Shown here: piece by piece, positions 1 through 64,000 of the stretch
How positions within the stretch are numbered: the first letter of the stretch is position 1
Layout of the letters: the number at the start of each line of letters is the position of its first letter
Assembly (NCBI GenBank): GCA_029261065.1
Contig: JAJDCB010000030.1
Coordinates: 324,876 to 388,875 of the forward strand
Direction of reading: 5' to 3'
Source: Candidatus Omnitrophota bacterium
GTDB taxonomy: Bacteria > Omnitrophota > Gorgyraeia > Zapsychrales > Zapsychraceae
DNA length: 64,000 nt
Translations under genes and position numbers: made by a program
Notes under the pieces: generated by a model
What the model saw: only the letters and a program-made list of their open reading frames with translations
Told to the model about the DNA's origin: nothing
The model's database searches: none

Positions 1-663
1 TTTACAAGCACTAATAAAGTCTATGGCGATTTGCCTAATCAGTTGGATCTTAAAGAACAAGACTCGAGATGGGAGCTATCTAACGATCATGAATTTTATG
101 ATGGTATAACAGAGAAAATGAGTATTGATCAATCAACGCATTCTTTGTTTGGGGCATCCAAACTTGCTGCAGATATTTTGGTGCAGGAATATGGCCGGTA
201 TTTTCAAATGAAGACTGCATGTTTTCGAGGAGGGTGTTTAACGGGACCGGCTCATTCGGGTGCGATGCTGCATGGTTTTCTTGCTTATTTAATGAAGTGT
301 TGTTTGACCTCGCAACCATATTCCGTTTTCGGATATAAAGCTAAGCAGGTTCGTGATAACATTCATAGCTATGATTTGATTCAGGCATTTTATGAGTTTT
401 ATAAATCCCCTAAAGAAGGTGAGGTTTATAATATAGGTGGTGGACGTGATAGAAGTATTTCTATGCTTGAGGCGATAGCGATGTGTGAGAAAATTACAGA
501 GAAGAAATTCGATTATAAGGTTGTTGATCAACCAAGAATGGGCGATCATATGTGGTATATCTCGGGTTTATCAAAATTTCAAAATCATTACCCCCAGTGG
601 CAACAAACATTTTCTCTGGAAGATACACTTATTGAGATATGCGAAGAACTTAAAAAAAGATAA
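1..663 (+). CDS. NAD-dependent sugar epimerase/dehydratase (extended SDR), C-terminal part; 5' end truncated by the window edge
   Basis: Frame 1 is open from base 1. Contains the KVYGD and YGASK-type (Y-x3-K) motifs typical of nucleotide-sugar epimerases. Ends TAA at 663. Confidence 0.7.
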
Positions 664-683
664 CATCTTTCCCACCACAAGTG

Positions 684-1253
684 CTACGAACTTTTTTCCA
701 TCAAAACTTTAATCTTATTTAATAATTTTTGCGCCTCATCGGTATGTACAAGCCGCCGCATACTTAAATAAGTCTGCTCTACATCCTTTTGCTGATCTTT
801 TTTAAAATAGGCTAAAGCAAGGCTGTAATAAGAATCAAAGTAAGCTTTATCTTGTTTTAAAGACGTTCGAAAATGTAGGATGGCTTGATCCAACAATCCT
901 TGATTCAAATAAATTTTTCCAATTGTATGGTAGACTTCTGCAAATTCATACTCTTGTGCTTTTAAATCGACAATAGATTGATAGTGTTTGAGATACAGAT
1001 CCTTGTTTCCTTCCTTTTTAAAAAGATTGCCTAATTGAAAATGGCTAAAAGCATAGGAAGGGTTGTGCTTTAAAGATGTGTCATAAAATTTTTTGGCTTT
1101 CTTAATATTATTTTGTTTTTGTTGATTTTGCGCTAACGCATAATAAAGAGACCCATAGTGCGGGACAGCTCGATTTGTCTCAAGAGTGCGTAATAAAACA
1201 AGGGCGCAAATAAGTAGAAGAGTATATCGATATTCGATCAATAATTTTTTCAT
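684..1253 (-). CDS. TPR-repeat protein with N-terminal signal peptide
   Basis: Hydrophobic N-terminus (LLLICALVLL). Repeated Y/F-rich 34-aa-like helical motifs (YYALAQ, FKKEGN, KIYLNQG). Overlaps the upstream gene by 4 nt. Confidence 0.5.
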   Translation of the reverse strand: MKKLLIEYRYTLLLICALVLLRTLETNRAVPHYGSLYYALAQNQQKQNNIKKAKKFYDTSLKHNPSYAFSHFQLGNLFKKEGNKDLYLKHYQSIVDLKAQEYEFAEVYHTIGKIYLNQGLLDQAILHFRTSLKQDKAYFDSYYSLALAYFKKDQQKDVEQTYLSMRRLVHTDEAQKLLNKIKVLMEKSS

Positions 1254-2674
1254 GTCTTTATGCGGGATGTAAAAAGTTTATCTAAGCTATAAGCAGTTGT
1301 GATAACAAATAATGAAGCAATAGGAAAGCTATAGCGTGGGATGATGGTGCTTAAGGAATAAAGAGCTGTAAACGTGATAATAAAAATGATAAGAAAGGCT
1401 AGAAGTAAAAGTTCTGATTGTTTATTTTCATTGAGGGTAAAATGTGTTTTCAAATTTTGAAACGATACTTTTAATACATAGAAAAAGCCAAGCAGGGAAA
1501 GGCAAAAGGTTAGTAGTCGGATTCCGTTTTTAATTAAGGTGTTGCTAAAAAGTTGCGAAAGCCAAGAGGGATATTTGACACCCCCAATTTGTGTTGATTC
1601 CCAGAATAATATCTTAAAGCTTTCTAAGAAGGTTAATGTTGTATATTTAAACGGATTTTTTAAAATGAGTTCTTTAGAAAGAGAAAACATAATGCCATTC
1701 ATATCTTCTCGACGATAACCTTGGTCATACAGTTCTAATGATTTTAAATGTCCAATGCCAGAATCGGCAAAAGAGGATTGATATTCGCATTCTTCTGGGT
1801 CTGCAAAGCGATTACAAACTCCTTCTCCAGGAATGGAGGTAAGAAAGGCTTTAAGCCTTTTTGATGTCATAGGTTCTACCCGTTTTACAGTTTTTGCATA
1901 CAAAATCCAGGCGCCTCGATCTGTGAAGGCAAAATTGTTGTTGTATTTTTGATTTAAGGATTTAATGGAATAGGTAAAAGAGTTTATGAGTCCTAATGTG
2001 ATAAATAAAAAGATAATGCCTTTTTTAAAAATGACATAATTTTTCTTAAAGAGGGACACAAGTAAAAGAATATAAAAGGGGCAAAGAAAAACAAGAATTT
2101 GATATTCGAAAATGGCTTTTGAGGAGATAAGGAGTATATAGAGAAACGCGAATAGAAGGCTGTTTCTAATAACAGATGCGGTGGAGTCGTTGTGAATAGA
2201 TTGCCATATTTTTGGGCTTATCAAGACAATAGCTAAGACAAGAGGATATGTAATGATTTCAGAGAATAAACTAAAGGTCGAGTTAATAAGAGCGGGAGAA
2301 AATCCAAGCATAATAATTGATAAAGCTTGAAAAGACGTTTTGACTTTAAGTGTGCGTAATATTTTGAGAGTCAGTATTTGAGTGACAAATAATATGATGA
2401 TTTGCATGATTTTTTGGACAGGAATATAAGAGGTGTGAAAAATGTCAGAGATAAACATAGAGAAGGCAACTAAGCATGGATACAAGGGTTCTCTATTTGG
2501 TCCTGTTTCAAAATATTTAACCCAGCCCTCTTTATAAATCATTTTTCCTAGGTCTTCATATCCGACAGCGTCAAAGATGATTTGCATCTCAGCGGTGAAG
2601 AAGAGGTAGGTCCAGTACAGGAAGCAGAGGGCGAAGGCCGGAAGGATGTTGGATTTGAGTAGGTGTTTGAGCAT
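1250..2674 (-). CDS. polytopic inner-membrane protein with a central soluble loop; possible glycosyltransferase or polymerase-like envelope protein
   Basis: At least 8 predicted TM helices with a soluble domain of about 130 aa between them. Start placed at the internal ATG (MLKHLL...) because the longer ORF start at 2716 lies inside a palindromic repeat. Confidence 0.45.
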   Translation of the reverse strand: MLKHLLKSNILPAFALCFLYWTYLFFTAEMQIIFDAVGYEDLGKMIYKEGWVKYFETGPNREPLYPCLVAFSMFISDIFHTSYIPVQKIMQIIILFVTQILTLKILRTLKVKTSFQALSIIMLGFSPALINSTFSLFSEIITYPLVLAIVLISPKIWQSIHNDSTASVIRNSLLFAFLYILLISSKAIFEYQILVFLCPFYILLLVSLFKKNYVIFKKGIIFLFITLGLINSFTYSIKSLNQKYNNNFAFTDRGAWILYAKTVKRVEPMTSKRLKAFLTSIPGEGVCNRFADPEECEYQSSFADSGIGHLKSLELYDQGYRREDMNGIMFSLSKELILKNPFKYTTLTFLESFKILFWESTQIGGVKYPSWLSQLFSNTLIKNGIRLLTFCLSLLGFFYVLKVSFQNLKTHFTLNENKQSELLLLAFLIIFIITFTALYSLSTIIPRYSFPIASLFVITTAYSLDKLFTSRIKT

Positions 2675-2690
2675 GTTTTTACTATTACGA

Positions 2691-2774
2691 GATCCCCGCT
2701 TTCGCGGGGATGACAATTATTATGTCATCTTTGTATGACTTCTACCGGTGTCATCCCCGCGGAAGCGGGGATTC
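2691..2774. repeat. pair of inverted dRS3-like palindromic units (GATCCCCGC-N4-GCGGGGATGACA and its complement)
   Basis: Seen directly. Two about 25-bp units in opposite orientation separated by about 33 bp. Same family as the units at 6400, 22918 and 23685. Confidence 0.7.
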
Positions 2775-2878
2775 GTGAGAGGTTATTAGTCTCAAGCGTT
2801 TCCTCCATTCAGCGAGGACGACATGGTTATACTAACGCAAAACCTCATTCATATCAAACACATCCACTCAAAATTTTC

Positions 2879-2907
2879 TTGACAGATATTTAAGCTTCAT
2901 CTATAGT
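2879..2907 (+). promoter_or_regulatory. sigma70-type promoter (TTGACA-17 bp-TATAGT) driving the B12 riboswitch leader
   Basis: TTGACA at 2879-2884, 17-nt spacer, TATAGT at 2902-2907. Confidence 0.5.
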
Positions 2908-2929
2908 TAGCGCGTTGTCTTGCTCTTTA

Positions 2930-3130
2930 GATGTCAATTATTCTATTTTGGTCCTCGTAATGTGTCAGAGCAAAGAGGATAAAAGGAAATCCTGTGAAAG
3001 TCAGGAGCAGTCCCGCTACTGTAACTTGTGATATTTTTACAAGAAGTCAGAACACTGCCAAAATAGTTATTCAGTATTTCTCGCGTGAGACGAGGGTTAT
3101 TGAGCATATATTTTGGGAATAAGAAAGAGG
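2930..3130 (+). promoter_or_regulatory. cobalamin (adenosylcobalamin) riboswitch aptamer
   Basis: AAGGAAATCCTGTGAAAGTCAGGAGCAGTCCCGCTACTGTAAC matches the cobalamin-riboswitch core consensus, including a B12-box-like CCCGCtACTGTAA (GGTGAAAnTCC...GAGC.G.CCCGCCACTGTAA in the consensus). A second ACACTGCCA element lies downstream. It sits upstream of a BtuB-like receptor. Confidence 0.6.
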
Positions 3131-3134
3131 GTGC

Positions 3135-3172
3135 CTCCCAATCGATTTTATAATCGATTGGGAGTTTTTTTT
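3135..3172 (+). terminator. intrinsic terminator, expression platform of the riboswitch
   Basis: Perfect 12-bp stem CTCCCAATCGAT / ATCGATTGGGAG followed by T8. Confidence 0.65.
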
Positions 3173-3175
3173 GTG

Positions 3176-3258
3176 CACGTTTTTTTGCACAAAAATAAAC
3201 GAGTTTTTTCTGCGCGTTTTTCAGCACAAAAATAAACGAGTTTTTTTTGCCCGCAAAA
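3176..3258 (+). repeat. two direct copies of a 24-bp imperfect palindrome (GCACAAAAATAAACGAGTTTTTT) between the terminator and the btuB start
   Basis: Seen directly. Each copy contains CGTTTTT-N6-AAAAATAAACG dyad symmetry. Possible operator. Confidence 0.4.
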
Positions 3259-3268
3259 AAAGGATTCA

Positions 3269-5263
3269 ATGAAAAGATATGTCTTAAGTGTTTTAGTAGC
3301 AACAGTTTTTGTTTTAAATGCGTATAGGGTTGAAGCAAAATTAATAACAGAACATGATGAGGTCGTTGTCACAGCAACACGCATTGCTCAATCGAATTAT
3401 AAGATTGCAAGCAACGTCACGGTTCTGACCGCGGAACAAATTCAGGCGTCGCCCGCGCAAAATTTGGCTGACATCTTAGAAGAAGCGGTGGGTGTTTTTG
3501 TAACAGATAATAGTACCTTAAGATCAAAGGTTATCGATATTCGTGGATTCGGTGATACGGCAACACGAAATGTCTTGGTGTTAATTGATGGCAGACGTGT
3601 CAACGCAATTGACATCTCTGCTCCAGACCTTACTCAAATTCCGTTAGAGGCCATTGAGCGTATCGAAATTATTCGAGGAGCTGGTTCTGTTCTCTATGGA
3701 GATAATGCGGTAGGGGGTGTTGTTAACATCATTACAAAACAAGGGGAAGGTGAGTTCTCTGGATATGTAGGGGGCACACATGGAAATTATGATGCGCGTA
3801 GTACGGACATGGAAGTGTCCGGTGAGAAAAACAATGTTTCTTATTATTTTTTCTCTAAGTATAACGATCAGCGCGGTTATCGTAAGAATAGTGATTTGTT
3901 AGCTAAGGATTTTAGTTCACGTTTAGGCTACGACTTTACCGATACTATTAAAACGGATTTAAGTGTTGGTTATCATAAGGATGTCCAAGAGTTACCCGGG
4001 GGCTTAAGTGGTCCAAACTTAACAACATTGGGTCGACGAGGATCAGCATCTAATAATGATACATCTTCAAGCACCGATCGTTATGTAAAATTGACATTGG
4101 ACGTGGAACCCTGGCCAGAAGATGAAACATTAGGGGAGATCGTTGTTGATTTTTATTATCGCAATCGCGATGTTTATACAGAGTTTAACTCTTTTAGTTC
4201 TTTTCATACCAAGCGATCTTTGGACACCAAAGGCCTTAGCGCTAAATACATCTTTGATCGTACCATTTTTGAGAAGGAAGTTAATTTTGTAACAGGTATC
4301 GATTATTATGAACATGAAAATGATATCTTAGGAAGTGGAACAAATCCGGATGATTTAACCATTTCTAAAGATGAATACGGTATTTATGGATTTTTGCAGT
4401 ATGAATTAATGGATGATGTCTTTATTAATGGAGGAACCCGTTATCATAAAGCGGATTATACGTTTAATCAGAGAAACCTAATGACGGAAAGTGATCGTGA
4501 TCCAGATGATTGGGTCTCTATGGTCGGTGCGAAATGGGAATATGCGAAAGGTTCTAGTATTCATATGAATGCGCAACAAACATTTCGTTTTCCAACAACA
4601 GATGAATGGTATAGTTCCTTTTCTGGAACACTTAATACCGCTTTGGATCCTCAATCGGGCATTCAATATGAGGCTGGCATCAAACATAATTTTGATGATA
4701 TCGCTATTGTGAGTGTCACTCCTTATTATATTTTAATGGATGACGAAATATTTTTTGATCCCGTCACATTCGCCAATGGTAATCTAGACAAAACGCGACG
4801 GATTGGTGTTGAGTTTAGTAAAAAGGTGGATTTACTTAGTATTTTTGAGTTAGATATTCTTGATAAACTTGAATACTTTGCTAATTATACATTTCAGAAT
4901 CCAGAGTTTATAAGGGGAGCGAATAAGGGGAAAGATGTCCCATTGGTTCCTCGTCAACAAGCAGGAACGGGACTTATTGTCGGGTTTAATGACCATGTCA
5001 CTGTTTCGTTATTAGGAACTTATATTGGGTCACGCTTTGCTATCAATGACACCGCTAATGCCACGACACCAGCTAAACCTTATTTCATTTTTGATGGAAA
5101 GGTTTCCTACAAGTTAAAACATCTTGAGGTCTTTGGTTCCGTCAACAACATCACTAATGTGTTATATTCTCCATTTGTTGTTAAGTCAGCGTTTAGTTCA
5201 ACCAAAAACTTTTTTCCAGCTCCTGAACGGAATTTTACGGCTGGAGTGAAGTTTAGGTTTTAA
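3269..5263 (+). CDS. btuB: TonB-dependent outer-membrane receptor, BtuB-like (vitamin B12/corrinoid)
   Basis: Signal peptide. TonB box DEVVVTATR. Plug-domain motifs VLVLIDGRRVN and GGVVNIIT are close to E. coli BtuB. C-terminal aromatic residue (RF). Sits downstream of the B12 riboswitch. Confidence 0.75.
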   Translation: MKRYVLSVLVATVFVLNAYRVEAKLITEHDEVVVTATRIAQSNYKIASNVTVLTAEQIQASPAQNLADILEEAVGVFVTDNSTLRSKVIDIRGFGDTATRNVLVLIDGRRVNAIDISAPDLTQIPLEAIERIEIIRGAGSVLYGDNAVGGVVNIITKQGEGEFSGYVGGTHGNYDARSTDMEVSGEKNNVSYYFFSKYNDQRGYRKNSDLLAKDFSSRLGYDFTDTIKTDLSVGYHKDVQELPGGLSGPNLTTLGRRGSASNNDTSSSTDRYVKLTLDVEPWPEDETLGEIVVDFYYRNRDVYTEFNSFSSFHTKRSLDTKGLSAKYIFDRTIFEKEVNFVTGIDYYEHENDILGSGTNPDDLTISKDEYGIYGFLQYELMDDVFINGGTRYHKADYTFNQRNLMTESDRDPDDWVSMVGAKWEYAKGSSIHMNAQQTFRFPTTDEWYSSFSGTLNTALDPQSGIQYEAGIKHNFDDIAIVSVTPYYILMDDEIFFDPVTFANGNLDKTRRIGVEFSKKVDLLSIFELDILDKLEYFANYTFQNPEFIRGANKGKDVPLVPRQQAGTGLIVGFNDHVTVSLLGTYIGSRFAINDTANATTPAKPYFIFDGKVSYKLKHLEVFGSVNNITNVLYSPFVVKSAFSSTKNFFPAPERNFTAGVKFRF

Positions 5264-5274
5264 TTTGAAGGCAC

Positions 5275-5420
5275 GAGCATCGATTGGTGGTCATTAGCAA
5301 GAGCACTGATTAGTGGTCGCTTCAAGACCACCGATTAGTGGTCACTAGCAAGATCACCGATTGGTGGTCGCTAGCAAGAGCACTGATTGGTGTTCGCTTC
5401 AAGACCACCAATTGGTGATC
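5275..5420. repeat. tandem array of about 6 copies of a 26-bp unit (CACYGATTRGTGGTCRCTWSCAAGAS), each with a short palindrome (CACCGATTGGTG)
   Basis: Seen directly, immediately downstream of the btuB stop. Confidence 0.7.
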
Positions 5421-5424
5421 TTTT

Positions 5425-5447
5425 AATACGCATACCCATGGTATAAT
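5425..5447 (+). promoter_or_regulatory. candidate extended -10 promoter (TGGTATAAT)
   Basis: TGnTATAAT at 5438-5446 with a weak -35. Would give a leader of about 170 nt for the following gene. Confidence 0.3.
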
Positions 5448-5625
5448 CAATGCAACCCCATCAGCACACAAACAAAATTTGTATAGAAAAAGGCGATACT
5501 TATTTGGATTTAGATGGCAGGACTGTTTTTACAGAACAATATCTTTTAAAGCGTGGATACTGTTGTGAGAATAACTGCCGACACTGTCCTTATGGGTTTA
5601 GGCTTGATACATTTAAGGAGGCGTC

Positions 5626-6363
5626 ATGAACGCTGTTTTAAATTGGAGTGGGGGGAAAGATTCTTCTTTAACGTTACATTATTTAAATCAATCCAAAGAA
5701 TACGATGTGAAGTATTTATTGACGTCGGTCAGTAGTCAATATCAGCGTATTTCTATGCATGGGGTTCGTATCGAACTTCTTAAAACACAAGCTAAGAGTC
5801 TTGGCATTCCGTTGCGTATTATAGAGATGCCTGAGGAGCCAACCATGACGGAATATGATGCGTTGATGCGGCAGACTTTGGGCGTTTTTAAAAGAGAGGG
5901 GATTCGTCATTCTATTTTTGGTGATATTTTTTTGGAAGACTTAAAGAAATATAGAGAAGATCAATTGGCCAAGGTTGATTTTAAAGGCGTATTTCCTCTA
6001 TGGCTTAAATCAACACAGGAATTGGTCAAAGAGTTTATAGATTTAGGTTTTAAGGCTGTACTCGTGTGTGTGAATGAAAAGTTTTTGGATCAATCTTTTG
6101 TTGGACGGATCATTGATCACAGGTTTGTGAAAGATCTTCCCGCAAACGTTGATCCGTGTGGTGAAAATGGAGAGTTTCATACTTTTGTTTACGACGGCCC
6201 CATTTTTAAGGCACCTATTTCTTTTGAAAAGGGAGAGGTTGTTTATCGCAAATACAAAATGCGTGAATCTGATAATGAAGCTATGGATCAAGTTTGTCCA
6301 AGTTCGAAGGAATTAAAAATCCATACGGGTTTTTGGTATTGTGATTTGTTGCCTAGTGAATAA
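5626..6363 (+). CDS. Dph6/MJ0570-family PP-loop ATP pyrophosphatase (adenine-nucleotide alpha-hydrolase fold)
   Basis: N-terminal SGGKDS PP-loop (NWSGGKDSSL). Length of about 245 aa is typical of the MJ0570/diphthine-ammonia-ligase-like family. Strong RBS AAGGAGG 6 nt upstream. Confidence 0.65.
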   Translation: MNAVLNWSGGKDSSLTLHYLNQSKEYDVKYLLTSVSSQYQRISMHGVRIELLKTQAKSLGIPLRIIEMPEEPTMTEYDALMRQTLGVFKREGIRHSIFGDIFLEDLKKYREDQLAKVDFKGVFPLWLKSTQELVKEFIDLGFKAVLVCVNEKFLDQSFVGRIIDHRFVKDLPANVDPCGENGEFHTFVYDGPIFKAPISFEKGEVVYRKYKMRESDNEAMDQVCPSSKELKIHTGFWYCDLLPSE

Positions 6364-6399
6364 AAGAATGATTCAAAGTGTGTTATTCTAGAATCAACT

Positions 6400-6500
6400 G
6401 GATTCCCGATGTCTCGGGAATGACAAGTGTACTTGAACACTGGATTCCTGATGATTCAGGAATGACAGGACACCTTGTCATTCCCGCAAAAGCGGGAATC
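6400..6500. repeat. three dRS3-like units (GGATTCC-N-GGAATGACA, two direct and one inverted)
   Basis: Seen directly. ATTCCC/ATTCCT-N8-GGGAAT cores. Confidence 0.7.
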
Positions 6501-6535
6501 TACTTTGTTAATTTAATTGTGAAGAAGTAATCAAC

Positions 6536-7450
6536 ATGAAAAAACAAATCGCCGCTATTTTTTTACTTTTTGTCGTCACTGCGCTATTTTTCTCGCCAAA
6601 AAGTTTGTGTCAAACACAACTAGATGTACCGAGTTCTCATCAACGTATTATCTCGTTATCTCCATCGATTACCGAAATTCTTTACGCTCTTGGGGCTGGC
6701 GACCAAGTTGTTGGGGTTACGCGTTTTTGCAATTTTCCTCCTGAGGCTAAAGATAAACCAAAAGTAGGAGGGCTTCTTGATACTAGTTTCGAATTCATTT
6801 ATCGTCTTAAACCGGATCTTGTGTTGTTGCAAAAAGGTGAGATGGGCCAAAAGATGAAATTGGAACAAATGGGTGTGAAAACTGTGGAAACGAAAACGAA
6901 AAGCATTGAGAGCATTTTAGAATCGATTAAGCTGATTGGTGATCTTTTATCGAAGACGTCAGAGGCGAAGGCTATTATTAATCGTATTGAAAAGCGCGTC
7001 TCTTTCATTGAAACACAAACCCAAGGATTAAAGCCTCCTCGTGTTTTAATCACCTTCTCGCGTCATTTTGGGAAAAGAACCATTGAACAAGTTTACATCG
7101 CCGGTCAAGATACGTTTTTTGCAGATCTTTTAAGAGTCTCTGGGGGGAAAAACGCTTATGAGGGAACAGAATTTGTTACAAGTCCGTTAGTCTCCGCGGA
7201 GGGAATATTAAGAATGAATCCCGATATTATTATCGAGATTATGTCTAGTTTAGATGATTTGGGATTAACCCAAGAGGACGTATTAAAAGATTGGGAGAGT
7301 TTAAATCATTTGGATGCTTACAAAAATGAAAAGATATTTATTATCACAGATTCATTCATTGGTATTCCAGGACCCCGGATTGATCAATCTCTAGATGCGT
7401 TTGTACGCATTCTACATTCAGAGGTTGATTGGGAAGGTTTAGATGATTGA
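6536..7450 (+). CDS. btuF: periplasmic substrate-binding protein of a BtuF/HmuT-type (TroA-like) ABC importer
   Basis: Signal peptide. Motif RIISLSPSITEILYALGAGDQVVGVT is typical of cobalamin/heme/siderophore binding proteins. Genomic context with btuB and the riboswitch. Confidence 0.7.
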   Translation: MKKQIAAIFLLFVVTALFFSPKSLCQTQLDVPSSHQRIISLSPSITEILYALGAGDQVVGVTRFCNFPPEAKDKPKVGGLLDTSFEFIYRLKPDLVLLQKGEMGQKMKLEQMGVKTVETKTKSIESILESIKLIGDLLSKTSEAKAIINRIEKRVSFIETQTQGLKPPRVLITFSRHFGKRTIEQVYIAGQDTFFADLLRVSGGKNAYEGTEFVTSPLVSAEGILRMNPDIIIEIMSSLDDLGLTQEDVLKDWESLNHLDAYKNEKIFIITDSFIGIPGPRIDQSLDAFVRILHSEVDWEGLDD

Positions 7451-7460
7451 GGGTTTTAGA

Positions 7461-7642
7461 GCAAGAATAACCAAGTTACAAGAGACAAGGTACAAAAAAG
7501 AAACAAAAATCAATAACCAATTAACCAAACAGTTTGATTATTGGGTTATTGTGAATTGGTTATTTTTTGCCTTTGCGTCTAGAGACGCAGGTCACGGCCA
7601 AAGGCCGTGATATCTTGTACCTTGTAACTTGGTTATTCTTGC
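7461..7642. mobile_element. MITE-like element, copy A (182 bp) with perfect 22-bp terminal inverted repeats GCAAGAATAACCAAGTTACAAG
   Basis: Seen directly. Internal palindromes GCGTCTAGAGACGC and CACGGCCAAAGGCCGTG. Homologous copies at 15320, 41793 and 53507. Confidence 0.75.
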
Positions 7643-7665
7643 TCGTTATTCAAACTAGGATAATT

Positions 7666-8454
7666 ATGACAAATAATGTCGTTGAGTTTAATAATTTTTC
7701 ATTTTCATATGGATCCTCGCCCATTCTTCATCAGATCAATTTAAATGTGAAAGTTGGTCAGTATGTCTCTGTGATTGGCCCTAATGGTGCGGGGAAGTCT
7801 ACGCTTTTAAAGAATATCAATCGGATTGTCAAAGGTGGGACGGGGGAGGTTTTGCTTTTTGGAAAAGAATTGGCGCGTTATAAACAAAAAGACATTGGAC
7901 GATTAGTGGGTTATGTTCAACAGGCCCGTGATCGTATTTATTCTTACCGGGTTTTCGATTTTGTGCTCATGGGACGTTATCCGTATTTAAATCCCCTTTC
8001 TCGTGTGTCCTCTAAAGATAAAGATGTTGTTCATCACATGCTTGATGTTATGGGGATAGCCTCCTTTGCCAATCGTGATATGAACACGTTAAGTGGTGGG
8101 GAGCGGCAAAAGGTTTATTTGGCAGCCGCCCTTGCTCAAGAACCTAAACTGCTCCTCTTAGATGAACCCACGACGTATCTGGATCCAAAATATGAGGTTG
8201 AAATTCAAAAAACCATTTCAAAGACAACTAAAAGATTAGGCATATCCGTCATGCATGTCACGCATGATTTAAATCATATTTATCATTGGAGCCAACATGT
8301 CGTTGCAATGAAAGAAGGGCGCATTTTATTTCAGGGAAAAGCTCAAGATGTTTTAACGGAGTCGCATCTCAAAGATATATTTGATACGGAATTTCATTTG
8401 ATGAAGGATCCTGATTCAGGAAAAATAGTGATTGTTACGAAGGTGGGTGTGTAA
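7666..8454 (+). CDS. btuD: ABC importer ATP-binding protein (BtuD/FhuC-like)
   Basis: Walker A GPNGAGKST, signature LSGGERQ, Walker B LLLLDEPT. Start moved to the ATG at 7666 (RBS AGGA) because the longer ORF starts inside the MITE. Confidence 0.8.
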   Translation: MTNNVVEFNNFSFSYGSSPILHQINLNVKVGQYVSVIGPNGAGKSTLLKNINRIVKGGTGEVLLFGKELARYKQKDIGRLVGYVQQARDRIYSYRVFDFVLMGRYPYLNPLSRVSSKDKDVVHHMLDVMGIASFANRDMNTLSGGERQKVYLAAALAQEPKLLLLDEPTTYLDPKYEVEIQKTISKTTKRLGISVMHVTHDLNHIYHWSQHVVAMKEGRILFQGKAQDVLTESHLKDIFDTEFHLMKDPDSGKIVIVTKVGV

Positions 8455-8455
8455 A

Positions 8456-9436
8456 ATGGCTGTACGCACAAAAATTCTATGTCTTTTTATTATTTCATTA
8501 ATCACACTTATGATAGCCCCTTTGTTAGGGGCGAAGTTGATAGGGTTTAGTGATATTTTTGACGCGTCAAAAAACAATATTGATTCAGATGTGTTTTGGC
8601 AGATGCGTTTGCCGCGTGTATTAGTTGCCTTTATGGCTGGGGCTATATTTGCATTAAGCGGCATGGTCTTTCAGGCGTTGTTTCGCAATCCTTTGGTATC
8701 ACCTTTTACGTTAGGCGTGTCCGCCGGAGCTTCTTTCGGCGCATCCGTTTATATTTGGTTAGGTTTGGCGGTAAGCTTTTTAGGGATATCAGGCATATCA
8801 TTATTTTCTTTTTGTGGTGCGATGTTATCGATTGTTATTGTGTGGTCCTTAGCCAAGATGAAGGGAGGAACATCGGTAGCCACGATGTTGTTAGCCGGGG
8901 TTGCTGTTAGTTTCTTTTTTGGAAGTTTAATCTTATTCGTTCAATATTTAAGTGGCGTGGTGGAAGCCTTTAAAATTTCTCGGTGGTTAATGGGTGGTTT
9001 ATTTGTTTTTGGATATAAACCCGTTTTTGACATTCTACCCTTTGCCTTAATTGGTTTATGTTCTGTTTGGTACTTTACACATGAGTTAAATATTTTTACA
9101 ACAGGTGAAGAATTAGCCATCGCGCGTGGCGTGGATGTTGAGCGCACGGTCAAAATATTATTCTTTCTAATCTCCATCATGATCGGTGGCGTTGTCTCGG
9201 TCTGCGGCCCCATTGCCTTCATCGGCATCATCGCCCCCCACATCTGCCGCCTCATCGTAGGCCCCGATCACCGCTATCTCACGCCCGCCACATTTCTTTT
9301 CGGCGGCCTCTTCCTAACCATCTGCGACGCCCTATCCCGATCCCTCATAGCCCCCGCCGAAATCCCTGTAGGCATCATCACAGCCTTGCTTGGCGGTCCG
9401 TTTTTTTTGTGGTTGTTGGTTAAAAAAAGCTTATGA
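8456..9436 (+). CDS. btuC: ABC importer permease, FecCD/BtuC family
   Basis: About 10 TM helices and FecCD-family conserved blocks. ATG lies immediately after the btuD stop, with an AGGTGGGTG RBS. Confidence 0.75.
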   Translation: MAVRTKILCLFIISLITLMIAPLLGAKLIGFSDIFDASKNNIDSDVFWQMRLPRVLVAFMAGAIFALSGMVFQALFRNPLVSPFTLGVSAGASFGASVYIWLGLAVSFLGISGISLFSFCGAMLSIVIVWSLAKMKGGTSVATMLLAGVAVSFFFGSLILFVQYLSGVVEAFKISRWLMGGLFVFGYKPVFDILPFALIGLCSVWYFTHELNIFTTGEELAIARGVDVERTVKILFFLISIMIGGVVSVCGPIAFIGIIAPHICRLIVGPDHRYLTPATFLFGGLFLTICDALSRSLIAPAEIPVGIITALLGGPFFLWLLVKKSL

Positions 9437-9439
9437 TAT

Positions 9440-9540
9440 TATACCTTAAAGGGTATATTATAAGATAAATTATACCTTAATGGGGATAATTTATATGAAA
9501 TATACTTGAAATTATACCCGATTGGTGTTATATTTATATT
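9440..9540 (+). promoter_or_regulatory. HipB-operator-like palindromes (ATACC-N6-GGTAT and TATACC-N7-GGATAA) upstream of hipB
   Basis: Seen directly. Resembles the TATCC-N8-GGATA HipB operators (established for E. coli HipB). Confidence 0.3.
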
Positions 9541-9543
9541 GTT

Positions 9544-9777
9544 ATGGATGACAAAATACGAATAATAGATGGTGAGCCTATCTCTTTGCAAATAAAGAGT
9601 TTAAGAATGAAAAGTGGCTTAACTCAAGTTGAGTTTGCTAAACGGGTTGGGGTGGGCTTACGGTTTTTACGAGAGCTTGAGCAAGGGAAGACTACGGTAA
9701 GAATGGATAAGCTTGTACAGGTTTTGGATTTCTTAGGCTATCATTTAGATTTAAAGAAAAATGAACCGCAATATTAA
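9544..9777 (+). CDS. hipB: HipB-like XRE-family helix-turn-helix regulator
   Basis: 77-aa HTH protein (LTQVEFAKRVGV). First gene of a three-gene module. Confidence 0.7.
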   Translation: MDDKIRIIDGEPISLQIKSLRMKSGLTQVEFAKRVGVGLRFLRELEQGKTTVRMDKLVQVLDFLGYHLDLKKNEPQY

Positions 9778-9785
9778 AGGAAAAG

Positions 9786-10127
9786 GTGCTTATGAAGGTG
9801 TTAAGAAAAGCAAATGTTTTTTATATTAATGAATTGGCGGGGCATCTTACAGAGACTTCAGAAGGGTACATTTTTCAATACGATTCTAGCTTTTTAAAAA
9901 AGAATATCCCCATCTCTTTGACCTTACCTCCAAGGGAAGAGGCTTATGAATCAAAAGAATTATTTTTGTTTTTTAAAGGTCTTTTACCAGAAGGGTGGTA
10001 TTTGGATATCGTGAGTGCCACACAAAAAGTGGATAGCCAGGATTCATTTGGGGTCTTATTAGCTACGGCGAGTGTTGATACTATAGGTGCGGTTACGGTA
10101 AGGAAGGTCGATATTACAAATGAATGA
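9786..10127 (+). CDS. hipS: HipS-like protein (stand-alone HipA N-terminal subdomain)
   Basis: 113-aa protein between the HTH gene and the kinase gene, overlapping the kinase gene by 8 nt. Matches the HipB-HipS-HipT tripartite arrangement. Confidence 0.55.
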   Translation: MLMKVLRKANVFYINELAGHLTETSEGYIFQYDSSFLKKNIPISLTLPPREEAYESKELFLFFKGLLPEGWYLDIVSATQKVDSQDSFGVLLATASVDTIGAVTVRKVDITNE

Positions 10128-10983
10128 GAAATTTTTAAAAAAGATGTTTAATTCAACACGAACGCCGATAATAAATTTTGGTTTAGCCGATTTATCTCAA
10201 CAAGCGCAAAGATTAGCTGGAAAACTGTCCATCTCGGGTGTTCAGCCAAAATTATCCGTTAAGTTGGATAAAAAAAGTAATGAGTTAATTGTTGTTAATG
10301 ATGGGGGCGAATATATATTAAAACCACAAATCGCGACCTTCACGCATATTCCTGAGAATGAACAGTGTTGTATGGATATAGCAGAGAAGTTGGGTATTGA
10401 TATTCCTCTACATTGTTTGTTACCTTTAAAAGATAAAAGCTTTGCCTATGTCGTTAAAAGATTTGATCGAGATAAGGGTACAAAAATTCATCAAGAAGAT
10501 TTTGCGCAATTGCTTGAGCAAAATGATAAGTATAAAGGGTCTGTAGAGCATATTGGTCGAAAGTTAAAAGATATATCCTCAATTCCAGGTTATGATCTCC
10601 AATTGTTTTTTGAAAGGGTTGTCCTTAATTTTATCCTCGGGAATGGTGATGCCCATCTAAAAAATTATTCTATGTTATATAAAGATGGTAACACTCGATT
10701 AACTCCTGCCTATGATATTGTTTGTTCAAAGTTAGTTATCCCCGAGGAAGAAGACTCGGCCTTAACCATTAATGGTAAAAAGAATAATTTAAAAAGGGAT
10801 GATTTTGAGAAGTTAGCTGAGTATTTCAATATTCCTACGAAGGTTCGGTATGAAAAGTTTGAAGGAAAACTTGATGTAATGAACCAATGTATTGAATCTT
10901 CAAATATGAGTCAGGACAAGCAAAAGCGGTTTATCGAGATTATAAATGAGAGATTAAGACGTTTGGAGTTATTAAAAAGATAG
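10120..10983 (+). CDS. hipT: HipT-like Ser/Thr kinase toxin (HipA C-terminal kinase core)
   Basis: HipA catalytic motif GNGDAHLKNYS. Gly-rich loop SISGVQPKLS. Confidence 0.65.
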   Translation: MNEKFLKKMFNSTRTPIINFGLADLSQQAQRLAGKLSISGVQPKLSVKLDKKSNELIVVNDGGEYILKPQIATFTHIPENEQCCMDIAEKLGIDIPLHCLLPLKDKSFAYVVKRFDRDKGTKIHQEDFAQLLEQNDKYKGSVEHIGRKLKDISSIPGYDLQLFFERVVLNFILGNGDAHLKNYSMLYKDGNTRLTPAYDIVCSKLVIPEEEDSALTINGKKNNLKRDDFEKLAEYFNIPTKVRYEKFEGKLDVMNQCIESSNMSQDKQKRFIEIINERLRRLELLKR

Positions 10984-11090
10984 CAGGCGGTATATTTAAT
11001 AAAAGAAAATAGAATAAAAGAAAGAAATGTGAAGCTTTAGGTTTATCTGTTAATTTGATTTAATAAATTGTCTTTTTTGCCATCTCCACC

Positions 11091-11186
11091 CTCCTCATAG
11101 CCCCCGCCGAAATCCCCGTAGGCATCATTAAAGCTTTACTTGGGGGACCATTCTTCTTGTGGTTACTGGTGAAGAAGCGGTTATAA
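11091..11186 (+). repeat. duplicated copy 2 of the btuC 3' end (about 96 bp, about 85% identical, reading frame partly intact)
   Basis: Seen directly. CTCATAGCCCCCGCCGAAATCCCcGTAGGCATCAT...TTGTGGTT aligns with 9343-9436. Confidence 0.8.
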
Positions 11187-11285
11187 TTTCTCATAGTTAA
11201 TAATAATTGATAGTGTTTGGAAAAAGAGACAAATCATTGTAAACTTGTATTAATTATTCAAATTACATGAAATGGAGGAGAAGCT

Positions 11286-11507
11286 ATGACGACAAAAGAA
11301 ATTGAAAAAAGCGCATTGAAATTAAAGCCTCTTGAAAAAATTAAACTTGTCGATAAGTTATTAATTAGTCTAGATAAGCCCAATCCGGATATTGAACGGT
11401 TATGGCTAAAAGAGGCTGAATCTAGAGTTGATGCCTATGAGAAGGGTGAATTAAAAACTTCATCTTATGAAACAGTTAAAAAAAATACTAAAAGACGTAA
11501 AAAATGA
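11286..11507 (+). CDS. antitoxin of a ParE/RelE-type module (putative addiction-module component)
   Basis: 73 aa, charged C-terminus. Overlaps the downstream toxin gene by 4 nt (ATGA). Confidence 0.5.
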   Translation: MTTKEIEKSALKLKPLEKIKLVDKLLISLDKPNPDIERLWLKEAESRVDAYEKGELKTSSYETVKKNTKRRKK

Positions 11508-11797
11508 AAGTGTATCTTACTCTATTATCCAAAAAAGAATATCAAGAGGCTGTAGCGTATTATGACGAACAGAGTAGAGTGGTGGGAGATAAATTTATAG
11601 CTGAGGTTGAGGAGGCGATTGATTTGATTCGGTATTATGGGTTAGCATGGCCAAAAGTAACAAAGAATTTACGTAGATATGTCTTAAAGCGATTTCCTTA
11701 TATGATGTTGTACAAAATATATAAAGATCGAATCGTTATTTTTGCTATTGCCCATCAACATCGACATCCAAGTTATTACTTAAAGAGAACTTCTTAG
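11504..11797 (+). CDS. ParE/RelE-family toxin (plasmid stabilisation system protein)
   Basis: 97 aa. C-terminal H/R-rich region (AHQHRHPSYYLKR) typical of the ParE/RelE fold. Forms an operon with the upstream small gene. Confidence 0.55.
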   Translation: MKVYLTLLSKKEYQEAVAYYDEQSRVVGDKFIAEVEEAIDLIRYYGLAWPKVTKNLRRYVLKRFPYMMLYKIYKDRIVIFAIAHQHRHPSYYLKRTS

Positions 11798-11884
11798 AAT
11801 TGGCTGACACCTTTATTTTTTTGATTGATGTATGTAATATTTATGTTGCACTTGTAACATGAATGTTACAAGTCGGAAGCTACC

Positions 11885-11952
11885 TTCATCGCGCCCCCCG
11901 AAATCCCCGTAGGTATCGTTACGTCCTTGCTTGGAAAAGATTATAACTTCTG
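11885..11952 (+). repeat. duplicated copy 3 of the btuC 3' end (degenerate), preceded by the hairpin CTTGTAACAT-GAA-TGTTACAAG
   Basis: Seen directly. CCCCCCGAAATCCCCGTAGGTATCGTT...CTTGCTTGG aligns with copies 1 and 2. Confidence 0.7.
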
Positions 11953-12235
11953 AATTTTGACAAGGACATCTTTTATGACATATCTAGCATATAATTGTGT
12001 TATTTAATGATAAAAATATCATAAATTTCTGATTTCTCTTCCTTAATTATCCTACTTAAAATCATTTCATTTAACTATTCTAAGGATTTTAATCTCAAGA
12101 AAGAAAAAAGTCATCAAATAGCACCCTCACCCTATTGTGGTTTAATTTTGAGCTGTTTTAATTCGAAATTAATTATGATTCGGAGGAAAAAAGTAAACTA
12201 TTGAAATCACTAAAGTTAATTATTAAAGGAAAAAA

Positions 12236-12817
12236 ATGAAAAATTTGTTTTTTATTTTATTATTTGGTTTTTTTAGTTTAAGTGTATCCAATGTGTTTGC
12301 TGCGGTTATCGATGACAATGTTGTTTTAAATGCGTTTCGTATTGCCGTTGATGGACACCATTCGATTTTAAAAATGAAAGATGGTGTTGTTGACGTTTTT
12401 AAAGATAAAAGTGGGATTGATAAAGAAAGTTCGTTTAATCTTAATTATAACGCAGCAAGATCCGGAAATTCTTCCGCTTATTATTCTCCAGCAGTAAATA
12501 GCGATATGGTATTAATTTCTCAAACATTTCATGCCAGATCAAATGTTTCTAAGGCTCGAGTAATAGTTTTTATGGAAGATATCGATAGTGTTACTGAAGG
12601 CATAGATATAAAAGTTTATGTTAGTCGAGATGACACTTTTACCTGGGATAAAATTCCAACATTAACAGATGGTGGAGATTACGATCATGGAAAAAGAATG
12701 ATTTCTGGTAATATCACGGCTTTTACAAGTTCTGCTAATAATAAAATGGTTTTTAAGATTGAAACAGCCAAATCCAAAAATATGAAAATTTATGGAGTTG
12801 GTTTTTCTTGGGAATAA
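12236..12817 (+). CDS. secreted hypothetical protein (signal peptide, beta-rich)
   Basis: N-terminal signal peptide ending NVFA-A. RBS AAAGGA. Confidence 0.5.
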   Translation: MKNLFFILLFGFFSLSVSNVFAAVIDDNVVLNAFRIAVDGHHSILKMKDGVVDVFKDKSGIDKESSFNLNYNAARSGNSSAYYSPAVNSDMVLISQTFHARSNVSKARVIVFMEDIDSVTEGIDIKVYVSRDDTFTWDKIPTLTDGGDYDHGKRMISGNITAFTSSANNKMVFKIETAKSKNMKIYGVGFSWE

Positions 12818-12920
12818 TGTTGGTGTGTAAGCCAATTAAAAAGAAAGGAGGCAAGGAAAGATAAAGAAGGATCTTTAAAAAAGAAATCAAATTATAACTA
12901 AACAGAAAGGATTAGCAACA

Positions 12921-13442
12921 ATGAAAAAGTTTTTTATTTCTTTATTAGCTTTAGCGATTATTGGTAATGCTGGAAATCTTTTTGCTGCTGGTGATGCAAG
13001 AGGAGGGGCAGTTATTCCTCATGTACTATATAGGAATGTGTCTGCCTCTGAACGAATGGTACCAGCATATTTTATCTCAAATATTACTGCGGCAACTATA
13101 ACAGTAAGAATTAGGTTTTATGATAAGGCTGGAGCATTGATAACAGATGATGGTGTGGCAACATCTGGAACTATTCGCGGGACAAATGTTTCTAGTTATG
13201 ATGATAATATAACGGGGACTCCTGCTTCTGTTGAATTTGATTTAGGTGCAAATGATACAGGCTTTATTCAACTATTAGGTACTTCAACGACAGATTATGG
13301 CTACGCTGTTATTGATTGGGAACAATTAGACAGTGATGTAACAGTAGGTTTGGTTGCTCATGGATATGTAGATAGTATAATTAGTGCAGACACAACATAT
13401 TGGCGTTATGCTATACCAATTAATGGCGGGCTTCCATTCTAA
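12921..13442 (+). CDS. secreted hypothetical protein (signal peptide), possible distant paralogue of the previous gene
   Basis: Signal peptide ending NLFA-A. Gly/Thr/Asp-rich beta-type composition. Confidence 0.5.
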   Translation: MKKFFISLLALAIIGNAGNLFAAGDARGGAVIPHVLYRNVSASERMVPAYFISNITAATITVRIRFYDKAGALITDDGVATSGTIRGTNVSSYDDNITGTPASVEFDLGANDTGFIQLLGTSTTDYGYAVIDWEQLDSDVTVGLVAHGYVDSIISADTTYWRYAIPINGGLPF

Positions 13443-13468
13443 ATTGTAAAATGGCAAATTGATGAAAC

Positions 13469-13504
13469 AAGGCAAACCTGTTAGGTTTGCCTTGTTTTTT
13501 TATT
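13469..13504 (+). terminator. rho-independent terminator
   Basis: Stem CAAGGCAAACC / GGTTTGCCTTG followed by a T-run of 8 or more. Confidence 0.7.
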
Positions 13505-13633
13505 TTGAATTAATAAAAATGTTATTTTGGTACTTAAATTTTTTTAAAAGTGTTTTTATGTAACATGTTTGTTTTCAACAGCTTTCATTCTTTTGTGATT
13601 CGGTTTTTTCTGTTATCTATTAAAACATTATTC

Positions 13634-13661
13634 TTGACTCTTTGTTCCAGTGATCTATAAT
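13634..13661 (+). promoter_or_regulatory. near-consensus sigma70 promoter (TTGACT-16 bp-TATAAT) at the head of the polysaccharide locus
   Basis: TTGACT at 13634-13639 and TATAAT at 13656-13661. Confidence 0.5.
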
Positions 13662-13730
13662 ACTCATGTTCAATAATTGAACAGTCGTTTCAAGGATAAC
13701 CCCCAAATAAAAATTCGTACCTCGAAACTT

Positions 13731-14303
13731 ATGGATCACGAACACATTGATGAACGAGAGTTTGAGCTAATTAATATTGTTGGCGCCAAACTTGGTTCAA
13801 ATCAAAGAGATTTATCCCGCCACATGGACTTATCTTTGGGTTCCATCAATATGCTTTTGCGCAGACTCGTTGCCAAAGGTTTTATTCGCATTAATCAATT
13901 AGATAAAAGAAAAGTAGAATACATTCTCACACCACAAGGATTTACCGAGAAAATGCGTAAATCTATGAAATATACCCTTAAAACAATTAGTTCTATTGCT
14001 CTTATTAAAGATCGATTGAAAGAAGTGTTGTCGCATCTATACAAAGAAGGGGAGCGAAACTTTATCGTTTATGGAAAATCTGATCTCGCCCTTTTGGTTG
14101 CTCCTGTTTTTAATGATATTTCGTCTGATGATATTAAATTAACTTATATTGATCAATTATCGATAGAACAATTGCAGGGAACGCTTCTTGTTTGTCGTGA
14201 AAATTTTGATGCCTCAGCGGTTGATGGTCGCAAATATGTGCATTTACTTGAAGAAATTGCGAGTGACCCAAAATGGGTACAAACTAATTTAAGTTCGGTG
14301 TAA
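13731..14303 (+). CDS. winged-helix (MarR-like) transcriptional regulator with a C-terminal domain of unknown function
   Basis: wHTH segment LSRHMDLSLGSINMLLRRLVAKGFIRI. ATG at 13731 is preferred over the upstream TTG. Confidence 0.45.
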   Translation: MDHEHIDEREFELINIVGAKLGSNQRDLSRHMDLSLGSINMLLRRLVAKGFIRINQLDKRKVEYILTPQGFTEKMRKSMKYTLKTISSIALIKDRLKEVLSHLYKEGERNFIVYGKSDLALLVAPVFNDISSDDIKLTYIDQLSIEQLQGTLLVCRENFDASAVDGRKYVHLLEEIASDPKWVQTNLSSV

Positions 14304-14318
14304 AGGGAGAGAAACGTT

Positions 14319-15320
14319 ATGCAAAGAAACAAGGTTCTCGTTACAGGTGGAGCCGGTTTTATTGGAAGTCATGTGGTTGATCGACTGTTACAGGATCACC
14401 ATCAGATAACTGTTATTGATAATTTCTCGACGGGAAGACAGGCAAATCTTAATCATCTTAAAAGTAACCCTAATCTAACCATTATTGAAGCCGATATTCG
14501 CGATTTAGCTTCAATTGCGCCTCATTTTCAAAACATCGATATGGTTTTTCATCTAGCGGCATTAGCCGATATCGTACCCTCCATTGTTAATCCAACAGAA
14601 TATTATTCAGCCAATGTTATGGGATCTATGAATGTCCTTGAAGCTTCCCGGCAAGCAGGTGTTAAGCGTTTTGTTTATACCGCATCGTCTTCCTGTTATG
14701 GCATTCCAGATGAAACCGTAGCCACCAAAGAAACTCAAAGTATTGATACGCAATATCCGTATGCATTAACAAAATATATTGGCGAAGAAACCGCTTTTCA
14801 TTGGGCGAACATTTATGATCTACCTCTTGTGTCTTTAAGACTGTTTAATGTTTATGGTCCTCGTTCACGCACATCTGGAACGTATGGGGCTGTGTTTGGT
14901 GTGTTCTTGGCGCAAAAATTAAGTAATAAGCCGTTCACGGTTGTGGGTGATGGTGAACAGACGCGAGATTTTATTTTTGTCACGGATGTTGCTAACGCTT
15001 TTGTGACAGCCGCGTATTCTGAGGTTACCAACGAAGCTTTTAACGTAGGAACAGGAAAACCACAAAGTGTGAATAAGTTGGTGTCGCTTCTTGGTGGAGA
15101 AAAAATTCATATTCCCAAAAGACCTGGGGAACCAGATTGCACGTGGGCCGATATTACAAAGATTAAAAATCAACTGAGTTGGGCGCCGCAGGTTTCGTTT
15201 GAAGAGGGTGTGGGGGAGATTTTAAAAAATATTGATTATTGGAAGGATGCACCGGTTTGGACACCTGAGGCAATTGGAGAAGCTACGGAAGATTGGTTTA
15301 AGTATTTAGGGAAGAGTTAG
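14319..15320 (+). CDS. UDP-glucuronate decarboxylase (UXS/ArnA C-terminal-like) extended SDR
   Basis: VLVTGGAGFIGSHVVDRLL...VIDNFSTGRQANL closely resembles the UXS N-terminus. YxxxK motif present (YALTK). Confidence 0.6.
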   Translation: MQRNKVLVTGGAGFIGSHVVDRLLQDHHQITVIDNFSTGRQANLNHLKSNPNLTIIEADIRDLASIAPHFQNIDMVFHLAALADIVPSIVNPTEYYSANVMGSMNVLEASRQAGVKRFVYTASSSCYGIPDETVATKETQSIDTQYPYALTKYIGEETAFHWANIYDLPLVSLRLFNVYGPRSRTSGTYGAVFGVFLAQKLSNKPFTVVGDGEQTRDFIFVTDVANAFVTAAYSEVTNEAFNVGTGKPQSVNKLVSLLGGEKIHIPKRPGEPDCTWADITKIKNQLSWAPQVSFEEGVGEILKNIDYWKDAPVWTPEAIGEATEDWFKYLGKS

Positions 15321-15536
15321 CAAGAATAACCAAGTTACAAGATACAAGGTATCCCGCCGTCGGCGGGACCCCGCCAACGGCGGGGCAAAAAAGATACAAA
15401 AACCAATTACGGAACAACCAAACAGTTTGGTTATTTAGTTATTGGTGAATTGGTTATTTTTTGCCTTTGCGTCTAGAGACGCAGGTCACGGCCGAAGGCC
15501 GTGATATCTTGTAACTTGTACCTTGGTTATTCTTGC
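15320..15536. mobile_element. MITE-like element, copy B (217 bp), same TIRs plus a GC-rich hairpin insert (CCCGCCGTCGGCGGG / CCCCGCCAACGGCGGGG)
   Basis: Seen directly. Confidence 0.75.
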
Positions 15537-15551
15537 CAGGAGAGATACATC

Positions 15552-17087
15552 ATGAGCACTAACACAACAGAAAATAAAATCAAACCACGAGCCGAGTTAG
15601 CAAAGATCATTGCCCAAGAGAAAAAAAAGGGCAAGAAGGTCGTATTGTGTCATGGAGTTTTTGATTTGGTGCATTTAGGCCATATTCGTCATTTTAAGCA
15701 AGCGAAAAAAGAAGCGGATCTTCTCATTGTTTCGATTACAAAAGACAAACATGTCAAGCGCGGTCCGGGACGCCCTGTCTTTAATGAAATGTTGCGGGCT
15801 GAAACATTAGCGTCATTAGCGATGACCGATTATGTCTCTATTGTTGATTCTCCGACGGCCACAGATTTTATTAAAGCGATTAAACCAGACTTTTATGCCA
15901 AAGGTAACGACTATAAAGCTAAGGATAAAGATGTTACGGGGAAAATCTATGAAGAAGAAGACGCTATTGAATCCGTGGGAGGACGGCTTCTTTTTACGGA
16001 TGATATTACGTTTAGTTCCTCGCATCTCTTAAATAGTTACATTGATGCCTATCCGCCACAAACGACCAAGTTTTTACGAGCTTTAAAGAAGCGTTTTAGT
16101 GCTGATGATGTTATTCATTCTCTTGAAAAAGTAAAAAAGCTTAAAGCCTTGGTCATTGGTGATGCGATTATTGATCAGTATCATTACTGCAATCCTATGG
16201 GAAAATCCTCGAAAGAGCATCTTGTTGTGAATAAATATGAGTCTGAAGAGATGTTTGCTGGAGGAACGCTTGCGACGGCTAACAATGTGGCCAGCATTTG
16301 TGGAGAGGTTGATATGGTGACACTTTTAGGTCGAGAAAATGATCAGAAAGATTTTATAGAGAGTAAATTAGCCAAAAACGTTAATCCTATTTTTTTCTAT
16401 AGAGACGATGCCAATACGATTATTAAAAGGCGCTATGTTAATCAAGGTTCGGGGCGGAAGCTATTTGAAGTGTGTTTTATGAATGATGAAGAGATTAATA
16501 AAGATGTCGAATCTCAAATAAAGAAGTTTCTTCAAGCCTCGCTAAAAAAGTATGATGTGGTGGTTGTCTCAGATTTTGGACATGGTTTGTTAAGTAAGAA
16601 TTTGATTAAGCTCATTTGTCAGAAATCGAAATATTTAGCCGTTAATGTTCAAACAAATAGCGCCAATATTGGTTTTAATCTTGTTACGAAATATCCTTCG
16701 GCTAATTGTGTTTGTATCGATGAAATGGAGTTGCGATATGCAACACATGATAAGTTGGGGGATCTTAGAACGCACGCGAAGAAAGTGTACAGCCAAATGA
16801 ATTGTGATCATATTATTGCGACACGCGGTCCGCATGGATCGATTTGTTATTCAGAAGAAGCTGGATATCACAATACACCCGCTTTTGCCTATCGTGTTGT
16901 TGATGCTATTGGTGCGGGGGATGCCTTTTTTGCATATGTCGGCCCATGTTTTGCAGCAGGGTTACCTCAAGAATTGACAGCTTTTGTCGGTAATGCCGTA
17001 GGTTCCTTGGCTGTTCAAATTGTTTGTAATCGAGAGCCGGTTAATTTTGTTGAATTAAGTAAATTTATAACAAGGTTATTAAAATGA
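15552..17087 (+). CDS. bifunctional sugar-phosphate nucleotidyltransferase (cytidylyltransferase-like, N-terminal) / pfkB-family sugar kinase (C-terminal); HldE/RfaE-like with swapped domain order
   Basis: N-terminal HxGH motif CHGVFDLVHLGH. C-terminal pfkB signature DAIGAGDAF. RBS CAGGAGAG. Adjacent to gmhA. Confidence 0.6.
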   Translation: MSTNTTENKIKPRAELAKIIAQEKKKGKKVVLCHGVFDLVHLGHIRHFKQAKKEADLLIVSITKDKHVKRGPGRPVFNEMLRAETLASLAMTDYVSIVDSPTATDFIKAIKPDFYAKGNDYKAKDKDVTGKIYEEEDAIESVGGRLLFTDDITFSSSHLLNSYIDAYPPQTTKFLRALKKRFSADDVIHSLEKVKKLKALVIGDAIIDQYHYCNPMGKSSKEHLVVNKYESEEMFAGGTLATANNVASICGEVDMVTLLGRENDQKDFIESKLAKNVNPIFFYRDDANTIIKRRYVNQGSGRKLFEVCFMNDEEINKDVESQIKKFLQASLKKYDVVVVSDFGHGLLSKNLIKLICQKSKYLAVNVQTNSANIGFNLVTKYPSANCVCIDEMELRYATHDKLGDLRTHAKKVYSQMNCDHIIATRGPHGSICYSEEAGYHNTPAFAYRVVDAIGAGDAFFAYVGPCFAAGLPQELTAFVGNAVGSLAVQIVCNREPVNFVELSKFITRLLK

Positions 17088-17695
17088 GAGAAGCCATAAG
17101 AGAGAGTCGGTCTAGTTTAAAGAGTTTATTAGATAAAATTGAAGCAAGTGATGTTAGTGGAGGATTGTTATTTGAAGAGGCTGTTGAGTGCGCTGTTAAT
17201 ATTATCTTAGATTGCAAAAAATCGAACGGTAAGCTCATGGTGATCGGCAATGGAGGAAGTGCCGCTATTGCCAGTCATATCGCTACTGACTTTTGGAAAA
17301 ATGCTAAGGTCAAAGCGATGGCTTTTAATGACAGCGTGCACTTAACGTGTGTGAGTAACGATAATGGGTATGAACAAGTCTTTGAATATGGTGTTAACAC
17401 GTTTGGGGAATCAGAAGATGTGTTAATCGCCATTAGTAGTTCGGGACAATCTCCTAATATTTTAAGAGCAGCACAGGCCGCCCGCGATAAAGGAATAAAG
17501 GTCATCACATTATCAGGCTTTAAACAAGACAATATGTTGCGCGCTTTAGGTGATGTGAATTTTTATGTACCAGCATCTCATTATGGGTATGTAGAGGTTA
17601 TTCATCACTCTATTTGTCATAGTTTTATCGATATAACTATTCAACAAAATAATAAAACCAAGAATCAATCATCATTGGAAAGTGAAATTGTATGA
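17084..17695 (+). CDS. gmhA: sedoheptulose-7-phosphate isomerase (SIS domain)
   Basis: GmhA motifs VIGNGGSAAIASH and SSSGQSPNIL. ATGA overlap with the upstream gene. Confidence 0.8.
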   Translation: MREAIRESRSSLKSLLDKIEASDVSGGLLFEEAVECAVNIILDCKKSNGKLMVIGNGGSAAIASHIATDFWKNAKVKAMAFNDSVHLTCVSNDNGYEQVFEYGVNTFGESEDVLIAISSSGQSPNILRAAQAARDKGIKVITLSGFKQDNMLRALGDVNFYVPASHYGYVEVIHHSICHSFIDITIQQNNKTKNQSSLESEIV

Positions 17696-18690
17696 AAGAA
17701 ATAAAGACAGTACTTGTTACAGGGGGTGCCGGTTATGTTGGCGCTGTTTTAGTTCCAAAGTTGTTAAATGAAGGGTATCACGTCAGAGTGCTTGATTTGT
17801 ATTTGTATGGGGCCGATGTTTTTGATGGTATTGCAGATAAAACAAATTTAGAAGAAATAAAAGGGGATATTAGAGATCAAGAGTTGCTTAAAAAATCTTT
17901 GCAAGGATGTGATGCCGTTATTCATTTGGCATGCATTTCTAATGATCCAAGTTTTGAATTAAATCCAGAATTAGGCAAGTCTATTAATCTTGATGCCTTT
18001 AAACCGTTAGTGGATATATCAAAGGCCGCGGGTGTTGAGCGTTTTATTTATGCTTCAAGTTCCAGTGTTTATGGCATCAAAGAAGACCCTGAAGTAAGTG
18101 AAGATTTGCCTCTTGATCCGTTAACGGACTATTCCAAATTTAAAGCAGATTGTGAAACCATTCTTCTTGATGCGGCGAGTGATGATTTTACCGTTAATGT
18201 TTTACGACCAGCAACGGTTTGCGGTTATTCTCCTCGGTTAAGGTTAGATTTAACTGTTAACATTTTAACGAATCACGCGATCAATAAAGGTGAGATTACA
18301 GTTTTCGGAGGAGAGCAGCTTCGTCCTAATGTGCATATTGAAGATATCACCACGTTGTATGTTCAGTTGTTAACCTTGCCACATGAGAAGATTCATAAAA
18401 AAATTTTTAATGCGGGTTATGAAAATCATAAGGTTAAAGATATTGCCAATATGGTTAAGGCAACCTTAACACAAAACGTAGAGGTTAAGACGATTCCCTC
18501 AGATGATCATCGTTCCTATCATGTATCATCGAAAAAAATAAAAGAAGAAATTGGTTTTGAGCCAACGCACACCATCGAAGATGCGATTGCAGATATCAAA
18601 CAAGCTTTTGAAGAGAGTAAGGTTCCAAATCCCATGGAAGATAGCAAGTATTACAACGTCAAACGTATGAAGGAAGTTGATCTTAAATGA
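17692..18690 (+). CDS. NAD-dependent nucleotide-sugar epimerase/dehydratase (extended SDR), possibly a heptose-modifying enzyme
   Basis: TGGAGYVG Rossmann motif and YSKFK (YxxxK). Confidence 0.65.
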   Translation: MKEIKTVLVTGGAGYVGAVLVPKLLNEGYHVRVLDLYLYGADVFDGIADKTNLEEIKGDIRDQELLKKSLQGCDAVIHLACISNDPSFELNPELGKSINLDAFKPLVDISKAAGVERFIYASSSSVYGIKEDPEVSEDLPLDPLTDYSKFKADCETILLDAASDDFTVNVLRPATVCGYSPRLRLDLTVNILTNHAINKGEITVFGGEQLRPNVHIEDITTLYVQLLTLPHEKIHKKIFNAGYENHKVKDIANMVKATLTQNVEVKTIPSDDHRSYHVSSKKIKEEIGFEPTHTIEDAIADIKQAFEESKVPNPMEDSKYYNVKRMKEVDLK

Positions 18691-19316
18691 TTCAAACCGA
18701 GACGTCTATTTTTGGGATTGATTTTGATAACACCATTGTTTGTTACGATGAGGTGATTCATCGTAAGGCTGTTGAATGGGGTTTGATTGATGTTAATTTC
18801 TCAAAAAATAAAAAGTTGATACGTGATGCTATTCGTCAATTAGAAGATGGTGAGATGACTTGGCAGAAATTACAGGCTTATATTTATGGAGAGGGAATGG
18901 GCGAGGCGCGTTTGATTGACGAGGCGGCAACCTTCATTAAGAGTTGTCTGAAAAGTGATATTGATGTTTTTATTGTCAGTCACAAAACAGAATTTGCCAA
19001 TATGATCCCTAATGGCATCAATTTAAGAGAGCAGGCCTTAAACTGGATGGCGGAGAAGAATTTCTTCAAGCAAGAGGGTTTAGGCTTAAAAGAAAACCAA
19101 GTGTATTTTGAGTCAACGCGAGCGGGAAAATGTCAGAGGATCAAGGACCTTAACTGTACGCATTTTGTGGATGATTTGTTAGAGACATTTGAAGAGCCGT
19201 CTTTTCCAAAAGACGTTACAAAAATTTTATATGCCCCGGATTTAGAAAAGAAAGAGAGTCAGGCCATGACAGTTTTTAACCAATGGAAGGATATTAATGA
19301 GTGCTACTTTAGTTGA
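18687..19316 (+). CDS. HAD-superfamily phosphatase (candidate heptose bisphosphate phosphatase)
   Basis: DFDNT (DxDxT) motif I near the N-terminus. ATGA overlap. Heptose-gene context. Confidence 0.4.
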   Translation: MIQTETSIFGIDFDNTIVCYDEVIHRKAVEWGLIDVNFSKNKKLIRDAIRQLEDGEMTWQKLQAYIYGEGMGEARLIDEAATFIKSCLKSDIDVFIVSHKTEFANMIPNGINLREQALNWMAEKNFFKQEGLGLKENQVYFESTRAGKCQRIKDLNCTHFVDDLLETFEEPSFPKDVTKILYAPDLEKKESQAMTVFNQWKDINECYFS

Positions 19317-20370
19317 TACGGAACAAATTCCTTTAAATGAAGTGTTAACGATCGTCTCTGCGATGACGAAGAAGGCTATCGATCAAGTCCAACCGTTGAC
19401 AGGGGGGAAAAATAGTCGGGTTTTTAAATTAACAACATCCGATAATAAGAATTACGCTGCAAAATTTTATTTTCGAGATTCGTCAGATAAAAGAGATCGA
19501 TTGAATAATGAATATGGATCATTAGAAAAATTAGCAAAATATCAGGTTAAACACATTCCGCAACCGATTGCGATTTCAAAAGAACATTCGTGTGCGATTT
19601 ATTCGTTTCTTGAAGGTTCTGCAAAAAGAGATATCAAGAAAAAAGATATCGATGCTGCTATTAAGTTTATGACGCAGTTGAAGACAGTGCGAAAAAAATG
19701 TCAAGCGAATGATTTTATTGTGGCCTCTGAAGCGCATTTCTCTATGGTTGAAGTTTACAAACATGTTTATGACAGGCTTACAAAGTTGATGGCTATCGAG
19801 AATGATGAACCTATCTATAAAGACCTTTCTAATTTCTTAATCAGAGATTTATCACAAGTCTTTGTTCATCTACAAAGTTGGATGATAACGCAATGTGATA
19901 AAGAGGGCTTTGGTTTTTATGAACCTTTGGCCCAAGAAGACCGTATTCTTAGCCCATCAGACTTTGGATTTCATAATGCTCTATGTGATTCAAAAGGAGG
20001 GTGGACCTTTGTTGATTTTGAATATTTTGGATGGGATGATCCCGCCAAAATGATTTCAGATTTTCTCCTACATCCAGCGATGAATTTAACAGATGAGATG
20101 CGGCAATATTTTTTCCAAAAAGCGTGTGCATCTATGAAAACGGTTAACCCCAAAATAGCCAAACGTGTTGAGTTGATGTGTCCTTTGTTTGGGTTAAAGT
20201 GGTGTCTTATTTTTCTTAATGAATTTCTTCCCTCAGACTGTAATCGAAGGCATTTTGCAAATACCACATCCTTTGATGCCGATACGGTGCGTGAACTACA
20301 ACTAACAAAAGCAAAAGCGATGTTTAAACGCGTTTCAAACGTTTATAAAGAGTTTCCTTATCATGCCTAA
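19297..20370 (+). CDS. aminoglycoside/choline-kinase-like phosphotransferase (APH fold)
   Basis: Catalytic HN and DFE motifs (FGFHNALCD...FVDFEYFG). Confidence 0.55.
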   Translation: MSATLVDTEQIPLNEVLTIVSAMTKKAIDQVQPLTGGKNSRVFKLTTSDNKNYAAKFYFRDSSDKRDRLNNEYGSLEKLAKYQVKHIPQPIAISKEHSCAIYSFLEGSAKRDIKKKDIDAAIKFMTQLKTVRKKCQANDFIVASEAHFSMVEVYKHVYDRLTKLMAIENDEPIYKDLSNFLIRDLSQVFVHLQSWMITQCDKEGFGFYEPLAQEDRILSPSDFGFHNALCDSKGGWTFVDFEYFGWDDPAKMISDFLLHPAMNLTDEMRQYFFQKACASMKTVNPKIAKRVELMCPLFGLKWCLIFLNEFLPSDCNRRHFANTTSFDADTVRELQLTKAKAMFKRVSNVYKEFPYHA

Positions 20371-21193
20371 TCAAATATTAGACTACAAAACAAAACTAGA
20401 TGCGCGTTCAAAGTATCTTCGATCGCAGATTATTAAGGGACTCCGAGCTGGTCGTCGTGGGCATATTGGTGCTTCATTTTCATTAGTTGAAATTATGCGT
20501 GTGCTTTACGATGATATTTTAAAGTTTGATGCCACTAATCCTTCATGGAGTCAACGGGATCGTTGTATTTTAAGTAAAGGTCATGGGTGTTTGGCGTTGT
20601 ATGTGATGTTGGTTGATAAAGGGTTTATTCCAGAAGAAGAGCTTCTGAAGTTTTGTCAGGTTGACGGTATTTTAGGTGGGCATCCGGAACATAAAGTGGC
20701 TGGGGTTGAGGCCTCTACTGGAAGTTTGGGGCATGGATTATCGATTGGTTTGGGAATGGCGATCAATGCACGATACGAAAAAAATGGTGCGCGTGTGTTT
20801 GTTATTCTTGGAGATGGCGAAAGTAATGAAGGATCGGTTTGGGAGGCGGCGATGAGTGCAGGGAAAAATAAGCTAGAAAATTTGGTTGTCATGGTGGATT
20901 ACAACAAACATCAATCTTATGCCTCAACCTTTGAGGTTCAAGATTTAGAACCGTTTGCCGATAAGTGGCGCGCCTTTAACTTTGCAGTCAGTGAAGTCGA
21001 TGGTCATGATGTAAAGCAATTGAAAGAAGCGTTACAAAAACCTTCAAAAGAAGGAAAACCAACCGCTATTATTTGTCACACGGTTAAAGGCAAAGGGGTG
21101 CCTTACGCGGAAGGCAACATGCAATGGCATCATAAGAGTCGGATTTCAGATGAAGATATCAATTCCCTTTTAGAAGAAGTCGAGAAATATTAA
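20363..21193 (+). CDS. transketolase, N-terminal (ThDP-binding) subunit of a split transketolase
   Basis: GHxG and ThDP motif GDGESNEGSVWEA. Overlaps the upstream gene by 8 nt. Confidence 0.8.
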   Translation: MPNQILDYKTKLDARSKYLRSQIIKGLRAGRRGHIGASFSLVEIMRVLYDDILKFDATNPSWSQRDRCILSKGHGCLALYVMLVDKGFIPEEELLKFCQVDGILGGHPEHKVAGVEASTGSLGHGLSIGLGMAINARYEKNGARVFVILGDGESNEGSVWEAAMSAGKNKLENLVVMVDYNKHQSYASTFEVQDLEPFADKWRAFNFAVSEVDGHDVKQLKEALQKPSKEGKPTAIICHTVKGKGVPYAEGNMQWHHKSRISDEDINSLLEEVEKY

Positions 21194-21194
21194 T

Positions 21195-22139
21195 ATGCGA
21201 AAAACAGCTCTTAACTGTGTTTATGAATTAGCGAAATCTAACCCGGATATCTTTTTTATCGGATCTGATTTAGGCGTTGATACCTTAAAAGCATTTAAAG
21301 AAGAGATGCCTGAGCGTTTTTTGATGGAGGGGGTGAGTGAAGCCAATGTTGTTGGCATGGCTGCCGGTCTTGCTCTTGAGGGAAAGACGGTTTATGTCAA
21401 TACCATCGCAACGTTTTTAACCCGTCGTTGTTTTGAACAGGTTGTTTTGGATTTGGGGTTACATAATGTTAAGGTTCGCTTGATTGGAAATGGCGGCGGT
21501 GTTGTTTATGCCCCGTTAGGCCCAACACATTTAGCGATTGATGATATTGCTATCATGAGAGCCATTCCTAATGTGACCATTGTTGCCTGCGCGGATGCCG
21601 TTGAGATGAAGAAGTTGATTGTCCAAACCGTTGATTATCCAGGTCCTATGTACATTCGTTTAGCTAAAGGGCATGATCCTTTGGTGACGCAAGAAGAGAC
21701 TCCGTTTGAAATTGGTAAAGCGATTCGTATGAAGAGGGGAGATGATGGATTGATTTTAACAACGGGCATTACATTACGAACAGCTCTTGAGGCGATAAAA
21801 ACATTAGAAGTTCAAGGATTAGATGTGGGTATTGTACATGTCCCGACGATCAAACCGTTGGATACAGATTTTATTCGTACTCAAATTGATGCTGTCCCAT
21901 TAGTAGTCAGTGTCGAGGAGCACACCATTATGGGTGGATTAGGAAGCGCGATTGCTGAGTTGATTGCCGAATCAACGTTTGAAGCACCAAAAGGATTTAA
22001 ACGTATTGGTATTCCAGATATTTTTCCAGATCAATATGGGTCACAAGATAGTTTGATGGAGAGGTGCGGGGTATCTGCTGGAGCTATTGTTGCTGCGATT
22101 TGGGAAATCAGTAAGAAGTATGTAGTAAGTAGTAGGTAG
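21195..22139 (+). CDS. transketolase, C-terminal (pyrimidine-binding) subunit
   Basis: Transketolase pyrimidine-domain blocks. Starts 1 nt after the upstream stop. Confidence 0.8.
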   Translation: MRKTALNCVYELAKSNPDIFFIGSDLGVDTLKAFKEEMPERFLMEGVSEANVVGMAAGLALEGKTVYVNTIATFLTRRCFEQVVLDLGLHNVKVRLIGNGGGVVYAPLGPTHLAIDDIAIMRAIPNVTIVACADAVEMKKLIVQTVDYPGPMYIRLAKGHDPLVTQEETPFEIGKAIRMKRGDDGLILTTGITLRTALEAIKTLEVQGLDVGIVHVPTIKPLDTDFIRTQIDAVPLVVSVEEHTIMGGLGSAIAELIAESTFEAPKGFKRIGIPDIFPDQYGSQDSLMERCGVSAGAIVAAIWEISKKYVVSSR

Positions 22140-22251
22140 AAAGATAAAAGAGAATTAAGTAAGGAGTAAGTCGTAGGTGGTAGGTAGAAATGTGTTTTTG
22201 TTTTCTACTTACAACATACAACTTACTACCTACCGAACTAAAGGAGCAAGC

Positions 22252-22914
22252 ATGAGTCAACTATGTAACATCGTCACCCCATTACACCAACGGACATCAA
22301 GAAAATATATTGATCGGATGGTCGATGAAAAAGTTCAGTGTATGTATAAAGCGAAAGAATACGAGTTTGACTATTGGGATGGGGATAGAAGATTTGGGTA
22401 TGGCGGTTATAAATATGATGGGCGATGGAAAGAGGTTGCTGAACGTTTTATTGAACGTTATCAATTAAAGAGTGATGCCAAGATTTTGGATATTGGTTGC
22501 GGGAAGGCTCATTTGTTACATGAATTAAAAGAGTTGTTACCTGATGCTGAAGTTGTCGGGTTTGACATCTCCGACCATGGTATTAGTGATGCTCCAAAAG
22601 AGATTCGTGAGAATCTTTTTCGATATCGTGCTCAAGATAAATATCCTTGGGGTGATAAGCATTTTGATTTGGTTTTATCGTTAGGGTGCTTTCATAATCT
22701 ACGGATTTTCGAATTGGAATCCGCAGTTAAAGAAATGGAACGTGTCGGTAAAAATAAATACATTATGTTAGAAAGTTACCGCAACGAACTCGAACTCTTT
22801 AACCTCCAGTGCTGGGCCTTAACCTGCGAATCTTTTTTTGATACCGCAGAATGGATTTGGTTGTATCGGCATTTTGGGTATACGGGGGATTATGAGTTTA
22901 TTTATTTTGAATAA
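22252..22914 (+). CDS. class I SAM-dependent methyltransferase
   Basis: Motif I ILDIGCGKAHLL. RBS AAGGAG. The longer ORF start was rejected. Confidence 0.7.
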   Translation: MSQLCNIVTPLHQRTSRKYIDRMVDEKVQCMYKAKEYEFDYWDGDRRFGYGGYKYDGRWKEVAERFIERYQLKSDAKILDIGCGKAHLLHELKELLPDAEVVGFDISDHGISDAPKEIRENLFRYRAQDKYPWGDKHFDLVLSLGCFHNLRIFELESAVKEMERVGKNKYIMLESYRNELELFNLQCWALTCESFFDTAEWIWLYRHFGYTGDYEFIYFE

Positions 22915-22917
22915 CAG

Positions 22918-22991
22918 CTGTCATTCCCGCGGAAGCGGGGATCTGTACGGGATGACATTTGCGTGTGTCATTCCTGCGAAAGCGGAAAACC
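22918..22991. repeat. dRS3-like units (TGTCATTCCCGCGGAAGCGGGGATC and TGTCATTCCTGCGAAAGCGGAAAAC)
   Basis: Seen directly. Confidence 0.7.
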
Positions 22992-23022
22992 GTGCGGGTC
23001 GATTAATAGAGGAGAATAAAAT

Positions 23023-23325
23023 ATGATGACTAAAGATGATGTTGTTAAAATTCTTCGAGAAGAACAACCTTACTTAAAAAAAGAATTTGGTATAAAGAGA
23101 ATGGCTATATTTGGTTCTTTTGCGAAAAATACAGCCTCGGAATTAAGTGATGTTGATATTTTTATTGAATTTGATGGACGGTTAGGACTTAGATTCATGG
23201 AATTGGTTGAATATTTAGAAAAAAAACTAAATAGAGAGGTAGACATTCTGACACCAGGCGGTATGGAAGGAATTCGGGTAAAGAAAGTTGTTGAAGAAAT
23301 TCAAAGGAGTTTGTTAGATGTCTAA
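23023..23325 (+). CDS. MNT-type nucleotidyltransferase antitoxin
   Basis: GSFAKNTASELSDVDIFIEF nucleotidyltransferase motif (GS-x9-DxD). Confidence 0.7.
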   Translation: MMTKDDVVKILREEQPYLKKEFGIKRMAIFGSFAKNTASELSDVDIFIEFDGRLGLRFMELVEYLEKKLNREVDILTPGGMEGIRVKKVVEEIQRSLLDV

Positions 23326-23665
23326 ACGAGGAGATATTGAATTATTGAGCGATATTCAAGAGGCTATTAAAAGGATTTTTGAATATCGAGGACATATGAG
23401 TTACGAGCAGTTTATGGAAGATTTGAAAACTCAAGATGCGATTGTTAGAAATATGGAAATTGTTGGTGAGGCTGTGAAAGGTTTATCTGATGAGCTAAAA
23501 GGAAAATATCCACAAGTTTCTTGGAGTGAGTTAGCAAAAGTAAGAGATAAATTGATTCACCATTATTTTGGTGTAAATTATGACATTGTAATTGAAATCA
23601 TTGATGAAAATTTACCTAAAGTTCAACAGCATATTGAAGAAATTTCGGGTCAGATGTCAGGGTAG
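23318..23665 (+). CDS. HepT-type (DUF86) RNase toxin
   Basis: R-x4-H-x-Y motif (RDKLIHHY). 8-nt overlap with the MNT gene. Confidence 0.7.
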   Translation: MSKRGDIELLSDIQEAIKRIFEYRGHMSYEQFMEDLKTQDAIVRNMEIVGEAVKGLSDELKGKYPQVSWSELAKVRDKLIHHYFGVNYDIVIEIIDENLPKVQQHIEEISGQMSG

Positions 23666-23684
23666 TACTTGGTTTGTCATTTTA

Positions 23685-23790
23685 TCCCGAATTGTCATTC
23701 CCGTGAAAGCGGGAATCTATACGGAGCGATTAATATATTTTAGTTCATAGTTTTACTATTTTGAGGTTCCCGCTTTCGCGGGAATGACAA
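23685..23790. repeat. dRS3-like units (TGTCATTCCCGTGAAAGCGGGAATC and inverted GGTTCCCGCTTTCGCGGGAATGACA)
   Basis: Seen directly. Confidence 0.7.
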
Positions 23791-23823
23791 TATTATTAGT
23801 TAACAATTATTGAGAGATATCCC

Positions 23824-24915
23824 ATGCCAAGCCAAACACAGGAACAAGATCAGCAAGTAGATGCCAGCAAGACAAAAACTTCAAAAGCCGCAATTCTCGT
23901 CGAGCTAAACAAACCCCTAGAAATCGCCGAGATCGAATTACCAGAGCAACTTTTTTTTGGACAAGTACGCGTTAAGGTGAAGTACAGCGGCATTTGTGGC
24001 GCGCAGATTAATGAGATTGAGGGGGCGAAGGGGCCGGATAAATTTTTACCGCATTTGTTAGGGCATGAAGGATCCGGTGTGGTTGAAGAAGTTGGTCCGG
24101 GTGTTAAGACTGTCAAAGTTGGTGATCATGTGGTGTTGCATTGGCGTCCGAGTGATGGGTTGCAATGTGAGCCGCCGAATTATTCTTGGAATGGTAAAAA
24201 AGTTAATGCTGGTTGGGTGACCACGTTTAATGAGCGTGCGATTATTTCTGAAAATCGTTTAACAGTGATTCCAAAAGATTTTGATATGCGTATAGCTCCT
24301 CTGTTTGGATGTGCGGTGACAACAGCTGTGGGTGTTATCAATAATGATGCGCAGGTAAAAATGGGGCAATCGGTTGTTGTCTTTGGAGTAGGTGGTGTGG
24401 GTTTAAATATTGTTCAAGCCGCTGAGTTAGCATCAGCAACGCCTATCATTGCCATTGATTTAGTGGAATCTAAATTGACGATGGCGAGAAAGTTGGGTGC
24501 AACTCATAGTTTTCAATCCCAGAAGGTGGATGATTTAAAACAAGCGATTCGAGACATTGTAGGGGAAAAAGGACCAGATGTCATTATTGAAACAACAGGC
24601 AACGCGAGTGTGATTGAAATGGCGTATGAACTGACACACCCGGATGGTAAAACAATTCTTGTTGGTGTTCCTCGAAAAGGTGACAACATCTCTATTTATT
24701 CGTTACCGCTTCATTTTAAGAAAGTATTAACAGGTTCCCACGGTGGCAGCTGTGAACCTCATATTGATATTCCGCGATTAATCCGATTAAAGGAAAGCGG
24801 AAAGCTTAAATTAGATGAGCTGATCACTCATGAATTTAAATTGGAAGAAATTAATAAGGCATTAGAGGTATTAAAATCAGGTGATTCTGGCCGGATTATT
24901 ATTTCGATGGAATAA
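23824..24915 (+). CDS. zinc-dependent medium-chain alcohol dehydrogenase (class III ADH-like)
   Basis: GHEGSG(V) zinc-ligand motif and GxGxxG NAD fold (VFGVGGVGL). Confidence 0.75.
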   Translation: MPSQTQEQDQQVDASKTKTSKAAILVELNKPLEIAEIELPEQLFFGQVRVKVKYSGICGAQINEIEGAKGPDKFLPHLLGHEGSGVVEEVGPGVKTVKVGDHVVLHWRPSDGLQCEPPNYSWNGKKVNAGWVTTFNERAIISENRLTVIPKDFDMRIAPLFGCAVTTAVGVINNDAQVKMGQSVVVFGVGGVGLNIVQAAELASATPIIAIDLVESKLTMARKLGATHSFQSQKVDDLKQAIRDIVGEKGPDVIIETTGNASVIEMAYELTHPDGKTILVGVPRKGDNISIYSLPLHFKKVLTGSHGGSCEPHIDIPRLIRLKESGKLKLDELITHEFKLEEINKALEVLKSGDSGRIIISME

Positions 24916-24917
24916 AC

Positions 24918-25823
24918 ATGAGTTTAAGGACAATTTTTACTTTTTTGGTTTTGTTTGTGTGTGTTTCTACGTTCTTTGACATAAAAGTGGAAGGCGCGGT
25001 TGAACGTATTGAGTTGGATTATAAATTTACAACCAATACGGTAACAGAGTTTTATTTGTTGTCTCACTTTCTTGATGGAAAGGAAACGATTCGCTTAGGA
25101 GATCAGATTTATGGAGTTGAGAAATCTACCAACGAATTTTTTGTGGACTACTACCTTGATACACCTGATTTGAGTTTGTTAAAAGATGATACATCGTTGC
25201 GGATGCGATCAAGGTTTATTAATGGGCAGTTAAGTAAGAGACTCATTCAATTTAAAACACCAATTAAAGATAATGCAGATGCAAGGTTTGAACATAAGTT
25301 AAAAATTCCTAAAAGTACAGAATTTCAATCCATTACAGATGTTGTTAATTTTCTACAATTACCCACGCATACAAAGAATCGTGTTGTCAGTGAATTGTCT
25401 GACAGCATTAATCTTGCTTCATTACGGGAAGTCGTTGAGATTAATCAGATTAGAACACGGTACTATTTAACCAATGCTAAAGGCAAACCGTTTTATACCA
25501 TTACATTTGATGAGTCGTATGCCAGAAAGGGAATGGATATCATTCCTTTCTTTGAGATAGAATTTGAAATTAATGAAAAGAGAATGGGGCAAGCAAAAGA
25601 GGATGAAGCTAGCGTTTTATTAACTCAGATTCAAGAATTAATTCAAAAAGCCAAATCAACACAAATTTCTATGCATTCGAATAATATTTCGAAGTATAAG
25701 CGTGCCATCAATTCGCTTGGCATTGATACAACGCAAACGAAGGGTATAACGTTTTCATTTGTGTTGGTGATCATAGCTGGTATTTTGATCGGTTTTTATT
25801 TGTTAAAGGAGAGAAAATCATGA
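24918..25823 (+). CDS. CYTH/triphosphate-tunnel-metalloenzyme-like domain protein with N-terminal signal and C-terminal TM anchor
   Basis: N-terminal ELDYK (ExDxK-like), RMRSR (RxR), and C-terminal FEIEFEI (ExExE) strands arranged as in the CYTH fold. C-terminal TM helix. Confidence 0.4.
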   Translation: MSLRTIFTFLVLFVCVSTFFDIKVEGAVERIELDYKFTTNTVTEFYLLSHFLDGKETIRLGDQIYGVEKSTNEFFVDYYLDTPDLSLLKDDTSLRMRSRFINGQLSKRLIQFKTPIKDNADARFEHKLKIPKSTEFQSITDVVNFLQLPTHTKNRVVSELSDSINLASLREVVEINQIRTRYYLTNAKGKPFYTITFDESYARKGMDIIPFFEIEFEINEKRMGQAKEDEASVLLTQIQELIQKAKSTQISMHSNNISKYKRAINSLGIDTTQTKGITFSFVLVIIAGILIGFYLLKERKS

Positions 25824-26509
25824 CGTTACAACAGTTGCAAGACTACTTTACAACCCTTGCCCCTGATAGTGTTTTGGGATTTAGTGTTAATTTAGTGTTA
25901 GCGGCATTTTTAACAACGATTTTAAGTCGTTTTTACATTAAATACGGTCGATCTTATTCCGATCGCCATGTTTTAGCTAACAATTTTATTATCATCACCT
26001 TAACGACCATGATGGTTATTACTGTGATTAAGTCTTCATTAGCTTTGTCTCTGGGATTAGTGGGAGCTCTTTCGATTGTTCGTTTTCGAACAGCTATCAA
26101 GGAACCTGAGGAGTTGGCTTATTTATTTTTATGTATTGGTATTGGATTAGGTCTCGGGGCATCAGCCCGTCGAACAACATTTATTGTTTGTGGCATGATC
26201 TTTTGCATTATTTGGTATCGAGCGAACAAGCGAAAAGAAGTTACGTATCCTAATTTGTCTTTAATTGTTTCAAAGACGATTGGCAATGGGCAAAAGGCGG
26301 TATTAAAAGATTTGATTGAGATTATTAAAAAACATTGCAGCCGTGTGGATGTTATTAGGTTTGAAGAATCTCAAGAGCATCTTGAATCTTCCTTTCATAT
26401 TGAATGTGCTTCGTTTGATAGTGTTCAATTTATACGAGATGACATAAAAAAAGCAGATGATGCGATGCATATTACCTTTATCGATAATAGTGCGGGTAAG
26501 GTTCTTTAA
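25820..26509 (+). CDS. small polytopic membrane protein (DUF4956-like)
   Basis: 3-4 TM helices followed by a soluble C-terminal domain. ATGA overlap. Its position between CYTH/VTC and CotH-like genes is typical of DUF4956. Confidence 0.35.
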   Translation: MTLQQLQDYFTTLAPDSVLGFSVNLVLAAFLTTILSRFYIKYGRSYSDRHVLANNFIIITLTTMMVITVIKSSLALSLGLVGALSIVRFRTAIKEPEELAYLFLCIGIGLGLGASARRTTFIVCGMIFCIIWYRANKRKEVTYPNLSLIVSKTIGNGQKAVLKDLIEIIKKHCSRVDVIRFEESQEHLESSFHIECASFDSVQFIRDDIKKADDAMHITFIDNSAGKVL

Positions 26510-26526
26510 GGGTAGAGAATTCAAAT

Positions 26527-29091
26527 ATGTTAATTAAAAATGAACAGCAATCATCGTTAAAGCAATCAAAGGAAACTTTAAAAAATATTCTTTCCGGAAT
26601 TGTAAAAAAAAGAAATATTGTAGCGGGTGTTTGTTTCTTATTGATTGTTCTCATTTATGTCACTGTGACGTTTGTGTTGCTTTATGATAAAGGCGATTTC
26701 TATACGGAATTACGAAATTCTCTTAAGGGTGTAAAGAATTTACCAGCGTATGTGGTGCTTCTACCTAAACAAATTTACAGACGTCTGACAACGGAACCGA
26801 AACAATTGGCTATTGAAATCAGTCCTAGGAATTTTCAAAAGTTGATGCAATGGAGGCAAGATAGTATTGATAATGGTCTCGTTATTAAAGAGCACAAACA
26901 GTATCTAAAAGGAACGATTCGTGAAAATGGAGGAGATCCTAAAGATATACGTCTGCGGTTAAAAGGTGATGCTGCTTATTATCATATGGATACTTCAAAA
27001 TGGTCGTTAAGAGTTGTTATGGAAGGCGAGGATAACATTTTTGGGATGCAACGCTTTTCTTTGCAGCATCCTCAACGAAGATCCTATTTGCGTTCTTTTA
27101 TTTTTCATAAAATGCTGGAGCTTGAGGGTGTGATGAGTATTAATTATGATTTAGTTCGCGTTACGATTAATGGGGCTGATAAGGGTATTTATAATATAGA
27201 AGAGGTTCCAAGTGCTGCGATGATAAAGAGACATAATAGAGAAGAAGGTGTCTTTGTGCGATTTGATGAAGGTCCTCACATGACAGAGAAAGTTGATCAA
27301 TCGGCTTATAAAGATGCTTATCTTGGCTCTGCGATTATTACGATCGGACAGCGTGAAGTTTTCAATCAACCGCGTTTGAAAGAACATTTTTTGAGGGCCA
27401 CGGAGTTACTTAATGGTTTTCGCCATGGAGATTTAGTTGCCCATGAAGTCTTTGATATTCAATCCATGGCGCGATGGATGGCCATTGGCGATATTTTAGG
27501 ATGTTGGCATGGTTTTGGGTTAGGTAACAAACGATTTTATTATAATCCGGATTTAGATCGTTTACAGCCTATTGGATGGGATGGTGTTGATGAAAATAAT
27601 TTTGGAATCGTGGGAAAGGATCCGCATGGTGATCGCCTTTTTCGTTTAGATGATCCTTATATGGATCCAGAAACGGTGTTTTGGAAAGAAATTTTTGATG
27701 ATCAGATTTTATTAACAGAGTATATTCGCACTTTAGATCGCATGACACAACCCGAGTATTTAGACAATCAATTAACTAAGATAGAAGATGACTTGCAGGA
27801 ATATCTTCCGACATTACAACGGGATTATCCTCAATTTACTTTAGAGCGTGATGTTCGGATGATTAAGGATGTTCAAGACTACATACGACGGGTTTATTTA
27901 TATCCTGTTAAAAATATTCATGCTTATTTTGAAGATTATTATGAGAAGGTCTTAACTCTTGGTTTTACAAATCGTAAGCCGATTCCAGTCGAAATTTTAA
28001 GCGTTCGTCAGAGGTCAGATAACGTCGAATTAATTCCAGAAGGGGAACGCATAATGTTAACTGGAAAGGCTCCTTTAAAACCTCCTGTTTATCAGAGAGT
28101 TAAGTTTCAAGGGGTGAGTCACATAGATTTGGATTCTGCATCGATGAATGATTTGGAGGTGAAGTACAGAGTTTTAGGTTTGGAGCAGGTACGAACGGAA
28201 ACCATTTATGATTGGAAGCGATATGATTCAGCTGAGTTTAAAGAAAGGCGTCATCATTTGAAAACAAATTTGGCTGGATTGGAGTTCTTAGAAATAGATG
28301 AAAAGAGCAAAGAAATATTTATTAAAAAGGGGACGTGGACGTTAACGAAAACCTTGCGCGTGCCCAAAGGTTTCACACTTCGAGCTGAAGCTGGAACAAA
28401 AATATTATTAGATGAAGCGGCTATCGTCTCATTGTCTCCAGTCGTTTTTCGTGGAACAGAAGAGGATCCTATTATTATTGAAGGCAAAAGCATTGGTAAC
28501 ACAGGTTTAGTGATTAAGGATACCGATTTAACATCTACCTTTGAGTATGTTCAATTTAGAAATTTATCCAAACCTAATTTCTGGGAGTGGGAGGTGAATA
28601 GTTCTGTAACCTTTGAAAATGCTTCTTTGAATATCAAGGATTGCATTTTCGACAAGAGTCGAACAGATAATTTTGTCAGTGTGATTAATGCTTTTTTTCA
28701 AATCGATCAAGTTGTCTTTCGGGATAGTTTAAAATCAGCTCTTTCCATTAATTTTAGCAAAGGTTATTTATCAGATCTTATCGTCAAAACAACAGGCAAG
28801 CATGCCCTTATATTAACGGGATCTCAAGTTGAAGTGCACAATATGAATATAGATGATGTAAAGGTTTCTGGTATTAAGCTTCAAGATAGTAGCAAACTTG
28901 ATTTCGCTTCAGGAAGCATTCGAAGATGTTCACATGCCGTTAATGTAGAGGGTTTATCTTCAGCTCTTTTAGATTCTGTTTTGATTAAGGAATGTGACAA
29001 TCAGCCTTTTTTTGTGAGTGATGATTCGACTTTAAGTTTTAATGGTCAAAATATTTTAAACACGGAACCTGTGGTTCAAGCTGCAAAGTAG
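26527..29091 (+). CDS. CotH-like atypical kinase family protein with N-terminal TM helix and C-terminal right-handed beta-helix region
   Basis: 854 aa. Single N-terminal TM. Central region resembles CotH. C-terminal repetitive beta-helix-like segments. Confidence is from general architecture only. Confidence 0.35.
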   Translation: MLIKNEQQSSLKQSKETLKNILSGIVKKRNIVAGVCFLLIVLIYVTVTFVLLYDKGDFYTELRNSLKGVKNLPAYVVLLPKQIYRRLTTEPKQLAIEISPRNFQKLMQWRQDSIDNGLVIKEHKQYLKGTIRENGGDPKDIRLRLKGDAAYYHMDTSKWSLRVVMEGEDNIFGMQRFSLQHPQRRSYLRSFIFHKMLELEGVMSINYDLVRVTINGADKGIYNIEEVPSAAMIKRHNREEGVFVRFDEGPHMTEKVDQSAYKDAYLGSAIITIGQREVFNQPRLKEHFLRATELLNGFRHGDLVAHEVFDIQSMARWMAIGDILGCWHGFGLGNKRFYYNPDLDRLQPIGWDGVDENNFGIVGKDPHGDRLFRLDDPYMDPETVFWKEIFDDQILLTEYIRTLDRMTQPEYLDNQLTKIEDDLQEYLPTLQRDYPQFTLERDVRMIKDVQDYIRRVYLYPVKNIHAYFEDYYEKVLTLGFTNRKPIPVEILSVRQRSDNVELIPEGERIMLTGKAPLKPPVYQRVKFQGVSHIDLDSASMNDLEVKYRVLGLEQVRTETIYDWKRYDSAEFKERRHHLKTNLAGLEFLEIDEKSKEIFIKKGTWTLTKTLRVPKGFTLRAEAGTKILLDEAAIVSLSPVVFRGTEEDPIIIEGKSIGNTGLVIKDTDLTSTFEYVQFRNLSKPNFWEWEVNSSVTFENASLNIKDCIFDKSRTDNFVSVINAFFQIDQVVFRDSLKSALSINFSKGYLSDLIVKTTGKHALILTGSQVEVHNMNIDDVKVSGIKLQDSSKLDFASGSIRRCSHAVNVEGLSSALLDSVLIKECDNQPFFVSDDSTLSFNGQNILNTEPVVQAAK

Positions 29092-29099
29092 TTAATCAT

Positions 29100-29795
29100 A
29101 TGAGATTTTTATTAAACAAATATAAAGACAAAGATTTTCGATCCGAATTAAAGTACGTATTTCAAAATGTTGATGAAAAATTTCTTGAACGTAACATTAA
29201 AAAGCATCCAGCTTTGTTTTCAGAGATTTTTCATAAACGTTGGATTAATAACATTTATTTTGATTCGGCGGATCTCAATGCCTATTACAGCAGCATAGAT
29301 GGTTTGTCACCTAGAATTAAGGTAAGGGTGCGTTGGTATAATGATTTTTTCGGATTCATTCACCCTACGTTGGAATTTAAGATGAAGCAAGCTAACAAAA
29401 ATGTTAAAGCATTATATGAATTAGATCCTATGTCTATTCCATCGAGAATATCAATTTTTCAATTAAAGAAAATAATATTAACGAATCCCGCTTTACCAAG
29501 AGAAATTAAAAATGCGCTTCAGTCTTTAAGACCAACAATGATCAATCGTTATGAACGTCAATATTACATGTCGCAAGATAAAGCTTTTCGTGTCACTGTC
29601 GATAGATCCGTTAACGTGGCTTCTTTATTAAATACGCATACGTTATCGACCATGAAAAAACTCCCCGCAGGTTTTACAATTTTAGAGATGAAATATAAAG
29701 ATGATTATCAACAAGCAGGTCAAATCATACACGAGTTTGCCGCTCACTTGCAATACACGCGTATGTCTAAATATACAGTTGGGCTGGAATATTAA
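29100..29795 (+). CDS. VTC/CYTH-like domain protein (polyphosphate-polymerase-domain family)
   Basis: ELKYVF and RVRW motifs resemble the VTC-domain tunnel-strand motifs. About 230 aa, typical for bacterial VTC proteins. Confidence 0.35.
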   Translation: MRFLLNKYKDKDFRSELKYVFQNVDEKFLERNIKKHPALFSEIFHKRWINNIYFDSADLNAYYSSIDGLSPRIKVRVRWYNDFFGFIHPTLEFKMKQANKNVKALYELDPMSIPSRISIFQLKKIILTNPALPREIKNALQSLRPTMINRYERQYYMSQDKAFRVTVDRSVNVASLLNTHTLSTMKKLPAGFTILEMKYKDDYQQAGQIIHEFAAHLQYTRMSKYTVGLEY

Positions 29796-29801
29796 AAGGT
29801 C

Positions 29802-29853
29802 GTCCCCGTTTTGTCGGGGCCGAACCTCGTCATTTTTTAATAGTAAAATGACG
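29802..29853 (+). terminator. candidate terminator (two hairpins, CCCCG-N6-CGGGG and CGTCATTTTTT-N6-AAAATGACG)
   Basis: Seen directly. The T-run is embedded in the second hairpin. Confidence 0.3.
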
Positions 29854-29873
29854 AAATGCCGGGAGTAAGGTTA

Positions 29874-31112
29874 ATGGAATCTTGTCGTCTTTGTCGTAAT
29901 GCAAACATGTCGCCGATCTTAGAATTAGGATCTCATCCTATTGCGCATCGTTTTTTAAACGATCCTTCGGTTAAGGAGTATGTGCATCCTATTGCTCTTG
30001 AATTATGTGAAGAATGTGGGCTTATCCAATTAAAAGAACCTGTGGATCCCAAGCTTTTATATTCTGAATATTTTTGCTTGAGCTCCTGGAAATGGCAACC
30101 TCATATGTCAAGGTTGGCTGAGCTTGTTAACGAACTTCCTGGATTAGATAAGTCGGCCAAAGTTTTAGAAATTGGATGTAACGATGGAGGCTTTTTACAG
30201 GTGTTAAAAGAGCTTGGTTTTGAAAATGTGATGGGTGTGGAGCCCGCACAAGATGCTGTTGATTTAGCAAAGCAAAGAAATTTGAATGTCATCGGAACAT
30301 ATTTTAATAAAGAGGTGGCCAAAGATATTCTATCAAGTTTTGGTCAGGTTGATTTTTTAGTGTCTCGGCAAATGTTAGAACATATTACGGATTTAGATGA
30401 AATGAAAGAAGCGATGCGGATGGTTTTGAAACCTGGTGGTTTGCTTTTTATTGAAGTTCCTAATTTCGAATTTAATTTGTCAGTTGCTGACTACAGTGGC
30501 ATTTGGGAGGAGCACTCAAATTATTTTACAAAGGATAGCCTTTCAAAATTTATGGCAGATATAGGTGTTGAGATGACGCATTGGGAAACAGCTAATTTTA
30601 GTGGAGATGCTTTAATCGCTTTTGGTCGATCGGTTGAGGGTGCGGTTGAGGGTGCGGTTGAAGTTCACGCAGAGCAATATTTACCAACTCTTCGCAAAAA
30701 AGTTTTAGCGTATAAAGAACACTGGCCCATATTTAAGAGTAGTTTTTCTAATTATTTAAAAGAGCATAACGATCAAGGTGGCAAAGTTTCCGTTTTTGGA
30801 GCAGGCTGTCGGGCTTGTTCTTTGATTAATTATACGCAATTAACGCCCTACATTGATTGTTTTATTGATGATCAGCCAGAGAAGCAAGGGAAGTTTATGC
30901 CTGGTTCAAAATTACCTGTGTATCCTAGTGATGCGCTAAAAGAACGTGGCATTGATTTATGTTTATTAGCGGTGAATGCCGAAAATGATGAGAAGGTTAT
31001 GGCGAAACATGAAGCCTTTCAGCAAAGGGGAGGCAAGTTTATTCCTATTTTACCTCCGAGTCAAAATCTTTTACCCTTTTGGAGTCTTGCGGATGCTTAC
31101 GAAAAAGTTTAA
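29874..31112 (+). CDS. nucleotide-sugar C-methyltransferase (TylC3/NovU-like; N-terminal zinc ribbon, SAM MTase, C-terminal C-methyltransferase domain)
   Basis: CRLC...CEEC zinc ribbon. LEIGCNDGGF motif I. RBS GGAGTAAGG. Confidence 0.6.
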   Translation: MESCRLCRNANMSPILELGSHPIAHRFLNDPSVKEYVHPIALELCEECGLIQLKEPVDPKLLYSEYFCLSSWKWQPHMSRLAELVNELPGLDKSAKVLEIGCNDGGFLQVLKELGFENVMGVEPAQDAVDLAKQRNLNVIGTYFNKEVAKDILSSFGQVDFLVSRQMLEHITDLDEMKEAMRMVLKPGGLLFIEVPNFEFNLSVADYSGIWEEHSNYFTKDSLSKFMADIGVEMTHWETANFSGDALIAFGRSVEGAVEGAVEVHAEQYLPTLRKKVLAYKEHWPIFKSSFSNYLKEHNDQGGKVSVFGAGCRACSLINYTQLTPYIDCFIDDQPEKQGKFMPGSKLPVYPSDALKERGIDLCLLAVNAENDEKVMAKHEAFQQRGGKFIPILPPSQNLLPFWSLADAYEKV

Positions 31113-31620
31113 TGATGAAGTCCTTTATCCGGATGAGCGTATCGTTAAAGTTTCTCATTCTCAGATAGAAGATTTAAAAGCTCAAGCGCTTAAGAATGAA
31201 CGTAAAAGAATAAGACTTTGTACTCATATGGATGTTTCAGATAGTGTTCATGAGATGTTAATCGTTCATAATCGCGATACGTATGTCAGACCACATAAAC
31301 ATATCGATAGAATGGAGTCTTTTCATATTATAGAAGGTTTGTGTGATGTCATTTTATTTGATGAGGAAGGAAATATTCGTGAGGTCGTTGAGATGGGCGA
31401 TGTTTCTTCCGGTAAGACATTTTATTACAGGATTTGTGATGCTATATATCATACTTTGATTATTGAGTCAGAAACATTAGTCTTCCATGAGACGACAAGT
31501 GGTCCCTTTAATAGAGAAGGTTCTGTTTTTGCTCCTTGGTCGCCTGAGGAGCACGAAGAAGAAAAAGTTAAATCATTTATTAATAGGATTAAAGCCAACA
31601 GGAATAGCTATGAGTCATGA
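31093..31620 (+). CDS. cupin-fold protein (WbuC/FdtA-like sugar ketoisomerase family)
   Basis: His-containing cupin motifs (RPHKH, ESFHIIEG). Located between the two C-methyltransferase genes. Confidence 0.35.
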   Translation: MLTKKFNDEVLYPDERIVKVSHSQIEDLKAQALKNERKRIRLCTHMDVSDSVHEMLIVHNRDTYVRPHKHIDRMESFHIIEGLCDVILFDEEGNIREVVEMGDVSSGKTFYYRICDAIYHTLIIESETLVFHETTSGPFNREGSVFAPWSPEEHEEEKVKSFINRIKANRNSYES

Positions 31621-32878
31621 CATGAAATCAGGTGAAGGAATAGATGTTTTAGATGATGTTATTCGACGAGAAGATTGTCGATTATGTCAGAGTAAGAATT
31701 TAAAATTGGTTTTAAAGCTTGAACCCACACCACTAGCTGATTCGTATATCCCAGAAGCTACGAAGCAAAGTATTTATCCTCTAGATTTATATCTGTGCGA
31801 GGATTGTGGTTTCACTCAACTTCTAGATGTTGTCCAGCCACAGGTTATTTATTTTGATTATTTATTTGAAACAAAGACTTCTTTAGGTCTTGTGGAGCAC
31901 TTTGGAAGGTATGCCGATGAGGTTCTTCAAAAGATTAAGCCGGCTCAAGATTCATTAGTTGTTGATATTGGCAGTAACGATGGATCTCTTCTTCAATTTT
32001 TTAAAAAACAAGATATGAAAGTATTAGGGGTTGATCCGGCTCGAGAAATAGCGCGAAAGGCTACTGAAGAGGGGGTTGAGACGTTGGCTGAATTGTTTAG
32101 TGAAGAGTTGGGGCGTTCTTTAAGAGAAGAGCGTGGGGCTGCATCCATTATTACTGTGAATAATTTGTTTGCAAATGTGGATAATCTCATAGATATGACA
32201 GCGGGGATAAGGGGATGGCTTGCTGAAGATGGGGTTTTTGTCTTTGAAAGTTTTTATTTAGTTGATCAAATTGAAAACATGGTTTTTGATTTTTCGTATC
32301 ACGAACATATTTCTTACTTTTCTGTTAAACCATTAGCCGCATTTTTTAAGAGTCAAGGCATGGAGCTTTTTGATGTTAAGCGCGTTCCTACAAAGGGTGG
32401 GTCGTTACGTTATTTTATTCAAATAGCCGGTGGCCCTCGTAAAGTGACCTCTGAGGTTCAAGATCTCATTGATCTTGAAACGAGTTTGAATATCCATCAA
32501 CCAGAAGCTTTTAAAAAATTTGAAGAGAAAATTAATCAAGCTAAAGAAAATCTTTTAAGTTTGTTAGACGATATCCATGCAAAGGGTCAAACTGTCGCAG
32601 CTTATGGTGCATCGGCTACTTCTACAACAATGATTTATCATTTCGATCTGACCAAAAGATTGTCTTTTATCATTGATGATAATCCACAACGGCAAGGTTT
32701 GTTTAGTCCTGGCTGTCACATCCCTGTGAAATCACCTGAGGATATTTATAAAGAGAAGCCGGATTACATCTTAGTTTTGGCTTGGCGATATTATAAAGCG
32801 ATTATGACAAATCATAAAAATTATACCGATGAGGGTGGGCGTTTTATTATTCCTTTACCGGAATTGGAAATTTTATAA
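31610..32878 (+). CDS. second nucleotide-sugar C-methyltransferase (paralogue of 29874-31112)
   Basis: CRLCQ...CEDCGFTQL zinc ribbon. VDIGSNDGSL motif I. Same architecture as the first copy. Confidence 0.6.
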   Translation: MSHDMKSGEGIDVLDDVIRREDCRLCQSKNLKLVLKLEPTPLADSYIPEATKQSIYPLDLYLCEDCGFTQLLDVVQPQVIYFDYLFETKTSLGLVEHFGRYADEVLQKIKPAQDSLVVDIGSNDGSLLQFFKKQDMKVLGVDPAREIARKATEEGVETLAELFSEELGRSLREERGAASIITVNNLFANVDNLIDMTAGIRGWLAEDGVFVFESFYLVDQIENMVFDFSYHEHISYFSVKPLAAFFKSQGMELFDVKRVPTKGGSLRYFIQIAGGPRKVTSEVQDLIDLETSLNIHQPEAFKKFEEKINQAKENLLSLLDDIHAKGQTVAAYGASATSTTMIYHFDLTKRLSFIIDDNPQRQGLFSPGCHIPVKSPEDIYKEKPDYILVLAWRYYKAIMTNHKNYTDEGGRFIIPLPELEIL

Positions 32879-32879
32879 G

Positions 32880-33986
32880 ATGACAAATGCTGTAAAAAAA
32901 GATAATAAGACAGCTGTTCCTTGGTGGCGAATCTCTTTTGGGGAGCCAGAGGTTCAAAAATTAAGAGATTCTGTTTTATCAGAACATATCAGTGCGGGGC
33001 CTGTTACTGAAGAATTTGAAAAGCAGTTGGCTGATCAATTAGATGTGGCGTATGCCGTAGCTACGACGAGTGGTAGTGTCGCCTTACTTATGGCGTTAAT
33101 GGCTTTAGATATTCAAGAGAATGATGAGATTATTATGCCTAACCGGACATGGATTGCGACGGCACACGCGGCATTAATGTTAAAGGCCAAACCTGTCCTT
33201 ATCGATGTTGTCAAAGATGTTCCTTTGATGGACGTGTCAGCCATTGAAGAAAAAATAACCTCAAAGACAAAAGCTATTCTTCTTGTTCATCTCAATGGAC
33301 GTTCTGTGGATATGAAGGCGATTGAAATTATAAAAAAGAAATACAATATTCCCGTGATCGAAGATGCTTGTCAGGCTATTTTTTCAAAAAATCCTCAAGG
33401 ATTTTTAGGAACACAATCGGAAATAGGCTGTTTCTCTTTGGGAACGACAAAATTGATTTCTTCCGGTCAAGGCGGTGTCGTTGTGACACAGAATAAAGGT
33501 ATCTATGAAAAATTAAAAGCTATTCGTAATCATGGCGTTAAAGATAATTTTACGGATCACTGGTCCTCACTTGGTTTTAATTTTAAATATACAGACTTAC
33601 AAGCTTCGTTTGCCCTTGTTCAACTGACACGTGTTGATGGTCGTATCAAGAGGCTCAAGGATATCTATCGAGAATATAAAGAAGGTTTGAAAGGTCATCC
33701 TTTGTTGAGATTGGTTCCTACAAAATTAGAAGAAGGTGAGTTGCCTTTGTATGCTGAGATTTTGTGTTTAGACCGCAGAAGACTTACGACATATTTAGAA
33801 TTAAATGGTGTTCAAGTACGACCATTGCCCCCGAGTTTGGATATATCGGACTATATTCAAAAAAAGGATGAATTTCCAAATTCGAAATTGTTCGCGAATA
33901 ATGGTATGTATCTGCCTTGTGGGCCAGATCAGCCTTTAGAGAATGTTAAGCGTGTTATTGATTTGTTAAAAGATTTTAGGAGTTAA
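32880..33986 (+). CDS. DegT/DnrJ/EryC1/StrS-family PLP-dependent sugar aminotransferase
   Basis: Family blocks, including a lysine-containing region (CFSLGTTKLIS). Confidence 0.75.
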   Translation: MTNAVKKDNKTAVPWWRISFGEPEVQKLRDSVLSEHISAGPVTEEFEKQLADQLDVAYAVATTSGSVALLMALMALDIQENDEIIMPNRTWIATAHAALMLKAKPVLIDVVKDVPLMDVSAIEEKITSKTKAILLVHLNGRSVDMKAIEIIKKKYNIPVIEDACQAIFSKNPQGFLGTQSEIGCFSLGTTKLISSGQGGVVVTQNKGIYEKLKAIRNHGVKDNFTDHWSSLGFNFKYTDLQASFALVQLTRVDGRIKRLKDIYREYKEGLKGHPLLRLVPTKLEEGELPLYAEILCLDRRRLTTYLELNGVQVRPLPPSLDISDYIQKKDEFPNSKLFANNGMYLPCGPDQPLENVKRVIDLLKDFRS

Positions 33987-33989
33987 AAG

Positions 33990-34982
33990 ATGACGGGAAT
34001 AGTTTTAGGAACATCTGAGTTTACAGTCCAAATGACGAAGGCCTTATTAGAGAAGGGGGTCGAGGTCTTAGCGCTGATTTCGATGCCTGCCGAAAAACAG
34101 CCTGTTGGATCATTAAACTTAGCTGATTTTGCGTGTGATAACCAAATGACATATTTAGAAGTAGAAGATATTAATGGAGAAGAAAGCCTAAATTTTATGA
34201 AGGGCTTAGAGCCTGACGTGATTTTTTCATCTTGGCCAAAAATTTTAGGTAAGGATGTTCTTGATATTGCTAAGCGTTGTTGTGTCGGTTCGCATCCAAC
34301 AGAGCTTCCTCTTAACAGAGGACGTCATCCTTTGCACTGGATGATAGCGTTGGGAATGGAGAAGTCAAAATTTACCTTCTTTGAAATGGATCAAGGCGTT
34401 GATACAGGTGATATTTTATTGCAAGTTCCTTTTACCATTGATCAAGATGAAACCATTGATCAACTTATTTTGAAAGTTAATCGTTTAGCTTATGAGGTAA
34501 CAAAGGAGTTGGTGGATATTTTGATGAAAGGGGATTTGATAACAAAGATTAAACAAGATCACGCTCAGGCTAATTATTGGCGTAAACGTAACTCCAGAGA
34601 TGTTGTCCTTGATGTGCGGATGTCGAGAAAAATGATTATCAACACGGTACGTTCTTTTACGTCGCCTTTTTCTTATGCCAAACTTATTGTAGAAGATTCT
34701 CTTATTTGCATAATAGATGCTCGAGCTATGGAACAACCCGTTGATTGTCTTCATTTGGAGCACGGTAAGATTATTAATGTTGAGACGTTTAAGATACAGA
34801 TAAAAGTTGAAGATGGAATTGTTGAATTGACAAGTTTAGAGCCTTTGCCTGATTTACTGCGAGAACAGCATTATGTTTATTCGCCTATAGAGTATTTATT
34901 GCGTTATCCAAAGAAGCTTTCAAAAGAATTGTTATCTGAGAATCAGTCTGCGGAAAATACCATTGTTTATAAAGAGAAGTGA
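33990..34982 (+). CDS. sugar N-formyltransferase (Fmt/ArnA N-terminal-like)
   Basis: Formyltransferase catalytic motif SHPTELPLNRGRHPL (HxSLLPxxRG) and a C-terminal domain. Confidence 0.65.
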   Translation: MTGIVLGTSEFTVQMTKALLEKGVEVLALISMPAEKQPVGSLNLADFACDNQMTYLEVEDINGEESLNFMKGLEPDVIFSSWPKILGKDVLDIAKRCCVGSHPTELPLNRGRHPLHWMIALGMEKSKFTFFEMDQGVDTGDILLQVPFTIDQDETIDQLILKVNRLAYEVTKELVDILMKGDLITKIKQDHAQANYWRKRNSRDVVLDVRMSRKMIINTVRSFTSPFSYAKLIVEDSLICIIDARAMEQPVDCLHLEHGKIINVETFKIQIKVEDGIVELTSLEPLPDLLREQHYVYSPIEYLLRYPKKLSKELLSENQSAENTIVYKEK

Positions 34983-34995
34983 AGGTTTAAAAATT

Positions 34996-36228
34996 ATGCC
35001 AAAAGATGAAGAACAATATAAACCTATAAGTTGGAAAACACCCAAGCGAATTCTGCTTTTGATTCTAGGTTTGCCTATCTATGCGGTTGCTAAGTTGATA
35101 ATTTTATTAGTTCCTTTTCGCGTCGGTCATTTTTGGAATTGTGAACGGATAGGGCATTTGTCGGTGAATACGGAATTATATTTAAGAGAGAAGTTAAAAG
35201 ATATTAAGACATCAAAGGAACGCCATGTTTTTATTTGTGGACGTCCGGCGAATGAAGCTTTATTGAAAATCATTTCACGTAAGGTGACTGTGATTAGAAG
35301 TGCAGCGCTGTTAAAAATATATCATGTTGTTCGTAGTTTTATAGGTGAGTCAGGTTTTTGGGTGGATCAGCCAAGTGTTTATTATATCAGTGGTAAACTC
35401 GATGATGATCAACCTCAATTGGAATTTTCTAAAGAAGAAGAGCTGCAGGGCGAAGAACTCACGAAATCCATGGGAATACCAAAGGGGAACACCTTTGTTT
35501 GTTTTCATGTGCGTGATCAAGCGTATTTAAATCATGCTTTTCCTAAGAATCAAAAACAATGGTCTTATCATAGTTACCGTGATTGTACGTTAGAGAATTA
35601 TCTTCCAGCCATGGAATATCTTGCAGGATTGGGCATTTATGTATTGCGTATGGGGCATATTGTCGAAAAAACATTAGCAACGGATAATCCGTTGATCATT
35701 GATTATGCCAATAATCATCGCACGGACTTTGGTGATGTTTATTTAAGTGCTCGGTGTAAATTTTTTGTAGCCTCAGAAGGTGGTTTAAGTAGTGTGCCAT
35801 GGAGTTTTAATGTTCCTGTTGTTTATACCAATTCTATTCCTTGTGTGGGAACAATTGGTTGGAGAAAAGATGATCTGACTATCTCTAAGAAACTTTTGAG
35901 TGAAAAAGAATCGCGTTATTTGACGTATTCTGAGATTTTAGAATTAGGAGCGGATGAGTGGTTTCATGCTGAGCAATATGAAAAGGCTGGAGTCAAAACG
36001 ATAGAAAATACATCACAAGAAATATTGGATGTTGTTAAAGAGATGAACGGACGTTTAGAAGATTCTTGGCAGGGACAGCCGCAGGATGAGCAAGATCTTA
36101 CTCGTTACCGTGCCCTTATCCCTAAGGGACATCGTATTTATGGTTTTACATCTCGTATGGGCACACAATACATGCGTGATTATCAAGCGTTGTTGGAACA
36201 AAAACAAGGTCATTATGCAGATATCTGA
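34996..36228 (+). CDS. hypothetical protein, possible glycosyltransferase
   Basis: One N-terminal TM helix and a soluble domain of about 380 aa. No motif recognised. Confidence 0.3.
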   Translation: MPKDEEQYKPISWKTPKRILLLILGLPIYAVAKLIILLVPFRVGHFWNCERIGHLSVNTELYLREKLKDIKTSKERHVFICGRPANEALLKIISRKVTVIRSAALLKIYHVVRSFIGESGFWVDQPSVYYISGKLDDDQPQLEFSKEEELQGEELTKSMGIPKGNTFVCFHVRDQAYLNHAFPKNQKQWSYHSYRDCTLENYLPAMEYLAGLGIYVLRMGHIVEKTLATDNPLIIDYANNHRTDFGDVYLSARCKFFVASEGGLSSVPWSFNVPVVYTNSIPCVGTIGWRKDDLTISKKLLSEKESRYLTYSEILELGADEWFHAEQYEKAGVKTIENTSQEILDVVKEMNGRLEDSWQGQPQDEQDLTRYRALIPKGHRIYGFTSRMGTQYMRDYQALLEQKQGHYADI

Positions 36229-38155
36229 GTTATATAGAGAAGAATCGATATGGAATAAAAAAGGCGTGATGATGTTGCTGCTTTTGGGTGTTGCTTTGTG
36301 GGTGTTAACGCCGCGTTTTTATGAACCGACTGGAGAGAGCTGGAGATCATGGGCTGCGGCAAGAATATTAACTGAGACGGGCGGGTTTCCTGTTTTTTCA
36401 ATGGGGCCTCTCTATGTTTTTTTCTTACAGTTTTTTAGGTTGTTTGAGTATCCATTCTCGATGATGAGTGAATTTTTGATTATGCATTTTTTGACATACA
36501 TAGCTATTTTTTTAATGTTGCGATGTGTTTTATCGGATGTATGGAGTTTTATCTTAACATGTGCTTGGATTCCGGCATTAACGATTGTTGAGCCAGGTGG
36601 GATGATTCCCGCGATTGGTTTGTTGGCTTTATATATTAAAGAAGGGTGGAAGCAAAAGAATGTAGAGGAGTTGATGCCTTTAACATTGTTTGTTGCTACG
36701 TTATGCCATAATGCGTTTTTACCATTTTTAGCAGGACATATGATTGGAGTTATCTTTAAAAGAATTAAAGAAAAGACATTGGTCTTGAAATTGCCATGGA
36801 TGCCGTTTAAGTCATGTGGAGTTAAGTTTATCCTTAAGAGTTTATTGTTTTGTTTATTGTTATGCACTTTGCTTATGCCATCTAAACGCATTGATCATAA
36901 TCATATGCTCATTGATCCAAAGTATGCGCCTGTTTCTATAGAGAAAGGAATGACAACAGCTTTTTTTATGATTGGAAACTGGAAATACATTTATCGCACT
37001 ATGCCTGAAGATAGCTGGAGTAAGCAAGATTGGTATTTATCGAATGATGAAGCTTTTGGGGGCGCCCAATCTGTTTTAGAGGCTTTTATTAAGGCCCCTC
37101 AAACGGCGATCAACAATATTTTTGAGAACGTTGGAGCTATTGCACATGTACCAGCTCTTTTTGTTGTTGGGAATGTATCCAATCCTCTTGTTGTGCTAGC
37201 CGTTGTTCTTTTTTCAATAGGGTGTATGGAAGTTTTCATAACGTATGGTTACTTGGGCAGATGGCCGCATTTATTTGCCGTTACTCTTGGAACGATCGGA
37301 GTTATCGGGGCGTTGCTCTTAACATGGTTTAGTCAGCGGTATCTGCTGGCGTTATTACCTATTGGATTACTTATGGTGACCCATATAGGACGGGGTTTAT
37401 GTCGTTTGATAAAAACGTGTACGCTAAAAGAGCAAAGTTCTTGTTCTCGTCCATGGCTGATGGTAGTAGTTGTTGTTTGTATAGTATTAGGTGTTGTTTT
37501 TAATGAGTGGGTTATTGCTTCTCTTTTTCATAAAACATTATCGGTTACATCTCGTTTACAAATATGGTCATTGGATATGTTTTTAATCATGTCTGGATGT
37601 CTTTTCTTCATTTTTAAAAAATATTCTATTTCTCTTTTATCTCAGGAAGATATAGGTGAAAGTTATCTGATGACGCATTTGATTATTGGTGTTAGTGTCG
37701 TCACGGTATTTCTTACAGTTTTTCCTTATCCAAAAGGAATTAAGCATCAGATGATTGCTGTTTTCAATCAAAAGGGAATGTTGAGGGATATGAAGTATCA
37801 AAGTATGGTGAGTGCGCGACAAGCTTTATTAAAGCATACAAAAAACACGGATCGTATTTTGGCGTTAGAAGCAAATTGGATTAAGGCCTTTATGCCTGTC
37901 GAGTTAGGTAGTGTTTCTCATATTCACAGCTTGCCGCCTTTTAAGGATGCTCAAGAGGAAGTCGATAATTTCTTTTCTAAGATTAACGTTGTATGGGTTA
38001 ATCCCTTGTGGGCTGATTATAACAAAGAAGTATCGACAACGAATTTGCGATATCGTTTACATGTAGAGCCCTTTTTGAAGAAGGCGTTGCAGAACGGTTG
38101 GGAAGTAACGGAAATTGATGGGTTTTGGAAAATATATCGTCGAAGTAACAGTTAA
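36215..38155 (+). CDS. large polytopic membrane protein (candidate polysaccharide polymerase or GT-C-like)
   Basis: At least 12 TM helices followed by a C-terminal soluble domain of about 150 aa. Start is uncertain; an alternative ATG at 36269 has a better RBS. Confidence 0.35.
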   Translation: MQISELYREESIWNKKGVMMLLLLGVALWVLTPRFYEPTGESWRSWAAARILTETGGFPVFSMGPLYVFFLQFFRLFEYPFSMMSEFLIMHFLTYIAIFLMLRCVLSDVWSFILTCAWIPALTIVEPGGMIPAIGLLALYIKEGWKQKNVEELMPLTLFVATLCHNAFLPFLAGHMIGVIFKRIKEKTLVLKLPWMPFKSCGVKFILKSLLFCLLLCTLLMPSKRIDHNHMLIDPKYAPVSIEKGMTTAFFMIGNWKYIYRTMPEDSWSKQDWYLSNDEAFGGAQSVLEAFIKAPQTAINNIFENVGAIAHVPALFVVGNVSNPLVVLAVVLFSIGCMEVFITYGYLGRWPHLFAVTLGTIGVIGALLLTWFSQRYLLALLPIGLLMVTHIGRGLCRLIKTCTLKEQSSCSRPWLMVVVVVCIVLGVVFNEWVIASLFHKTLSVTSRLQIWSLDMFLIMSGCLFFIFKKYSISLLSQEDIGESYLMTHLIIGVSVVTVFLTVFPYPKGIKHQMIAVFNQKGMLRDMKYQSMVSARQALLKHTKNTDRILALEANWIKAFMPVELGSVSHIHSLPPFKDAQEEVDNFFSKINVVWVNPLWADYNKEVSTTNLRYRLHVEPFLKKALQNGWEVTEIDGFWKIYRRSNS

Positions 38156-38174
38156 AATAAATTAGGATATTAAT

Positions 38175-38960
38175 ATGAAAATAGTTATTTTATGTGGAGG
38201 GAAGGGCACGCGCATCCGCGACGTTTCCGAAGTATTACCTAAACCCATGTTGCCTGTGGGCAATCGCCCTGTTTTATGGCACATCATGAAAATTTATTCT
38301 CATTATGGGTTTAATGATTTTGTGTTGTGCTTAGGGTATAAGGGTTGGACGATTAAGGAATTTTTTCTTAATTATCAAGCTATGATTAGTGATATCACGA
38401 TTGATTTAGGTGATAAAAATTCTGTGACGTTTCATGATAAGGTTGATGAATCGAGTTGGAAGGTGACACTTGTCGATACAGGCGAAGAAACCCAAACAGC
38501 TGGACGAATTTGGGGTGCGAAAGAGTATCTTAAAGATTGTGATACGTTTGGCATTACTTATGGTGATGGTGTGGCTGATGTGAATGTCGCAGAGTTATTA
38601 AAGCAACATAAAGATTCTGGGTTGTTAGGAACGATTACAGGTGTGCAACCGTTAGGGCGTTTTGGTGAAATTCAGTTGGAAGATAATGTTATCCGTGAAT
38701 TTAATGAAAAGCCAAATGTAAGTGCTGGACTCATTAATGGAGGTTTTATGGTCTTTGAACAAGAAGTGTTGGATAAATATTTCACTTCAAATAAAACACA
38801 TTCGTTAGAGCAACATGTGATCCCAAAAATTGTCAAAGATCGACAAGTAGGGATTTATAAACATAAGGGCGCGTGGCAGTGTATTGATACGCCGCGAGAA
38901 TATAATATGTTAAATCAATTTTGGTCGGAAGACCAAGCGTTTTGGAAGGTATGGAAATGA
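38175..38960 (+). CDS. rfbF: glucose-1-phosphate cytidylyltransferase
   Basis: MKIVILCGGKGTRIRDVSEVLPKPMLPVGNRP matches the RfbF/DdhA N-terminus. Confidence 0.85.
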   Translation: MKIVILCGGKGTRIRDVSEVLPKPMLPVGNRPVLWHIMKIYSHYGFNDFVLCLGYKGWTIKEFFLNYQAMISDITIDLGDKNSVTFHDKVDESSWKVTLVDTGEETQTAGRIWGAKEYLKDCDTFGITYGDGVADVNVAELLKQHKDSGLLGTITGVQPLGRFGEIQLEDNVIREFNEKPNVSAGLINGGFMVFEQEVLDKYFTSNKTHSLEQHVIPKIVKDRQVGIYKHKGAWQCIDTPREYNMLNQFWSEDQAFWKVWK

Positions 38961-39961
38961 GTATAAATCAAGATTATTGGAACAAGCGTCGTGTTTTAAT
39001 CACGGGGCATGAAGGGTTTTTAGGGGCATGGTTAACAAAGGTGCTTGTTGGGTGCGGCTCTGAAGTTGTTGGTCTTGATAAAGTTATTGATAGAGAGAAT
39101 ACAGTTCTTCATGAAGTGAGCGGCAAATTTGAAGGTATTGAAGGTAACATTGCGGATTTTAACCTTGTGAAAAAAATCATGGATGATTTTAAACCTCAAA
39201 CCATTCTTCATATCGCAGCTGAGGCTATCGTTGGAGTGGCTAACAAAAATCCTATTGCAACATTTGAATCCAATATTCAAGGAACCTGGAATATTTTAGA
39301 GGCGGCACGTGATAATAAAGAGCTTGAAGGTATCGTTGCTGCCTCAAGTGATAAAGCTTACGGGTCACATGAGAACCTTCCCTATACAGAAGACATCGCT
39401 CTTCATGGGGATCATCCTTATGATGTGTCAAAAAGTTGTTCGGATTTGTTGTGTCGATCCTATTTTTTAACGTTTAAGGTTCCTGTCTGTGTCACACGTT
39501 GCGGTAATATTTATGGACCAGGTGATCATAATTTCTCACGCCTTATTCCAGATGCGGTTTGTTGTGCCTTAAAAGAAGAGCAATTTATCATTCGTAGTGA
39601 TGGGGAATTTACTCGTGATTATATTTATGTGGAAGATGTCGTCAACGCTTATTTAACGTTAGCTGAGAAGATGAAAGTTTTGAAACTAGAGGGAGAGGCC
39701 TTTAATTTTAGTAATGACAGACCTTTAAGTGTTCTTGATGTTTTTAAACGTATTTCGAGTAATGTGAATAAAAAAAATGTGGAACCCCGTATTTTAAATG
39801 AAGCGCAATTTGAAATTAAGCATCAGTACTTATCATCGCAAAAGGCGAAGGACATTCTTAGTTGGGAATCTCAATTTTCTATAGATGAGGGGTTAAAGGA
39901 TACCATTTCTTGGTATGCAACAAATGTTTTAGATGTTAAAGAAGCATCTTCAAATCGGTAA
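38957..39961 (+). CDS. rfbG: CDP-glucose 4,6-dehydratase
   Basis: ATGA overlap with rfbF. VLITGHEGFLG and YDVSK (YxxxK) motifs. Confidence 0.8.
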   Translation: MSINQDYWNKRRVLITGHEGFLGAWLTKVLVGCGSEVVGLDKVIDRENTVLHEVSGKFEGIEGNIADFNLVKKIMDDFKPQTILHIAAEAIVGVANKNPIATFESNIQGTWNILEAARDNKELEGIVAASSDKAYGSHENLPYTEDIALHGDHPYDVSKSCSDLLCRSYFLTFKVPVCVTRCGNIYGPGDHNFSRLIPDAVCCALKEEQFIIRSDGEFTRDYIYVEDVVNAYLTLAEKMKVLKLEGEAFNFSNDRPLSVLDVFKRISSNVNKKNVEPRILNEAQFEIKHQYLSSQKAKDILSWESQFSIDEGLKDTISWYATNVLDVKEASSNR

Positions 39962-39978
39962 GCTTAGATAAAGGATAT

Positions 39979-41766
39979 ATGTTGAAATTCGTTAAATTAA
40001 AAAATTATAAAGAGGTCTTATGGTTTTTCTTTAAACCTTATAAGTTCCAAAGTATGGGTGTTTTTTGTCTGATGGCATTGGCGGGAGCTCTTGAGGCATT
40101 TAATTTGCTTGCGATCTATCCTATTATTAATTATGGCTTGGCATTGGAAAATCAAAGTCGGGCGCTTCAATTTTTGGATTCTCTTGTTGTAAGTTTAGGT
40201 GATGACAATTTATTTTTGTCGGCCTGTGTATTGCTGTTAATTGCATCTTTCTTGGCGGTTCTGGCAAAGGTTGCGTATCATGTGTTCTCTAATTTGCTTA
40301 TTAAAAATATTGTAGGTGATCATCAAAAGAAGATTTTTCAGAAATTCTTAAATGCTGAATATAAATATTTTGTTAGAAGCCAACAAGGTAAATTGATTTA
40401 TGCTGGAACGACCGCCACGACACGTATGGCCAACAATATTGTTTATACGTTAAGGTTGGTTAATAGTTTGATAACCTGTACTTTTTATGCAGTCATGTTA
40501 ACGGTGTTAGCATGGCAGGGTATGATTCTTATTACTTTTATTGGTATACTTTACATGGTTTTTACAAAGGTTATTCTTCAAAAGGTTATTAATCGTTACG
40601 CACATCTTAATGTTGAAGAGGAGAGAAAGAAGAATGTCATTTTAAATGAATTTATTACAGGCATTAAACCGATTAAAGCCTTTAATAATAATCGATATTG
40701 GCAAGGAAGATATGATCAAACAGTTGAGCGTAGTGTGATGTTTAATTTTAAGGTTCTTATAGGACACATTATGCCGGATATCTTTTTAAAATTTACATTT
40801 TTTGTAACTTTTGCATTGATTGGTATTTTTATGCATATGCGTTTGTCAGGTCAAATTTTACCTGTATTACCTTTATTAGCTACCTTTACCATGGTGGCTA
40901 GTCGATTATTTCCTTATGTGGGGTTAATCGGATTTGATATTATGGCGATTGCGCGTGTTATGCCAGATACAAAAATTGTTTATGACCTTCTGAATAAAGA
41001 TATTGAAGATCATCGTGATGGGACGTTGGTGGCAGATACATTTCGTGATTGTGTCAGATTAAATAACGTATTTTTTAGATATAAAGGAATGGATGAGGAT
41101 TTGTTAAAAGGTGTTTCGTTGAGTATCAAAAAGGGAGAAATGACGGCCATTGTTGGGCATTCGGGTTCAGGGAAATCGACTCTTGTGAGTCTTCTTTTAA
41201 AATTATATGACGTTGATAAGGGGAATATTACGGTGGATGGCATTGATCTTAAAACGTTAAGTAAGAAATCATATTTAACTCAGATTGGTTATGTCAGTCA
41301 GGAAATTTTCTTATTTAATGGAACGATTAAAGATAATATTCGCTTTGGAGATCAAGAATCAACAGATGAAGATATTATTCAAGCGGCACAATTAGCGAAT
41401 GCGCATGAGTTTATTATAGATACAGAGAATGGATATGACTCACTTGTGGGGGATGCAGGAGTTAAATTATCGGGTGGACAAAGACAGCGTATTGCAATTG
41501 CGCGCGCGATGTTACGCCAACCAAAAATAATTATTTTAGATGAAGCGACAAGTTCGCTTGATAATATTTCTGAAAAAGCGGTGCAAGAAGCCATATTTAA
41601 AGTATCACAAAGGACAACGGTCGTTGTGATTGCGCATCGGCTTTCGACGGTTCAAAAGGCGGATAAGATTATTGTGTTTGAGAATGGTGAGGTGCAGGAA
41701 GAAGGAAAGCATGATGAGTTATTGGCGGGGAAGAATCGTTATTTTGAGTTGTATACGGCAAGTTAG
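39979..41766 (+). CDS. ABC exporter, fused permease and ATPase (MsbA/lipid A-type exporter family)
   Basis: 6 TM helices then an NBD with GHSGSGKST, LSGGQRQR and ILDEATS motifs. Confidence 0.8.
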   Translation: MLKFVKLKNYKEVLWFFFKPYKFQSMGVFCLMALAGALEAFNLLAIYPIINYGLALENQSRALQFLDSLVVSLGDDNLFLSACVLLLIASFLAVLAKVAYHVFSNLLIKNIVGDHQKKIFQKFLNAEYKYFVRSQQGKLIYAGTTATTRMANNIVYTLRLVNSLITCTFYAVMLTVLAWQGMILITFIGILYMVFTKVILQKVINRYAHLNVEEERKKNVILNEFITGIKPIKAFNNNRYWQGRYDQTVERSVMFNFKVLIGHIMPDIFLKFTFFVTFALIGIFMHMRLSGQILPVLPLLATFTMVASRLFPYVGLIGFDIMAIARVMPDTKIVYDLLNKDIEDHRDGTLVADTFRDCVRLNNVFFRYKGMDEDLLKGVSLSIKKGEMTAIVGHSGSGKSTLVSLLLKLYDVDKGNITVDGIDLKTLSKKSYLTQIGYVSQEIFLFNGTIKDNIRFGDQESTDEDIIQAAQLANAHEFIIDTENGYDSLVGDAGVKLSGGQRQRIAIARAMLRQPKIIILDEATSSLDNISEKAVQEAIFKVSQRTTVVVIAHRLSTVQKADKIIVFENGEVQEEGKHDELLAGKNRYFELYTAS

Positions 41767-41792
41767 GGAAGAGGATTTATGCATACAATGTG

Positions 41793-41956
41793 CAAGAATA
41801 ACCAAGTTTATTCTGTTGTTTGATTTTTCTCATTTTGTTTCTTGATTATTTTTTGCCAGGCATCCAGAGATGCCGGTCCCAACCAAAGGTTGGGATATCT
41901 TGCCCCGCTTTTGGCGGGGTCACGCCGAAGGCGGGATACCTTGTACCTTGGTTATT
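41793..41956. mobile_element. MITE-like element, copy C (degenerate, about 164 bp) with a GC-rich hairpin
   Basis: Seen directly. GCAAGAATAACCAAGTT...CCTTGGTTATTC. Confidence 0.6.
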
Positions 41957-41999
41957 CCAGCGCGGTTAATTTAATTAATGATTACCATAAGGACATATT

Positions 42000-42974
42000 A
42001 TGAAAAACATTTTAATCACCGGCTCAGGCGGTTTCATCGGTTCCCATCTTACAGAAGAATGCGTTAAGCGCGGATTTAAAGTGCGAGCATTTTTGCATTA
42101 TAATTCATCTAGTTCTCGAGGATGGCTTGAGGATTCGGTTTATAAAAATGATATTGAATTTATTTCAGGTGACGTTCGGGATTATGATGCGGTTTCAAGT
42201 GCGATAAAGGGGTGTGATGGTGTTTTTCATCTCGCAGCCCTTGTGGGTATTCCTTATTCTTACGTGTCCCCACTAGCCTACATCCGAACAAATGTTGAGG
42301 GCACGTACAATGTTTTACAATCTTCTCGTGAATATAATGTGAAAAATTGTTTGGTCACATCAACAAGCGAGACGTACGGTACGGCTCAACATGTTCCGAT
42401 TGATGAAAAACATCCACGTAATGCTCAATCGCCTTATGCGGCGAGTAAGGTTGCTGCCGATCAATTGGCGTTAAGTTATTATCGTTCGTTTGATTTACCT
42501 GTCAAAATTGTGCGCCCCTTTAACACGTTTGGCCCACGACAATCCGCAAGAGCCATTATTCCAACGGCTATTTGTCAAATGCTTAAAGGGCAGATGGAGC
42601 TTAAGTTTGGAAATTTATCGCCGACACGGGATTTTACGTTTGTTAAAGATACGGTTGCTGGCATGATTGCTATTGCCCAGTGTGAAAAGCTTAACGGAGA
42701 GGAAGTGAATATCGGTATGAATCAAGAAATTTCCATTGGAGATTTAATCCAAAAGATTGCAAAACTCATAAACACCTCAAGCAAAATAAAACAAGATCAA
42801 TCGCGCGTAAGACCTGAGGCGAGCGAAGTTCAGCGATTACTTTGTGATAATACAAAAATTTTTAAAGAAACAAATTGGAAGCCCCAATACACTTTGGAAA
42901 AAGGGTTAACAGAAACGATAGACTCTATCGCCAAGAGTTTACATCTTTATAAACCGGAATTATACAATGTCTAA
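42000..42974 (+). CDS. NAD-dependent nucleotide-sugar 4,6-dehydratase/epimerase (LegB/PseB-like candidate)
   Basis: ILITGSGGFIGSHL and YAASK (YxxxK) motifs. Immediately followed by a DegT aminotransferase gene. Confidence 0.7.
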   Translation: MKNILITGSGGFIGSHLTEECVKRGFKVRAFLHYNSSSSRGWLEDSVYKNDIEFISGDVRDYDAVSSAIKGCDGVFHLAALVGIPYSYVSPLAYIRTNVEGTYNVLQSSREYNVKNCLVTSTSETYGTAQHVPIDEKHPRNAQSPYAASKVAADQLALSYYRSFDLPVKIVRPFNTFGPRQSARAIIPTAICQMLKGQMELKFGNLSPTRDFTFVKDTVAGMIAIAQCEKLNGEEVNIGMNQEISIGDLIQKIAKLINTSSKIKQDQSRVRPEASEVQRLLCDNTKIFKETNWKPQYTLEKGLTETIDSIAKSLHLYKPELYNV

Positions 42975-44160
42975 AGTCATACCACTATCCGAACCATCCT
43001 TAAATGGGCGCGAATGGGACAATATTAAAGAGTGTCTTGATACGGGTTGGGTTTCAACAGCGGGGAAGTTTGTTGATCGATTTGAAGAAGGTATTGCGCA
43101 ATATACACATTCTAAGTTTGCTATTGCGACAAGCAGTGGGACGGCGGCTTTGCATGTCTCTTTGTTGCTAGCAGGTGTTATGCCAGATGATGAAGTTATT
43201 GTTCCAACACTTACATTTATAGCACCCATTAATACGGTTCGATATGTTCAGGCACATCCAGTCTTTATGGATTGTGATTCCTATTTTAATTTGGATGTAG
43301 AGAAGGTTCGAAATTTTATTTTAAAGGAAACAGAATTTAAAGGTGGTGTGAGTCGAAATAAGACCTCACAAAGAGTCATTCGAGCTATTATTCCTGTCCA
43401 CATGTTTGGACATGCCGTGGATTTAGAATCATTAACAGGTCTTTTAGAAGAACGGAATATTAAGATCATTGAAGATGCGACGGAAAGTTTGGGGGCGAGT
43501 TACACTCAAGGCAAATTAAAGGGAAGAGCAACAGGGACCGTTGGCCAATTGGGATGTTTTTCTTTTAATGGCAATAAAATTATTACCACAGGTGGCGGTG
43601 GGATGATTGTTACGGATGATGAACAGCTAGCTTTAAAAGCTAAATATTTAACAACACAAGCCAAAGATGATGGGATTCGAAATATTCATCATGAGGTCGG
43701 TTACAATTTTCGACTCAATAATATTCAAGCGGCAATGGGTGTAGCTCAGTTGGAGTCGCTACCAGAAATTATTGCAAAGAAGAAGAATAATTACATGCTT
43801 TATAAAAGTAAATTACAAGATGTTGCCGGCATCAACTTAGTTAATACTCCTGATTATGCCGAATCAAACTATTGGATGTATGCCATCAATATATGTAAGG
43901 AAACATTCGGTCAAAGCTGTGAGAATGTTATGAATGTGTTGTTAAGTCATGACGTTGGGGTGAGACCTTTATTTTATCTCAATCATTTACAAAAGCCGTA
44001 TGCTGATTGTCAATCATATAACGTTGAATTGGCGAAGCAATTATTAGAAATAACACTGTGTGTGCCAAGCAGTGCAGACTTAAAGGAAGAAGATATTGAT
44101 TTTATTATTGGTTTAATCAAAGGTATGAGCCAGAGAGTAAGTTCTGGTCTAGTTAACTAG
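42967..44160 (+). CDS. DegT-family PLP-dependent aminotransferase (LegC/PseC-like candidate)
   Basis: DegT family blocks. 8-nt overlap with the upstream dehydratase gene. Confidence 0.75.
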   Translation: MSKVIPLSEPSLNGREWDNIKECLDTGWVSTAGKFVDRFEEGIAQYTHSKFAIATSSGTAALHVSLLLAGVMPDDEVIVPTLTFIAPINTVRYVQAHPVFMDCDSYFNLDVEKVRNFILKETEFKGGVSRNKTSQRVIRAIIPVHMFGHAVDLESLTGLLEERNIKIIEDATESLGASYTQGKLKGRATGTVGQLGCFSFNGNKIITTGGGGMIVTDDEQLALKAKYLTTQAKDDGIRNIHHEVGYNFRLNNIQAAMGVAQLESLPEIIAKKKNNYMLYKSKLQDVAGINLVNTPDYAESNYWMYAINICKETFGQSCENVMNVLLSHDVGVRPLFYLNHLQKPYADCQSYNVELAKQLLEITLCVPSSADLKEEDIDFIIGLIKGMSQRVSSGLVN

Positions 44161-44165
44161 GGTAT

Positions 44166-44196
44166 TTGACCTAGTCCCCGCCGTTGGCGGGGTCAA
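44166..44196 (+). terminator. GC-rich hairpin (TTGACC..CCCCGCC-GTT-GGCGGGG..GGTCAA), same motif as inside the MITEs
   Basis: Seen directly. No clean U-tract follows. Confidence 0.3.
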
Positions 44197-44271
44197 TTCG
44201 TACTTCTAATTTATGCTTCCTTTGGTCGCATAAATTAAGTTCTCATTGAAATAAGGAGAAATGAAGAAATT

Positions 44272-46458
44272 ATGAAAAGAGAAATTAAAATTTTAAGTAC
44301 TCTAGGGCCATCAAGCATGGAAACATCAACGATTAAGAAATTAGATGATATGGGTGTGGGGGTATTTCGCATTAACTTATCACATACCCCTCTTGATCAA
44401 ATTGAAAAAAATGTAAAGCACATTATCGCATCAACGGATAAACCTCTTTGTTTGGATTTGGAAGGGGCGCAAGTGCGTAGTGGTTTGATGGCCAATAACA
44501 GAGATGTTTTTGAAGAAGGGGGCGTTGTTCGCATTCACAAAGATCCTTTGGTGGGGGATGCTAAGAATATCAATTTGACGCCCAGTTTTGTTGTCGATGA
44601 GATTGAACCTGGAGATTTGATTAGTATCGATTTCGATACATTATTGTTGCATGTTTATAAAAGAGAAGGTGAGACTCTTTTGGCGAAAGTTGTCAGTGGT
44701 GGAACAGTGGGAAGTAATAAAGCTGTGACGGTTGATCGTAATATTATTTTGCCCCCCTTATCACCGAAAGATAAAGAAGCGGTTGTGATTGGATTAAAAC
44801 ACAAGGTTCCTTATATTGCATTATCTTTTGCGAATCGAAAAAGTGATGTTGAAGAATTAAGAGCTTTAGTGGGGGATAAGATGAAAATTATTTCTAAGAT
44901 CGAAAGTCGTGATGGTCTTCGTAATCTAGAAGAGATTCTTATCGCGTCAGATGCAGCTTTAATCGATCGAGGTGATATGTCTCGCGAGGTATCGATTGAA
45001 TTAATTCCTTCTATTCAAAAACGGATCATCAAGAAGGCTAATGATTTGCATACTCCGATTTATGTGGCTACCAATCTTTTGGAGTCCATGGTTGATCGTC
45101 CTGTTCCGACACGGGCTGAGGTTAATGATATTATTAACACGTTGTTAGATGGAGCCAATGGTTTGGTGCTTGCCGCAGAGACGGCCATTGGTCGTTATCC
45201 AGTTGAATGTGTCAATATGGTGAGGCGATTGTCAAAGGCCTTTAACAATACAGATAGCGAAACAACTTTAATGGAGATGGCCAATCAAGAGGTGTCATCA
45301 CTACATCTTAATAAACCGCATGGCGGGGTTATGGTTAATAAAAAAAAATTTACTGCTAATCAGGAACGTATTGCAGGTTTAAGAAAATTGTTTGTTGATG
45401 AAACGGTTCTTTTAGATGTGCAACAAATAGCGGTTGGAACGTATTCTCCTGTTGATGGTTTTATGAATAGAGATGAGATTCATTCGGTGCTTGATGATTA
45501 TAAGCTTCCCTCAGGTGATGTCTGGACGCTACCTATATGTTTGCAAGCCAAGAAAGAGGATATCAAACATTTAAGAGTTGGTGATGAGATTGCTCTTGTT
45601 TCAAAAAGAGATGATGTGATTTATGCCGTGTTGCATCTAGATGATGTGTATAACTTTGATTTTAATGATATTTCTCAAAAATGGTTTAATACGACAGACA
45701 AAAATCATCCTGGCGTGAATAAATTAAGTCAATCGGGTGAATGTTTTCTTGGCGGGAAAGTAGATTTAATTAGACGTTTGCCATCGGAATATCAACAATA
45801 CACGTTAACGCCTTTACAAACACGTCAAATCTTTGAGAAAAAAGGGTGGAACACCATTGTTGGATTTCACACGCGTAATGTGGTGCATCGCGCTCATGAA
45901 TTTCTTCAACTAACAGCCCTTGATCGTTATGGCATTGATGGATTGTTCGTTCACCCCATTATTGGTCCTAAGAAAAAAAATGATTATAACCCGGATGTGA
46001 TTTTAAAAAGTTATTCCATGATGATGGATCAGTTTTATCCAAAAAACCATGTGGTTTTAGGAGCCTTTCTTTCCTATAGTCGCTATGCAGGCCCAAGAGA
46101 AGCTGTTTTTACAGCTCTTTGTCGCAAGAATTTTGGATGCACCCATTTTATTGTTGGCCGAGATCATACGGGTGTTGGAGATTTTTATTCTAAGGATGCT
46201 TCCAAGGAATTATTTGGGCAATTAGGAGATATCGGTATTCAACCCGTTTTTTTTGATGAAGTTCATTATTGTCAAAGTTGTAAGTTGTACGTTGAAAAAT
46301 GTGATCATGCCAAGGAAGACATCAAACATATTAGTGGCACCCAAGCGCGAGAGATGTTTTCAAAAGGTGAACAGCCTCCGGCGTGGTTTATGCGTGAAGA
46401 AATTAGTCGTATTATTTTAGAAGATATTACTAATCAAAAAGAGGTTTTTGTCACATGA
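44272..46458 (+). CDS. fusion protein: pyruvate-kinase-like catalytic domain (N-terminal) + sulfate adenylyltransferase/ATP sulfurylase (C-terminal)
   Basis: N-terminal PK blocks RINLSH, IISKIESRDG, IDRGDMS and VATNLLESMVDRPVPTRAEVNDI..DGANGLVLAAETA.GRYP. C-terminal sulfurylase blocks GFHTRNVVHRAHE and GRDHTG. Confidence 0.65.
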   Translation: MKREIKILSTLGPSSMETSTIKKLDDMGVGVFRINLSHTPLDQIEKNVKHIIASTDKPLCLDLEGAQVRSGLMANNRDVFEEGGVVRIHKDPLVGDAKNINLTPSFVVDEIEPGDLISIDFDTLLLHVYKREGETLLAKVVSGGTVGSNKAVTVDRNIILPPLSPKDKEAVVIGLKHKVPYIALSFANRKSDVEELRALVGDKMKIISKIESRDGLRNLEEILIASDAALIDRGDMSREVSIELIPSIQKRIIKKANDLHTPIYVATNLLESMVDRPVPTRAEVNDIINTLLDGANGLVLAAETAIGRYPVECVNMVRRLSKAFNNTDSETTLMEMANQEVSSLHLNKPHGGVMVNKKKFTANQERIAGLRKLFVDETVLLDVQQIAVGTYSPVDGFMNRDEIHSVLDDYKLPSGDVWTLPICLQAKKEDIKHLRVGDEIALVSKRDDVIYAVLHLDDVYNFDFNDISQKWFNTTDKNHPGVNKLSQSGECFLGGKVDLIRRLPSEYQQYTLTPLQTRQIFEKKGWNTIVGFHTRNVVHRAHEFLQLTALDRYGIDGLFVHPIIGPKKKNDYNPDVILKSYSMMMDQFYPKNHVVLGAFLSYSRYAGPREAVFTALCRKNFGCTHFIVGRDHTGVGDFYSKDASKELFGQLGDIGIQPVFFDEVHYCQSCKLYVEKCDHAKEDIKHISGTQAREMFSKGEQPPAWFMREEISRIILEDITNQKEVFVT

Positions 46459-47012
46459 GTCAAGCACGTGTGCTGTGGTTTACAGGTTTGTCAGGTTCAG
46501 GCAAATCAACGATTGCTGAAGGGTTGTGCCAACGTCTTCTAGATAGAGGTTTTAAGGTTAGGATTTTGGATGGAGATGATATTCGAGAATCTTATCCTAA
46601 AAGTCTTGGATTTACACCTGAAGATATAAAAACGAATAATCGATTGATTGCGCAAATGTGTTTAGATCAAACTCAAGAGTATGATTTTCTATTAGTACCT
46701 GTGATTGCTCCATTTCAAGAATCTAGAAGCGAATCAAAGAAGATGTTAGGGGATCAATTGTCTTTTGTTTATGTCAAAGCGTCTTTAGATACGGTTATTG
46801 AAAGAGATACGAAAGGATTTTATAAAAAAGCCTTAAACAAAGAGATTGAGCATTTTATTGGAATCGATCCAAGGGTTCCTTATGAAGAGCCGGAAAATGC
46901 AGAGATCGTTTTGGACACAGAGCAACACAGGGTTGATGATTTAATCTTAAGGGTTGAAATTTTTTTAAAATTGGATTTAAACAAGAATGAAACAGTCTCA
47001 AACAACACATAA
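46455..47012 (+). CDS. cysC: adenylyl-sulfate (APS) kinase
   Basis: VLWFTGLSGSGKSTIA P-loop and CysC-family length. ATGA overlap. Confidence 0.85.
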   Translation: MSQARVLWFTGLSGSGKSTIAEGLCQRLLDRGFKVRILDGDDIRESYPKSLGFTPEDIKTNNRLIAQMCLDQTQEYDFLLVPVIAPFQESRSESKKMLGDQLSFVYVKASLDTVIERDTKGFYKKALNKEIEHFIGIDPRVPYEEPENAEIVLDTEQHRVDDLILRVEIFLKLDLNKNETVSNNT

Positions 47013-48645
47013 TACAGCGCTACCAGGGATCTTTCAATTTTTAAAGAAACAAGCTGTGCAATTAAGGTATGGCAAAGAATTGAAATTGAGGAAAAACTGG
47101 TATTATCAACCTTTGAGTGAAGGGCTGCATGGATTGGAATTCTTTAAATCAACAACTCTGACACCCCATTGGCTGACATTAAATCAGGAATTAAGAGCTG
47201 GTGTTATGATTGATCAAAAGAAAGGCTTTATTTTAGAAATCAATGCCACAGAGGACATCGAATGGATTCAATGTGCTGTGGGTGCTCTTAAAAAAAGTGA
47301 GATTAAAAGAGTAAGAATTTCTATTGATGACAAATGCAAAGCGGAAATTTTGGATATGGCAACAGATATTTGGAATGATATGCGTATAAAAATTGAAGGG
47401 CAACAAACAAGCTTTCAATTAAGGGTTGAATGGGAAGGAGCGGGCACGTTGTATTATTCGCATCCTTTTATTAACAAAGGCATATCCCCTAAAGAAGCAA
47501 ACTCTCAAAAGAATATTATTTGTTTGGTGTTAGATGGTATCACAGCGGAATGTATTGATAAGGACAGGACGCCTCATATGTATGCTTTTTTTAAAGGCGG
47601 GGTTGAGTGTAGCAATGTTTACTCTCAAGGAGATTGGACGCTGCCGGCTTTCTCATCGATGTTAACAGGACAATATCCTTCTAAACATGGTGTGACAAAT
47701 CCAGACCAACATGAAACGGTTTTGGATGCAAAAACGCAGACGTTGCCACAGCTATTAAGAGAAGGCGGTTATCGCACCTTTGGTTATTCAAGCCATCTTC
47801 GATTTAATCCCGCTTATGGCCATGCGAAAGGTTTTGAACGATTCTTTTTTCGACCCTTAGCCTATGACCATAACTATGTTCAGCAAATACACGAAGCGAT
47901 ATGGCAGCTTGAGGCCCACCGGGATGAACCAAACTTTTTATTTCTTCATTTTTTTGATTCGCATCCACCGTATAAGCCGTTTACGTATTTAAAGAATGTT
48001 TTAACAAAACCTTTTAGAACAGGGGACTCTTCGTATCGAACGAAGGAAGATGGTGACGATCGTTATGAATTGGATGATCGGTTAACAAAATTAAAAGAAA
48101 TGGACTTGGCTTTTGGAATGTTTTTTTCGTATCTAAAAGAGCAGCCTTGGTTTGATCAATCCACCGTTATTCTTACGGCTGATCATGGGGTGACTCAAGT
48201 TCAGGAGAAAAAACCTTTATTATTATTTGATCGCGTCAATATTCCTTTATTTGTACGATCAAGTGAATTGAGTCAACACAAGAACAGTGATTTTGTTGAG
48301 GGTAATGTTGACTTGATGGCTTCAATTCTACATTTGGCGCAAATTGAGACGCCACCGAACGTAGATGGAAGGTTGTGGTCTTTTTTAGGTGGAGAGATAA
48401 GAAATCAAGCCTTTAGTGAATCGTTATATAGAAAAGTTTACTCAGCGGTGATACGCGATCATTCCAACTGTTATCATTTTAAATGTCCCTTTGATGAGAT
48501 TACAAGAAAGATTAGTTTCGAAGCCCTTGAATCTCTTACGGCTTATAAGCGTGTTAATGGACGAGATGTGGAAGAAGATGTTGTGGTTGAAAATAATCAG
48601 CAAGGTGATGTTCAGGATAAATTTAGAAAATATTTAGAGGTCTAG
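46987..48645 (+). CDS. alkaline-phosphatase-superfamily protein (sulfatase/phosphotransferase-like, predicted Thr nucleophile) with an N-terminal domain of unknown function
   Basis: Blocks VLDGIT..D..RTP, TLPAFSSMLTG (Thr in the C-x-P-x-R position) and LTADHG. Confidence 0.45.
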   Translation: MKQSQTTHNTALPGIFQFLKKQAVQLRYGKELKLRKNWYYQPLSEGLHGLEFFKSTTLTPHWLTLNQELRAGVMIDQKKGFILEINATEDIEWIQCAVGALKKSEIKRVRISIDDKCKAEILDMATDIWNDMRIKIEGQQTSFQLRVEWEGAGTLYYSHPFINKGISPKEANSQKNIICLVLDGITAECIDKDRTPHMYAFFKGGVECSNVYSQGDWTLPAFSSMLTGQYPSKHGVTNPDQHETVLDAKTQTLPQLLREGGYRTFGYSSHLRFNPAYGHAKGFERFFFRPLAYDHNYVQQIHEAIWQLEAHRDEPNFLFLHFFDSHPPYKPFTYLKNVLTKPFRTGDSSYRTKEDGDDRYELDDRLTKLKEMDLAFGMFFSYLKEQPWFDQSTVILTADHGVTQVQEKKPLLLFDRVNIPLFVRSSELSQHKNSDFVEGNVDLMASILHLAQIETPPNVDGRLWSFLGGEIRNQAFSESLYRKVYSAVIRDHSNCYHFKCPFDEITRKISFEALESLTAYKRVNGRDVEEDVVVENNQQGDVQDKFRKYLEV

Positions 48646-48650
48646 AGGCT

Positions 48651-49292
48651 ATGAATGATGTTGTTGTTATCGGAGGTGGAGGACATGCGCGGGTTGTCAT
48701 TAGTCTTTTAAAGAAAATAAAAGATTATCATGTGTTGGGATATGTGGCTCAGGAGGATAATGGAGACATTCTTGGGGTTTCGTATTTGGGGAGTGATCAA
48801 AAGTTAGAAACTATAATAAAAGAAAATCCGAGATGTGCGGCTGTTATTGGTGTTGGTAAAATTGATTTAGAAGATAAGCGTATGGCAATAAAAGCAAAAT
48901 TAGAACTATTAAAATTTGATTTACCAGCAATTGTTTCTCCTTTTGCGATTATTAATGAGAATATATTTTTAGGAGAGGGCGTGGTGATCATGGATGGAGT
49001 TGTAATACAAACAGGAGCGAGGATTGGAAATTGCGCACTTGTAAATACGGGGTGTTGTGTTGATCATGATTGCGTGATTGGAGACAATGTTCATCTCGCC
49101 CCTGGCGTTTCTTTAAGTGGTGGCGTTGAGATTGGGGATAATAGTTTGATAGGCACAGGTTCTAGTGTTGTGCAATATAAGAAAATTGGAAAGGATTGTT
49201 TGATTGGGGTAGGAAGTGCTGTTGTTGATGATTGTGTAAGTTCTGGTACGTATGTCGGCGTGCCGGCAAGAAAAGTGAAAGACTCGTCATGA
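48651..49292 (+). CDS. hexapeptide-repeat N-acetyltransferase, PglD/NeuD/LegH-like
   Basis: N-terminal VVIGGGGHARVV Rossmann-like motif plus C-terminal left-handed beta-helix repeats. Confidence 0.75.
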   Translation: MNDVVVIGGGGHARVVISLLKKIKDYHVLGYVAQEDNGDILGVSYLGSDQKLETIIKENPRCAAVIGVGKIDLEDKRMAIKAKLELLKFDLPAIVSPFAIINENIFLGEGVVIMDGVVIQTGARIGNCALVNTGCCVDHDCVIGDNVHLAPGVSLSGGVEIGDNSLIGTGSSVVQYKKIGKDCLIGVGSAVVDDCVSSGTYVGVPARKVKDSS

Positions 49293-50320
49293 GTAAAAGA
49301 AGAAAAAAAGTTTATATTATTGGCGAAGCTGGCGTTAATCATAATGGCAGTTTAAAGTTAGCCAAACAATTAATTGATGTGGCGGCCCGTTGTGGGTGTG
49401 ATGCGGTCAAGTTTCAAGTGTTTCAAGCGGATCTGCTTTTAAGCAAGAAGGCTCATTTGGCTCAGTATCAAAAAGAGGGCATCAGTTCAAAAATCAAGAC
49501 ACAACATGACCTTATAAAGGGATTAGAATTGTCTTTTGAAGATTTCGAAAAGTTATACAAGCATTGTGAGAAGAGGGGTATTGAATTTTTGGCAACGCCT
49601 TTTGATAAGACAAGTGTGGATTGGTTAATGGCATTAAAGGTTTCGTGTTTTAAAATTTCTTCGGGCGAACTAACCAATTTACCGTTTTTAGATTATGTGT
49701 CACGCAAGAAAAAACCAATGATATTATCGACGGGAATGGCTAATATGGATGAGATTAAAGAAGCTGTCGATACGATTAAGAAGAATAACAGTAAAATTGT
49801 TCTGTTGCATTGTATTACAGAATATCCGGCGCCCATGGATCAATTAAATTTGCGCGCGATACAAACGTTGCAGAATCATTTTGGTGTTGAAGTTGGTTTC
49901 TCTGACCATTCGTTGGGCATTGAAGCCTCTCCTGCGGCAGTGGCTTTGGGAGCGACGATTATAGAAAAACATTTTACGTTGGATCGAGGAATGGCTGGTC
50001 CAGATCATAAGGCGTCCTTAGAAGAAAATCAGCTTAAAAACATGATCACAAATATTCGTCTTGTGGAATCGGCTTTAGGAGACGGTGTTAAGAAAATTGC
50101 GGCATGCGAGAAGAAATATGTAGATTTAGTGCGCAAGAGTTTGGTTGCGGTCTCAACCATAGATAAGGGACAAGTTATTAAAGAGTCAGATCTAGCGATT
50201 AAGAGGCCTGCCGGAGGAATTGGACCAAAAGCATTTAATCGAGTCATTGGGCTAAAAGCACGGAAACGAATTGTATCAGACAGTATTATTCGTTGGAGCG
50301 ATGTTTATGAAAAAGCGTAA
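49289..50320 (+). CDS. neuB: N-acetylneuraminate-synthase-family enzyme (LegI/NeuB-like)
   Basis: VYIIGEAGVNHNGS N-terminus and C-terminal SAF domain. ATGA overlap. Confidence 0.85.
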   Translation: MSKRRKKVYIIGEAGVNHNGSLKLAKQLIDVAARCGCDAVKFQVFQADLLLSKKAHLAQYQKEGISSKIKTQHDLIKGLELSFEDFEKLYKHCEKRGIEFLATPFDKTSVDWLMALKVSCFKISSGELTNLPFLDYVSRKKKPMILSTGMANMDEIKEAVDTIKKNNSKIVLLHCITEYPAPMDQLNLRAIQTLQNHFGVEVGFSDHSLGIEASPAAVALGATIIEKHFTLDRGMAGPDHKASLEENQLKNMITNIRLVESALGDGVKKIAACEKKYVDLVRKSLVAVSTIDKGQVIKESDLAIKRPAGGIGPKAFNRVIGLKARKRIVSDSIIRWSDVYEKA

Positions 50321-51488
50321 AATATGTATCATTTCAGGATCACGCGCGGATTATAGTCATATGTATTGGCTTATTAAAGAATGTGATCAAGATAAAGACA
50401 TTAATCTTCAGCTTTTGGCGACAGGCATGCATTTATCGAAACGTCATGGTTTGAGTTATCAGATGATTCAACAAGATGGCTTTAAGATTGGGAAGAAAAT
50501 TGATATTCTCCGTTACTCTAACACAGATGAAGGGGTTGCTCATAGTGTGGGGTTAGGGTGTCAACTGTTTACAAAAGCGTACAAAGAACTAAAGCCAGAT
50601 ATTGTTGTGATTTTTGCAGATCGTTTTGAGATGATGGCGGCTTGCCTATCAGCTTACATGTTAAAGATTCCCATCGTTCATCTGCATGGAGGAGAAACAT
50701 CTCAAGGTGCGCTTGATGAAGCAATACGACACAGTATTACGAAAATGGGATCGGTTCATTTTACGGCTACTGAGGATTATCGTCGACGCGTTGTTCAATT
50801 AGGGGAAAATCCAAAACGTGTTTTTCACGTAGGTTCCCCAGGATTAGAATCGTTGTCCCATCAAAAATATTTGAGCAAGAGCGAGTTAGCTAAAAAATTA
50901 AAATTTGATTTTGATGGTCAAGTAGCCCTTATGACTTATCATCCGGTTACGCTTGAGAAAAATACAGTTACAAAGCACGTGGGGCAATTACTCAAAGCTA
51001 TAAAAGCAACATCTCTTAAGGTGATTATGACTAAGTCAAATGCGGATGCTCAAGGTGATGTGATTAACAAGATGTTGCGTGATTTTTGTCGTGATAACCC
51101 CAAACGATTTAAGCTTTATGATTATTTGGGTCAATTTCTCTATTATAATTGTCTGAAATCTGCAGATGTGTTAATCGGTAACTCATCAAGCGGTATTGTT
51201 GAGGCTCCGTCTTTTAAGATACCAGTTGTTAATGTCGGTGATAGACAAAAGGGACGAGTTCGTTCGGTTAATATTATTGATGTTAATAATTCAACAGCCA
51301 ATATTTTAGCTGGAATAAAAAAAGCGTTATCCAAAAGCTTTTTAACAAAATTAAAGGGAATGAATAATCCTTATCAGAAGTATAAAGATGGACGCGTTGC
51401 GTATCGCATTAAAGAAAAATTAAAGAAAATAAAGTTGGATGATTCGATTTTAAAAAAAGAATTTTACGATATCAAGTTTCAGTATTAA
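50307..51488 (+). CDS. neuC: hydrolysing UDP/GDP-HexNAc 2-epimerase (NeuC/LegG-like)
   Basis: KICIISGSRADYSHM N-terminus and epimerase_2 family blocks. Confidence 0.8.
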   Translation: MKKRKICIISGSRADYSHMYWLIKECDQDKDINLQLLATGMHLSKRHGLSYQMIQQDGFKIGKKIDILRYSNTDEGVAHSVGLGCQLFTKAYKELKPDIVVIFADRFEMMAACLSAYMLKIPIVHLHGGETSQGALDEAIRHSITKMGSVHFTATEDYRRRVVQLGENPKRVFHVGSPGLESLSHQKYLSKSELAKKLKFDFDGQVALMTYHPVTLEKNTVTKHVGQLLKAIKATSLKVIMTKSNADAQGDVINKMLRDFCRDNPKRFKLYDYLGQFLYYNCLKSADVLIGNSSSGIVEAPSFKIPVVNVGDRQKGRVRSVNIIDVNNSTANILAGIKKALSKSFLTKLKGMNNPYQKYKDGRVAYRIKEKLKKIKLDDSILKKEFYDIKFQY

Positions 51489-51497
51489 AGGAATGCT

Positions 51498-52568
51498 ATG
51501 AAATTAAAGGTTAGAAAAATGTTTGTGGAAGAAGATTTGTCCGTTAAGGAAGCTATGCGCAAGATGAGTGAGATTGGTGAGAAAATTCTCTTTGTCGTTA
51601 ATAATCAGAAAAAGCTTCTTGGAACGGTGACTGATGGTGATATTCGTCGTTGGGTGTTGGCAGAGGGAGCTTTGACGGAGGAGATTAAGAAAGTTTATAA
51701 TCCAAAACCATTTTACGTTGATAAAGGAAGCGATGTGAAGGAAGCCAAAGAAATTATGCTTAAAGAAAAGTTAGGCGGTCTTCCTGTTTTAGATGAGGAT
51801 AAGGTTGTCGATGATGTTTTGTTGTGGGACCGTGTTTGGGGAGCCAATGGGGGGGAGATCAAAAATAAGATTGATATTCCGGTTCTTATTATGGCAGGGG
51901 GAAAAGGCACGCGCTTAGATCCTTTCACAAAAGTATTGCCTAAGCCGTTGATACCTATCGGTGAGAAAACAATAATTGAAATTATTCTTGATAAATTTAA
52001 ACAATATGGCACTAAAGAGTATTACATCTCTATTAATCATAAATCACGCATGATGAGGGCTTTCTTTGAAGAAGTTAATACAGGGTTTTCCATTCATTTT
52101 GTTGAGGAGAAAAAACCTTTAGGCACGGCGGGAAGTTTGAAGTTGTTAGAGGGAAAAATCAAGAAGTCTTTAATTGTTTCAAATTGCGACATTATTATTG
52201 ATGCCGATTATAACGATATTGTTGATTTTCATTATGCAAAAAAGAATGATATTACAATTGTTGGTTCCTTCCGACATTTTACTGTACCTTATGGGATTTG
52301 TCAGATCGAAGAAGGTGGTAATTTGGTAAGCATGCAAGAAAAGCCAGAGTACGACTTATTAGTTAACACAGGGATGTATGTGATTAATAAAAGTGTTTTT
52401 AAATTTGTAAAGAAAAACAAATATTTAAATATGACGAGTTTAATTGATATTGTTAAAGATCAAGGTGGCAAGGTAGGCGTGTTTCCTATTGATGAAAAAT
52501 CTTGGATTGATGTAGGCCAATGGGAAGACTATCATCGCGCTATTCGTGCTTTTGAATTAAAACAGTAA
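51498..52568 (+). CDS. CBS-domain + sugar-1-phosphate nucleotidyltransferase (PtmE-like)
   Basis: Tandem CBS pair at the N-terminus, then GGKGTRL nucleotidyltransferase motif. Confidence 0.7.
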   Translation: MKLKVRKMFVEEDLSVKEAMRKMSEIGEKILFVVNNQKKLLGTVTDGDIRRWVLAEGALTEEIKKVYNPKPFYVDKGSDVKEAKEIMLKEKLGGLPVLDEDKVVDDVLLWDRVWGANGGEIKNKIDIPVLIMAGGKGTRLDPFTKVLPKPLIPIGEKTIIEIILDKFKQYGTKEYYISINHKSRMMRAFFEEVNTGFSIHFVEEKKPLGTAGSLKLLEGKIKKSLIVSNCDIIIDADYNDIVDFHYAKKNDITIVGSFRHFTVPYGICQIEEGGNLVSMQEKPEYDLLVNTGMYVINKSVFKFVKKNKYLNMTSLIDIVKDQGGKVGVFPIDEKSWIDVGQWEDYHRAIRAFELKQ

Positions 52569-52580
52569 AGGGAATCAATT

Positions 52581-53468
52581 ATGAAAAATGTTCGCGTTAT
52601 CGCCCGACTTGATATTAAGGGACCTAACCTTGTTAAAGGTATTCATCTAGAAGGTTTAAGGGTGTTGGGAAAGCCAGAACACTTTGCCCAATATTATTAT
52701 GAAAATGGGGCGGATGAATTATTTTATATGGATATTGTGGCCAGTTTGTATGGAAGAAATAGTTTATTAGATATTATTGAACGCACATCTAAAGAAGTTT
52801 TTATTCCTATTATTGTAGGCGGAGGTTTAAGAACGATTGAAGATATTAATGCTGTACTTCGCGCGGGAGCTGATAAGGTATCCCTTAATACAGCCGCGAT
52901 TAAAAATCCTGATTTTATCCGACAAGCCGCTAATCGGTTTGGATCGTCAACGATTATCGTTTCTATTGAGGCAATAAAGGAAAAGGAAGGACAGTATTTT
53001 GTTTATACGGATAATGGTCGTGAATATACTGGCAAAGAAGTTTTTCAATGGGCGAGAGAGGTATGCGAGTTGGGGGCTGGGGAAATTATGATAACTTCTG
53101 TTGATCGGGAAGGCACAGGGACAGGTTATGATCTTGAGTTAACTAAAAAAGTGGCTGAGTCTGTTCCTATTCCTGTCATTGCATGTGGTGGGGCTGGTCG
53201 ATTGGAACATATTGAAAATGTTGTTATTGAGGGTAAGGCTGATGCGTTAACGGTGGCATCTATGATTCATTATGATTTTATTAAGCATCACACGATTGAG
53301 GCGGATTACTCAGCGGAAGGAAATGTTGAATTTCTAAAAAAGAAAATGATTTTCTCTAAAATAGAGACAGTTAGTTTAGAAACGATTAAGAGTCATCTCA
53401 TGAACTCTGGCATCAATTGTCGTTTTAAACATCATGGCGAAATCAACAAACCATTAAACATATGTTGA
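52581..53468 (+). CDS. HisF-like cyclase subunit (WbuZ-like) of a glutamine-dependent sugar amidotransferase complex
   Basis: HisF (beta/alpha)8 blocks, e.g. IIVGGG. Confidence 0.75.
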   Translation: MKNVRVIARLDIKGPNLVKGIHLEGLRVLGKPEHFAQYYYENGADELFYMDIVASLYGRNSLLDIIERTSKEVFIPIIVGGGLRTIEDINAVLRAGADKVSLNTAAIKNPDFIRQAANRFGSSTIIVSIEAIKEKEGQYFVYTDNGREYTGKEVFQWAREVCELGAGEIMITSVDREGTGTGYDLELTKKVAESVPIPVIACGGAGRLEHIENVVIEGKADALTVASMIHYDFIKHHTIEADYSAEGNVEFLKKKMIFSKIETVSLETIKSHLMNSGINCRFKHHGEINKPLNIC

Positions 53469-53506
53469 ATTCGCTTAAGGCCAGGGCATTGTCAAAAGAG
53501 CAATGA

Positions 53507-53655
53507 AAGATACAAGTTACAAGACACAAGATACAAAAAAATATCAATGTTCAAGGTCCAATAACCAAAAAGGCTATCGTCAAGAAATTGTTTGGAATTT
53601 TTATTTTGTGAATTGTTTCTTTTTTGTATCTTGTGTCTTGTAACTTGGTTATTTT
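53507..53655. mobile_element. MITE-like element, copy D (degenerate; GTTACAAGACACAAGATACAAAAAA ... TTTTTTGTATCTTGTGTCTTGTAACTTGGTTATT)
   Basis: Seen directly. It separates the hisF-like and hisH-like genes. Confidence 0.55.
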
Positions 53656-53699
53656 ATAGAGTTTTTGACAATACGAAGACCATATCAAGGAGCTAATAA

Positions 53700-54404
53700 A
53701 TGTCTGAGAAACGAGATCAGTATGTAGCTATTATTGATTATAAGATGGGTAATCTATTTAGTGTTAAGCAAGCTTGTGAGCAAGTTGGTATTAAGGCTAT
53801 TGTTACAGAAAAAAAAGAAGAGATTCTTAATGCTTCTGGGCTGATATTGCCTGGCGTCGGAGGTTTTGGTGATGCCATGCAACATTTAAGGGATCTAGAT
53901 TTAATTGAGGTGATCAGAGATGAGATTGCTGCTGGCAAACCTTTGTTAGGGATTTGTTTAGGGTTACAGTTGCTTATGTCTGAGAGCGAAGAATTTGGAT
54001 CCCATGAGGGGCTTGGATTAATTGAGGGAAAGGTTAAAAAATTTAAATTAGAAAATAGTGAAGGTCGGGTGAGTAAAGTTCCTCAAGTGGGCTGGAATCA
54101 GATTGCTAGTGTACGGACAAAACAAGAATTACATTGGAATCAAACGCCATTGCAACATATTAAGGAAGATGATTATTTGTATTTTGTGCATTCTTATTTT
54201 GTTGAACCTACGTTAAGTGATGTTGTTTTATCTCAAAGCACATACGAGGGAGTGTCATTTTGTTCTAGCGTTTTAAAAGATAATATATTTGCTGTTCAAT
54301 TTCATCCTGAGAAGAGTGCCTCTGTTGGGCTTCAGATCTATAAGAATTGGTTTACACAATTTTGTCAAGAACCTACAAATAAGGAGATGAGTCGTGTTTT
54401 TTAA
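53700..54404 (+). CDS. HisH-like class I glutamine amidotransferase (WbuY-like)
   Basis: Catalytic Cys block GICLGLQLL and the H-P-E triad region (QFHPEKS). Confidence 0.75.
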   Translation: MSEKRDQYVAIIDYKMGNLFSVKQACEQVGIKAIVTEKKEEILNASGLILPGVGGFGDAMQHLRDLDLIEVIRDEIAAGKPLLGICLGLQLLMSESEEFGSHEGLGLIEGKVKKFKLENSEGRVSKVPQVGWNQIASVRTKQELHWNQTPLQHIKEDDYLYFVHSYFVEPTLSDVVLSQSTYEGVSFCSSVLKDNIFAVQFHPEKSASVGLQIYKNWFTQFCQEPTNKEMSRVF

Positions 54405-56886
54405 TAAAACGTTAGATAAGTATATGTCCCAGAAAGTTACAGATGTTAAATTTTGCAAGAAATGCGTCGTCTCTAATCAAAGACCTCGAATCAATCTTGA
54501 TGAAGATGGTGTGTGTAGTGCCTGCCGTTTTGCTCATCAGAAACATAACAAGATTGATTGGGCTTCGCGTGAAAAAGATTTGATTGAGTTATTAGATCAA
54601 TATAGATCTAAAGATGGGAGCTATGATTGTATTGTTCCTGTCAGCGGTGGAAAAGATAGTGGTTATGTGGCGCATCAACTTAAATTCAAATATGGGATGC
54701 ATCCTTTGACTGTGACTTGGGCTCCGTTTTTGTATACGGATATTGGATGGCAAAATTATATTAGTTTTAAAGACACTGGTTTTGATAATGTGCTTTGTTT
54801 TCCTAATGGAAAGATACATCGCAAGTTATCACGTCTAAGCTTTGAACTTGTAGGTGACGCTTGGGAGCCTTTTGCGTATGGACAAAAAGCTTATGCTTTT
54901 CAAATTGCTGTTAAGTTTAAAATTCCTCTTATTTTTTATGGAGAAAGTGGTGAGGTTGAATATGGGGGTTCTGTTAAGAATATAGACAAACCTTCTGAAG
55001 GAATTACTGATTGGAAAAACTTTTATTATAAGGGATCAAGTTTGGACGAGATTGCCAAGCATGGTTTAGAGTGTGGTTTTTTAACGGAAGAAGAAGTTAA
55101 AGATAAATCATTCGAGTTTTATAATCCTCCTAATATGGAAGAGGTTGAGAAAATTGGTGCGCAGATGCATTGGTTTTCTTTTTACAAAAAATGGGTTCCT
55201 CAAGAAAATTATTATTATGCCGTGGAGCATTTAGCGTTCCAAGCTAATCCTGGACGATCTGAAGGGACATATTCGAAATATGCAAGCTTAGATGATAAAA
55301 CAGATGGTTTTCACTATTATTTGGGTTATATCAAGCACGGATTAGGAAGAACGACATCTGATGCTGCCCATGAAATTCGAGATGGCCATTTAACAAGAGA
55401 AGAGGGTGTTGCTCTTGTGCAAAGATACGATGGAGAGTTTCCGAAAAAATATTTTAAAGAGTTTTTAGAATATTTGGAAATTGATGAATACCAATTTAAT
55501 GAAGTGATTGATTTTTATAGAAATATGTCGCCTCATCTTTGGAAAAAAGAAGATGGTGTTTGGAAATTGACGCATCAAGTCACGGATTTAAATGTTAAAC
55601 GTGAAAAAATTGAAGTTCAACCGGAGGTTAAGTCCGTTGAAGTTAAAGCATCCAATGAGAAAATTTTCTCAAAACATGGATTACCGGAAAAGGTTATTTT
55701 TTGTAAAAGTTGTGTCATGTCGAATCAGCGTCCCGCATCTAGTGTTGAATTTAAACATAAGGTCACGCATAAACATCGCGCCTTAAGGATTAACGATGAA
55801 GGAATTTGCGATGCTTGCCAATATGCTCGGCAAAAAGATAAGATTCAATGGAAAAAAAGAGAAGATGAACTGCTTCAATTGTTGGATAAACATCGTCGGA
55901 CTGATGGACAATATGATTGTATTGTTCCTGGTAGCGGGGGGAAAGATAGTTGTTATGCTTCCCATATTTTAAAATACAAATATGGCATGCATCCTTTAAC
56001 GATCACATGGCCACCTATTTTGTATACCGATATTGGATACAAAAATTTTCGAAATTGGATTAGTGTCGGGGGATTTGACAATATCTCTTTTAATTATAAC
56101 GGTAAAAATCATGCGTTATTAACTAAATTAGCTATTCAGAATTTGTTACATCCTTTTCAACCGTTCATTTTAGGTCAGAAAAATCTTGCTCCAAAGATTG
56201 CGATTAAGTATGACGTGCCGCTTATTTTTTACGGAGAAAATGAAGCGGAATATGGTAACCCAATCGCGGATAATGTCTCCTCTATGCGAGATAAATCTTA
56301 TTACACGATGTCGAATTTGGATGAAGTCTTTTTGGGTGGGGTTTCTGTAAAGGAGTTGATGGAAAAATATGGATTATCCTATCATGATGTGCAAACATAT
56401 TTGCCCGCCGATCATCAGGAGATTCAACGTTCGAAGACGGAGGTTCATTATCTTGGTTATTATTTAAAATGGACCCCTCAAGAATCTTATTATTACGCTG
56501 TGGAACATACGGGATTTGAAGCGAATCCTGTAAGGACAGAAGGGACTTACAGCAAATATAATAGTCTTGATGATAAAATCGATGGCCTACATTATTATAC
56601 GACATTTGTAAAGTTTGGTTTGGGTCGGGCCACTTATGATGCTTCACAAGAGATTAGAAATAAACATTTAACGCGTGAAGAGGGGATGGCTCTTGTTAAG
56701 AGGTTTGATGGAGAGTTTCCCGAACGTTATTTTAAAGAAGTGATGGATTTCATTGGAATGAGCGAAGATGAATTTAGAAATAATTGTGATAGATTTCGTT
56801 CGCCTCATTTATGGGAAAAACAAGCGGGAAGTTGGAAATTAAGAAATTCTATCTATGAACAATCAGATCAACTTGTTTTAGGATGA
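54394..56886 (+). CDS. tandem-duplicated, fused N-acetyl-sugar amidotransferase (two WbuX-like PP-loop modules in one 830-aa protein)
   Basis: Two internal repeats, each with a Cys-rich N-terminus (CKKCVVSNQRP...CSAC; CKSCVMSNQRP...CDAC) and a PP-loop (VPVSGGKDSGY; VPGSGGKDSCY). GTG start with an AAGGAG RBS. Confidence 0.7.
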   Translation: MFFNKTLDKYMSQKVTDVKFCKKCVVSNQRPRINLDEDGVCSACRFAHQKHNKIDWASREKDLIELLDQYRSKDGSYDCIVPVSGGKDSGYVAHQLKFKYGMHPLTVTWAPFLYTDIGWQNYISFKDTGFDNVLCFPNGKIHRKLSRLSFELVGDAWEPFAYGQKAYAFQIAVKFKIPLIFYGESGEVEYGGSVKNIDKPSEGITDWKNFYYKGSSLDEIAKHGLECGFLTEEEVKDKSFEFYNPPNMEEVEKIGAQMHWFSFYKKWVPQENYYYAVEHLAFQANPGRSEGTYSKYASLDDKTDGFHYYLGYIKHGLGRTTSDAAHEIRDGHLTREEGVALVQRYDGEFPKKYFKEFLEYLEIDEYQFNEVIDFYRNMSPHLWKKEDGVWKLTHQVTDLNVKREKIEVQPEVKSVEVKASNEKIFSKHGLPEKVIFCKSCVMSNQRPASSVEFKHKVTHKHRALRINDEGICDACQYARQKDKIQWKKREDELLQLLDKHRRTDGQYDCIVPGSGGKDSCYASHILKYKYGMHPLTITWPPILYTDIGYKNFRNWISVGGFDNISFNYNGKNHALLTKLAIQNLLHPFQPFILGQKNLAPKIAIKYDVPLIFYGENEAEYGNPIADNVSSMRDKSYYTMSNLDEVFLGGVSVKELMEKYGLSYHDVQTYLPADHQEIQRSKTEVHYLGYYLKWTPQESYYYAVEHTGFEANPVRTEGTYSKYNSLDDKIDGLHYYTTFVKFGLGRATYDASQEIRNKHLTREEGMALVKRFDGEFPERYFKEVMDFIGMSEDEFRNNCDRFRSPHLWEKQAGSWKLRNSIYEQSDQLVLG

Positions 56887-56894
56887 AATAATTA

Positions 56895-57836
56895 ATGATG
56901 AAGATAGTTATGTTTGGATTAGGTTCAATTGGTCATAGGCATGCCAGGATCTTAAAAGATCATTTTGATTGTAAGCTGTATGCTTATCGTCGGAAAAAAG
57001 GTGAGGGTAACGACTTGGGGGTAGAAGAAATTGATAGCGATCAAGAGCTTCAAGCCCTTAATGCCGATATCGCCTGTATTTGTAATCCAACATCGTTTCA
57101 TATGGATACAGCTATAAAATGTGCCAAGTTAAATATGCATTTGTTCATTGAAAAACCGTTGTCGCATTCTTTATCAAAAATTGATGAGCTAACATCGTTG
57201 TGTCATAAGAAACATTTGACGTGTTACACGGCATATAACTTAAGGTTTCATCCTGTTATAGGAAAGATTAAAGTGTTGCTTCAGAAAAGAAAGTTGTATC
57301 ACGCACGCATTGTTTGTAGTTCTTATTTACCTGATTGGCGAGCAGATCAAGATCATAAGTTAAGCTACTCCTCATCAAAAGAATTGGGGGGCGGTGTTGT
57401 TTTTGATTTGTCCCACGAATTGGATTTTACGCAGTATCTTTTTGGATCAATTAAAGAGATGGAGGGGCATTATCTTCGACGTGCTGATATCACCCTTGAT
57501 TCGGAGGACTGTGTGGATATCTTGTTGCGTTGTGACGATAATTTACCGGTGAATATGCATCTTAATTTTTTATCTCACCTTAAGGAGCGTACGATCAAAG
57601 TAGATTTTGAAAATGGATATATCGTGGGTGATTTAATGAATAATGAAGTCCGGTTTTATTGTGATGGTGAGCTTCAACAATTTAGTTTTGATGAGAATAT
57701 GCATGATGTCTATCGCAATCAATGGCAGTATTTTTTTGATCATATGAATAAACCAAAGGGGATGAATCAAATTGATGAATCCAAAGAATTATTAGAAAAA
57801 ATGGTGAAATTTAAGGTTGAAGCACATGCAGGATAG
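56895..57836 (+). CDS. Gfo/Idh/MocA-family NAD(P)-dependent oxidoreductase (PtmF-like)
   Basis: N-terminal Rossmann motif MFGLGSIGHRH. Confidence 0.65.
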   Translation: MMKIVMFGLGSIGHRHARILKDHFDCKLYAYRRKKGEGNDLGVEEIDSDQELQALNADIACICNPTSFHMDTAIKCAKLNMHLFIEKPLSHSLSKIDELTSLCHKKHLTCYTAYNLRFHPVIGKIKVLLQKRKLYHARIVCSSYLPDWRADQDHKLSYSSSKELGGGVVFDLSHELDFTQYLFGSIKEMEGHYLRRADITLDSEDCVDILLRCDDNLPVNMHLNFLSHLKERTIKVDFENGYIVGDLMNNEVRFYCDGELQQFSFDENMHDVYRNQWQYFFDHMNKPKGMNQIDESKELLEKMVKFKVEAHAG

Positions 57837-58542
57837 AATTTTATTAACGGTGGCTGCTCGAGGGGGATCTAAAGGGGTTAAGAATAAAAATATTCGTGAT
57901 CTTAATGGACTTCCTTTAATCGCGCACACTATTAATCAAGCCATAGCTTGGGGAAAAGCGGATTCAATTGTTTGTTCGACTGATTCACAAGATATTGCCG
58001 ATGTTGCTCGTGAATATGGAGCTCAAGTGCCTTTTATGCGTCCTGAACATTTAGCGGAAGATACTTCAGGAAAACGGGATGTGCTTAAACACGCTTTAAA
58101 ATATATGGAAGATCAGACGCTAAGCAAATTTAACATCCTTATTGATCTAGATGCAACAGCTCCCATTCGTACTTTAAGCGATTTGGATGGTTCTTTGGAA
58201 TTGTTTAAAGAAAAACAAGCGAAGTGTGTTTTCAGTGTAACACCTGCACGAAAGAATCCTTATTTTAATATGGTGGAGCTCGATGCTAACAATGTCTCAA
58301 GGTTATCCAAGAATTTAAAAAAACCGTTAGTTCGAAGGCAAGATGCACCAAAGGTATTTGATATGAATGCTTCTATTTATATTTATGATCGCGAGTTTTT
58401 ATTGGATGAAAAGTCAGATACCGTATTTTCAGATCAATCCTATGCCTGGGTGATGGATGAAATATCCGCTTTTGATATTGATACCGAACAAGATTTTCGG
58501 TTTTTAGAATTTTTAACTAAAGAACAGTTGGTTCAACTATGA
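57826..58542 (+). CDS. neuA: CMP-nonulosonic acid synthetase (acylneuraminate cytidylyltransferase; LegF/PtmB/NeuA-like)
   Basis: N-terminal AARGGSKGVKNKN motif. Confidence 0.8.
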   Translation: MQDRILLTVAARGGSKGVKNKNIRDLNGLPLIAHTINQAIAWGKADSIVCSTDSQDIADVAREYGAQVPFMRPEHLAEDTSGKRDVLKHALKYMEDQTLSKFNILIDLDATAPIRTLSDLDGSLELFKEKQAKCVFSVTPARKNPYFNMVELDANNVSRLSKNLKKPLVRRQDAPKVFDMNASIYIYDREFLLDEKSDTVFSDQSYAWVMDEISAFDIDTEQDFRFLEFLTKEQLVQL

Positions 58543-59327
58543 TCGATTATTTATCTAAATTTTCACTTAAAGGGAAAAAGGCTGTTGTCACAGGTGGTTG
58601 TGGGCTTATTGGTGGTGAGATCGTTTCGGCATTATCTCAAGCCGGAGCAGATGTTCTGGTGGCTGACATTAATAAAGAGAAGGCCTCACAGATTATTGGA
58701 GAAGGTCGGGATCATGAAGGAGGTGTCGCGTTTTATCATTTTGATATAACTGATATCGAGCAGTTAAAAAGTAATATAGAAAATATGACAAAACAAGCAA
58801 CACAAGTGGATATTTGGGTGAATAGTGCTTATCCAAGAACAGAGGACTGGGCGGCAGCTCCGGAAGATATAAAAGCAGATTCGTGGCAAAAAAATGTAGA
58901 TATGCAGTTAAATTCTTTTTCTCTTTCGTCAAAATATATTGCTGAGCACATGAAAGAAAGAGGTGGGAGCATTATTAATTTAGGCTCCATTTACGGTGTA
59001 TTAGGGCCAGATTTTAGCGTGTACGATGGAACGGAAATGACTAACCCAATGGCATACGCCGCCATAAAAGGTGGCATTATTAATTGTGATCGTTATCTGG
59101 CTTCGTATTTTGGAAAATTTAATGTTCGTGTTAACACCGTTTGTCCTGGTGGCGTTTTTGCGGATCAAAATGCTACGTTTGTTAAAAATTATAATAAGAA
59201 AACGCCTTTAGGGCGTATGGCCAAGACAGAAGAAGTTGCTTCTGCTGTTTTGTTTTTAGCCTCAGATGCTGCTTCCTATATTACGGGAAGTACATTTTTG
59301 GTCGATGGTGGGTGGAGTATTGTTTAA
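58539..59327 (+). CDS. short-chain dehydrogenase/reductase (PtmA-like)
   Basis: TGGCGLIGG cofactor motif and YAAIK (YxxxK). ATGA overlap. Confidence 0.75.
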   Translation: MIDYLSKFSLKGKKAVVTGGCGLIGGEIVSALSQAGADVLVADINKEKASQIIGEGRDHEGGVAFYHFDITDIEQLKSNIENMTKQATQVDIWVNSAYPRTEDWAAAPEDIKADSWQKNVDMQLNSFSLSSKYIAEHMKERGGSIINLGSIYGVLGPDFSVYDGTEMTNPMAYAAIKGGIINCDRYLASYFGKFNVRVNTVCPGGVFADQNATFVKNYNKKTPLGRMAKTEEVASAVLFLASDAASYITGSTFLVDGGWSIV

Positions 59328-59345
59328 AGAAAGTGATGTGTATTG

Positions 59346-60326
59346 ATGAGTAGGGCTTTTGTTGCAGATAAAAAAAGACTCATAAAGAATTTGGTCATTA
59401 TTGATGGTCATGTTCGGACTGGTAAGTTTTTTATGGGTAATGTATTGGATGGGTTTGAAAAGATCGATCATTATCAGTGTGTTGGCGTCTTAGAACAAGT
59501 GCCTCATTTGGAGTACTTGGGATTTATCCCAAGGCAAACAGCAAAATTTTTGATTCAAACAACCATTGATACTTATGGTTATAACATGCGTGTAGGACGC
59601 GATTTAAATTTTCGAAAAGGTGATAAATCTAGTTTAGTAGGGAGTTTTGAGGAAAAAAGATATGTTAAGCGTATGAATGAAGAGAAGGGGTATAAGCAAG
59701 TTTTAAGGGATATTGCAAGTGATGGAAGATATTCCGTTTTTATCCTTCATGAAATCATGATGAATATAAAACTATTGTTTGAAGCCTTTCCACAGTTAAA
59801 AGTTTTAAGGATGAATCGTCATCCTGTTGATGTGATTCATTCTTGGTATAAAAAGGGATGGTGCAAAAGGGAGGCAACCGATCCATTTTCATTCGGACCA
59901 TGTATAACAGCAAAGGATGGTGATATAGCATGGTATGCGCATCCTTGGCGAGAGAAATATAATGTGTTATCCCATATGGATCGTGTTATTGAGTGTTTAA
60001 ACTATTTATCTAGAAGTGCAAAAAAAGGCTATGCTTCGCTTGAGAGTAAATATCAAAAACGGATTAACGTTATTTCTTATGAAAATTTGGTAGAAGAGCC
60101 TCAAAAAGTTTTAAAGAGTATTGGCAAGTTTTTAAAAATAGATCCTTCAAAACATATGTCAAAGATATTAGAGAAAGAACATTGCCCAGGAAAGATATCG
60201 TTAGATGCTAGAGAAGATAAAAAGAAATTTATTGAGAAAAAAGCGTCAAGAGCAGGTTTTGAGACGTTGTTGCGTTTATCAAAAGAGTATGAAGACAATT
60301 ATCAGTTGTTAAATTGGCTGCAATAG
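59346..60326 (+). CDS. PAPS-dependent sulfotransferase-like protein
   Basis: 5'-PSB-like HVRTGKF and a strong 3'-PB-like RHPVDVIHSWY (compare SULT RNPKDVAVSYY). PAPS-synthesis genes sit in the same locus. Confidence 0.55.
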   Translation: MSRAFVADKKRLIKNLVIIDGHVRTGKFFMGNVLDGFEKIDHYQCVGVLEQVPHLEYLGFIPRQTAKFLIQTTIDTYGYNMRVGRDLNFRKGDKSSLVGSFEEKRYVKRMNEEKGYKQVLRDIASDGRYSVFILHEIMMNIKLLFEAFPQLKVLRMNRHPVDVIHSWYKKGWCKREATDPFSFGPCITAKDGDIAWYAHPWREKYNVLSHMDRVIECLNYLSRSAKKGYASLESKYQKRINVISYENLVEEPQKVLKSIGKFLKIDPSKHMSKILEKEHCPGKISLDAREDKKKFIEKKASRAGFETLLRLSKEYEDNYQLLNWLQ

Positions 60327-60334
60327 AGAAACTT

Positions 60335-62413
60335 ATGAGTCAAAAAGATACAAATAAAAGAATTGAAAGAATTTGTTGGATTGAACAACTAGATGTTGTT
60401 TCTTTATTGAGTTTTTTATCTTTGCATGCAAAGAGCAAATTTTCGCATGTCAAATATACAAGAGTTTCAAGAAGAGCTTTAAAGTTATTCCAACTGTTTT
60501 GCAAAAAAGATTGTGATGTGTCTGCTGTTGAATTTGCTCATAGAGAGGTTACGGTCTTTGATAAGTTACAAGTTATTAGAGAATACGATAAAAATAACAA
60601 TACAACCTCTTCATTAAATTCATATGATTTGGCTAAAGAAGGGATTCTTAAAAATATTGTAGGTCATGGAGCAACTCAAAAGATGAGTCAATTTCTTGAT
60701 CAGGAATTGGCGATGGAATTAAAGGGGCCTTTGAGTTTGATTCAGCAGATTCAATTAGATAAGAATTCTGATAGGGAAGTTAATAGTGTTATCAATCATG
60801 TATTGGTGAAAAATACGCCGTGGGTTTCTTCTCTTAATGGTTATATTAAATCCAATAATTTATCTATTGTCTTAAATCCTTTTTTTAATATAAGAGGGGC
60901 CTTGGCCTTAGTTTATCAACCGATTAAGCTGTTGTGTGAGCTTTTGGCAAATGGTTTATTAATGTTAGTGGGACAAAGTGTGCATAAAAGAGAGATTCCT
61001 AAAAATAGGAAGATTGCGGTATTATTCGCGCAGGGTGCGAATTTGGAAAAACGTTGTGATTTTTACTGGTATTCTCGATCGTTGTTTAGCCCTGATGATA
61101 TCATTGTATATTTTAAGACACACTTGCATCCTCCTACGGAGAAAGTTATAAAATTACTCAAAGGTTATGCTTTGCCTTGGTTAAAATTAATGCCACGAAG
61201 ATTGAAACTGTCTCCAACGCAGCAAACAGCATTTGAGATTAACATATTTCCTTGCTCAGAATACAGTAAGGGTATTAAAAGAACAATGAAGTTAGCGTGG
61301 GCGTTGCTATTTGCTCATGGAAAAGAAGGTTATTTCGGATTCTATTGGTTTTGGCCTAAATTACTTCATCTTATGGATGATGTTCATTTTTTCCGTGCTT
61401 TTTTTGAAGTTTATAATGTGAAGTTGCATTATGGTGCGTATGAATACGGGCGGCATATGATGGCTGCTAATATTGCTATCGATATGGAAGATGGGGTGGA
61501 TCTTTGTCATCATTGGTCTAATTACGATTTTGTTGATATCCCATTAAGTAAGCCTCATGATGTGTATTTTACGTGGGGACCCTATTTTAAGAATAATTTC
61601 TTCGATCAACCCTTTTATCATGTAAAAAATTATGTTTCCTCCGGGTATATTCACGATTTTACATTTTCGTTATATAAAGAATTGGCCCAAAAACATAAAG
61701 AGAGATTGTTAGAAAAGGGAGCTAAGTTTATTATTAGTTTCTTTGATCAAGAGTTATGGGATATTGAATCTATTTGGAATAAAGAACATATCCGTATGTA
61801 TCAATTTTTATTGGAGTTACTTATTGAAAATAAAGATTTAGGGCTTATCATTAAACCAAAAAAGATTTCTTCTAATGAACATTTTAAGACGTGTTACCCT
61901 GGGCTAAAAGATTTGTTTTTAAAGGCGTTAGAAACTAAAAGACTTATACTTCTTGATAAATTCTCTGTTCCTTGTGAAGCGGCTATGGCTTCTGATCTTG
62001 CGATAGGCATGGGTGTTTCCAGTTCGCCTTCACTGGAGGCTGCTCTTTTAGGTATTAAATCTGTAACTTACGATGCCGAAGGCGTGGGCCATCATCCTAT
62101 GTATGAAAAAGGAATTAATAATGTCATTTTCTCTGATATTGAAGCTATGAAACAATCCGTCCGAAAGTGTTTAGACCAAACAGATGATTGTCATGTCGGT
62201 GATTATTCTTTTGTCATAGATGATGTGGATCCATTTCGAGATGGTCGATCTCGAGAACGTGTTGGAGAGTATGTATGCTCTTTATTAGATAGTATTAATA
62301 AGGGAAAACACAAAAAGGAAGCTATTGATTTAACAAATGAAGAATATAGAGGGCGTTACGGTTTTGATTCTGTAATGCCACGGATCAATGAAGATCAACT
62401 CGTTAACCATTAG
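60335..62413 (+). CDS. large hypothetical cytoplasmic protein (candidate glycosyl- or nonulosonate transferase)
   Basis: ORF of about 690 aa with no recognisable motif. Located between the sulfotransferase and dehydrogenase genes. Confidence 0.3.
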   Translation: MSQKDTNKRIERICWIEQLDVVSLLSFLSLHAKSKFSHVKYTRVSRRALKLFQLFCKKDCDVSAVEFAHREVTVFDKLQVIREYDKNNNTTSSLNSYDLAKEGILKNIVGHGATQKMSQFLDQELAMELKGPLSLIQQIQLDKNSDREVNSVINHVLVKNTPWVSSLNGYIKSNNLSIVLNPFFNIRGALALVYQPIKLLCELLANGLLMLVGQSVHKREIPKNRKIAVLFAQGANLEKRCDFYWYSRSLFSPDDIIVYFKTHLHPPTEKVIKLLKGYALPWLKLMPRRLKLSPTQQTAFEINIFPCSEYSKGIKRTMKLAWALLFAHGKEGYFGFYWFWPKLLHLMDDVHFFRAFFEVYNVKLHYGAYEYGRHMMAANIAIDMEDGVDLCHHWSNYDFVDIPLSKPHDVYFTWGPYFKNNFFDQPFYHVKNYVSSGYIHDFTFSLYKELAQKHKERLLEKGAKFIISFFDQELWDIESIWNKEHIRMYQFLLELLIENKDLGLIIKPKKISSNEHFKTCYPGLKDLFLKALETKRLILLDKFSVPCEAAMASDLAIGMGVSSSPSLEAALLGIKSVTYDAEGVGHHPMYEKGINNVIFSDIEAMKQSVRKCLDQTDDCHVGDYSFVIDDVDPFRDGRSRERVGEYVCSLLDSINKGKHKKEAIDLTNEEYRGRYGFDSVMPRINEDQLVNH

Positions 62414-62428
62414 AATTAGGATAATCTC

Positions 62429-63682
62429 ATGAATAAGAAAATAGATACGAATAAAGAATTGGATATGGTCATTGTTGGAGGCCTTGGACATGTTGGATTA
62501 CCATTAGGGTTGTCTTTTGCCAATGAAGGTCAAAAGGTCTGTCTGTATGACATTGACGAAAGGAATGCAGAGCATGTAAAAAACGGAAAAATGCCGTTTG
62601 TCGAGTATGAGGCTGAGCCTATCTTAAAAAAGGTTCTCGCCAATGGTCAACTTACGATTTCTCAGGATAAAAGTGTGATTTCAAAGGCGAAGTATGTTGT
62701 AATTGCTATCGGGACACCAGTGGATGAGTATTTGACACCAAAGGTAAGATCCTTTTTTGAACTTTTTGATGGGCTAAAAGATTATTTAGATGAAGAACAA
62801 ATTATTATTATCCGTAGCACGGTCTATCCTAAGACATGTCAACAATTGGCAAAGTATTTAGAGAAGAAAGGTGAGCGTTATAACATAGCCTATTGTCCTG
62901 AGCGTATTGTTCAAGGGTACTCAATTAAAGAGCTTAAAGAGTTACCACAAATCATATCAGGTATTAATGATTTATCGATCGAGAAGGCTAATGATCTTTT
63001 TAGTCTCCTATCACCAAAGATCATCAAAGTCTCTATTGAGGAGGCCGAGTTGGCGAAACTTTTTACAAATGCCTGGCGATATATTCAGTTTGCCATGGCG
63101 AATCAGTTCTACATGATTTCAGAGAGTTTTGGGGTGGATTTCAATCGTGTTAGAAATGTCATGATGGATAGTTATGGTCGGGTGGCAAGTTTGCCAGGTG
63201 CAGGATTTGCAGCTGGACCATGTTTGCTTAAAGATACCATGCAACTTGTTGCTTCATGCAGTAATAATTTTTTTATGGGAAATGCCGCGATGATGGTTAA
63301 TGAAGGGTTGCCTAATTTTCTTGTGGAAAAACTACAATCAAAATTTGATTTAAATCAAAAGACTGTTGGTGTTTTGGGTATGGCTTTTAAAGCAGATATT
63401 GATGATATTAGAGACTCCTTATCCTATAAGCTTTGTAAGATTCTCAAATTTCACGGCGCTGAGGTTATTTGTTCAGATGATTATGTGAATGATAAGAATT
63501 TTGTGTCTAAAGAAGAATTGATTAAACGGTGCGACATTATTGTTGTTGGTGTCCCACACAGTCAATATCGCGACATCGTTATTCCAGATCATATTGAATT
63601 GATGGATTTATGGGGTATCGCGAAAAGAGATGTATCTGAGGCTGCAAATGAATTTTCAAACCGGATTAAAGTTAAGGTTTAA
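62429..63682 (+). CDS. UDP-glucose/GDP-mannose dehydrogenase-family nucleotide-sugar dehydrogenase
   Basis: N-terminal NAD motif VIVGGLGHVGL. Catalytic Cys region (AGPCLLKD) and central domain. Confidence 0.75.
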   Translation: MNKKIDTNKELDMVIVGGLGHVGLPLGLSFANEGQKVCLYDIDERNAEHVKNGKMPFVEYEAEPILKKVLANGQLTISQDKSVISKAKYVVIAIGTPVDEYLTPKVRSFFELFDGLKDYLDEEQIIIIRSTVYPKTCQQLAKYLEKKGERYNIAYCPERIVQGYSIKELKELPQIISGINDLSIEKANDLFSLLSPKIIKVSIEEAELAKLFTNAWRYIQFAMANQFYMISESFGVDFNRVRNVMMDSYGRVASLPGAGFAAGPCLLKDTMQLVASCSNNFFMGNAAMMVNEGLPNFLVEKLQSKFDLNQKTVGVLGMAFKADIDDIRDSLSYKLCKILKFHGAEVICSDDYVNDKNFVSKEELIKRCDIIVVGVPHSQYRDIVIPDHIELMDLWGIAKRDVSEAANEFSNRIKVKV

Positions 63683-63683
63683 G

Positions 63684-64000
63684 ATGGCTTTTAAGCGAGA
63701 TATAGATACTATCTTAGTAACTGGGGCTTCGGGGAAACTCGGAAGTAGCATTGTTAGTTCCGGTTTATTTAAGAATATCTTAAGTCCTTCAAGAGAAGAG
63801 TTGGATATAACGGATAGCAACTCTGTGAATAAATATATCGAATCTTACGATTTTGATGCTGTTATTCATTGTGCGGCTTTAGCTAGGGTTAAGATGTGCG
63901 AAAAAGAGCCGCAAAAAGCTAGATCCACAAACGTTTATGGTACGGGACATTTAGTCGATGCCATAACGAAGAAAGAAGCTCAATTGCATACAGCTATCCG
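63684..64000 (+). CDS. RmlD-like (dTDP-4-dehydrorhamnose reductase family) SDR, N-terminal part; 3' end truncated by the window edge
   Basis: ILVTGASGKLG ... ELDITD ... DAVIHCAA layout matches the RmlD substrate-binding family. Open to the window end. Confidence 0.55.
   Translation, partial: MAFKRDIDTILVTGASGKLGSSIVSSGLFKNILSPSREELDITDSNSVNKYIESYDFDAVIHCAALARVKMCEKEPQKARSTNVYGTGHLVDAITKKEAQLHTAI

Follow-up and report, generated by a model that had tools for sequence, protein, structure and literature searches.

The window, as we call the whole 64-kb stretch of DNA analyzed here, encodes a PP-loop protein of the DUF71-B12 subgroup that may use ATP to form an amide on a corrinoid carboxylate, within a riboswitch-controlled corrinoid uptake operon; this is the likeliest of the readings considered, with chances that we regard as evenly balanced. 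Its parts carry different weights: a role of the DUF71-B12 PP-loop protein in B12 salvage is very probable, and the ligation of an amide to a corrinoid carboxylate is a tentative proposal that we place somewhat below an even chance. Family membership, the ATP-binding motifs, the subgroup signature and the linkage to B12 operons and regulons in many lineages are observed directly, and from these we infer the corrinoid substrate and the amide-forming reaction. The window gene is a typical, ordinary member of its subgroup, and its locus contributes little more than one further instance. The single possibly new point is a set of cysteine-rich partner genes and fusions, which appear not to have been described before.

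The PP-loop protein and its subgroup

The 245-residue product, with the N-terminus MNAVLNWSGGKDSS, matches the Pfam family PF01902 (Diphthami_syn_2, formerly ATP_bind_4 or DUF71; COG2102) with an E-value of 1.1e-40 and 140 bits against a cut-off of 23.2, a PP-loop family match far beyond chance. The PDB sequence matches are archaeal Dph6 proteins only: PF0828 (3RJZ, 3RK0, 3RK1) and PH1257 (2D13). An earlier interpretation of this DNA made from its letters alone (hereafter the sequence-only reading) had reported an SGGKDS reading frame here and assigned it to a Dph6/MJ0570-like family, and both the reading frame and the assignment are confirmed by these matches. The fold is that of a PP-loop ATP pyrophosphatase: an AlphaFold2 model from an alignment of 42 sequences (mean pLDDT 85.8, residues 213–232 disordered) was placed by Foldseek onto the PF0828 and PH1257 structures with TM-scores of 0.64–0.79, and the runners-up, NcsA and LarE among them, are other PP-loop enzymes with TM-scores of 0.4 or below. 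SGGKDS occupies residues 8–13 and ENGEFH residues 180–185. In the alignment, SGGKDS, H45 and T186 fall opposite the ATP-contact residues of PF0828 (S12, G13, G14, K15, D16, H48 and T189), all of which are intact in the window protein. The segment GENGEFHTF (residues 179–187) lies opposite GEGGEFETF of PF0828, with His185 at the position of Glu188 and Asn181 at the position of a glycine. The aligned substrate pocket therefore departs from that of Dph6 by the E188-to-H replacement, and also by a subgroup-specific FGDIFLEDxxxYRE block. TIGR03679, the NCBIfam equivalog for archaeal Dph6, gives 94.9 bits with the window protein, below its cut-off of 197.3.

The division of COG2102/DUF71 into Dph6 and DUF71-B12 was made by de Crécy-Lagard et al. 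(2012, Biol Direct 7:32, PMC3541065), who defined the second group by the replacement of the Dph6 motif EGGE/DxE188 with ENGEF/YH, and found 75 of its 102 members beside B12 transporter genes. Judged by its sequence, the window protein carries exactly this signature, and the B12 link of such proteins has been known since that study. The sequence-only reading considered the association with B12 unrecognized; in this it had re-derived a published result, and its proposed mechanism, re-amidation, differs from the one favored in the 2012 paper. In 2016 a review by this laboratory continued to list DUF71-B12 as 'function unknown, B12 salvage'. Our search of the full-text literature found no experimental test of DUF71-B12 function and no paper proposing corrinoid re-amidation.

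Operon organization and expression signals

The operon on the forward strand consists of the riboswitch, the TonB-dependent receptor, DUF5522, the PP-loop gene, BtuF, BtuD and BtuC, in this order (Table 1). The riboswitch matches RF00174 over the full model length (1–189) with 55 bits (gathering score 31.5; E 6e-11), and scores 81.7 bits with a purpose-built core covariance model, R1. The hairpin with its T8 tract is the probable expression platform of the riboswitch. With receptor, BtuF, ATPase and FecCD genes on its flanks, the PP-loop gene is linked to a riboswitch-regulated B12 importer, as the sequence-only reading had maintained, and the expression signals tie it to corrinoid import. The receptor reaches 152 bits with the BtuB equivalog TIGR01779 / NF007926, below the cut-off of 600, and its B12 specificity is suggested by the riboswitch and operon context only. 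The best match of the permease is NF007081 BtuC, yet with a score below the cut-off, and the true start of the BtuD-like ATPase is probably the ATG at 7666. Queries with CobU, CobT, CobS, CobC, MetH and IcmF gave no tblastn match in the 64-kb window. Since the operon combines a TonB-dependent receptor with a bacterial riboswitch and intrinsic terminator, the host is a diderm bacterium.

Table 1. Features of the corrinoid uptake operon (positions in the window)
Feature	Position	Strand	Basis and remarks
Sigma-70-like promoter, TTGACA-17-TATAGT, 11/12	2879..2907	+	consensus match alone; just 5' of riboswitch
Cobalamin riboswitch aptamer RF00174, short form without long P6 extension	2932..3076	+	Rfam
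Intrinsic-terminator-like hairpin, 13-bp stem + T8	3135..3174	+	sequence scan
TonB-dependent outer-membrane receptor (Plug + beta-barrel)	3269..5263	+	Pfam domains; BtuB-like by context
26-nt tandem repeat, 5.7 copies, each with CACCGATTGGTG-type palindrome	5271..5417	.	repeat search
Cysteine-rich 59-aa protein, DUF5522 (PF17653)	5450..5629	+	ORF; Pfam E 2.8e-19
PP-loop ATP pyrophosphatase, DUF71-B12 type	5626..6363	+	ORF, Pfam, NCBIfam, PDB alignment, AlphaFold2 model, Foldseek
REP-like palindromic elements, ATTCCCGCAAAAGCGGGAAT type, scattered across window	6378..6500	.	sequence scan
Periplasmic binding protein, BtuF-like (Peripla_BP_2)	6536..7450	+	Pfam, NCBIfam
ABC transporter ATPase, BtuD-like	7567..8454	+	ORF, Pfam, NCBIfam
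FecCD-family permease, BtuC-like	8432..9436	+	Pfam, NCBIfam

The position of the PP-loop gene between btuB and btuF was described correctly by the sequence-only reading, but the gene is not alone there: the DUF5522 reading frame had been missed. The TGA of DUF5522 shares bases with the PP-loop ATG (an ATGA junction), and the strong ribosome-binding site previously attributed to the PP-loop gene is indeed present as an AAGGAGG Shine-Dalgarno sequence at 5615–5621, 4 nt 5' of the ATG and inside the DUF5522 reading frame. Owing to this overlap and the location of the ribosome-binding site, the pair appears to be translationally coupled. The possible extended -10 promoter of the earlier account, TGgTATAAT at 5439–5447, also exists, but only 2 nt separate its end from the DUF5522 start codon, and a search for a -35 match found none; it therefore cannot be an ordinary DUF5522 promoter and provides weak evidence of independent transcription. 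The 186 nt between the receptor gene and the DUF5522 reading frame are filled with repeats, which leaves co-transcription of the PP-loop gene with btuB unproven; a scan of this gap for a terminator-like site found none. The CACCGATTGGTG-type palindrome has seven matches in the window, all within this gap, whereas 0.01 are expected by chance. Repeat arrays, likewise overlooked by the sequence-only reading, flank the DUF5522/PP-loop gene pair on either side, and the last REP-like element of the array beyond the PP-loop gene resembles a weak terminator.

Genomic neighborhoods of homologs

To a neighborhood survey, which the sequence-only reading had suggested, we submitted 80 species-representative homologous loci, the closest relatives of the window protein, calling neighbors by all-against-all clustering of the neighboring reading frames and Pfam searches with cluster representatives. 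Searching for Btu neighbors by tblastn with the window proteins was abandoned, because receptors and binding proteins have diverged too far and most of the context escaped detection. Riboswitches were scanned for with Rfam and with a covariance model restricted to the 5' core, which can miss divergent riboswitches; six full-length riboswitches gave too poor a MAFFT alignment to be modeled in full. The nearest relatives share 59–67% identity with the window protein, are mostly from Bacteroidota, and are annotated as 'Dph6-related ATP pyrophosphatase' or 'diphthine--ammonia ligase'.

Homologs repeatedly co-occur with B12 genes, and the possibility raised by the sequence-only reading that they never do so elsewhere does not hold: B12 transport or salvage neighbors (riboswitch, TonB-dependent receptor, BtuF or Cob) are found in 24 of the 80 loci. 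A TonB-dependent receptor of the same family is present in 22 of these 24, nearly always upstream on the same strand, and a riboswitch core in 20, upstream on the same strand in 18. Cobalamin riboswitches are confirmed by Rfam in five loci (L028, L037, L064, L084 and L085), and two more (L004 and L091) have sub-threshold matches to AdoCbl riboswitches. Genes for BtuF, DUF6580, a DUF5074 beta-propeller and MarC recur in the B12-linked loci. Eight loci place the PP-loop gene (X) beside cobU, cobT, cobS and cobC, either as cobU-X-cobT-cobS-cobC (L026, L055, L062 and L065) or rearranged. Two close metagenomic relatives have the arrangements MetH ... CMD-DUF5522-X, followed by riboswitch-TBDR-BtuF-BtuD-BtuC (L084), and riboswitch-TBDR-(DUF5522)-X (L085). 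Another 13 of the 80 loci, all from Chryseobacterium, carry upstream a gene for a B12-dependent IcmF-like protein with fused B12-binding, MeaB and mutase parts.

In the remaining 43 loci (Flavobacterium, Aquimarina, Algoriphagus, Hymenobacter and others) neither B12 genes nor a riboswitch were found within 10 kb. Linkage to B12 is therefore not general across this part of the family, and the corrinoid role is either not universal or not always encoded by linkage. These loci favor an alternative in which the enzyme modifies some other carboxylate, of a metabolite or a protein, and its place in B12 operons reflects co-regulation or hitch-hiking. The same alternative is favored by Flavobacterium, where only 68 nt separate the PP-loop gene from a divergently oriented gene for an M1 peptidase, with no room for a riboswitch, and by the heterogeneous fusions among family representatives (GNAT, VanY, methyltransferase, PPTase). 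As a functional lead the fusions were discarded, as they show no consistent pattern and are perhaps partly gene-calling artefacts, the exceptions being fusions with CWC and DUF6580. Against a non-corrinoid substrate stands the recurrence of B12 linkage across gene arrangements and phyla: Bacteroidota, Omnitrophota and Balneolaceae in our data, archaea and Firmicutes in the 2012 paper. It is also opposed by the phylogeny. In a neighbor-joining tree of the close relatives, the window protein clusters with that of an Omnitrophota metagenome-assembled genome (L004) and with Bacteroidales, all of them B12-linked, and the loci without B12 linkage fall into two derived clades. In these clades and the IcmF-linked ones, SSGKDS or STGKDS mostly takes the place of SGGKDS. 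The altered loop of the derived clades, mostly SSGKDS, suggests a secondary relocation or change of function and not an ancestral role outside B12 metabolism. With kinship ignored, the presence and absence of SGGKDS divide 22 to 1 in the B12-linked loci versus 8 to 48 in the rest, and the split may simply mark the Flavobacteriales lineage. Taken with this evidence, a non-corrinoid substrate is unlikely.

The subgroup signature ENGE[FY]H is found in 79 of the 81 tabulated homologs, and the other two have EYGEFH or EHGEFH. The wider family comprises 5371 representatives at 50% identity with E-values of 1e-3 or better, and among the best 150 of them about 140 carry E.GE[FY]H.

Proposed reaction and comparison with known enzymes

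NAD synthetase, asparagine synthetase and Dph6 are PP-loop enzymes that adenylate a carboxylate and then amidate it. In the mechanism that we propose, the window protein would bind ATP at the SGGKDS loop and adenylate a free side-chain carboxylate of an imported corrinoid, incomplete or damaged, with release of PPi; the acyl-adenylate would then be resolved with ammonia or another amine, restoring the amide. The product would be a corrinoid convertible to the cofactor through CbiB, CobU, CobT and CobS. Re-amidation of this putative substrate is the most natural and chemically conservative reading of the PP-loop enzyme.

Compared with the DUF71-B12 subgroup as a whole, the window gene shows nothing essentially different: the PF01902 domain, the intact PP-loop, ENGEF/YH and BtuFCD-type neighbors under a B12 riboswitch are common to both, and the window member comes from an uncultured low-GC bacterium. 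Its C-terminal extension (residues 210–245), partly disordered in the model, is common to Bacteroidota-type relatives. Relative to the subgroup as published, the difference is the overlapping DUF5522 gene that precedes it. Dph6 (PF0828, PH1257 and yeast YLR143w) has the same fold and the same ATP-binding residues, and its chemistry of carboxylate adenylation and ammonia amidation is probably that of the window protein as well. Unlike Dph6 (EC 6.3.1.14), the window protein stays below the TIGR03679 cut-off (95 versus 197 bits) and has His in place of Glu188, and whereas the hosts of Dph6 are archaea and eukaryotes, the window protein belongs to a Gram-negative-type bacterium; diphthamide synthesis is absent from bacteria (PMC3541065).

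More distant comparisons place the proposed reaction between known chemistries. NH3-dependent NAD synthetase (NadE) and asparagine synthetase share the SGGxDS loop and the route from carboxylate through acyl-AMP to amide, but only the Rossmann-like core is common to them and the window protein, the substrate domain differs, and the window protein is without a glutaminase domain. CobQ/CbiP and CobB/CbiA would share with it the substrate class, the acetate and propionate side chains of the corrin, and the net amide product. They differ in their unrelated folds, in phosphorylating the carboxylate (ATP to ADP + Pi), in their use of glutamine, and in being enzymes of de novo synthesis, whereas the window gene belongs to an uptake operon. 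CbiZ and CbiR occupy the same niche in genomes, next to genes of B12 transport and of the nucleotide loop, but they are hydrolases without ATP-binding motifs and have unrelated folds.

This shared niche bears on the original proposal of 2012, in which the PP-loop protein replaces CbiZ and produces cobyric acid by cleaving or otherwise remodeling cobinamide or adenosyl-pseudo-B12, or serves some other route of pseudo-B12 salvage. CbiZ and DUF71-B12 are strictly anticorrelated in bacteria, and DUF71-B12 co-occurs with CbiB; because of the anticorrelation the authors cautiously suggested a pseudo-B12 amidohydrolase or 'another role' in salvage, the two families being proposed as functionally interchangeable (PMC3541065). 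The location beside cobU, cobT, cobS and cobC, where a remodeling enzyme would be useful, agrees with such a replacement. Conversely, the fully conserved ATP-binding PP-loop favors an ATP-consuming ligase, and a complete cobamide has no carboxylate to adenylate. In the same publication the reviewer Aravind objected that amidoligases of the PP-loop type have hardly ever been turned into amidohydrolases, and the authors granted that they had no structural sign of a shift to a hydrolase (PMC3541065). Re-amidation fits this objection, and we consider the replacement of CbiZ quite unlikely.

The nucleotide-loop operons raise another alternative, a CbiB-like ligase of the f side chain that works by adenylation and attaches aminopropanol (phosphate), or a preformed unit of linker and lower ligand, to cobyric acid. 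In operons with the remaining nucleotide-loop set and no cbiB, the gene is found between cobU and cobT, and PP-loop and adenylating chemistry can accommodate amide formation with amines besides ammonia. The window gene, in turn, accompanies uptake genes only, and members of the subgroup co-occur with cbiB (adjacent in 18 of 102 cases; PMC3541065) and do not replace it, which makes a side-chain ligase of this kind very unlikely.

A recurrent cysteine-rich partner

The small protein encoded ahead of the PP-loop gene has the invariant DUF5522 motif RG.CC...C.HCPY, and DUF5522 also directly precedes the PP-loop gene in the closest relatives, L084 and L085. Elsewhere in the B12-linked loci the same position is taken by a protein of 71–75 residues with a Cys_rich_CWC domain (PF14375), and in two loci (L028 and L065) by a single protein of 114–127 residues that combines a CWC-like N-terminal half with a DUF5522 C-terminal half. 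A further locus (L093) has the order TBDR-CWC-X-MarC. By a six-frame search with DUF5522 and CWC profiles that were partly built from the surveyed sequences themselves, one or the other reading frame precedes the PP-loop gene in 10 of the 24 B12-linked loci and in none of the 56 others; Fisher's test gives p = 1e-6, a value uncorrected for phylogeny in loci that are phylogenetically related. The same search finds no such reading frame in many B12-linked loci, including L004, L037 and L064. The two proteins also occur fused: P0311, one of the family representatives at 50% identity, joins CWC to the PP-loop domain and is found on four contigs, and its gene adjoins that of a receptor with an AdoCbl riboswitch match below threshold. 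The N-terminal region of a second family representative has a weak match to a BFD-like [2Fe-2S] domain (E 0.069).

The CWC protein gives at least four matches in a homology search, and independently, in Sulfurospirillum, a 'cysteine-rich CWC protein' flanked by cbiA and sirC has been reported from the PCE-induced gene cluster for cobamide biosynthesis (PMC7755780). A general link of DUF5522 to B12 was considered and ruled out, as three unrelated Bacteroidota loci have an aminotransferase, urocanase or ribosomal protein L28 gene as neighbor. We found no mention of DUF5522 or PF17653 in the literature searched, and the 2012 paper makes no mention of a cysteine-rich partner (PMC3541065).

From the recurrence and the fusion we infer a partner of the PP-loop ATPase, and the cysteine-rich protein probably works with it in a metal- or cluster-binding capacity. 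An iron-sulfur or sulfur-relay partner could, as in TtuA, NcsA and LarE, serve a PP-loop reaction other than amidation, such as thiolation of a corrinoid or another substrate, and the BFD-like region and the secondary fold matches to NcsA and LarE point the same way; since these fold matches are of the shared PP-loop core only (TM-scores of about 0.3–0.4), the partner is absent from over half of the B12-linked loci, the structure model of DUF5522 is of low confidence (pLDDT 68), and we know of no thio-corrinoid, such a reaction is highly improbable. The amide ligase, by comparison, could be one half of a repair system: a DUF71-B12 ATPase together with a cysteine-rich protein (DUF5522, Cys_rich_CWC or both, sometimes fused) might form an undescribed two-component system that re-amidates or otherwise re-activates scavenged corrinoids with free carboxylates. 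We offer this as a speculative and rather doubtful suggestion.

Implications for corrinoid salvage

Two-thirds or more of bacteria rely on scavenged corrinoids, and the environmental pool of corrinoids includes incomplete and damaged forms. DUF71-B12 is among the few widely distributed B12-linked enzyme families without an assigned reaction, and what this reaction is has been a real question for over a decade. The recurrent cysteine-rich partner is a concrete new handle for reconstituting the activity, and such a reconstitution should include the partner genes or fusions; apart from this, the window makes the DUF71-B12 reaction no more testable than before. If the two-component repair system were real, B12 auxotrophs could use degraded environmental corrinoids that are otherwise useless or inhibitory. 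If the PP-loop enzyme is a corrinoid carboxylate re-amidase, a repair branch would be added to the map of corrinoid salvage, and predictions of which corrinoids are usable by microbes would change.

Small cysteine-rich genes in B12 operons

DUF71-B12 genes linked to B12 transport or salvage repeatedly carry a small cysteine-rich ORF immediately upstream, and the two reading frames frequently overlap. The ORFs belong to the DUF5522 (PF17653) and/or Cys_rich_CWC (PF14375) types. Such an ORF is present in 10 of the 24 B12-linked loci of the survey, whereas none of the 56 unlinked loci has one. The two domains are joined in one protein in L028 and L065, and in the database representative P0311 the cysteine-rich domain is fused to the PP-loop domain itself. 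We found no description in the literature of this recurrence of cysteine-rich ORFs beside DUF71-B12 genes.

Coordinates of features in the window and in the surveyed loci (L numbers; each locus has its own coordinates)
Feature	Sequence	Position	Remark
Cysteine-rich ORF	window	5450-5629	+ strand
Cysteine-rich ORF	L084	7831-8004	
Cysteine-rich ORF	L085	about 4205-4336	
Cysteine-rich ORF	L028	9308-9652	
Cysteine-rich ORF	L065	9058-9441	
Cysteine-rich ORFs	L026, L031, L033, L048, L051, L055, L066, L081	just 5' of PP-loop gene or cobU	about 70-75 aa
Cysteine-rich ORF	L091	6001-6876	
Cysteine-rich ORF	L093	7001-7219	
DUF6580 gene	L004	7219-7764	
PP-loop paralogue, first	L028	9998-10729	
PP-loop paralogue, second	L028	10726-11373	
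REP-like palindromes	window	2692-2772	
REP-like palindromes	window	6402-6499	
REP-like palindromes	window	22923-22989	
REP-like palindromes	window	23697-23785	

Other companions and gene order

A DUF6580 gene (about 190 aa) also recurs in the B12 operons (L004, L026, L028, L031, L033, L047, L048, L051, L065 and L072), usually directly downstream of the TonB-dependent receptor gene, but upstream of it in L004. Other loci have a DUF5074 beta-propeller gene (about 360 aa) in this position, and a MarC gene often follows the PP-loop gene. The 685-aa database protein P0368 joins DUF6580 to the PP-loop domain, a fusion that may be a gene-call artefact. In L028, from an uncultured Flavobacteriaceae MAG, two overlapping tandem PP-loop paralogues lie in a single riboswitch-controlled operon, and the 215-aa product of the second, which has ENGEYH, differs strongly in sequence from that of the first. 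In L084, the nearest relative on a long contig, the DUF5522-PP-loop pair comes first, followed by the cobalamin riboswitch (8841-8980) and then the receptor gene. The pair is not controlled by that riboswitch in this locus and is part of a MetH ... CMD gene string.

Repeats and flanking sequence

The stretch separating the receptor gene from DUF5522 is filled by 5.7 copies of a 26-nt tandem repeat (5271-5417; consensus GCAAGAGCACCGATTGGTGGTCACTA), every unit of which contains a CACCGATTGGTG-type palindrome. Within the 64-kb window the motif is confined to this array (7 matches, 0.01 expected), which could represent a minisatellite, operator sites or an RNA structure. Intergenic regions of the window also contain scattered REP-like palindromes of the ATTCCCGCRAAAGCGGGAAT type and its variants, frequently in pairs, one of which sets the PP-loop gene apart from btuF; these palindromes give rise to spurious small ORFs (e.g. 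'...IPAKAGI...').

Judging only by the translations, the region directly downstream of btuC (9544-10983) has a 77-aa XRE-type HTH ORF and, after it, two ORFs of 113 and 287 aa that look like a split HipA-type toxin. From 9400 to 64000 the GC content is 37%, and all 44 ORFs of at least 200 aa lie on the + strand. A tblastn search of the 64-kb window for CobU, CobT, CobS, CobC, MetH and IcmF returned no homologue.

PP-loop motif and B12 linkage

Across loci L002-L081, the canonical SGGKDS motif is retained in nearly all B12-linked homologues, whereas homologues without B12 neighbours (Flavobacterium, Chryseobacterium, Aquimarina and Tenacibaculum) mostly have SSGKDS or STGKDS in its place. This split may reflect either lineage history or a functional shift.

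Follow-up and report, generated by a model that had tools for sequence, protein, structure and literature searches.

The 3' end of the permease gene btuC (~95 bp) is present three times in direct orientation (9343-9436, 11093-11186 and 11881-11945) in the window, i.e. the whole 64-kb stretch of DNA that was analysed, which is part of a 395-kb contig. The copies follow each other in the order working gene end, displaced end and most decayed end, and bracket two inserts that contain toxin-antitoxin genes only: a HipBST insert of 1.75 kb and an antitoxin-ParE insert of 0.79 kb. The second copy has diverged from the first in the way of coding sequence, no recombinase is encoded in the 64 kb, and locus-specific repeats recur around related cassettes at other loci. 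The preferred explanation, to which a probability of roughly 45% is assigned, is a toxin-antitoxin islet that arose by two successive insertions of recombinase-less cassettes in the last ~95 bp of btuC, and that was spread by homologous recombination of the host. Coordinates are positions in the window; the riboswitch, genes, repeat copies, GC-rich patch, operator region and terminator listed below are all located on the plus strand.

Genomic context of btuC

The gene btuC (8456-9436) encodes a FecCD/BtuC-type ABC permease (PF01032, E=1e-87) and is regarded as a vitamin B12 transporter gene. Repeat copy 1 makes up the final 94 nt of btuC. The operon is headed by a cobalamin riboswitch (2932-3076; Rfam RF00174, 55 bits vs a gathering score of 31.5), which is the context behind the name btuC for the FecCD/BtuC permease gene. 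Downstream of the riboswitch, a TonB receptor gene, o5626, btuF, btuD and btuC follow in this order (Pfam on the operon genes). The synteny upstream of btuC extends to the Omnitrophota loci L001-L003, and in a set of 5.8 billion proteins the nearest BtuC has 71% identity.

The 3' third of btuC contains a compositionally foreign, GC-rich patch (9170-9400), which takes in the left part of copy 1. Its GC content is 0.55-0.62 vs a window mean of 0.37, GC3 rises there from 0.2-0.4 to 0.7-0.87, and it is the sole 150-nt stretch in the 64-kb window with a GC content of at least 52%. The patch reaches 170 nt upstream of copy 1, and neither of the two main models considered below accounts for it cleanly.

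A recombination hotspot at btuC, one of the options raised by the sequence-only reading, was not borne out: btuC is no general insertion hotspot. In a set of 80 btuC loci of other species, the btuC end was present only once at every locus, and the closest of these loci have ordinary genes downstream. Exact-pattern scans of viral and metagenome contigs for the repeat core gave no match.

Copies of the btuC 3' end

Copy 1 (9343-9436) lies inside the gene, where it forms the functional end of btuC, including the TGA stop codon. Copy 2 is a displaced btuC end (11079-11186), without a start codon and with a frame that is intact to a TAA stop codon. Over 95 nt (11093-11186) it is 81% identical to copy 1, rising to 88% over the first 52 nt; the faint similarity to btuC extends back to ~11079. 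Copy 3 (11881-11945) is the most decayed one, with a length of about 62 nt (copy 2: 95 nt), a broken frame and an internal gap of ~31 nt. Its identity is 81% over 52 nt (11883-11934), and after the gap the tail AAAAGATTATAA runs to ~11945. The degenerate 24-nt core CCCSCCGAAATCCCYGTAGGYATC matches at the three btuC-end copies and nowhere else, with no match in 100 dinucleotide-preserving shuffles, and no fourth copy was found in this core search. Three copies had been proposed from the sequence alone and are retained here; the identity of ~85% proposed for copy 2 has to be lowered to the above value. Runs without any mismatch reach no more than 24 and 11 nt when copies 1 and 2 are compared, and 16-17 nt when all three copies are considered. 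The left borders of copies 2 and 3 nearly coincide (within about 11 nt), and the arms upstream of these two copies have no similarity to each other.

Differences between copies 1 and 2 are unevenly distributed, with 1 in 36 positions of the left part and 17 in 58 positions of the right part (Fisher p=0.001). Among the 17 codons that differ, 15 changes are synonymous or stop-to-stop and two are non-synonymous (P=4e-8 under random mutation), where ~60% non-synonymous changes would be expected for a freely decaying copy. Because the changes are almost all synonymous, copy 2 was once the working gene end of another lineage, which supports the idea of a replacement gene end. Copy 3 differs from copy 1 by six synonymous and four non-synonymous changes and would be the oldest of the btuC ends. 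The repeats thus correspond to the 3' end of the target gene, with ends that diverged as coding sequences, and this supports an interpretation of the extra copies as displaced or replacement gene ends, as had been suggested before, and neither as chance matches nor as simple decaying duplicates. Accordingly, the array was built up by successive insertions at a single site.

The same data bear on a de novo capture of each cassette at a staggered break, in which fill-in would generate two identical target copies that later change by mutation only. Nearly identical repeats at three of the related HipBST loci described below (L149, 98%; L127, 96%; L090, 94%) would fit such a process, as would inserts that sometimes end within unrelated genes (an integrase fragment in L160 and, by sequence reading, an apparent IS3-type orfA start in L090). 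For this window, break capture is disfavoured and improbable: the prevalence of synonymous changes is not that of free decay, the contrast between the left and right parts is unlike uniform decay, and two random events in the same ~95 bp are very unlikely.

Cassettes and adjoining features

The hipBST promoter/operator region (9438-9543) begins 2 nt past the btuC stop codon and contains three TATACC-N6-GGTATA-like palindromes and the direct repeats D3 and D9. A promoter-like site is predicted at 9506-9534, upstream of hipB, and the operators are also kept in related cassettes. The region is followed by hipB (9544-9777; Pfam HTH_3, PF01381), hipS (9792-10127; Pfam Couple_hipA, PF13657) and hipT (10120-10983; Pfam HipA_C, PF07804). 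These consecutive ORFs (9544-10983) overlap or abut and encode an HTH-type HipB, a small HipS and a HipT kinase, and are predicted to constitute a three-gene HipBST toxin-antitoxin module. HipS resembles the N-terminal subdomain of HipA, and the HipT kinase resembles its C-terminal part. The second insert contains an antitoxin gene (11286-11507; Pfam Unstab_antitox) and a ParE-family toxin gene (11504-11797; Pfam ParE_toxin).

Copy 3 is followed by two ORFs (12236-12817 and 12921-13442), the N-termini of which look like signal peptides on reading of the sequence; neither ORF has a Pfam match. As a fourth repeat copy is absent, they form no delimited cassette; they adjoin the array without a closing repeat, and their membership in it is unproven. 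Of the three repeat-delimited cassettes claimed earlier, the HipBST and antitoxin-ParE cassettes are upheld, and the signal-peptide pair is not. A strong intrinsic terminator stands after the second signal-peptide gene (13464-13498; 16-bp stem followed by a T run; folding z = -5.8), in agreement with the terminator previously placed at the end of the array.

Just before copy 3, the hairpin CTTGTAACAT-GAA-TGTTACAAG (11851-11872, no strand assigned) has a perfect 10-bp stem. It had been linked to the MITE family of the window, the members of which have terminal inverted repeats of ~32 nt (GCAAGAATAACCAAGTTACAAG...) bounding a unit of 130-220 nt, with the ends GTTACAAG...CTTGTAAC. The hairpin does exist, but it was rejected as a member of this family: the two have a single 8-mer (GTTACAAG) in common, in reversed order. 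The hairpin was not found in the related ParE cassette of locus L166.

Search for a recombinase or integron

Pfam searches were performed with all ORFs of the window of at least 120 aa and with the cassette ORFs. No integrase, recombinase or transposase was detected in the 64-kb window, confirming the lack of an integrase noted previously, and the window contains no tRNA. The array might be regarded as an integron-like cassette site, in which a distant IntI-like recombinase would act on the repeats as folded sites of the attC type. The small size of the cassettes (0.7-1.75 kb), their common orientation and the toxin-antitoxin modules in two of them are in line with this suggestion. On the other hand, the repeats are gene ends that fold no better than shuffled sequences (z = -0.4, +0.35 and -1.5), the GTTRRRY/RYYYAAC cores are absent from them by sequence reading, and the window contains neither IntI nor attI. 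Repeats at the related loci described below are unrelated local sequence, with no motif common to 13 loci. An integron-like site, which had also been put forward in the sequence-only reading, is thus close to refuted, with hardly any probability left to it.

Related cassettes at other loci

HipT homologues of 64-79% identity are abundant in Omnitrophota and in other MAGs, and 58 usable HipBST loci in this identity range were compared. Flanking direct repeats were detected at 12 of the 58 loci, vs 1 of 609 control windows of the same geometry (Fisher p=7e-13). These repeats are 31-204 nt long, 75-98% identical and spaced 1.6-2.75 kb apart. They consist of local sequence that is different at each locus, derived from gene 3' ends, gene 5' ends, terminators and one tRNA-Met end. 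No motif was common to the repeats of 13 loci, and no k-mer was shared above control levels. At four loci (L083, L149, L144 and L127) the unit that begins with the hipB operators and ends at the hipT stop codon has a repeat no more than 40 nt away on either side; these tight junctions suggest that this unit moves as such. The repeat-flanked HipBST cassettes adjoin housekeeping genes, and an integrase does not recur beside them. The ParE cassette has a relative in L166, between repeats of ~52 nt that are 732 nt apart, followed by a partial second copy of the cassette, as repeat-mediated amplification would give.

The GC content of the HipBST cassettes is 32-41%, regardless of that of the host flanks (34-51%), and the cassettes look horizontally mobile. 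No btuC fragment was found at 85 other HipBST loci. Judged from these comparisons, mobility would belong to the cassettes rather than to the btuC site.

The second main model is that of decayed, integrase-driven integrative elements. Elements with a btuC 3' fragment in their attP would have integrated site-specifically in tandem and then lost their integrase and other genes (CIME-type streamlining), or the cassettes would have been mobilised in trans by an integrase gene located elsewhere in the genome; all that is left would be the addictive toxin-antitoxin modules and the att repeats. This is a serious possibility, at odds of about one in three. Integrative elements are the textbook source of replacement gene ends and tandem arrays (PMC7192596), the path from integration through CIME decay to accretion is already described (PMC5704250), and so is the streamlining of toxin-antitoxin loci to islets (PMC13617665). 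The model is also favoured by the almost identical start of copies 2 and 3 and by the coding-type divergence of copy 2 from copy 1. In addition, HipBST relatives are located beside tRNA-Met in L081, L087, L088 and L160. L160 contains a truncated PF00589 integrase inside its repeat-flanked unit, and L081 adjoins a D5-type primase element at tRNA-Met, where the displaced tRNA end has a compensatory T-stem change. Against decayed elements stand the 64 kb without an integrase, the dissimilar arms on the element side of copies 2 and 3, and the lack of a motif across the 13 loci, where several repeats are plain terminators. Furthermore, the repeat of L160 differs from the tRNA att site, and random deletions would seldom end so close to the operon that both repeats come to lie 40 nt or less from it, as is the case at four unrelated loci.

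Proposed course of events

According to the preferred explanation, insertion without a recombinase, the antitoxin-ParE cassette would have been inserted first, and the HipBST cassette, next to btuC, second. Each insertion would supply a second btuC tail alongside the cassette, so that the permease gene retains a complete end, and the earlier end would be displaced downstream, becoming copy 2 and later copy 3. The cassette may be transferred in the form of an excised circle or along with flanking DNA, and its integration would be a Campbell-type single crossover by host homologous recombination. Spread between lineages would result in two repeat copies of different lineage origin, and a recipient that already carries a cassette at the site would acquire a tandem stack. 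Retention is probably due to addiction: deletion of a cassette from repeat to repeat would be punished by the toxin, and repeat-flanked inserts may persist because toxin-antitoxin function penalises their loss.

Several observations speak against this explanation. Two different cassettes have nearly the same left repeat border, for which a defined att site is a simpler account than a pair of sequence-independent events. Given the coding-type divergence of copy 2, the HipBST cassette must already have adjoined a btuC end in the donor lineage, but no such lineage was found among the 85 HipBST loci. The identical blocks (24, 11 and 16-17 nt) are short for RecA, the integrase remnant of L160 and the primase element of L081 tie some relatives to integrative elements, and the GC-rich patch extends beyond the repeat. 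Neither an empty site nor a circular form was observed. A wider version of recombinase-less insertion holds that minimal toxin-antitoxin operons, such as HipBST and ParE, are mobile in their own right, in Omnitrophota as well as in other uncultured phyla. They would insert at arbitrary sites with long target duplication, pass from lineage to lineage with the duplicated segment as a portable homology arm and depend on host recombination, with no dedicated recombinase. This generalisation is considered rather unlikely.

Comparison with known systems

SCCmec and pseudo-SCC arrays are located at the 3' end of rlmH/orfX, in tandem and with direct repeats that represent the gene end; some SCC units without recombinase genes rely on recombinases from elsewhere. 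Unlike the array described here, SCC units are much larger and use the known Ccr serine recombinases and a defined short site. The elements e14 and phage 21 at icd restore their target with a gene fragment borne on attP. As in these and in tRNA-targeting islands, the replacement 3' end in the window differs mainly at synonymous sites, a displaced pseudo-end lies at the far junction, and tandem arrays are possible. However, elements of the e14/phage 21 type carry an integrase and measure 2-200 kb; the units in the window consist of a toxin-antitoxin operon only, and Pfam detected no internal tyrosine or serine recombinase. The attP fragment strategy of integrative elements is described in PMC7192596, together with tandem arrays and with repeat blocks that reach 250 bp at coding targets, icd among them.

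Restriction-modification units are inserted with long (>30 bp), variable target duplications and without another mobile element, in some cases overlapping gene 3' ends, by a mechanism that is unexplained (PMC2853133; PMC3874152). Such insertions were described by Nobusato et al. 2000 and by Furuta, Abe and Kobayashi 2010 (PMC2853133), the latter defining them by a complete addiction unit, an insert of <20 kb, a flanking direct repeat of >30 bp and no other mobility gene. The window has inserts of 1.75 and 0.79 kb, repeats of 95 and about 62 nt and no mobility genes, and the local repeats at 12 HipBST loci and at one ParE locus are unrelated to each other, with no k-mer in common. Both systems share a small addiction unit without a mobility gene and variable local repeats of >30 bp, some at a gene 3' end; amplification via the repeats, proposed for restriction-modification units, is matched by the remnant in L166. 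They differ in the cargo, here a toxin-antitoxin module with a kinase or ParE toxin and no DNA-cutting enzyme, so the double-strand-break idea for restriction-modification units is inapplicable. Also unlike those insertions, the repeat copies in the window are of different lineages and two cassettes share one target. The restriction-modification family was defined by genome comparison with empty sites, whereas the present array was read from one genome.

The array is also like the CIME accretion of ICESt1/ICESt3 at fda, where att-flanked units without integration or transfer genes are arranged in tandem at a conserved gene end, with a copy of the end at each junction (PMC5704250). Likewise, two repeat-bracketed, toxin-antitoxin-only cassettes are found at one site in the window. 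It differs from CIMEs in the absence of a partner ICE/IME or integrase in cis within 64 kb and in the far smaller cassettes (0.8-1.75 kb), and neither btuC as a target gene nor the phylum (Omnitrophota-like) is represented among described CIMEs. Chromosomal TA islets are products of streamlining that spread when the core genes beside them undergo homologous recombination (Belot et al. 2026, PMC13617665). Like these, the cassettes are compact and selfish, contain toxin-antitoxin genes only, lack mobile-element genes and occupy small variable spots between core genes. Replacement gene ends, the main feature here, are not part of that model, and the term 'direct repeat' did not turn up in a search of the paper (PMC13617665).

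Implications

The array fits long-target-duplication insertion, and there is also an overlap with integrative elements that have decayed (CIME-type accretion, TA islets). It bears on the open question of the route by which toxin-antitoxin modules arrive in chromosomes when no mobile element is visible, and on the long-target-duplication insertion of restriction-modification systems, which has had no mechanism since 2000. The window offers a clean example of a tandem array, in which the replacement gene end is demonstrably foreign, and the HipBST family adds a dozen or more natural replicates that are independent of each other and differ in their targets. The competing routes, i.e. homologous recombination, a trans-acting recombinase and break capture, are thereby made testable. 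If the reading as streamlined elements is true, the array would be one more toxin-antitoxin islet, yet one that documents integration at btuC for a candidate phylum. If the HipBST and ParE operons are autonomous units, they would represent the 'virus-like life cycle' that was proposed for restriction-modification units, and never demonstrated, with a cargo other than a DNA-cutting enzyme.

Cobalamin uptake operon and surrounding genes

The window has a G+C content of 37% and comes from an AT-rich, Omnitrophota-like genome. The name btuC for the FecCD permease gene at 8456-9436 (PF01032) is supported by a cobalamin riboswitch (2932-3076; RF00174, 55 bits) that heads its operon, upstream of the gene for a TonB-dependent receptor. 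The upstream gene order TonB receptor, o5626, btuF, btuD, btuC is common to the window and the comparison loci L001-L003 from other genomes, and the receptor-btuF-btuD-btuC operon is probably B12-regulated as a whole. The nearest BtuC proteins are 66-71% identical and labeled Candidatus Omnitrophota; database proteins with more than 71% identity come from the source contig alone. A tandem 73-nt repeat (86% identical; 5271-5343 and 5348-5420) directly follows the TonB receptor gene, and a 47-nt direct repeat (87% identical; 2677-2723 and 23751-23796) lies in two distant intergenic or gene-end regions.

Downstream of the array described below, a MarR-like gene precedes ~50 kb of genes for sugar-nucleotide, nonulosonic-acid and sulfation functions. 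This large cell-surface glycan cluster (14319-63682; co-oriented genes) includes NeuB, UDP-GlcNAc 2-epimerase and CMP transferase genes as well as an ATP sulfurylase fused to a pyruvate-kinase barrel, APS kinase, sulfotransferase and sulfatase. An ORF of 830 aa (54394-56886) without Pfam match contains two internal repeat pairs, 54622-54757 with 55912-56047 (79%) and 55188-55568 with 56466-56840 (68%).

Three copies of the btuC end

The final ~95 nt of btuC are present three times, all in direct orientation. Copy 1 (9343-9436) is the working gene end. Copy 2 (11093-11186) shares 81% identity with it over 95 nt, and a weak resemblance extends back to 11079. For copy 3 (11883-11934) the identity is likewise 81%, over 52 nt; beyond a gap of ~31 nt its tail can still be recognised as far as ~11945. 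The 24-nt degenerate core of the repeat (core sequence CCGAAATCCCYGTAGG) matches only these sites and gave no match in 100 shuffles, which confirms the three copies noticed in the sequence-only reading.

In the left part of the repeat, 1 of 36 positions differs between copies 1 and 2, versus 17 of 58 in the right part (Fisher p=0.001). Fifteen of the 17 differing codons carry synonymous or stop-to-stop changes (P=4e-8 under random mutation), and the reading frame of copy 2 is open through its TAA stop. Free decay of copy 2 beside a constrained copy 1 would be expected to make ~60% of the differences non-synonymous. The differences are mostly synonymous and the frame is kept; the right part of copy 2 was therefore, over a long time, a functional btuC end in a lineage other than that of the present one. 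Such coding-type divergence is the signature of a replacement gene end, and the site was correctly described earlier as an accretion site with replacement ends. The same synonymous pattern speaks against pure capture of the repeats at staggered breaks with later decay, an explanation that is disfavoured for this window.

Copy 3 is older and decaying: besides its internal gap it has a frameshift, and of its differences 6 are synonymous and 4 non-synonymous. A switch in GC-allele polarity within the repeat, sought as a sign of a reciprocal mosaic, was suggestive at nt 58 and not significant (permutation 670/5000).

Contents of the array

The HipB-HipS-HipT (HipBST) toxin-antitoxin operon lies between copies 1 and 2, its palindromic operators beginning 2 nt past the btuC stop codon, and the interval from copy 2 to copy 3 holds an Unstab_antitox/ParE pair. 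Copy 3 is followed by two ORFs that have no match in Pfam and begin with signal-peptide-like sequence, then by the strong terminator (13464-13498) that had been proposed to close the array. No fourth copy of the btuC end was found, and therefore the segment with these ORFs is not a delimited cassette; of the three cassettes originally counted, only the HipBST and antitoxin-ParE units are delimited.

Pfam searches of all window ORFs of at least 120 aa and of the small cassette ORFs gave no integrase, resolvase or transposase; the sequence-only reading, too, had seen no integrase. A tRNA as insertion target was ruled out, as the 64-kb window contains no tRNA. The suggestion of an integron-like site was rejected because no recombinase (IntI) is present in the window, the btuC-end repeats fold no better than shuffled sequence, and the DNA directly upstream of copy 2 is unrelated to that upstream of copy 3.

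A hairpin at 11851-11872 precedes copy 3. It was discarded as a terminator because no T run follows, and as part of the ParE cassette, having no counterpart in the related cassette of locus L166. A family of MITE-like elements with terminal inverted repeats of ~32 nt (GCAAGAATAACCAAGTTACAAG...) occupies intergenic gaps at 7459-7644, 15319-15536 and 53513-53653, with a partial copy at 41818-41950; the copy at 15319 holds an extra 34-nt GC-rich hairpin. Only the 8-mer GTTACAAG is common to the hairpin at 11851 and the terminal repeats, and its order is reversed, so that the link once drawn between the two is unsupported. The 8-mer CTTGTAAC occurs 10 times versus 1.5 expected.

The btuC site and related cassettes in other genomes

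None of 80 btuC loci of other species in a scan of the genome collection carries a second btuC end (best 66-68% identity), and there is no general btuC hotspot of the kind previously considered. In the closest relatives the genes downstream of btuC are ordinary ones, in L003 for example those of cobalamin salvage. The exact core pattern had no match in scans of viral and metagenome contigs, and btuC fragments are absent beside other HipBST cassettes (0/85 loci).

Omnitrophota and neighbouring candidate phyla contain very many HipT homologues with 64-79% identity. Comparison of the upstream with the downstream flank across all usable HipBST loci revealed flanking direct repeats in 12 of 58 (window counted), 31-204 nt long, 75-98% identical and spaced 1.6-2.75 kb apart. 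Among 609 control windows with matching geometry at unrelated loci, a single one scored as high (Fisher p=7e-13). The repeats consist of local sequence that differs from locus to locus (gene 3' ends, a tRNA end, terminators, gene 5' ends), and no k-mer or recombination motif is shared among the repeats of 13 loci above control levels. At four loci the unit that begins with the hipB operators and ends at the hipT stop has a repeat within 40 nt on either side. The genes adjoining repeat-flanked cassettes are housekeeping genes, with no recurrent integrase, and the cassettes have a G+C content of 32-41% irrespective of that of the host.

The closest HipT homologue on a long contig, L081, belongs to a 1.94-kb HipBST-only cassette flanked on one side by a complete tRNA-Met and on the other by a partial duplicate of the tRNA 3' end. 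The T-stem of this duplicate holds a compensatory change, which indicates that the duplicate came from a different working allele. In the conserved eno-divIC-tRNA-Met locus of Omnitrophota-like genomes HipBST directly follows the tRNA four times (L081, 5044-7109; L087, 911-984; L088, 2894-2967; L160, 2526-5127). A truncated PF00589 integrase is located in L160 within the repeat-flanked unit, between repeat and hipB, and L081 adjoins a D5-type primase element downstream. The motif CTCATA(G/A)CC opens the repeats both in the window (9343-9351) and in L081 (5075-5084), where it is the tRNA-Met anticodon loop; it is absent from copy 3, and the shared start may be a coincidence.

In L083 the final 31 nt of dcd are found on both sides of the cassette, and the second copy remains in frame to a stop codon. 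Synonymous and non-synonymous repeat differences number 8/5 in L144 and 3/0 in L100; the repeats of these two loci, like those of L127 and L083, are too short to decide on coding-type divergence. In L090 (3704-3972) the insert ends in a stretch that, judged by sequence reading, resembles the start (24 codons, MRKRRTFTEEQKADAVNLIRTSGE) of orfA of an IS3-type transposase, truncated by the second repeat.

The ParE toxin of the window has few relatives. L166 contains a homologous ParE cassette between repeats of ~52 nt that are 732 nt apart, starting 5 nt past the stop of the upstream gene. Its second repeat is followed by a 115-nt partial second cassette copy (2222-3132 for the whole arrangement), which resembles a leftover of tandem amplification via the repeats, and by a DarT/Macro (DarTG-like) pair.

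Origin of the array

Two successive insertions took place at one site; the btuC end beside HipBST and the displaced copy 2 are from different lineages, and cassettes of these families recur elsewhere between repeats tailored to the locus. The mobility determinant appears to be the cassettes, not btuC. Restriction-modification units have been described as inserting with long and variable target duplication and no other mobile element, as in Haemophilus, where 46-bp repeats overlap gene 3' ends; a virus-like cycle via the repeats was put forward, and the mechanism was not established (PMC2853133; PMC3874152). The array may have been built by the same type of recombinase-free route, 'insertion with long target duplication', with toxin-antitoxin (TA) instead of restriction-modification cargo, the preferred reading, given a probability of roughly 0.45. 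Literature searches on HipBST or TA modules together with long target duplication or direct repeats gave no title or abstract that carries the signature over to TA modules or HipBST, and two papers that cite it do so only for restriction-modification units.

According to the main rival, integrase-bearing elements with a btuC fragment in attP integrated in tandem and were then streamlined to addiction modules, or the cassettes are cis-mobilizable elements (CIMEs) served in trans. Precedents include integration, decay to a CIME and accretion at a target-gene end (PMC5704250), as well as gene fragments carried in attP, tandem arrays and, at coding targets such as icd, long blocks of repeat (PMC7192596). 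TA-only islets without mobile-element genes are also known; they were proposed to arise by streamlining and to spread through recombination at the core genes that flank them (PMC13617665). This origin accounts better for the left border shared by copies 2 and 3, but less well for the tight junctions and the diversity of the repeats; it is a serious possibility, with the odds against it.

Neither integration model explains a GC-rich patch in the 3' third of btuC (~9170-9400; GC 55-62%), which starts 170 nt upstream of the repeat. GC3 is 0.7-0.87 here versus 0.2-0.4 upstream, and 9101-9425 is the sole segment of the 64 kb with at least 52% GC (GC3 46/58 codons). The first ~50 nt are GC-rich in all three copies. 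The patch looks foreign and may be the trace of an older exchange. A search for its donor gave a best nucleotide match of 75%, in an Akkermansiaceae MAG (L007) with an ordinary region downstream of btuC, and no btuC homologue is markedly closer in the C-terminal part.

Under the recombinase-free route, a cassette that had acquired a duplicate of a piece of its target could leave as a circle or travel with flanking DNA, and could re-enter a related genome by a single crossover inside the duplicated piece. The crossover would restore a complete gene end, displace the old one, and stack cassettes where one was already present. The TA function would guard such unstable repeat-flanked inserts against deletion. 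That TA operons are self-sufficient mobile cassettes using a portable copy of their target is a more novel reading, less likely than not.

Follow-up and report, generated by a model that had tools for sequence, protein, structure and literature searches.

A probable intact HipBST toxin-antitoxin operon in a small variable islet downstream of btuC in an Omnitrophota genome

The hipB-hipS-hipT locus at positions 9544-10983 of the window, by which we denote the whole 64,000-nt stretch of Candidatus Omnitrophota DNA analyzed here, is very probably an intact operon encoding a tripartite type II toxin-antitoxin system of the HipBST family. The module belongs to this already described family, of which it is an ordinary but real member. 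All three genes lie on one strand in the order hipB, hipS, hipT (Table 1), with a gap of 14 nt between hipB and hipS and an overlap of 8 nt between the end of hipS and the beginning of the kinase gene (ATGAATGA, 10120-10127), where the two ORFs are read in different frames. The original prediction of three same-strand ORFs, encoding an HTH protein, a HipA-N-like protein and a kinase with the motif GNGDAHLKNYS, was recovered at the coordinates it gave, as was the 8-nt overlap between the latter two. It had assigned 113 aa to the HipA-N-like protein, and an ORF of this length indeed extends from an alternative GTG start (9786-10127). The length itself is to be corrected, as hipS likely starts at ATG 9792 and encodes 111 aa: a Shine-Dalgarno-like run (AAGGAAAAGG) precedes this ATG, the NCBI and Logan gene call on record begins there, and the alignment of most homologues begins at this Met. 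For the kinase, the NCBI call begins at Met9 and yields 279 aa; position 10120 is the better start, because family members of 286-287 aa align from residue 1.

Table 1 Features of the hipBST locus and its surroundings, in window coordinates
Feature	Positions	Strand	Description
btuC/fecCD permease 3' end, direct-repeat copy 1	9333-9436	+	gene 8432-9436; FecCD 1.2e-87
O1	9436-9457		operator-like; ATATTATACC-TTAAAG-GGTATA; core TATACC-N6-GGTATA at 9440-9457; -104 from hipB ATG
O2	9467-9488		operator-like; AAATTATACC-TTAATG-GGGATA; core 9471-9488, 1 mismatch; -73 from hipB ATG
Best sigma-70-like promoter	9506-9534	+	-35 TTGAAA 9506-9511, 17-nt spacer, TG-extended -10 TATATT 9529-9534
O3	9509-9530		more degenerate; AAATTATACC-CGATTG-GTGTTA; core 9513-9530; -31 from hipB ATG
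hipB	9544-9777	+	77 aa, Cro/C1-type HTH protein; predicted autorepressor
hipS	9792-10127	+	111 aa; HipA N-subdomain-1 homologue; predicted antitoxin
hipT	10120-10983	+	287-aa HipA_C core kinase; predicted toxin
Relic copy 2 of btuC 3' end	11083-11186	+	86% identity over 72 nt (blastn); reads LLIAPAEIPVGIIKALLGGPFFLWLLVKKRL-stop
Unstab_antitox antitoxin	11286-11507	+	9.7e-14; second cassette
ParE-family toxin	11504-11797	+	ParE_toxin 8.6e-7; second cassette
Relic copy 3 of btuC 3' end	11883-11940	+	81% identity over 52 nt; truncated, most decayed

Family assignment was based on profile searches and on comparison with solved structures. Profile searches yielded HTH, Couple_hipA and HipA_C matches for hipB, hipS and the kinase, respectively: hipB was matched by HTH_3 (2.4e-11) and by TIGR03070 couple_hipB (74.5 bits, exceeding the cutoff of 71.65), hipS by Couple_hipA (4.1e-24) and the kinase by HipA_C over residues 36-239 (4.7e-49). 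Among solved structures, hipB is closest to HipB(Lp) of Legionella pneumophila (8ezt, 1.2e-7). The hipS product matches the solved stand-alone HipS proteins HI_0666 (1.8e-12), HipS(Lp) (1.2e-11) and O127 HipS (1.8e-9), and the kinase matches HipT(Lp) (8.8e-48) and O127 HipT (1.5e-27). Since the three proteins match solved structures of HipT, HipS and HipB in sequence over the full length, their fold is settled. Similarity to HipA of E. coli K-12 is weak, both for the kinase (7.6e-6, core part only, HipA residues 197-336) and for the 111-aa HipS (3e-3, aligned to HipA residues 8-107). The K-12 HipBA system shares with the locus the kinase superfamily, the catalytic motifs, an HTH-type HipB autorepressor and several palindromic operators (PMC3920265). 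However, K-12 HipA is one polypeptide of 440 aa and HipB serves as its antitoxin, whereas the window encodes N-subdomain 1 as a separate protein that is itself the predicted antitoxin. A classical HipBA system, with a single HipA of ~440 aa carrying N-subdomain 1, is thus not what is found, the corresponding parts being separate ORFs in different frames. The better matches to stand-alone HipS and HipT structures than to HipA, and the separate ORF for N-subdomain 1, support the earlier assignment to split HipBST instead of two-gene HipBA.

The joint collinearity of HipS and HipT with HipA over the residue ranges given above, together with the 8-nt overlap of ORFs in different frames, would also fit a single hipA gene split by a frameshift, that is, a pseudogene of classical hipBA. 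Yet hipB, hipS and hipT are separate and collinear in 70 of 72 related genome loci, the other two ending at contig edges, and this split gene order is kept across Omnitrophota, Thermodesulfobacteriota, Elusimicrobia, Gastranaerophilales and Flavobacterium. The hipS/hipT junction itself varies between -20 and +77 nt, with the -8 overlap being the commonest type (20 loci). Approximately 7,400 kinase homologues were retrieved at E<=1e-10, and none of the best 120 of these reaches HipA length, all of them measuring 277-305 aa. In all three genes pN (0.09-0.18) stays far below pS (0.66-0.94), indicating strong purifying selection on hipS and hipT as well as on hipB, and the closest matches of both downstream ORFs are solved stand-alone HipS and HipT proteins. 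The conserved split, the variable junctions, the homologue lengths and the low pN thus rule out a frameshifted hipA, whose remaining probability is practically nil.

A further reading takes the module for a decaying, non-toxic remnant, for example with an inactive kinase and HipB alone kept as a regulator, and the location in an islet that holds decayed sequence relics speaks for it. We consider this highly improbable, since none of the three ORFs is truncated by comparison with the family, the catalytic and regulatory residues shared without exception by 30 homologues are all retained, and the predicted operators and promoter are intact. The residues concerned are well defined in HipT, which contains a Gly-rich loop S37-I-S39-G40 (SISGVQPKLS), K68, R114-x-D116-R117, the catalytic D177 (GNGDAHLKN) and the Mg-binding D199 (PAYD); all of these are invariant across the 30 homologues. 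HipT residues S37 and S39 align with S57 and S59 of the HipT of enteropathogenic E. coli O127:H6, which are the autophosphorylation sites of that kinase (PMC10627512), and are candidates for the P-loop Ser/Thr site to which the original prediction had drawn attention. In HipS, E67-G68-W69 (LLPEGW69) aligns with E63/W65 of O127 HipS (LAPEGW65), where W65 is essential for neutralization and wedges behind the Gly-rich loop (PMC10627512). The 77-aa HipB sequence is devoid of Trp and hence of the C-terminal Trp of K-12 HipB, a feature also lacking in the HipB of O127.

Toxicity, neutralization by HipS and repression by HipB are inferred by analogy with work on E. coli O127 and Legionella. HipT is a HipA-type Ser/Thr kinase without the N-subdomain 1 of HipA; when free, it is predicted to bind ATP via the Gly-rich loop and to phosphorylate an essential translation factor, whereupon growth would stop. 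Its substrate would most likely be an aminoacyl-tRNA synthetase. The precise substrate is not transferable by homology, because the two characterized kinases do not share one: TrpS is the target of O127 HipT, whereas that of Legionella HipT is neither TrpS nor GltX (bioRxiv 10.1101/2022.11.26.518041). Autophosphorylation may occur at S37 and/or S39. HipS, the separated N-subdomain 1, would act as antitoxin by docking on HipT and inserting W69 into the pocket at the back of the Gly-rich loop, which would thereby be kept in an ATP-incompetent state. HipB by itself is presumed not to neutralize the toxin; its role would be to form a dimer that associates with HipS-HipT and represses the operon. 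In both E. coli O127 and Legionella, the hipBST promoter is repressed or bound by HipB alone (PMC10627512; bioRxiv 10.1101/2022.11.26.518041).

Compared with characterized systems, the module combines features of two subclades. The Legionella pneumophila HipBST (Lpg2368-Lpg2370; PDB 8ezr, 8ezs, 8ezt, 7vkb, 7wcf), which belongs to a subclade reported as widespread outside Gammaproteobacteria (bioRxiv 10.1101/2022.11.26.518041), has the same hipB-hipS-hipT order with overlapping ORFs, and its HipT is the closest solved structure for the window kinase, aligned over residues 24-283 with the C-terminal helices included. The two kinases share the RxDR, catalytic and Mg motifs at 37% identity, but the window kinase is 25 aa shorter, its Gly-rich loop starts at residue 36 instead of 53 and reads S-I-S with two Ser, whereas the Legionella loop reads S-V-Q with one. 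Likewise, the Trp of the window HipS is replaced by Ile in HipS(Lp), and the hipS/hipT overlap measures 8 nt compared with 4 nt in Legionella. The O127:H6 HipBST (PDB 7ab3, 7ab4, 7ab5) has the same architecture and shares with the window module the S-psi-S Gly-rich loop (S37/S39 corresponding to S57/S59) and the E-G-W wedge of HipS (W69 corresponding to W65) (PMC10627512). Its kinase can be aligned for no more than roughly two thirds of the length (residues 7-202, 39% identity), the window kinase lacking the O127 insertions and being 48 aa shorter. The deficit of 25-48 aa relative to characterized HipTs is mainly due to a shorter N-terminal minidomain. For the 111-aa protein, the closest solved structure is HI_0666 of Haemophilus influenzae (HipS; PDB 7czo), a member of the E. 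coli-type gammaproteobacterial subclade for which the HipS component alone was compared and which likewise carries the PEGW motif.

Scores reflect this mixed character: HipT reaches 166 bits to Legionella versus 100 bits to O127 and HipB has its closest solved structure in Legionella, whereas HipS reaches 50.9 bits to HI_0666 versus 48.2 bits to Legionella, and both the loop and the Trp wedge resemble those of E. coli. Characterized HipBST systems come from two organisms only, whose kinases differ in regulation and target. The module stands for an uncharacterized clade of very large size, centered on uncultivated Omnitrophota, whose kinases are compact (286-287 aa). In this clade, the kinase body is of Legionella type, and the regulatory loop and the Trp wedge are of E. 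coli type. These findings leave the general picture of Hip kinases as it is, and the practical gain is better annotation.

Upstream of hipB, three operator-like palindromes accompany the best sigma-70-like promoter, O3 being located between the -35 and -10 elements (Table 1). The promoter scores 10 of 12 matches, the best within 9300-12300, by consensus match only, and sigma-70-like matches in this AT-rich region are no more numerous than in shuffled sequence. Judged from these elements, transcription would start near 9541, leaving hipB nearly leaderless. The pattern TATAC-N8-GTATA, with at most one mismatch, occurs twice in the whole 64 kb, both times no more than 105 nt upstream of hipB. Moreover, 63 of 68 related loci carry the palindrome at corresponding offsets, with 151 matches in ~11.5 kb upstream of hipB versus 14 in 364 kb elsewhere. 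Offsets of -135, -104, -73 and -31 from hipB are conserved; many related loci contain the same palindrome at -104, and at least 15 a TATACCCGnnnGGTGATA-type variant at -31. Candidate HipB operators had been proposed at this position from the outset, and the comparison points to three putative sites whose sequence and position are conserved across the family.

Repression by HipB may accordingly be pictured as acting via three TATACC-N6-GGTATA operators spaced by 31 and 42 nt, the last one inside the promoter. In E. coli, HipB binds four TATCC-N8-GGATA operators (PMC3920265); the K-12 sequence differs from the one found here, and an 18-nt geometry is common to both. The comparative data thus provide a testable HipBST operator model, in which three or four TATACC-N6-GGTATA sites follow one another at constant distances of 31 and 42 nt and the last lies within the promoter. 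No HipBST operator model of this form was found in the literature examined. A terminator scan identified no terminator-like site after hipT, and Rfam at gathering threshold gave no match inside the module; the sole Rfam match in positions 1-20000 is a cobalamin riboswitch at 2932-3076.

The operon resides in a small islet delimited by repeats of the 3' end of btuC, a vitamin B12 transporter gene. On the left, the HipBST cassette is bounded by the btuC stop codon; relic copy 2 flanks it on the right and also bounds the next cassette, which harbors the ParE module, on its left side. Gene-order comparison identified a syntenic relative without the whole insert; only gene-order synteny was usable for the empty site, because the nearest btuC is just 71% identical. 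The btuC 3' relics after both the HipBST and the ParE module, along with this relative, agree with the original view of HipBST as the first cassette of an accretion site. An assembly artefact was considered as the origin of the repeated btuC ends and judged unlikely, the copies having diverged (86% and 81%). A second reason is that the Logan assembly of SRR15505515 equals window positions 7570-15474 base for base, although this run may be the MAG's own read set.

The genomic setting bears on the biological role of the operon. With the same biochemistry, the module could serve abortive infection or anti-phage defense, or stabilize the islet, in place of a persistence or stress switch, the kinase being released once HipS or HipB is perturbed by a phage or because the locus is lost. 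Its position in a small variable islet beside another TA module and the presence of relatives on 102 plasmids are in line with such a role, and a defense function has been proposed for Hip kinases (PMC8262856). PADLOC additionally returned matches to components A (4e-8) and B (4e-5) of the candidate defense system PDC-M03, but these are weak and at superfamily level only, and no recognized defense gene adjoins the module. A search of a phage collection gave one weak match at 29% identity. We regard a defense or stabilization role as unlikely, though well short of negligible.

As to how the operon arrived, a tentative reading, which we hold to be possible but not probable, is that the ~1.6 kb comprising operators and hipBST form a self-contained mobile cassette without a recombinase of its own. 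Such a cassette would insert after the stop codons of conserved genes or after tRNAs, each insertion leaving a direct repeat of 23-210 nt of the target 3' end, and repeated insertion would build small arrays of TA cassettes in Omnitrophota and related genomes. Integration might be carried out by an integrase in trans acting on target copies borne by the element or, alternatively, by homology-driven Campbell-type integration of excised circles. When the 150 nt that follow the hipT stop codon were compared among 68 loci, no shared motif emerged, and the lack of a common right-end motif therefore argues against an attC- or dif-like site borne by the cassette. The flanking target repeats offer a hint as to the way in which small TA cassettes are dispersed and accumulate at gene ends. 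The window itself presents a btuC 3' end followed by HipBST, relic, ParDE and relic; one related locus (L070) displays a DCD 3' end, HipBST, relic, ATPase and relic, and another (L004) a tRNA-Met, HipBST and a relic of the 3' half of the tRNA.

The HTH gene, HipA-N-like gene and kinase gene of the original prediction are present at 9544-10983 on the + strand in the order and with the overlap described; the ORF2 stop and ORF3 start share 8 nt (ATGAATGA) in different frames. In profile searches, ORF1 matched HTH_3 (2.4e-11) and TIGR03070 couple_hipB, the Y4mF-type antitoxin model (74.5 bits, cutoff 71.65), and the two downstream frames gave the anticipated HipA-family hits, ORF2 to the HipA N-terminal domain (Couple_hipA, 4.1e-24) and ORF3 to HipA_C (4.7e-49). 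Among solved structures, the kinase matched HipT of Legionella pneumophila (HipT(Lp)) at 8.8e-48 (residues 24-283 on 41-309) and HipT of E. coli O127:H6 (O127) at 1.5e-27, but HipA of the two-gene HipBA of E. coli K-12 only at 7.6e-6 (HipA 197-336). The 111-aa product of the middle gene matched H. influenzae HI_0666 (1.8e-12), HipS(Lp) (1.2e-11), O127 HipS (1.8e-9) and, at 3e-3, HipA residues 8-107; the top match of the HTH protein was HipB(Lp) (1.2e-7). HipS and HipT are therefore jointly collinear with HipA, each being nearest to stand-alone HipBST components, which bears out the reading as split HipBST rather than two-gene HipBA.

Features of the window and, in the last four rows, repeats flanking related HipBST loci in other genomes
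Feature	Position	Strand	Details
Cobalamin riboswitch	2932-3076		55 bits, gathering threshold 31.5
FecCD/BtuC permease gene	8432-9436		last gene before the module
Operator-like unit 1	9436-9457		TATACC-N6-GGTATA basis
Operator-like unit 2	9467-9488		TATACC-N6-GGTATA basis
Operator-like unit 3	9509-9530		TATACC-N6-GGTATA basis
Best sigma-70-like match in 9300-12300	TTGAAA at 9506; TATATT at 9529-9534		17-nt spacer, TG-extended -10
ORF1 (hipB)	9544-9777	+	77 aa
ORF2 (hipS)	9786-10127	+	GTG start, 113 aa
ORF3 (hipT kinase)	10120-10983	+	287 aa
btuC relic copy 2	11083-11186		86% identity over 72 nt; C-terminal 31 residues and stop codon still encoded
Second TA module, next islet cassette	11286-11797		Unstab_antitox-family antitoxin and ParE-family toxin, 4-nt overlap
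btuC relic copy 3	11883-11940		81% identity over 52 nt; truncated
Signal-peptide-like ORF past copy 3	12236-12817		193 aa
Signal-peptide-like ORF past copy 3	12921-13442		173 aa
L060 repeat	2054-2214 / 3862-4022		161 nt, 97.5% identity; second copy begins 1 nt past hipT stop
L066 repeat	2276-2321 / 3853-3898		46 nt, hairpin-containing
L070 relics of DCD 3' end	2273-2298 / 3868-3893 / 5372-5426		relic of 26 nt following HipBST, relic of 55 nt following the next gene
L004 repeat	2075-2163 / 4019-4109		intact tRNA-Met upstream; relic of tRNA 3' half 155 nt downstream

The middle frame exists as predicted, although its product is more likely the shorter protein starting at ATG 9792, to judge from the AAGGAAAAGG run before this codon, the gene call on record and the alignment of most homologues from this Met. 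For the kinase, the NCBI gene call starts at Met9 (279 aa; the difference concerns 10120-10146) and the Logan call at 10120, overlapping hipS; a family length of 286-287 aa and alignment from residue 1 make 10120 the better start.

A single frameshifted hipA pseudogene would also present HipA halves in two frames. A search of 5.8 billion proteins returned ~7,400 hits at E<=1e-10, the best 120 of which are all 277-305 aa long and mostly from Candidatus Omnitrophota MAGs. Sampling a single genome for each species gave 72 loci with a relative at 40-78% identity, in hosts including Omnitrophota, Thermodesulfobacteriota, Elusimicrobia, Gastranaerophilales and Flavobacterium. By tblastn, hipB, hipS and hipT follow each other directly in this order in 70 of them, the remaining two being cut by contig ends. 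At the hipS/hipT junction, overlaps reach 20 nt and gaps 77 nt; commonest, with 20 loci, is the 8-nt overlap also present in the window (start codons picked heuristically). Compared with seven relatives, all three genes display 0.09-0.18 non-synonymous differences per site, against saturated synonymous sites (0.66-0.94), with dN/dS <0.1 wherever computable. Homologue lengths, the conserved split and gene order, the varied junctions and the low dN/dS exclude the pseudogene. At least two MAGs, JAHIKK01 (loci L023 and L032) and CAYING01 (L006 and L069), each harbor two separate HipBST modules of the clade on different contigs.

Candidates for the Ser site sought in the kinase P-loop are present: S37 and S39 in HipT's Gly-rich loop (G34-K-L-S37-I-S39-G40-V-Q-P-K-L-S) align with S57 and S59 of O127 HipT, the two autophosphorylation sites defining the S-psi-S group (PMC10627512). 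Invariant in a 30-member family alignment are K68 (in ILKP), R114-F-D116-R117 (the RxDR motif, which holds phosphoserine in HipT(Lp)), E126, D177 and N182 (GNGDAHLKN), and D199 (PAYD). HipS LLPE67-G-W69 aligns with O127 LAPE63-G-W65. O127 HipS no longer neutralises once its wedge residue W65 is lost (PMC10627512); HipS(Lp) carries Ile at this position. The HipB sequence contains no Trp, like HipB of HipBST and unlike K-12 HipB. Across 260 aligned residues HipT is 37% identical to HipT(Lp), and across 193 it is 39% identical to O127 HipT; compared with both, its N-terminal segment ahead of the loop is shorter by 17-20 residues. By score, HipT and HipB are nearer to the Legionella-type subclade, which is widespread outside Gammaproteobacteria (bioRxiv 10.1101/2022.11.26.518041), yet the S-psi-S loop and the Trp wedge are E. 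coli-type features. Kinase targets differ between these systems, O127 HipT acting on TrpS and the Legionella kinase on neither TrpS nor GltX.

At the sequence level, the locus has every defining feature of the HipBST family. The initial observation is confirmed and the HipBST interpretation supported, with a fresh member of an already known family and, for the module itself, modest significance. By analogy, the best-supported mechanism is that of characterised HipBST systems: HipT would block translation as a Ser/Thr kinase, HipS would act as direct antitoxin, as in those systems (PMC10627512; PMC9325769), by locking the Gly-rich loop in a state that cannot bind ATP, and HipB would serve as operator-bound repressor that joins the HipS-HipT complex. 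A possible role in defence or in stabilising the islet would be compatible with the same biochemistry.

Within the 107 nt that separate the btuC stop (9436) from the hipB ATG, a 22-nt unit occurs three times, with start-to-start spacings of 31 and 42 nt; TATAC-N8-GTATA with at most one mismatch occurs in the whole 64-kb window at just the first two. The suggested operator palindromes are real, comparison across 68 related loci being decisive. The same palindrome (<=2 mismatches) lies within 160 nt upstream of hipB in 63 of these, with 151 matches in ~11.5 kb upstream of hipB vs 14 in the remaining 364 kb. Offsets of -135, -104, -73 and -31 recur, and the window sites lie at -104, -73 and -31 from the ATG. 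The right arm of the -31 site is of a characteristic variant type (GGTGATA-like) in many loci, and the distance from this site to the start codon is constant in many relatives. The motif is kept in the most distant ones, Flavobacterium and Gastranaerophilales (40% HipT identity). A useful by-product is an operator model covering the whole family. K-12 HipB shows cooperative binding to four TATCC-N8-GGATA operators (PMC3920265), likewise of 18 nt and with the same outer TAT...ATA, the O127 hipBST promoter is repressed by HipB alone (PMC10627512), and HipB(Lp) shifts its own promoter DNA (bioRxiv 10.1101/2022.11.26.518041). From these precedents we strongly infer that the window HipB binds its three predicted operators. 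Operator 3 occupies the gap between the -35 and -10 hexamers of the best promoter match, from whose consensus fit transcription is predicted to start near 9541. The -10 element ends 9 nt ahead of the hipB ATG (9529-9546), which no Shine-Dalgarno sequence precedes, and hipB mRNA may therefore be leaderless or nearly so, a call that rests on the same consensus match.

Upstream, the riboswitch is followed by genes for a TonB-dependent receptor, a diphthamide-synthase-like protein, a periplasmic binding protein, an ABC ATPase and the FecCD/BtuC permease. As a cobalamin riboswitch lies ahead of TonB-receptor, BtuF, BtuD and BtuC-type genes, this 'FecCD' operon most likely serves B12-type uptake. 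Two decaying direct repeats of the permease gene's final ~100 nt (9333-9436, copy 1) lie downstream, with HipBST between copies 1 and 2 and the ParE/Unstab_antitox pair between copies 2 and 3; each copy ends at the stop codon and is directly followed by a different cassette. HipBST is the cassette adjoining the intact btuC end, which supports the proposed reading as first cassette of an accretion site. Between the parE stop and copy 3 lies a perfect palindrome, ACTTGTAACAT-GA-ATGTTACAAGT (11850-11873), whose arms measure 11 nt. The two signal-peptide-like ORFs have no Pfam or PADLOC match, and sit in the window's lowest-GC stretch (29%). Next come genes of MarR-like and epimerase type, hldE and gmhA. 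The syntenic relative L077 (BtuC 71% identical) carries btuF-btuD-btuC, diphthamide-synthase-like, MarR-like, two epimerase, hldE and gmhA genes and lacks hipBST, parDE and both signal-peptide ORFs; ~9437-13600 is therefore inserted with respect to the conserved gene order. A Logan assembly of run SRR15505515 matches 7570-15474 exactly. A ~170-nt direct repeat, ~90% identical (7476-7640 and 15367-15536), with two GC-rich hairpins (GCGTCTAGAGACGC and GTCACGGCCAAAGGCCGTGA), immediately precedes both the ABC ATPase gene and hldE. The window contains just this pair, Rfam gives no match, and the break points of the independent Logan contig coincide exactly with these repeats.

Direct repeats shared by hipB-upstream and hipT-downstream DNA (700 nt per side) occur in 6 of 57 related loci, against 1/171 mismatched locus pairs and 1/115 pseudo-cassettes in the window (~1%). 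They measure 23-210 nt, are target-derived and differ from locus to locus. At L004, HipBST stands alone between tRNA-Met and its relic, L070 is a second two-cassette array, and L020, L048 and L067 are likewise bracketed by target-derived direct repeats. As a by-product, these loci provide evidence for HipBST cassettes placed between such repeats. One possibility is that old integrative elements, having brought along a copy of the target 3' end, eroded to their TA genes; alternatively, the small cassette itself may be mobile, through an integrase in trans or homologous Campbell-type integration of excised circles. The repeat-bracketed units contain no recombinase gene, and 68 loci share no motif after the hipT stop. 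HipT relatives at 30-43% identity are found on 102 plasmids and in practically no phage records.
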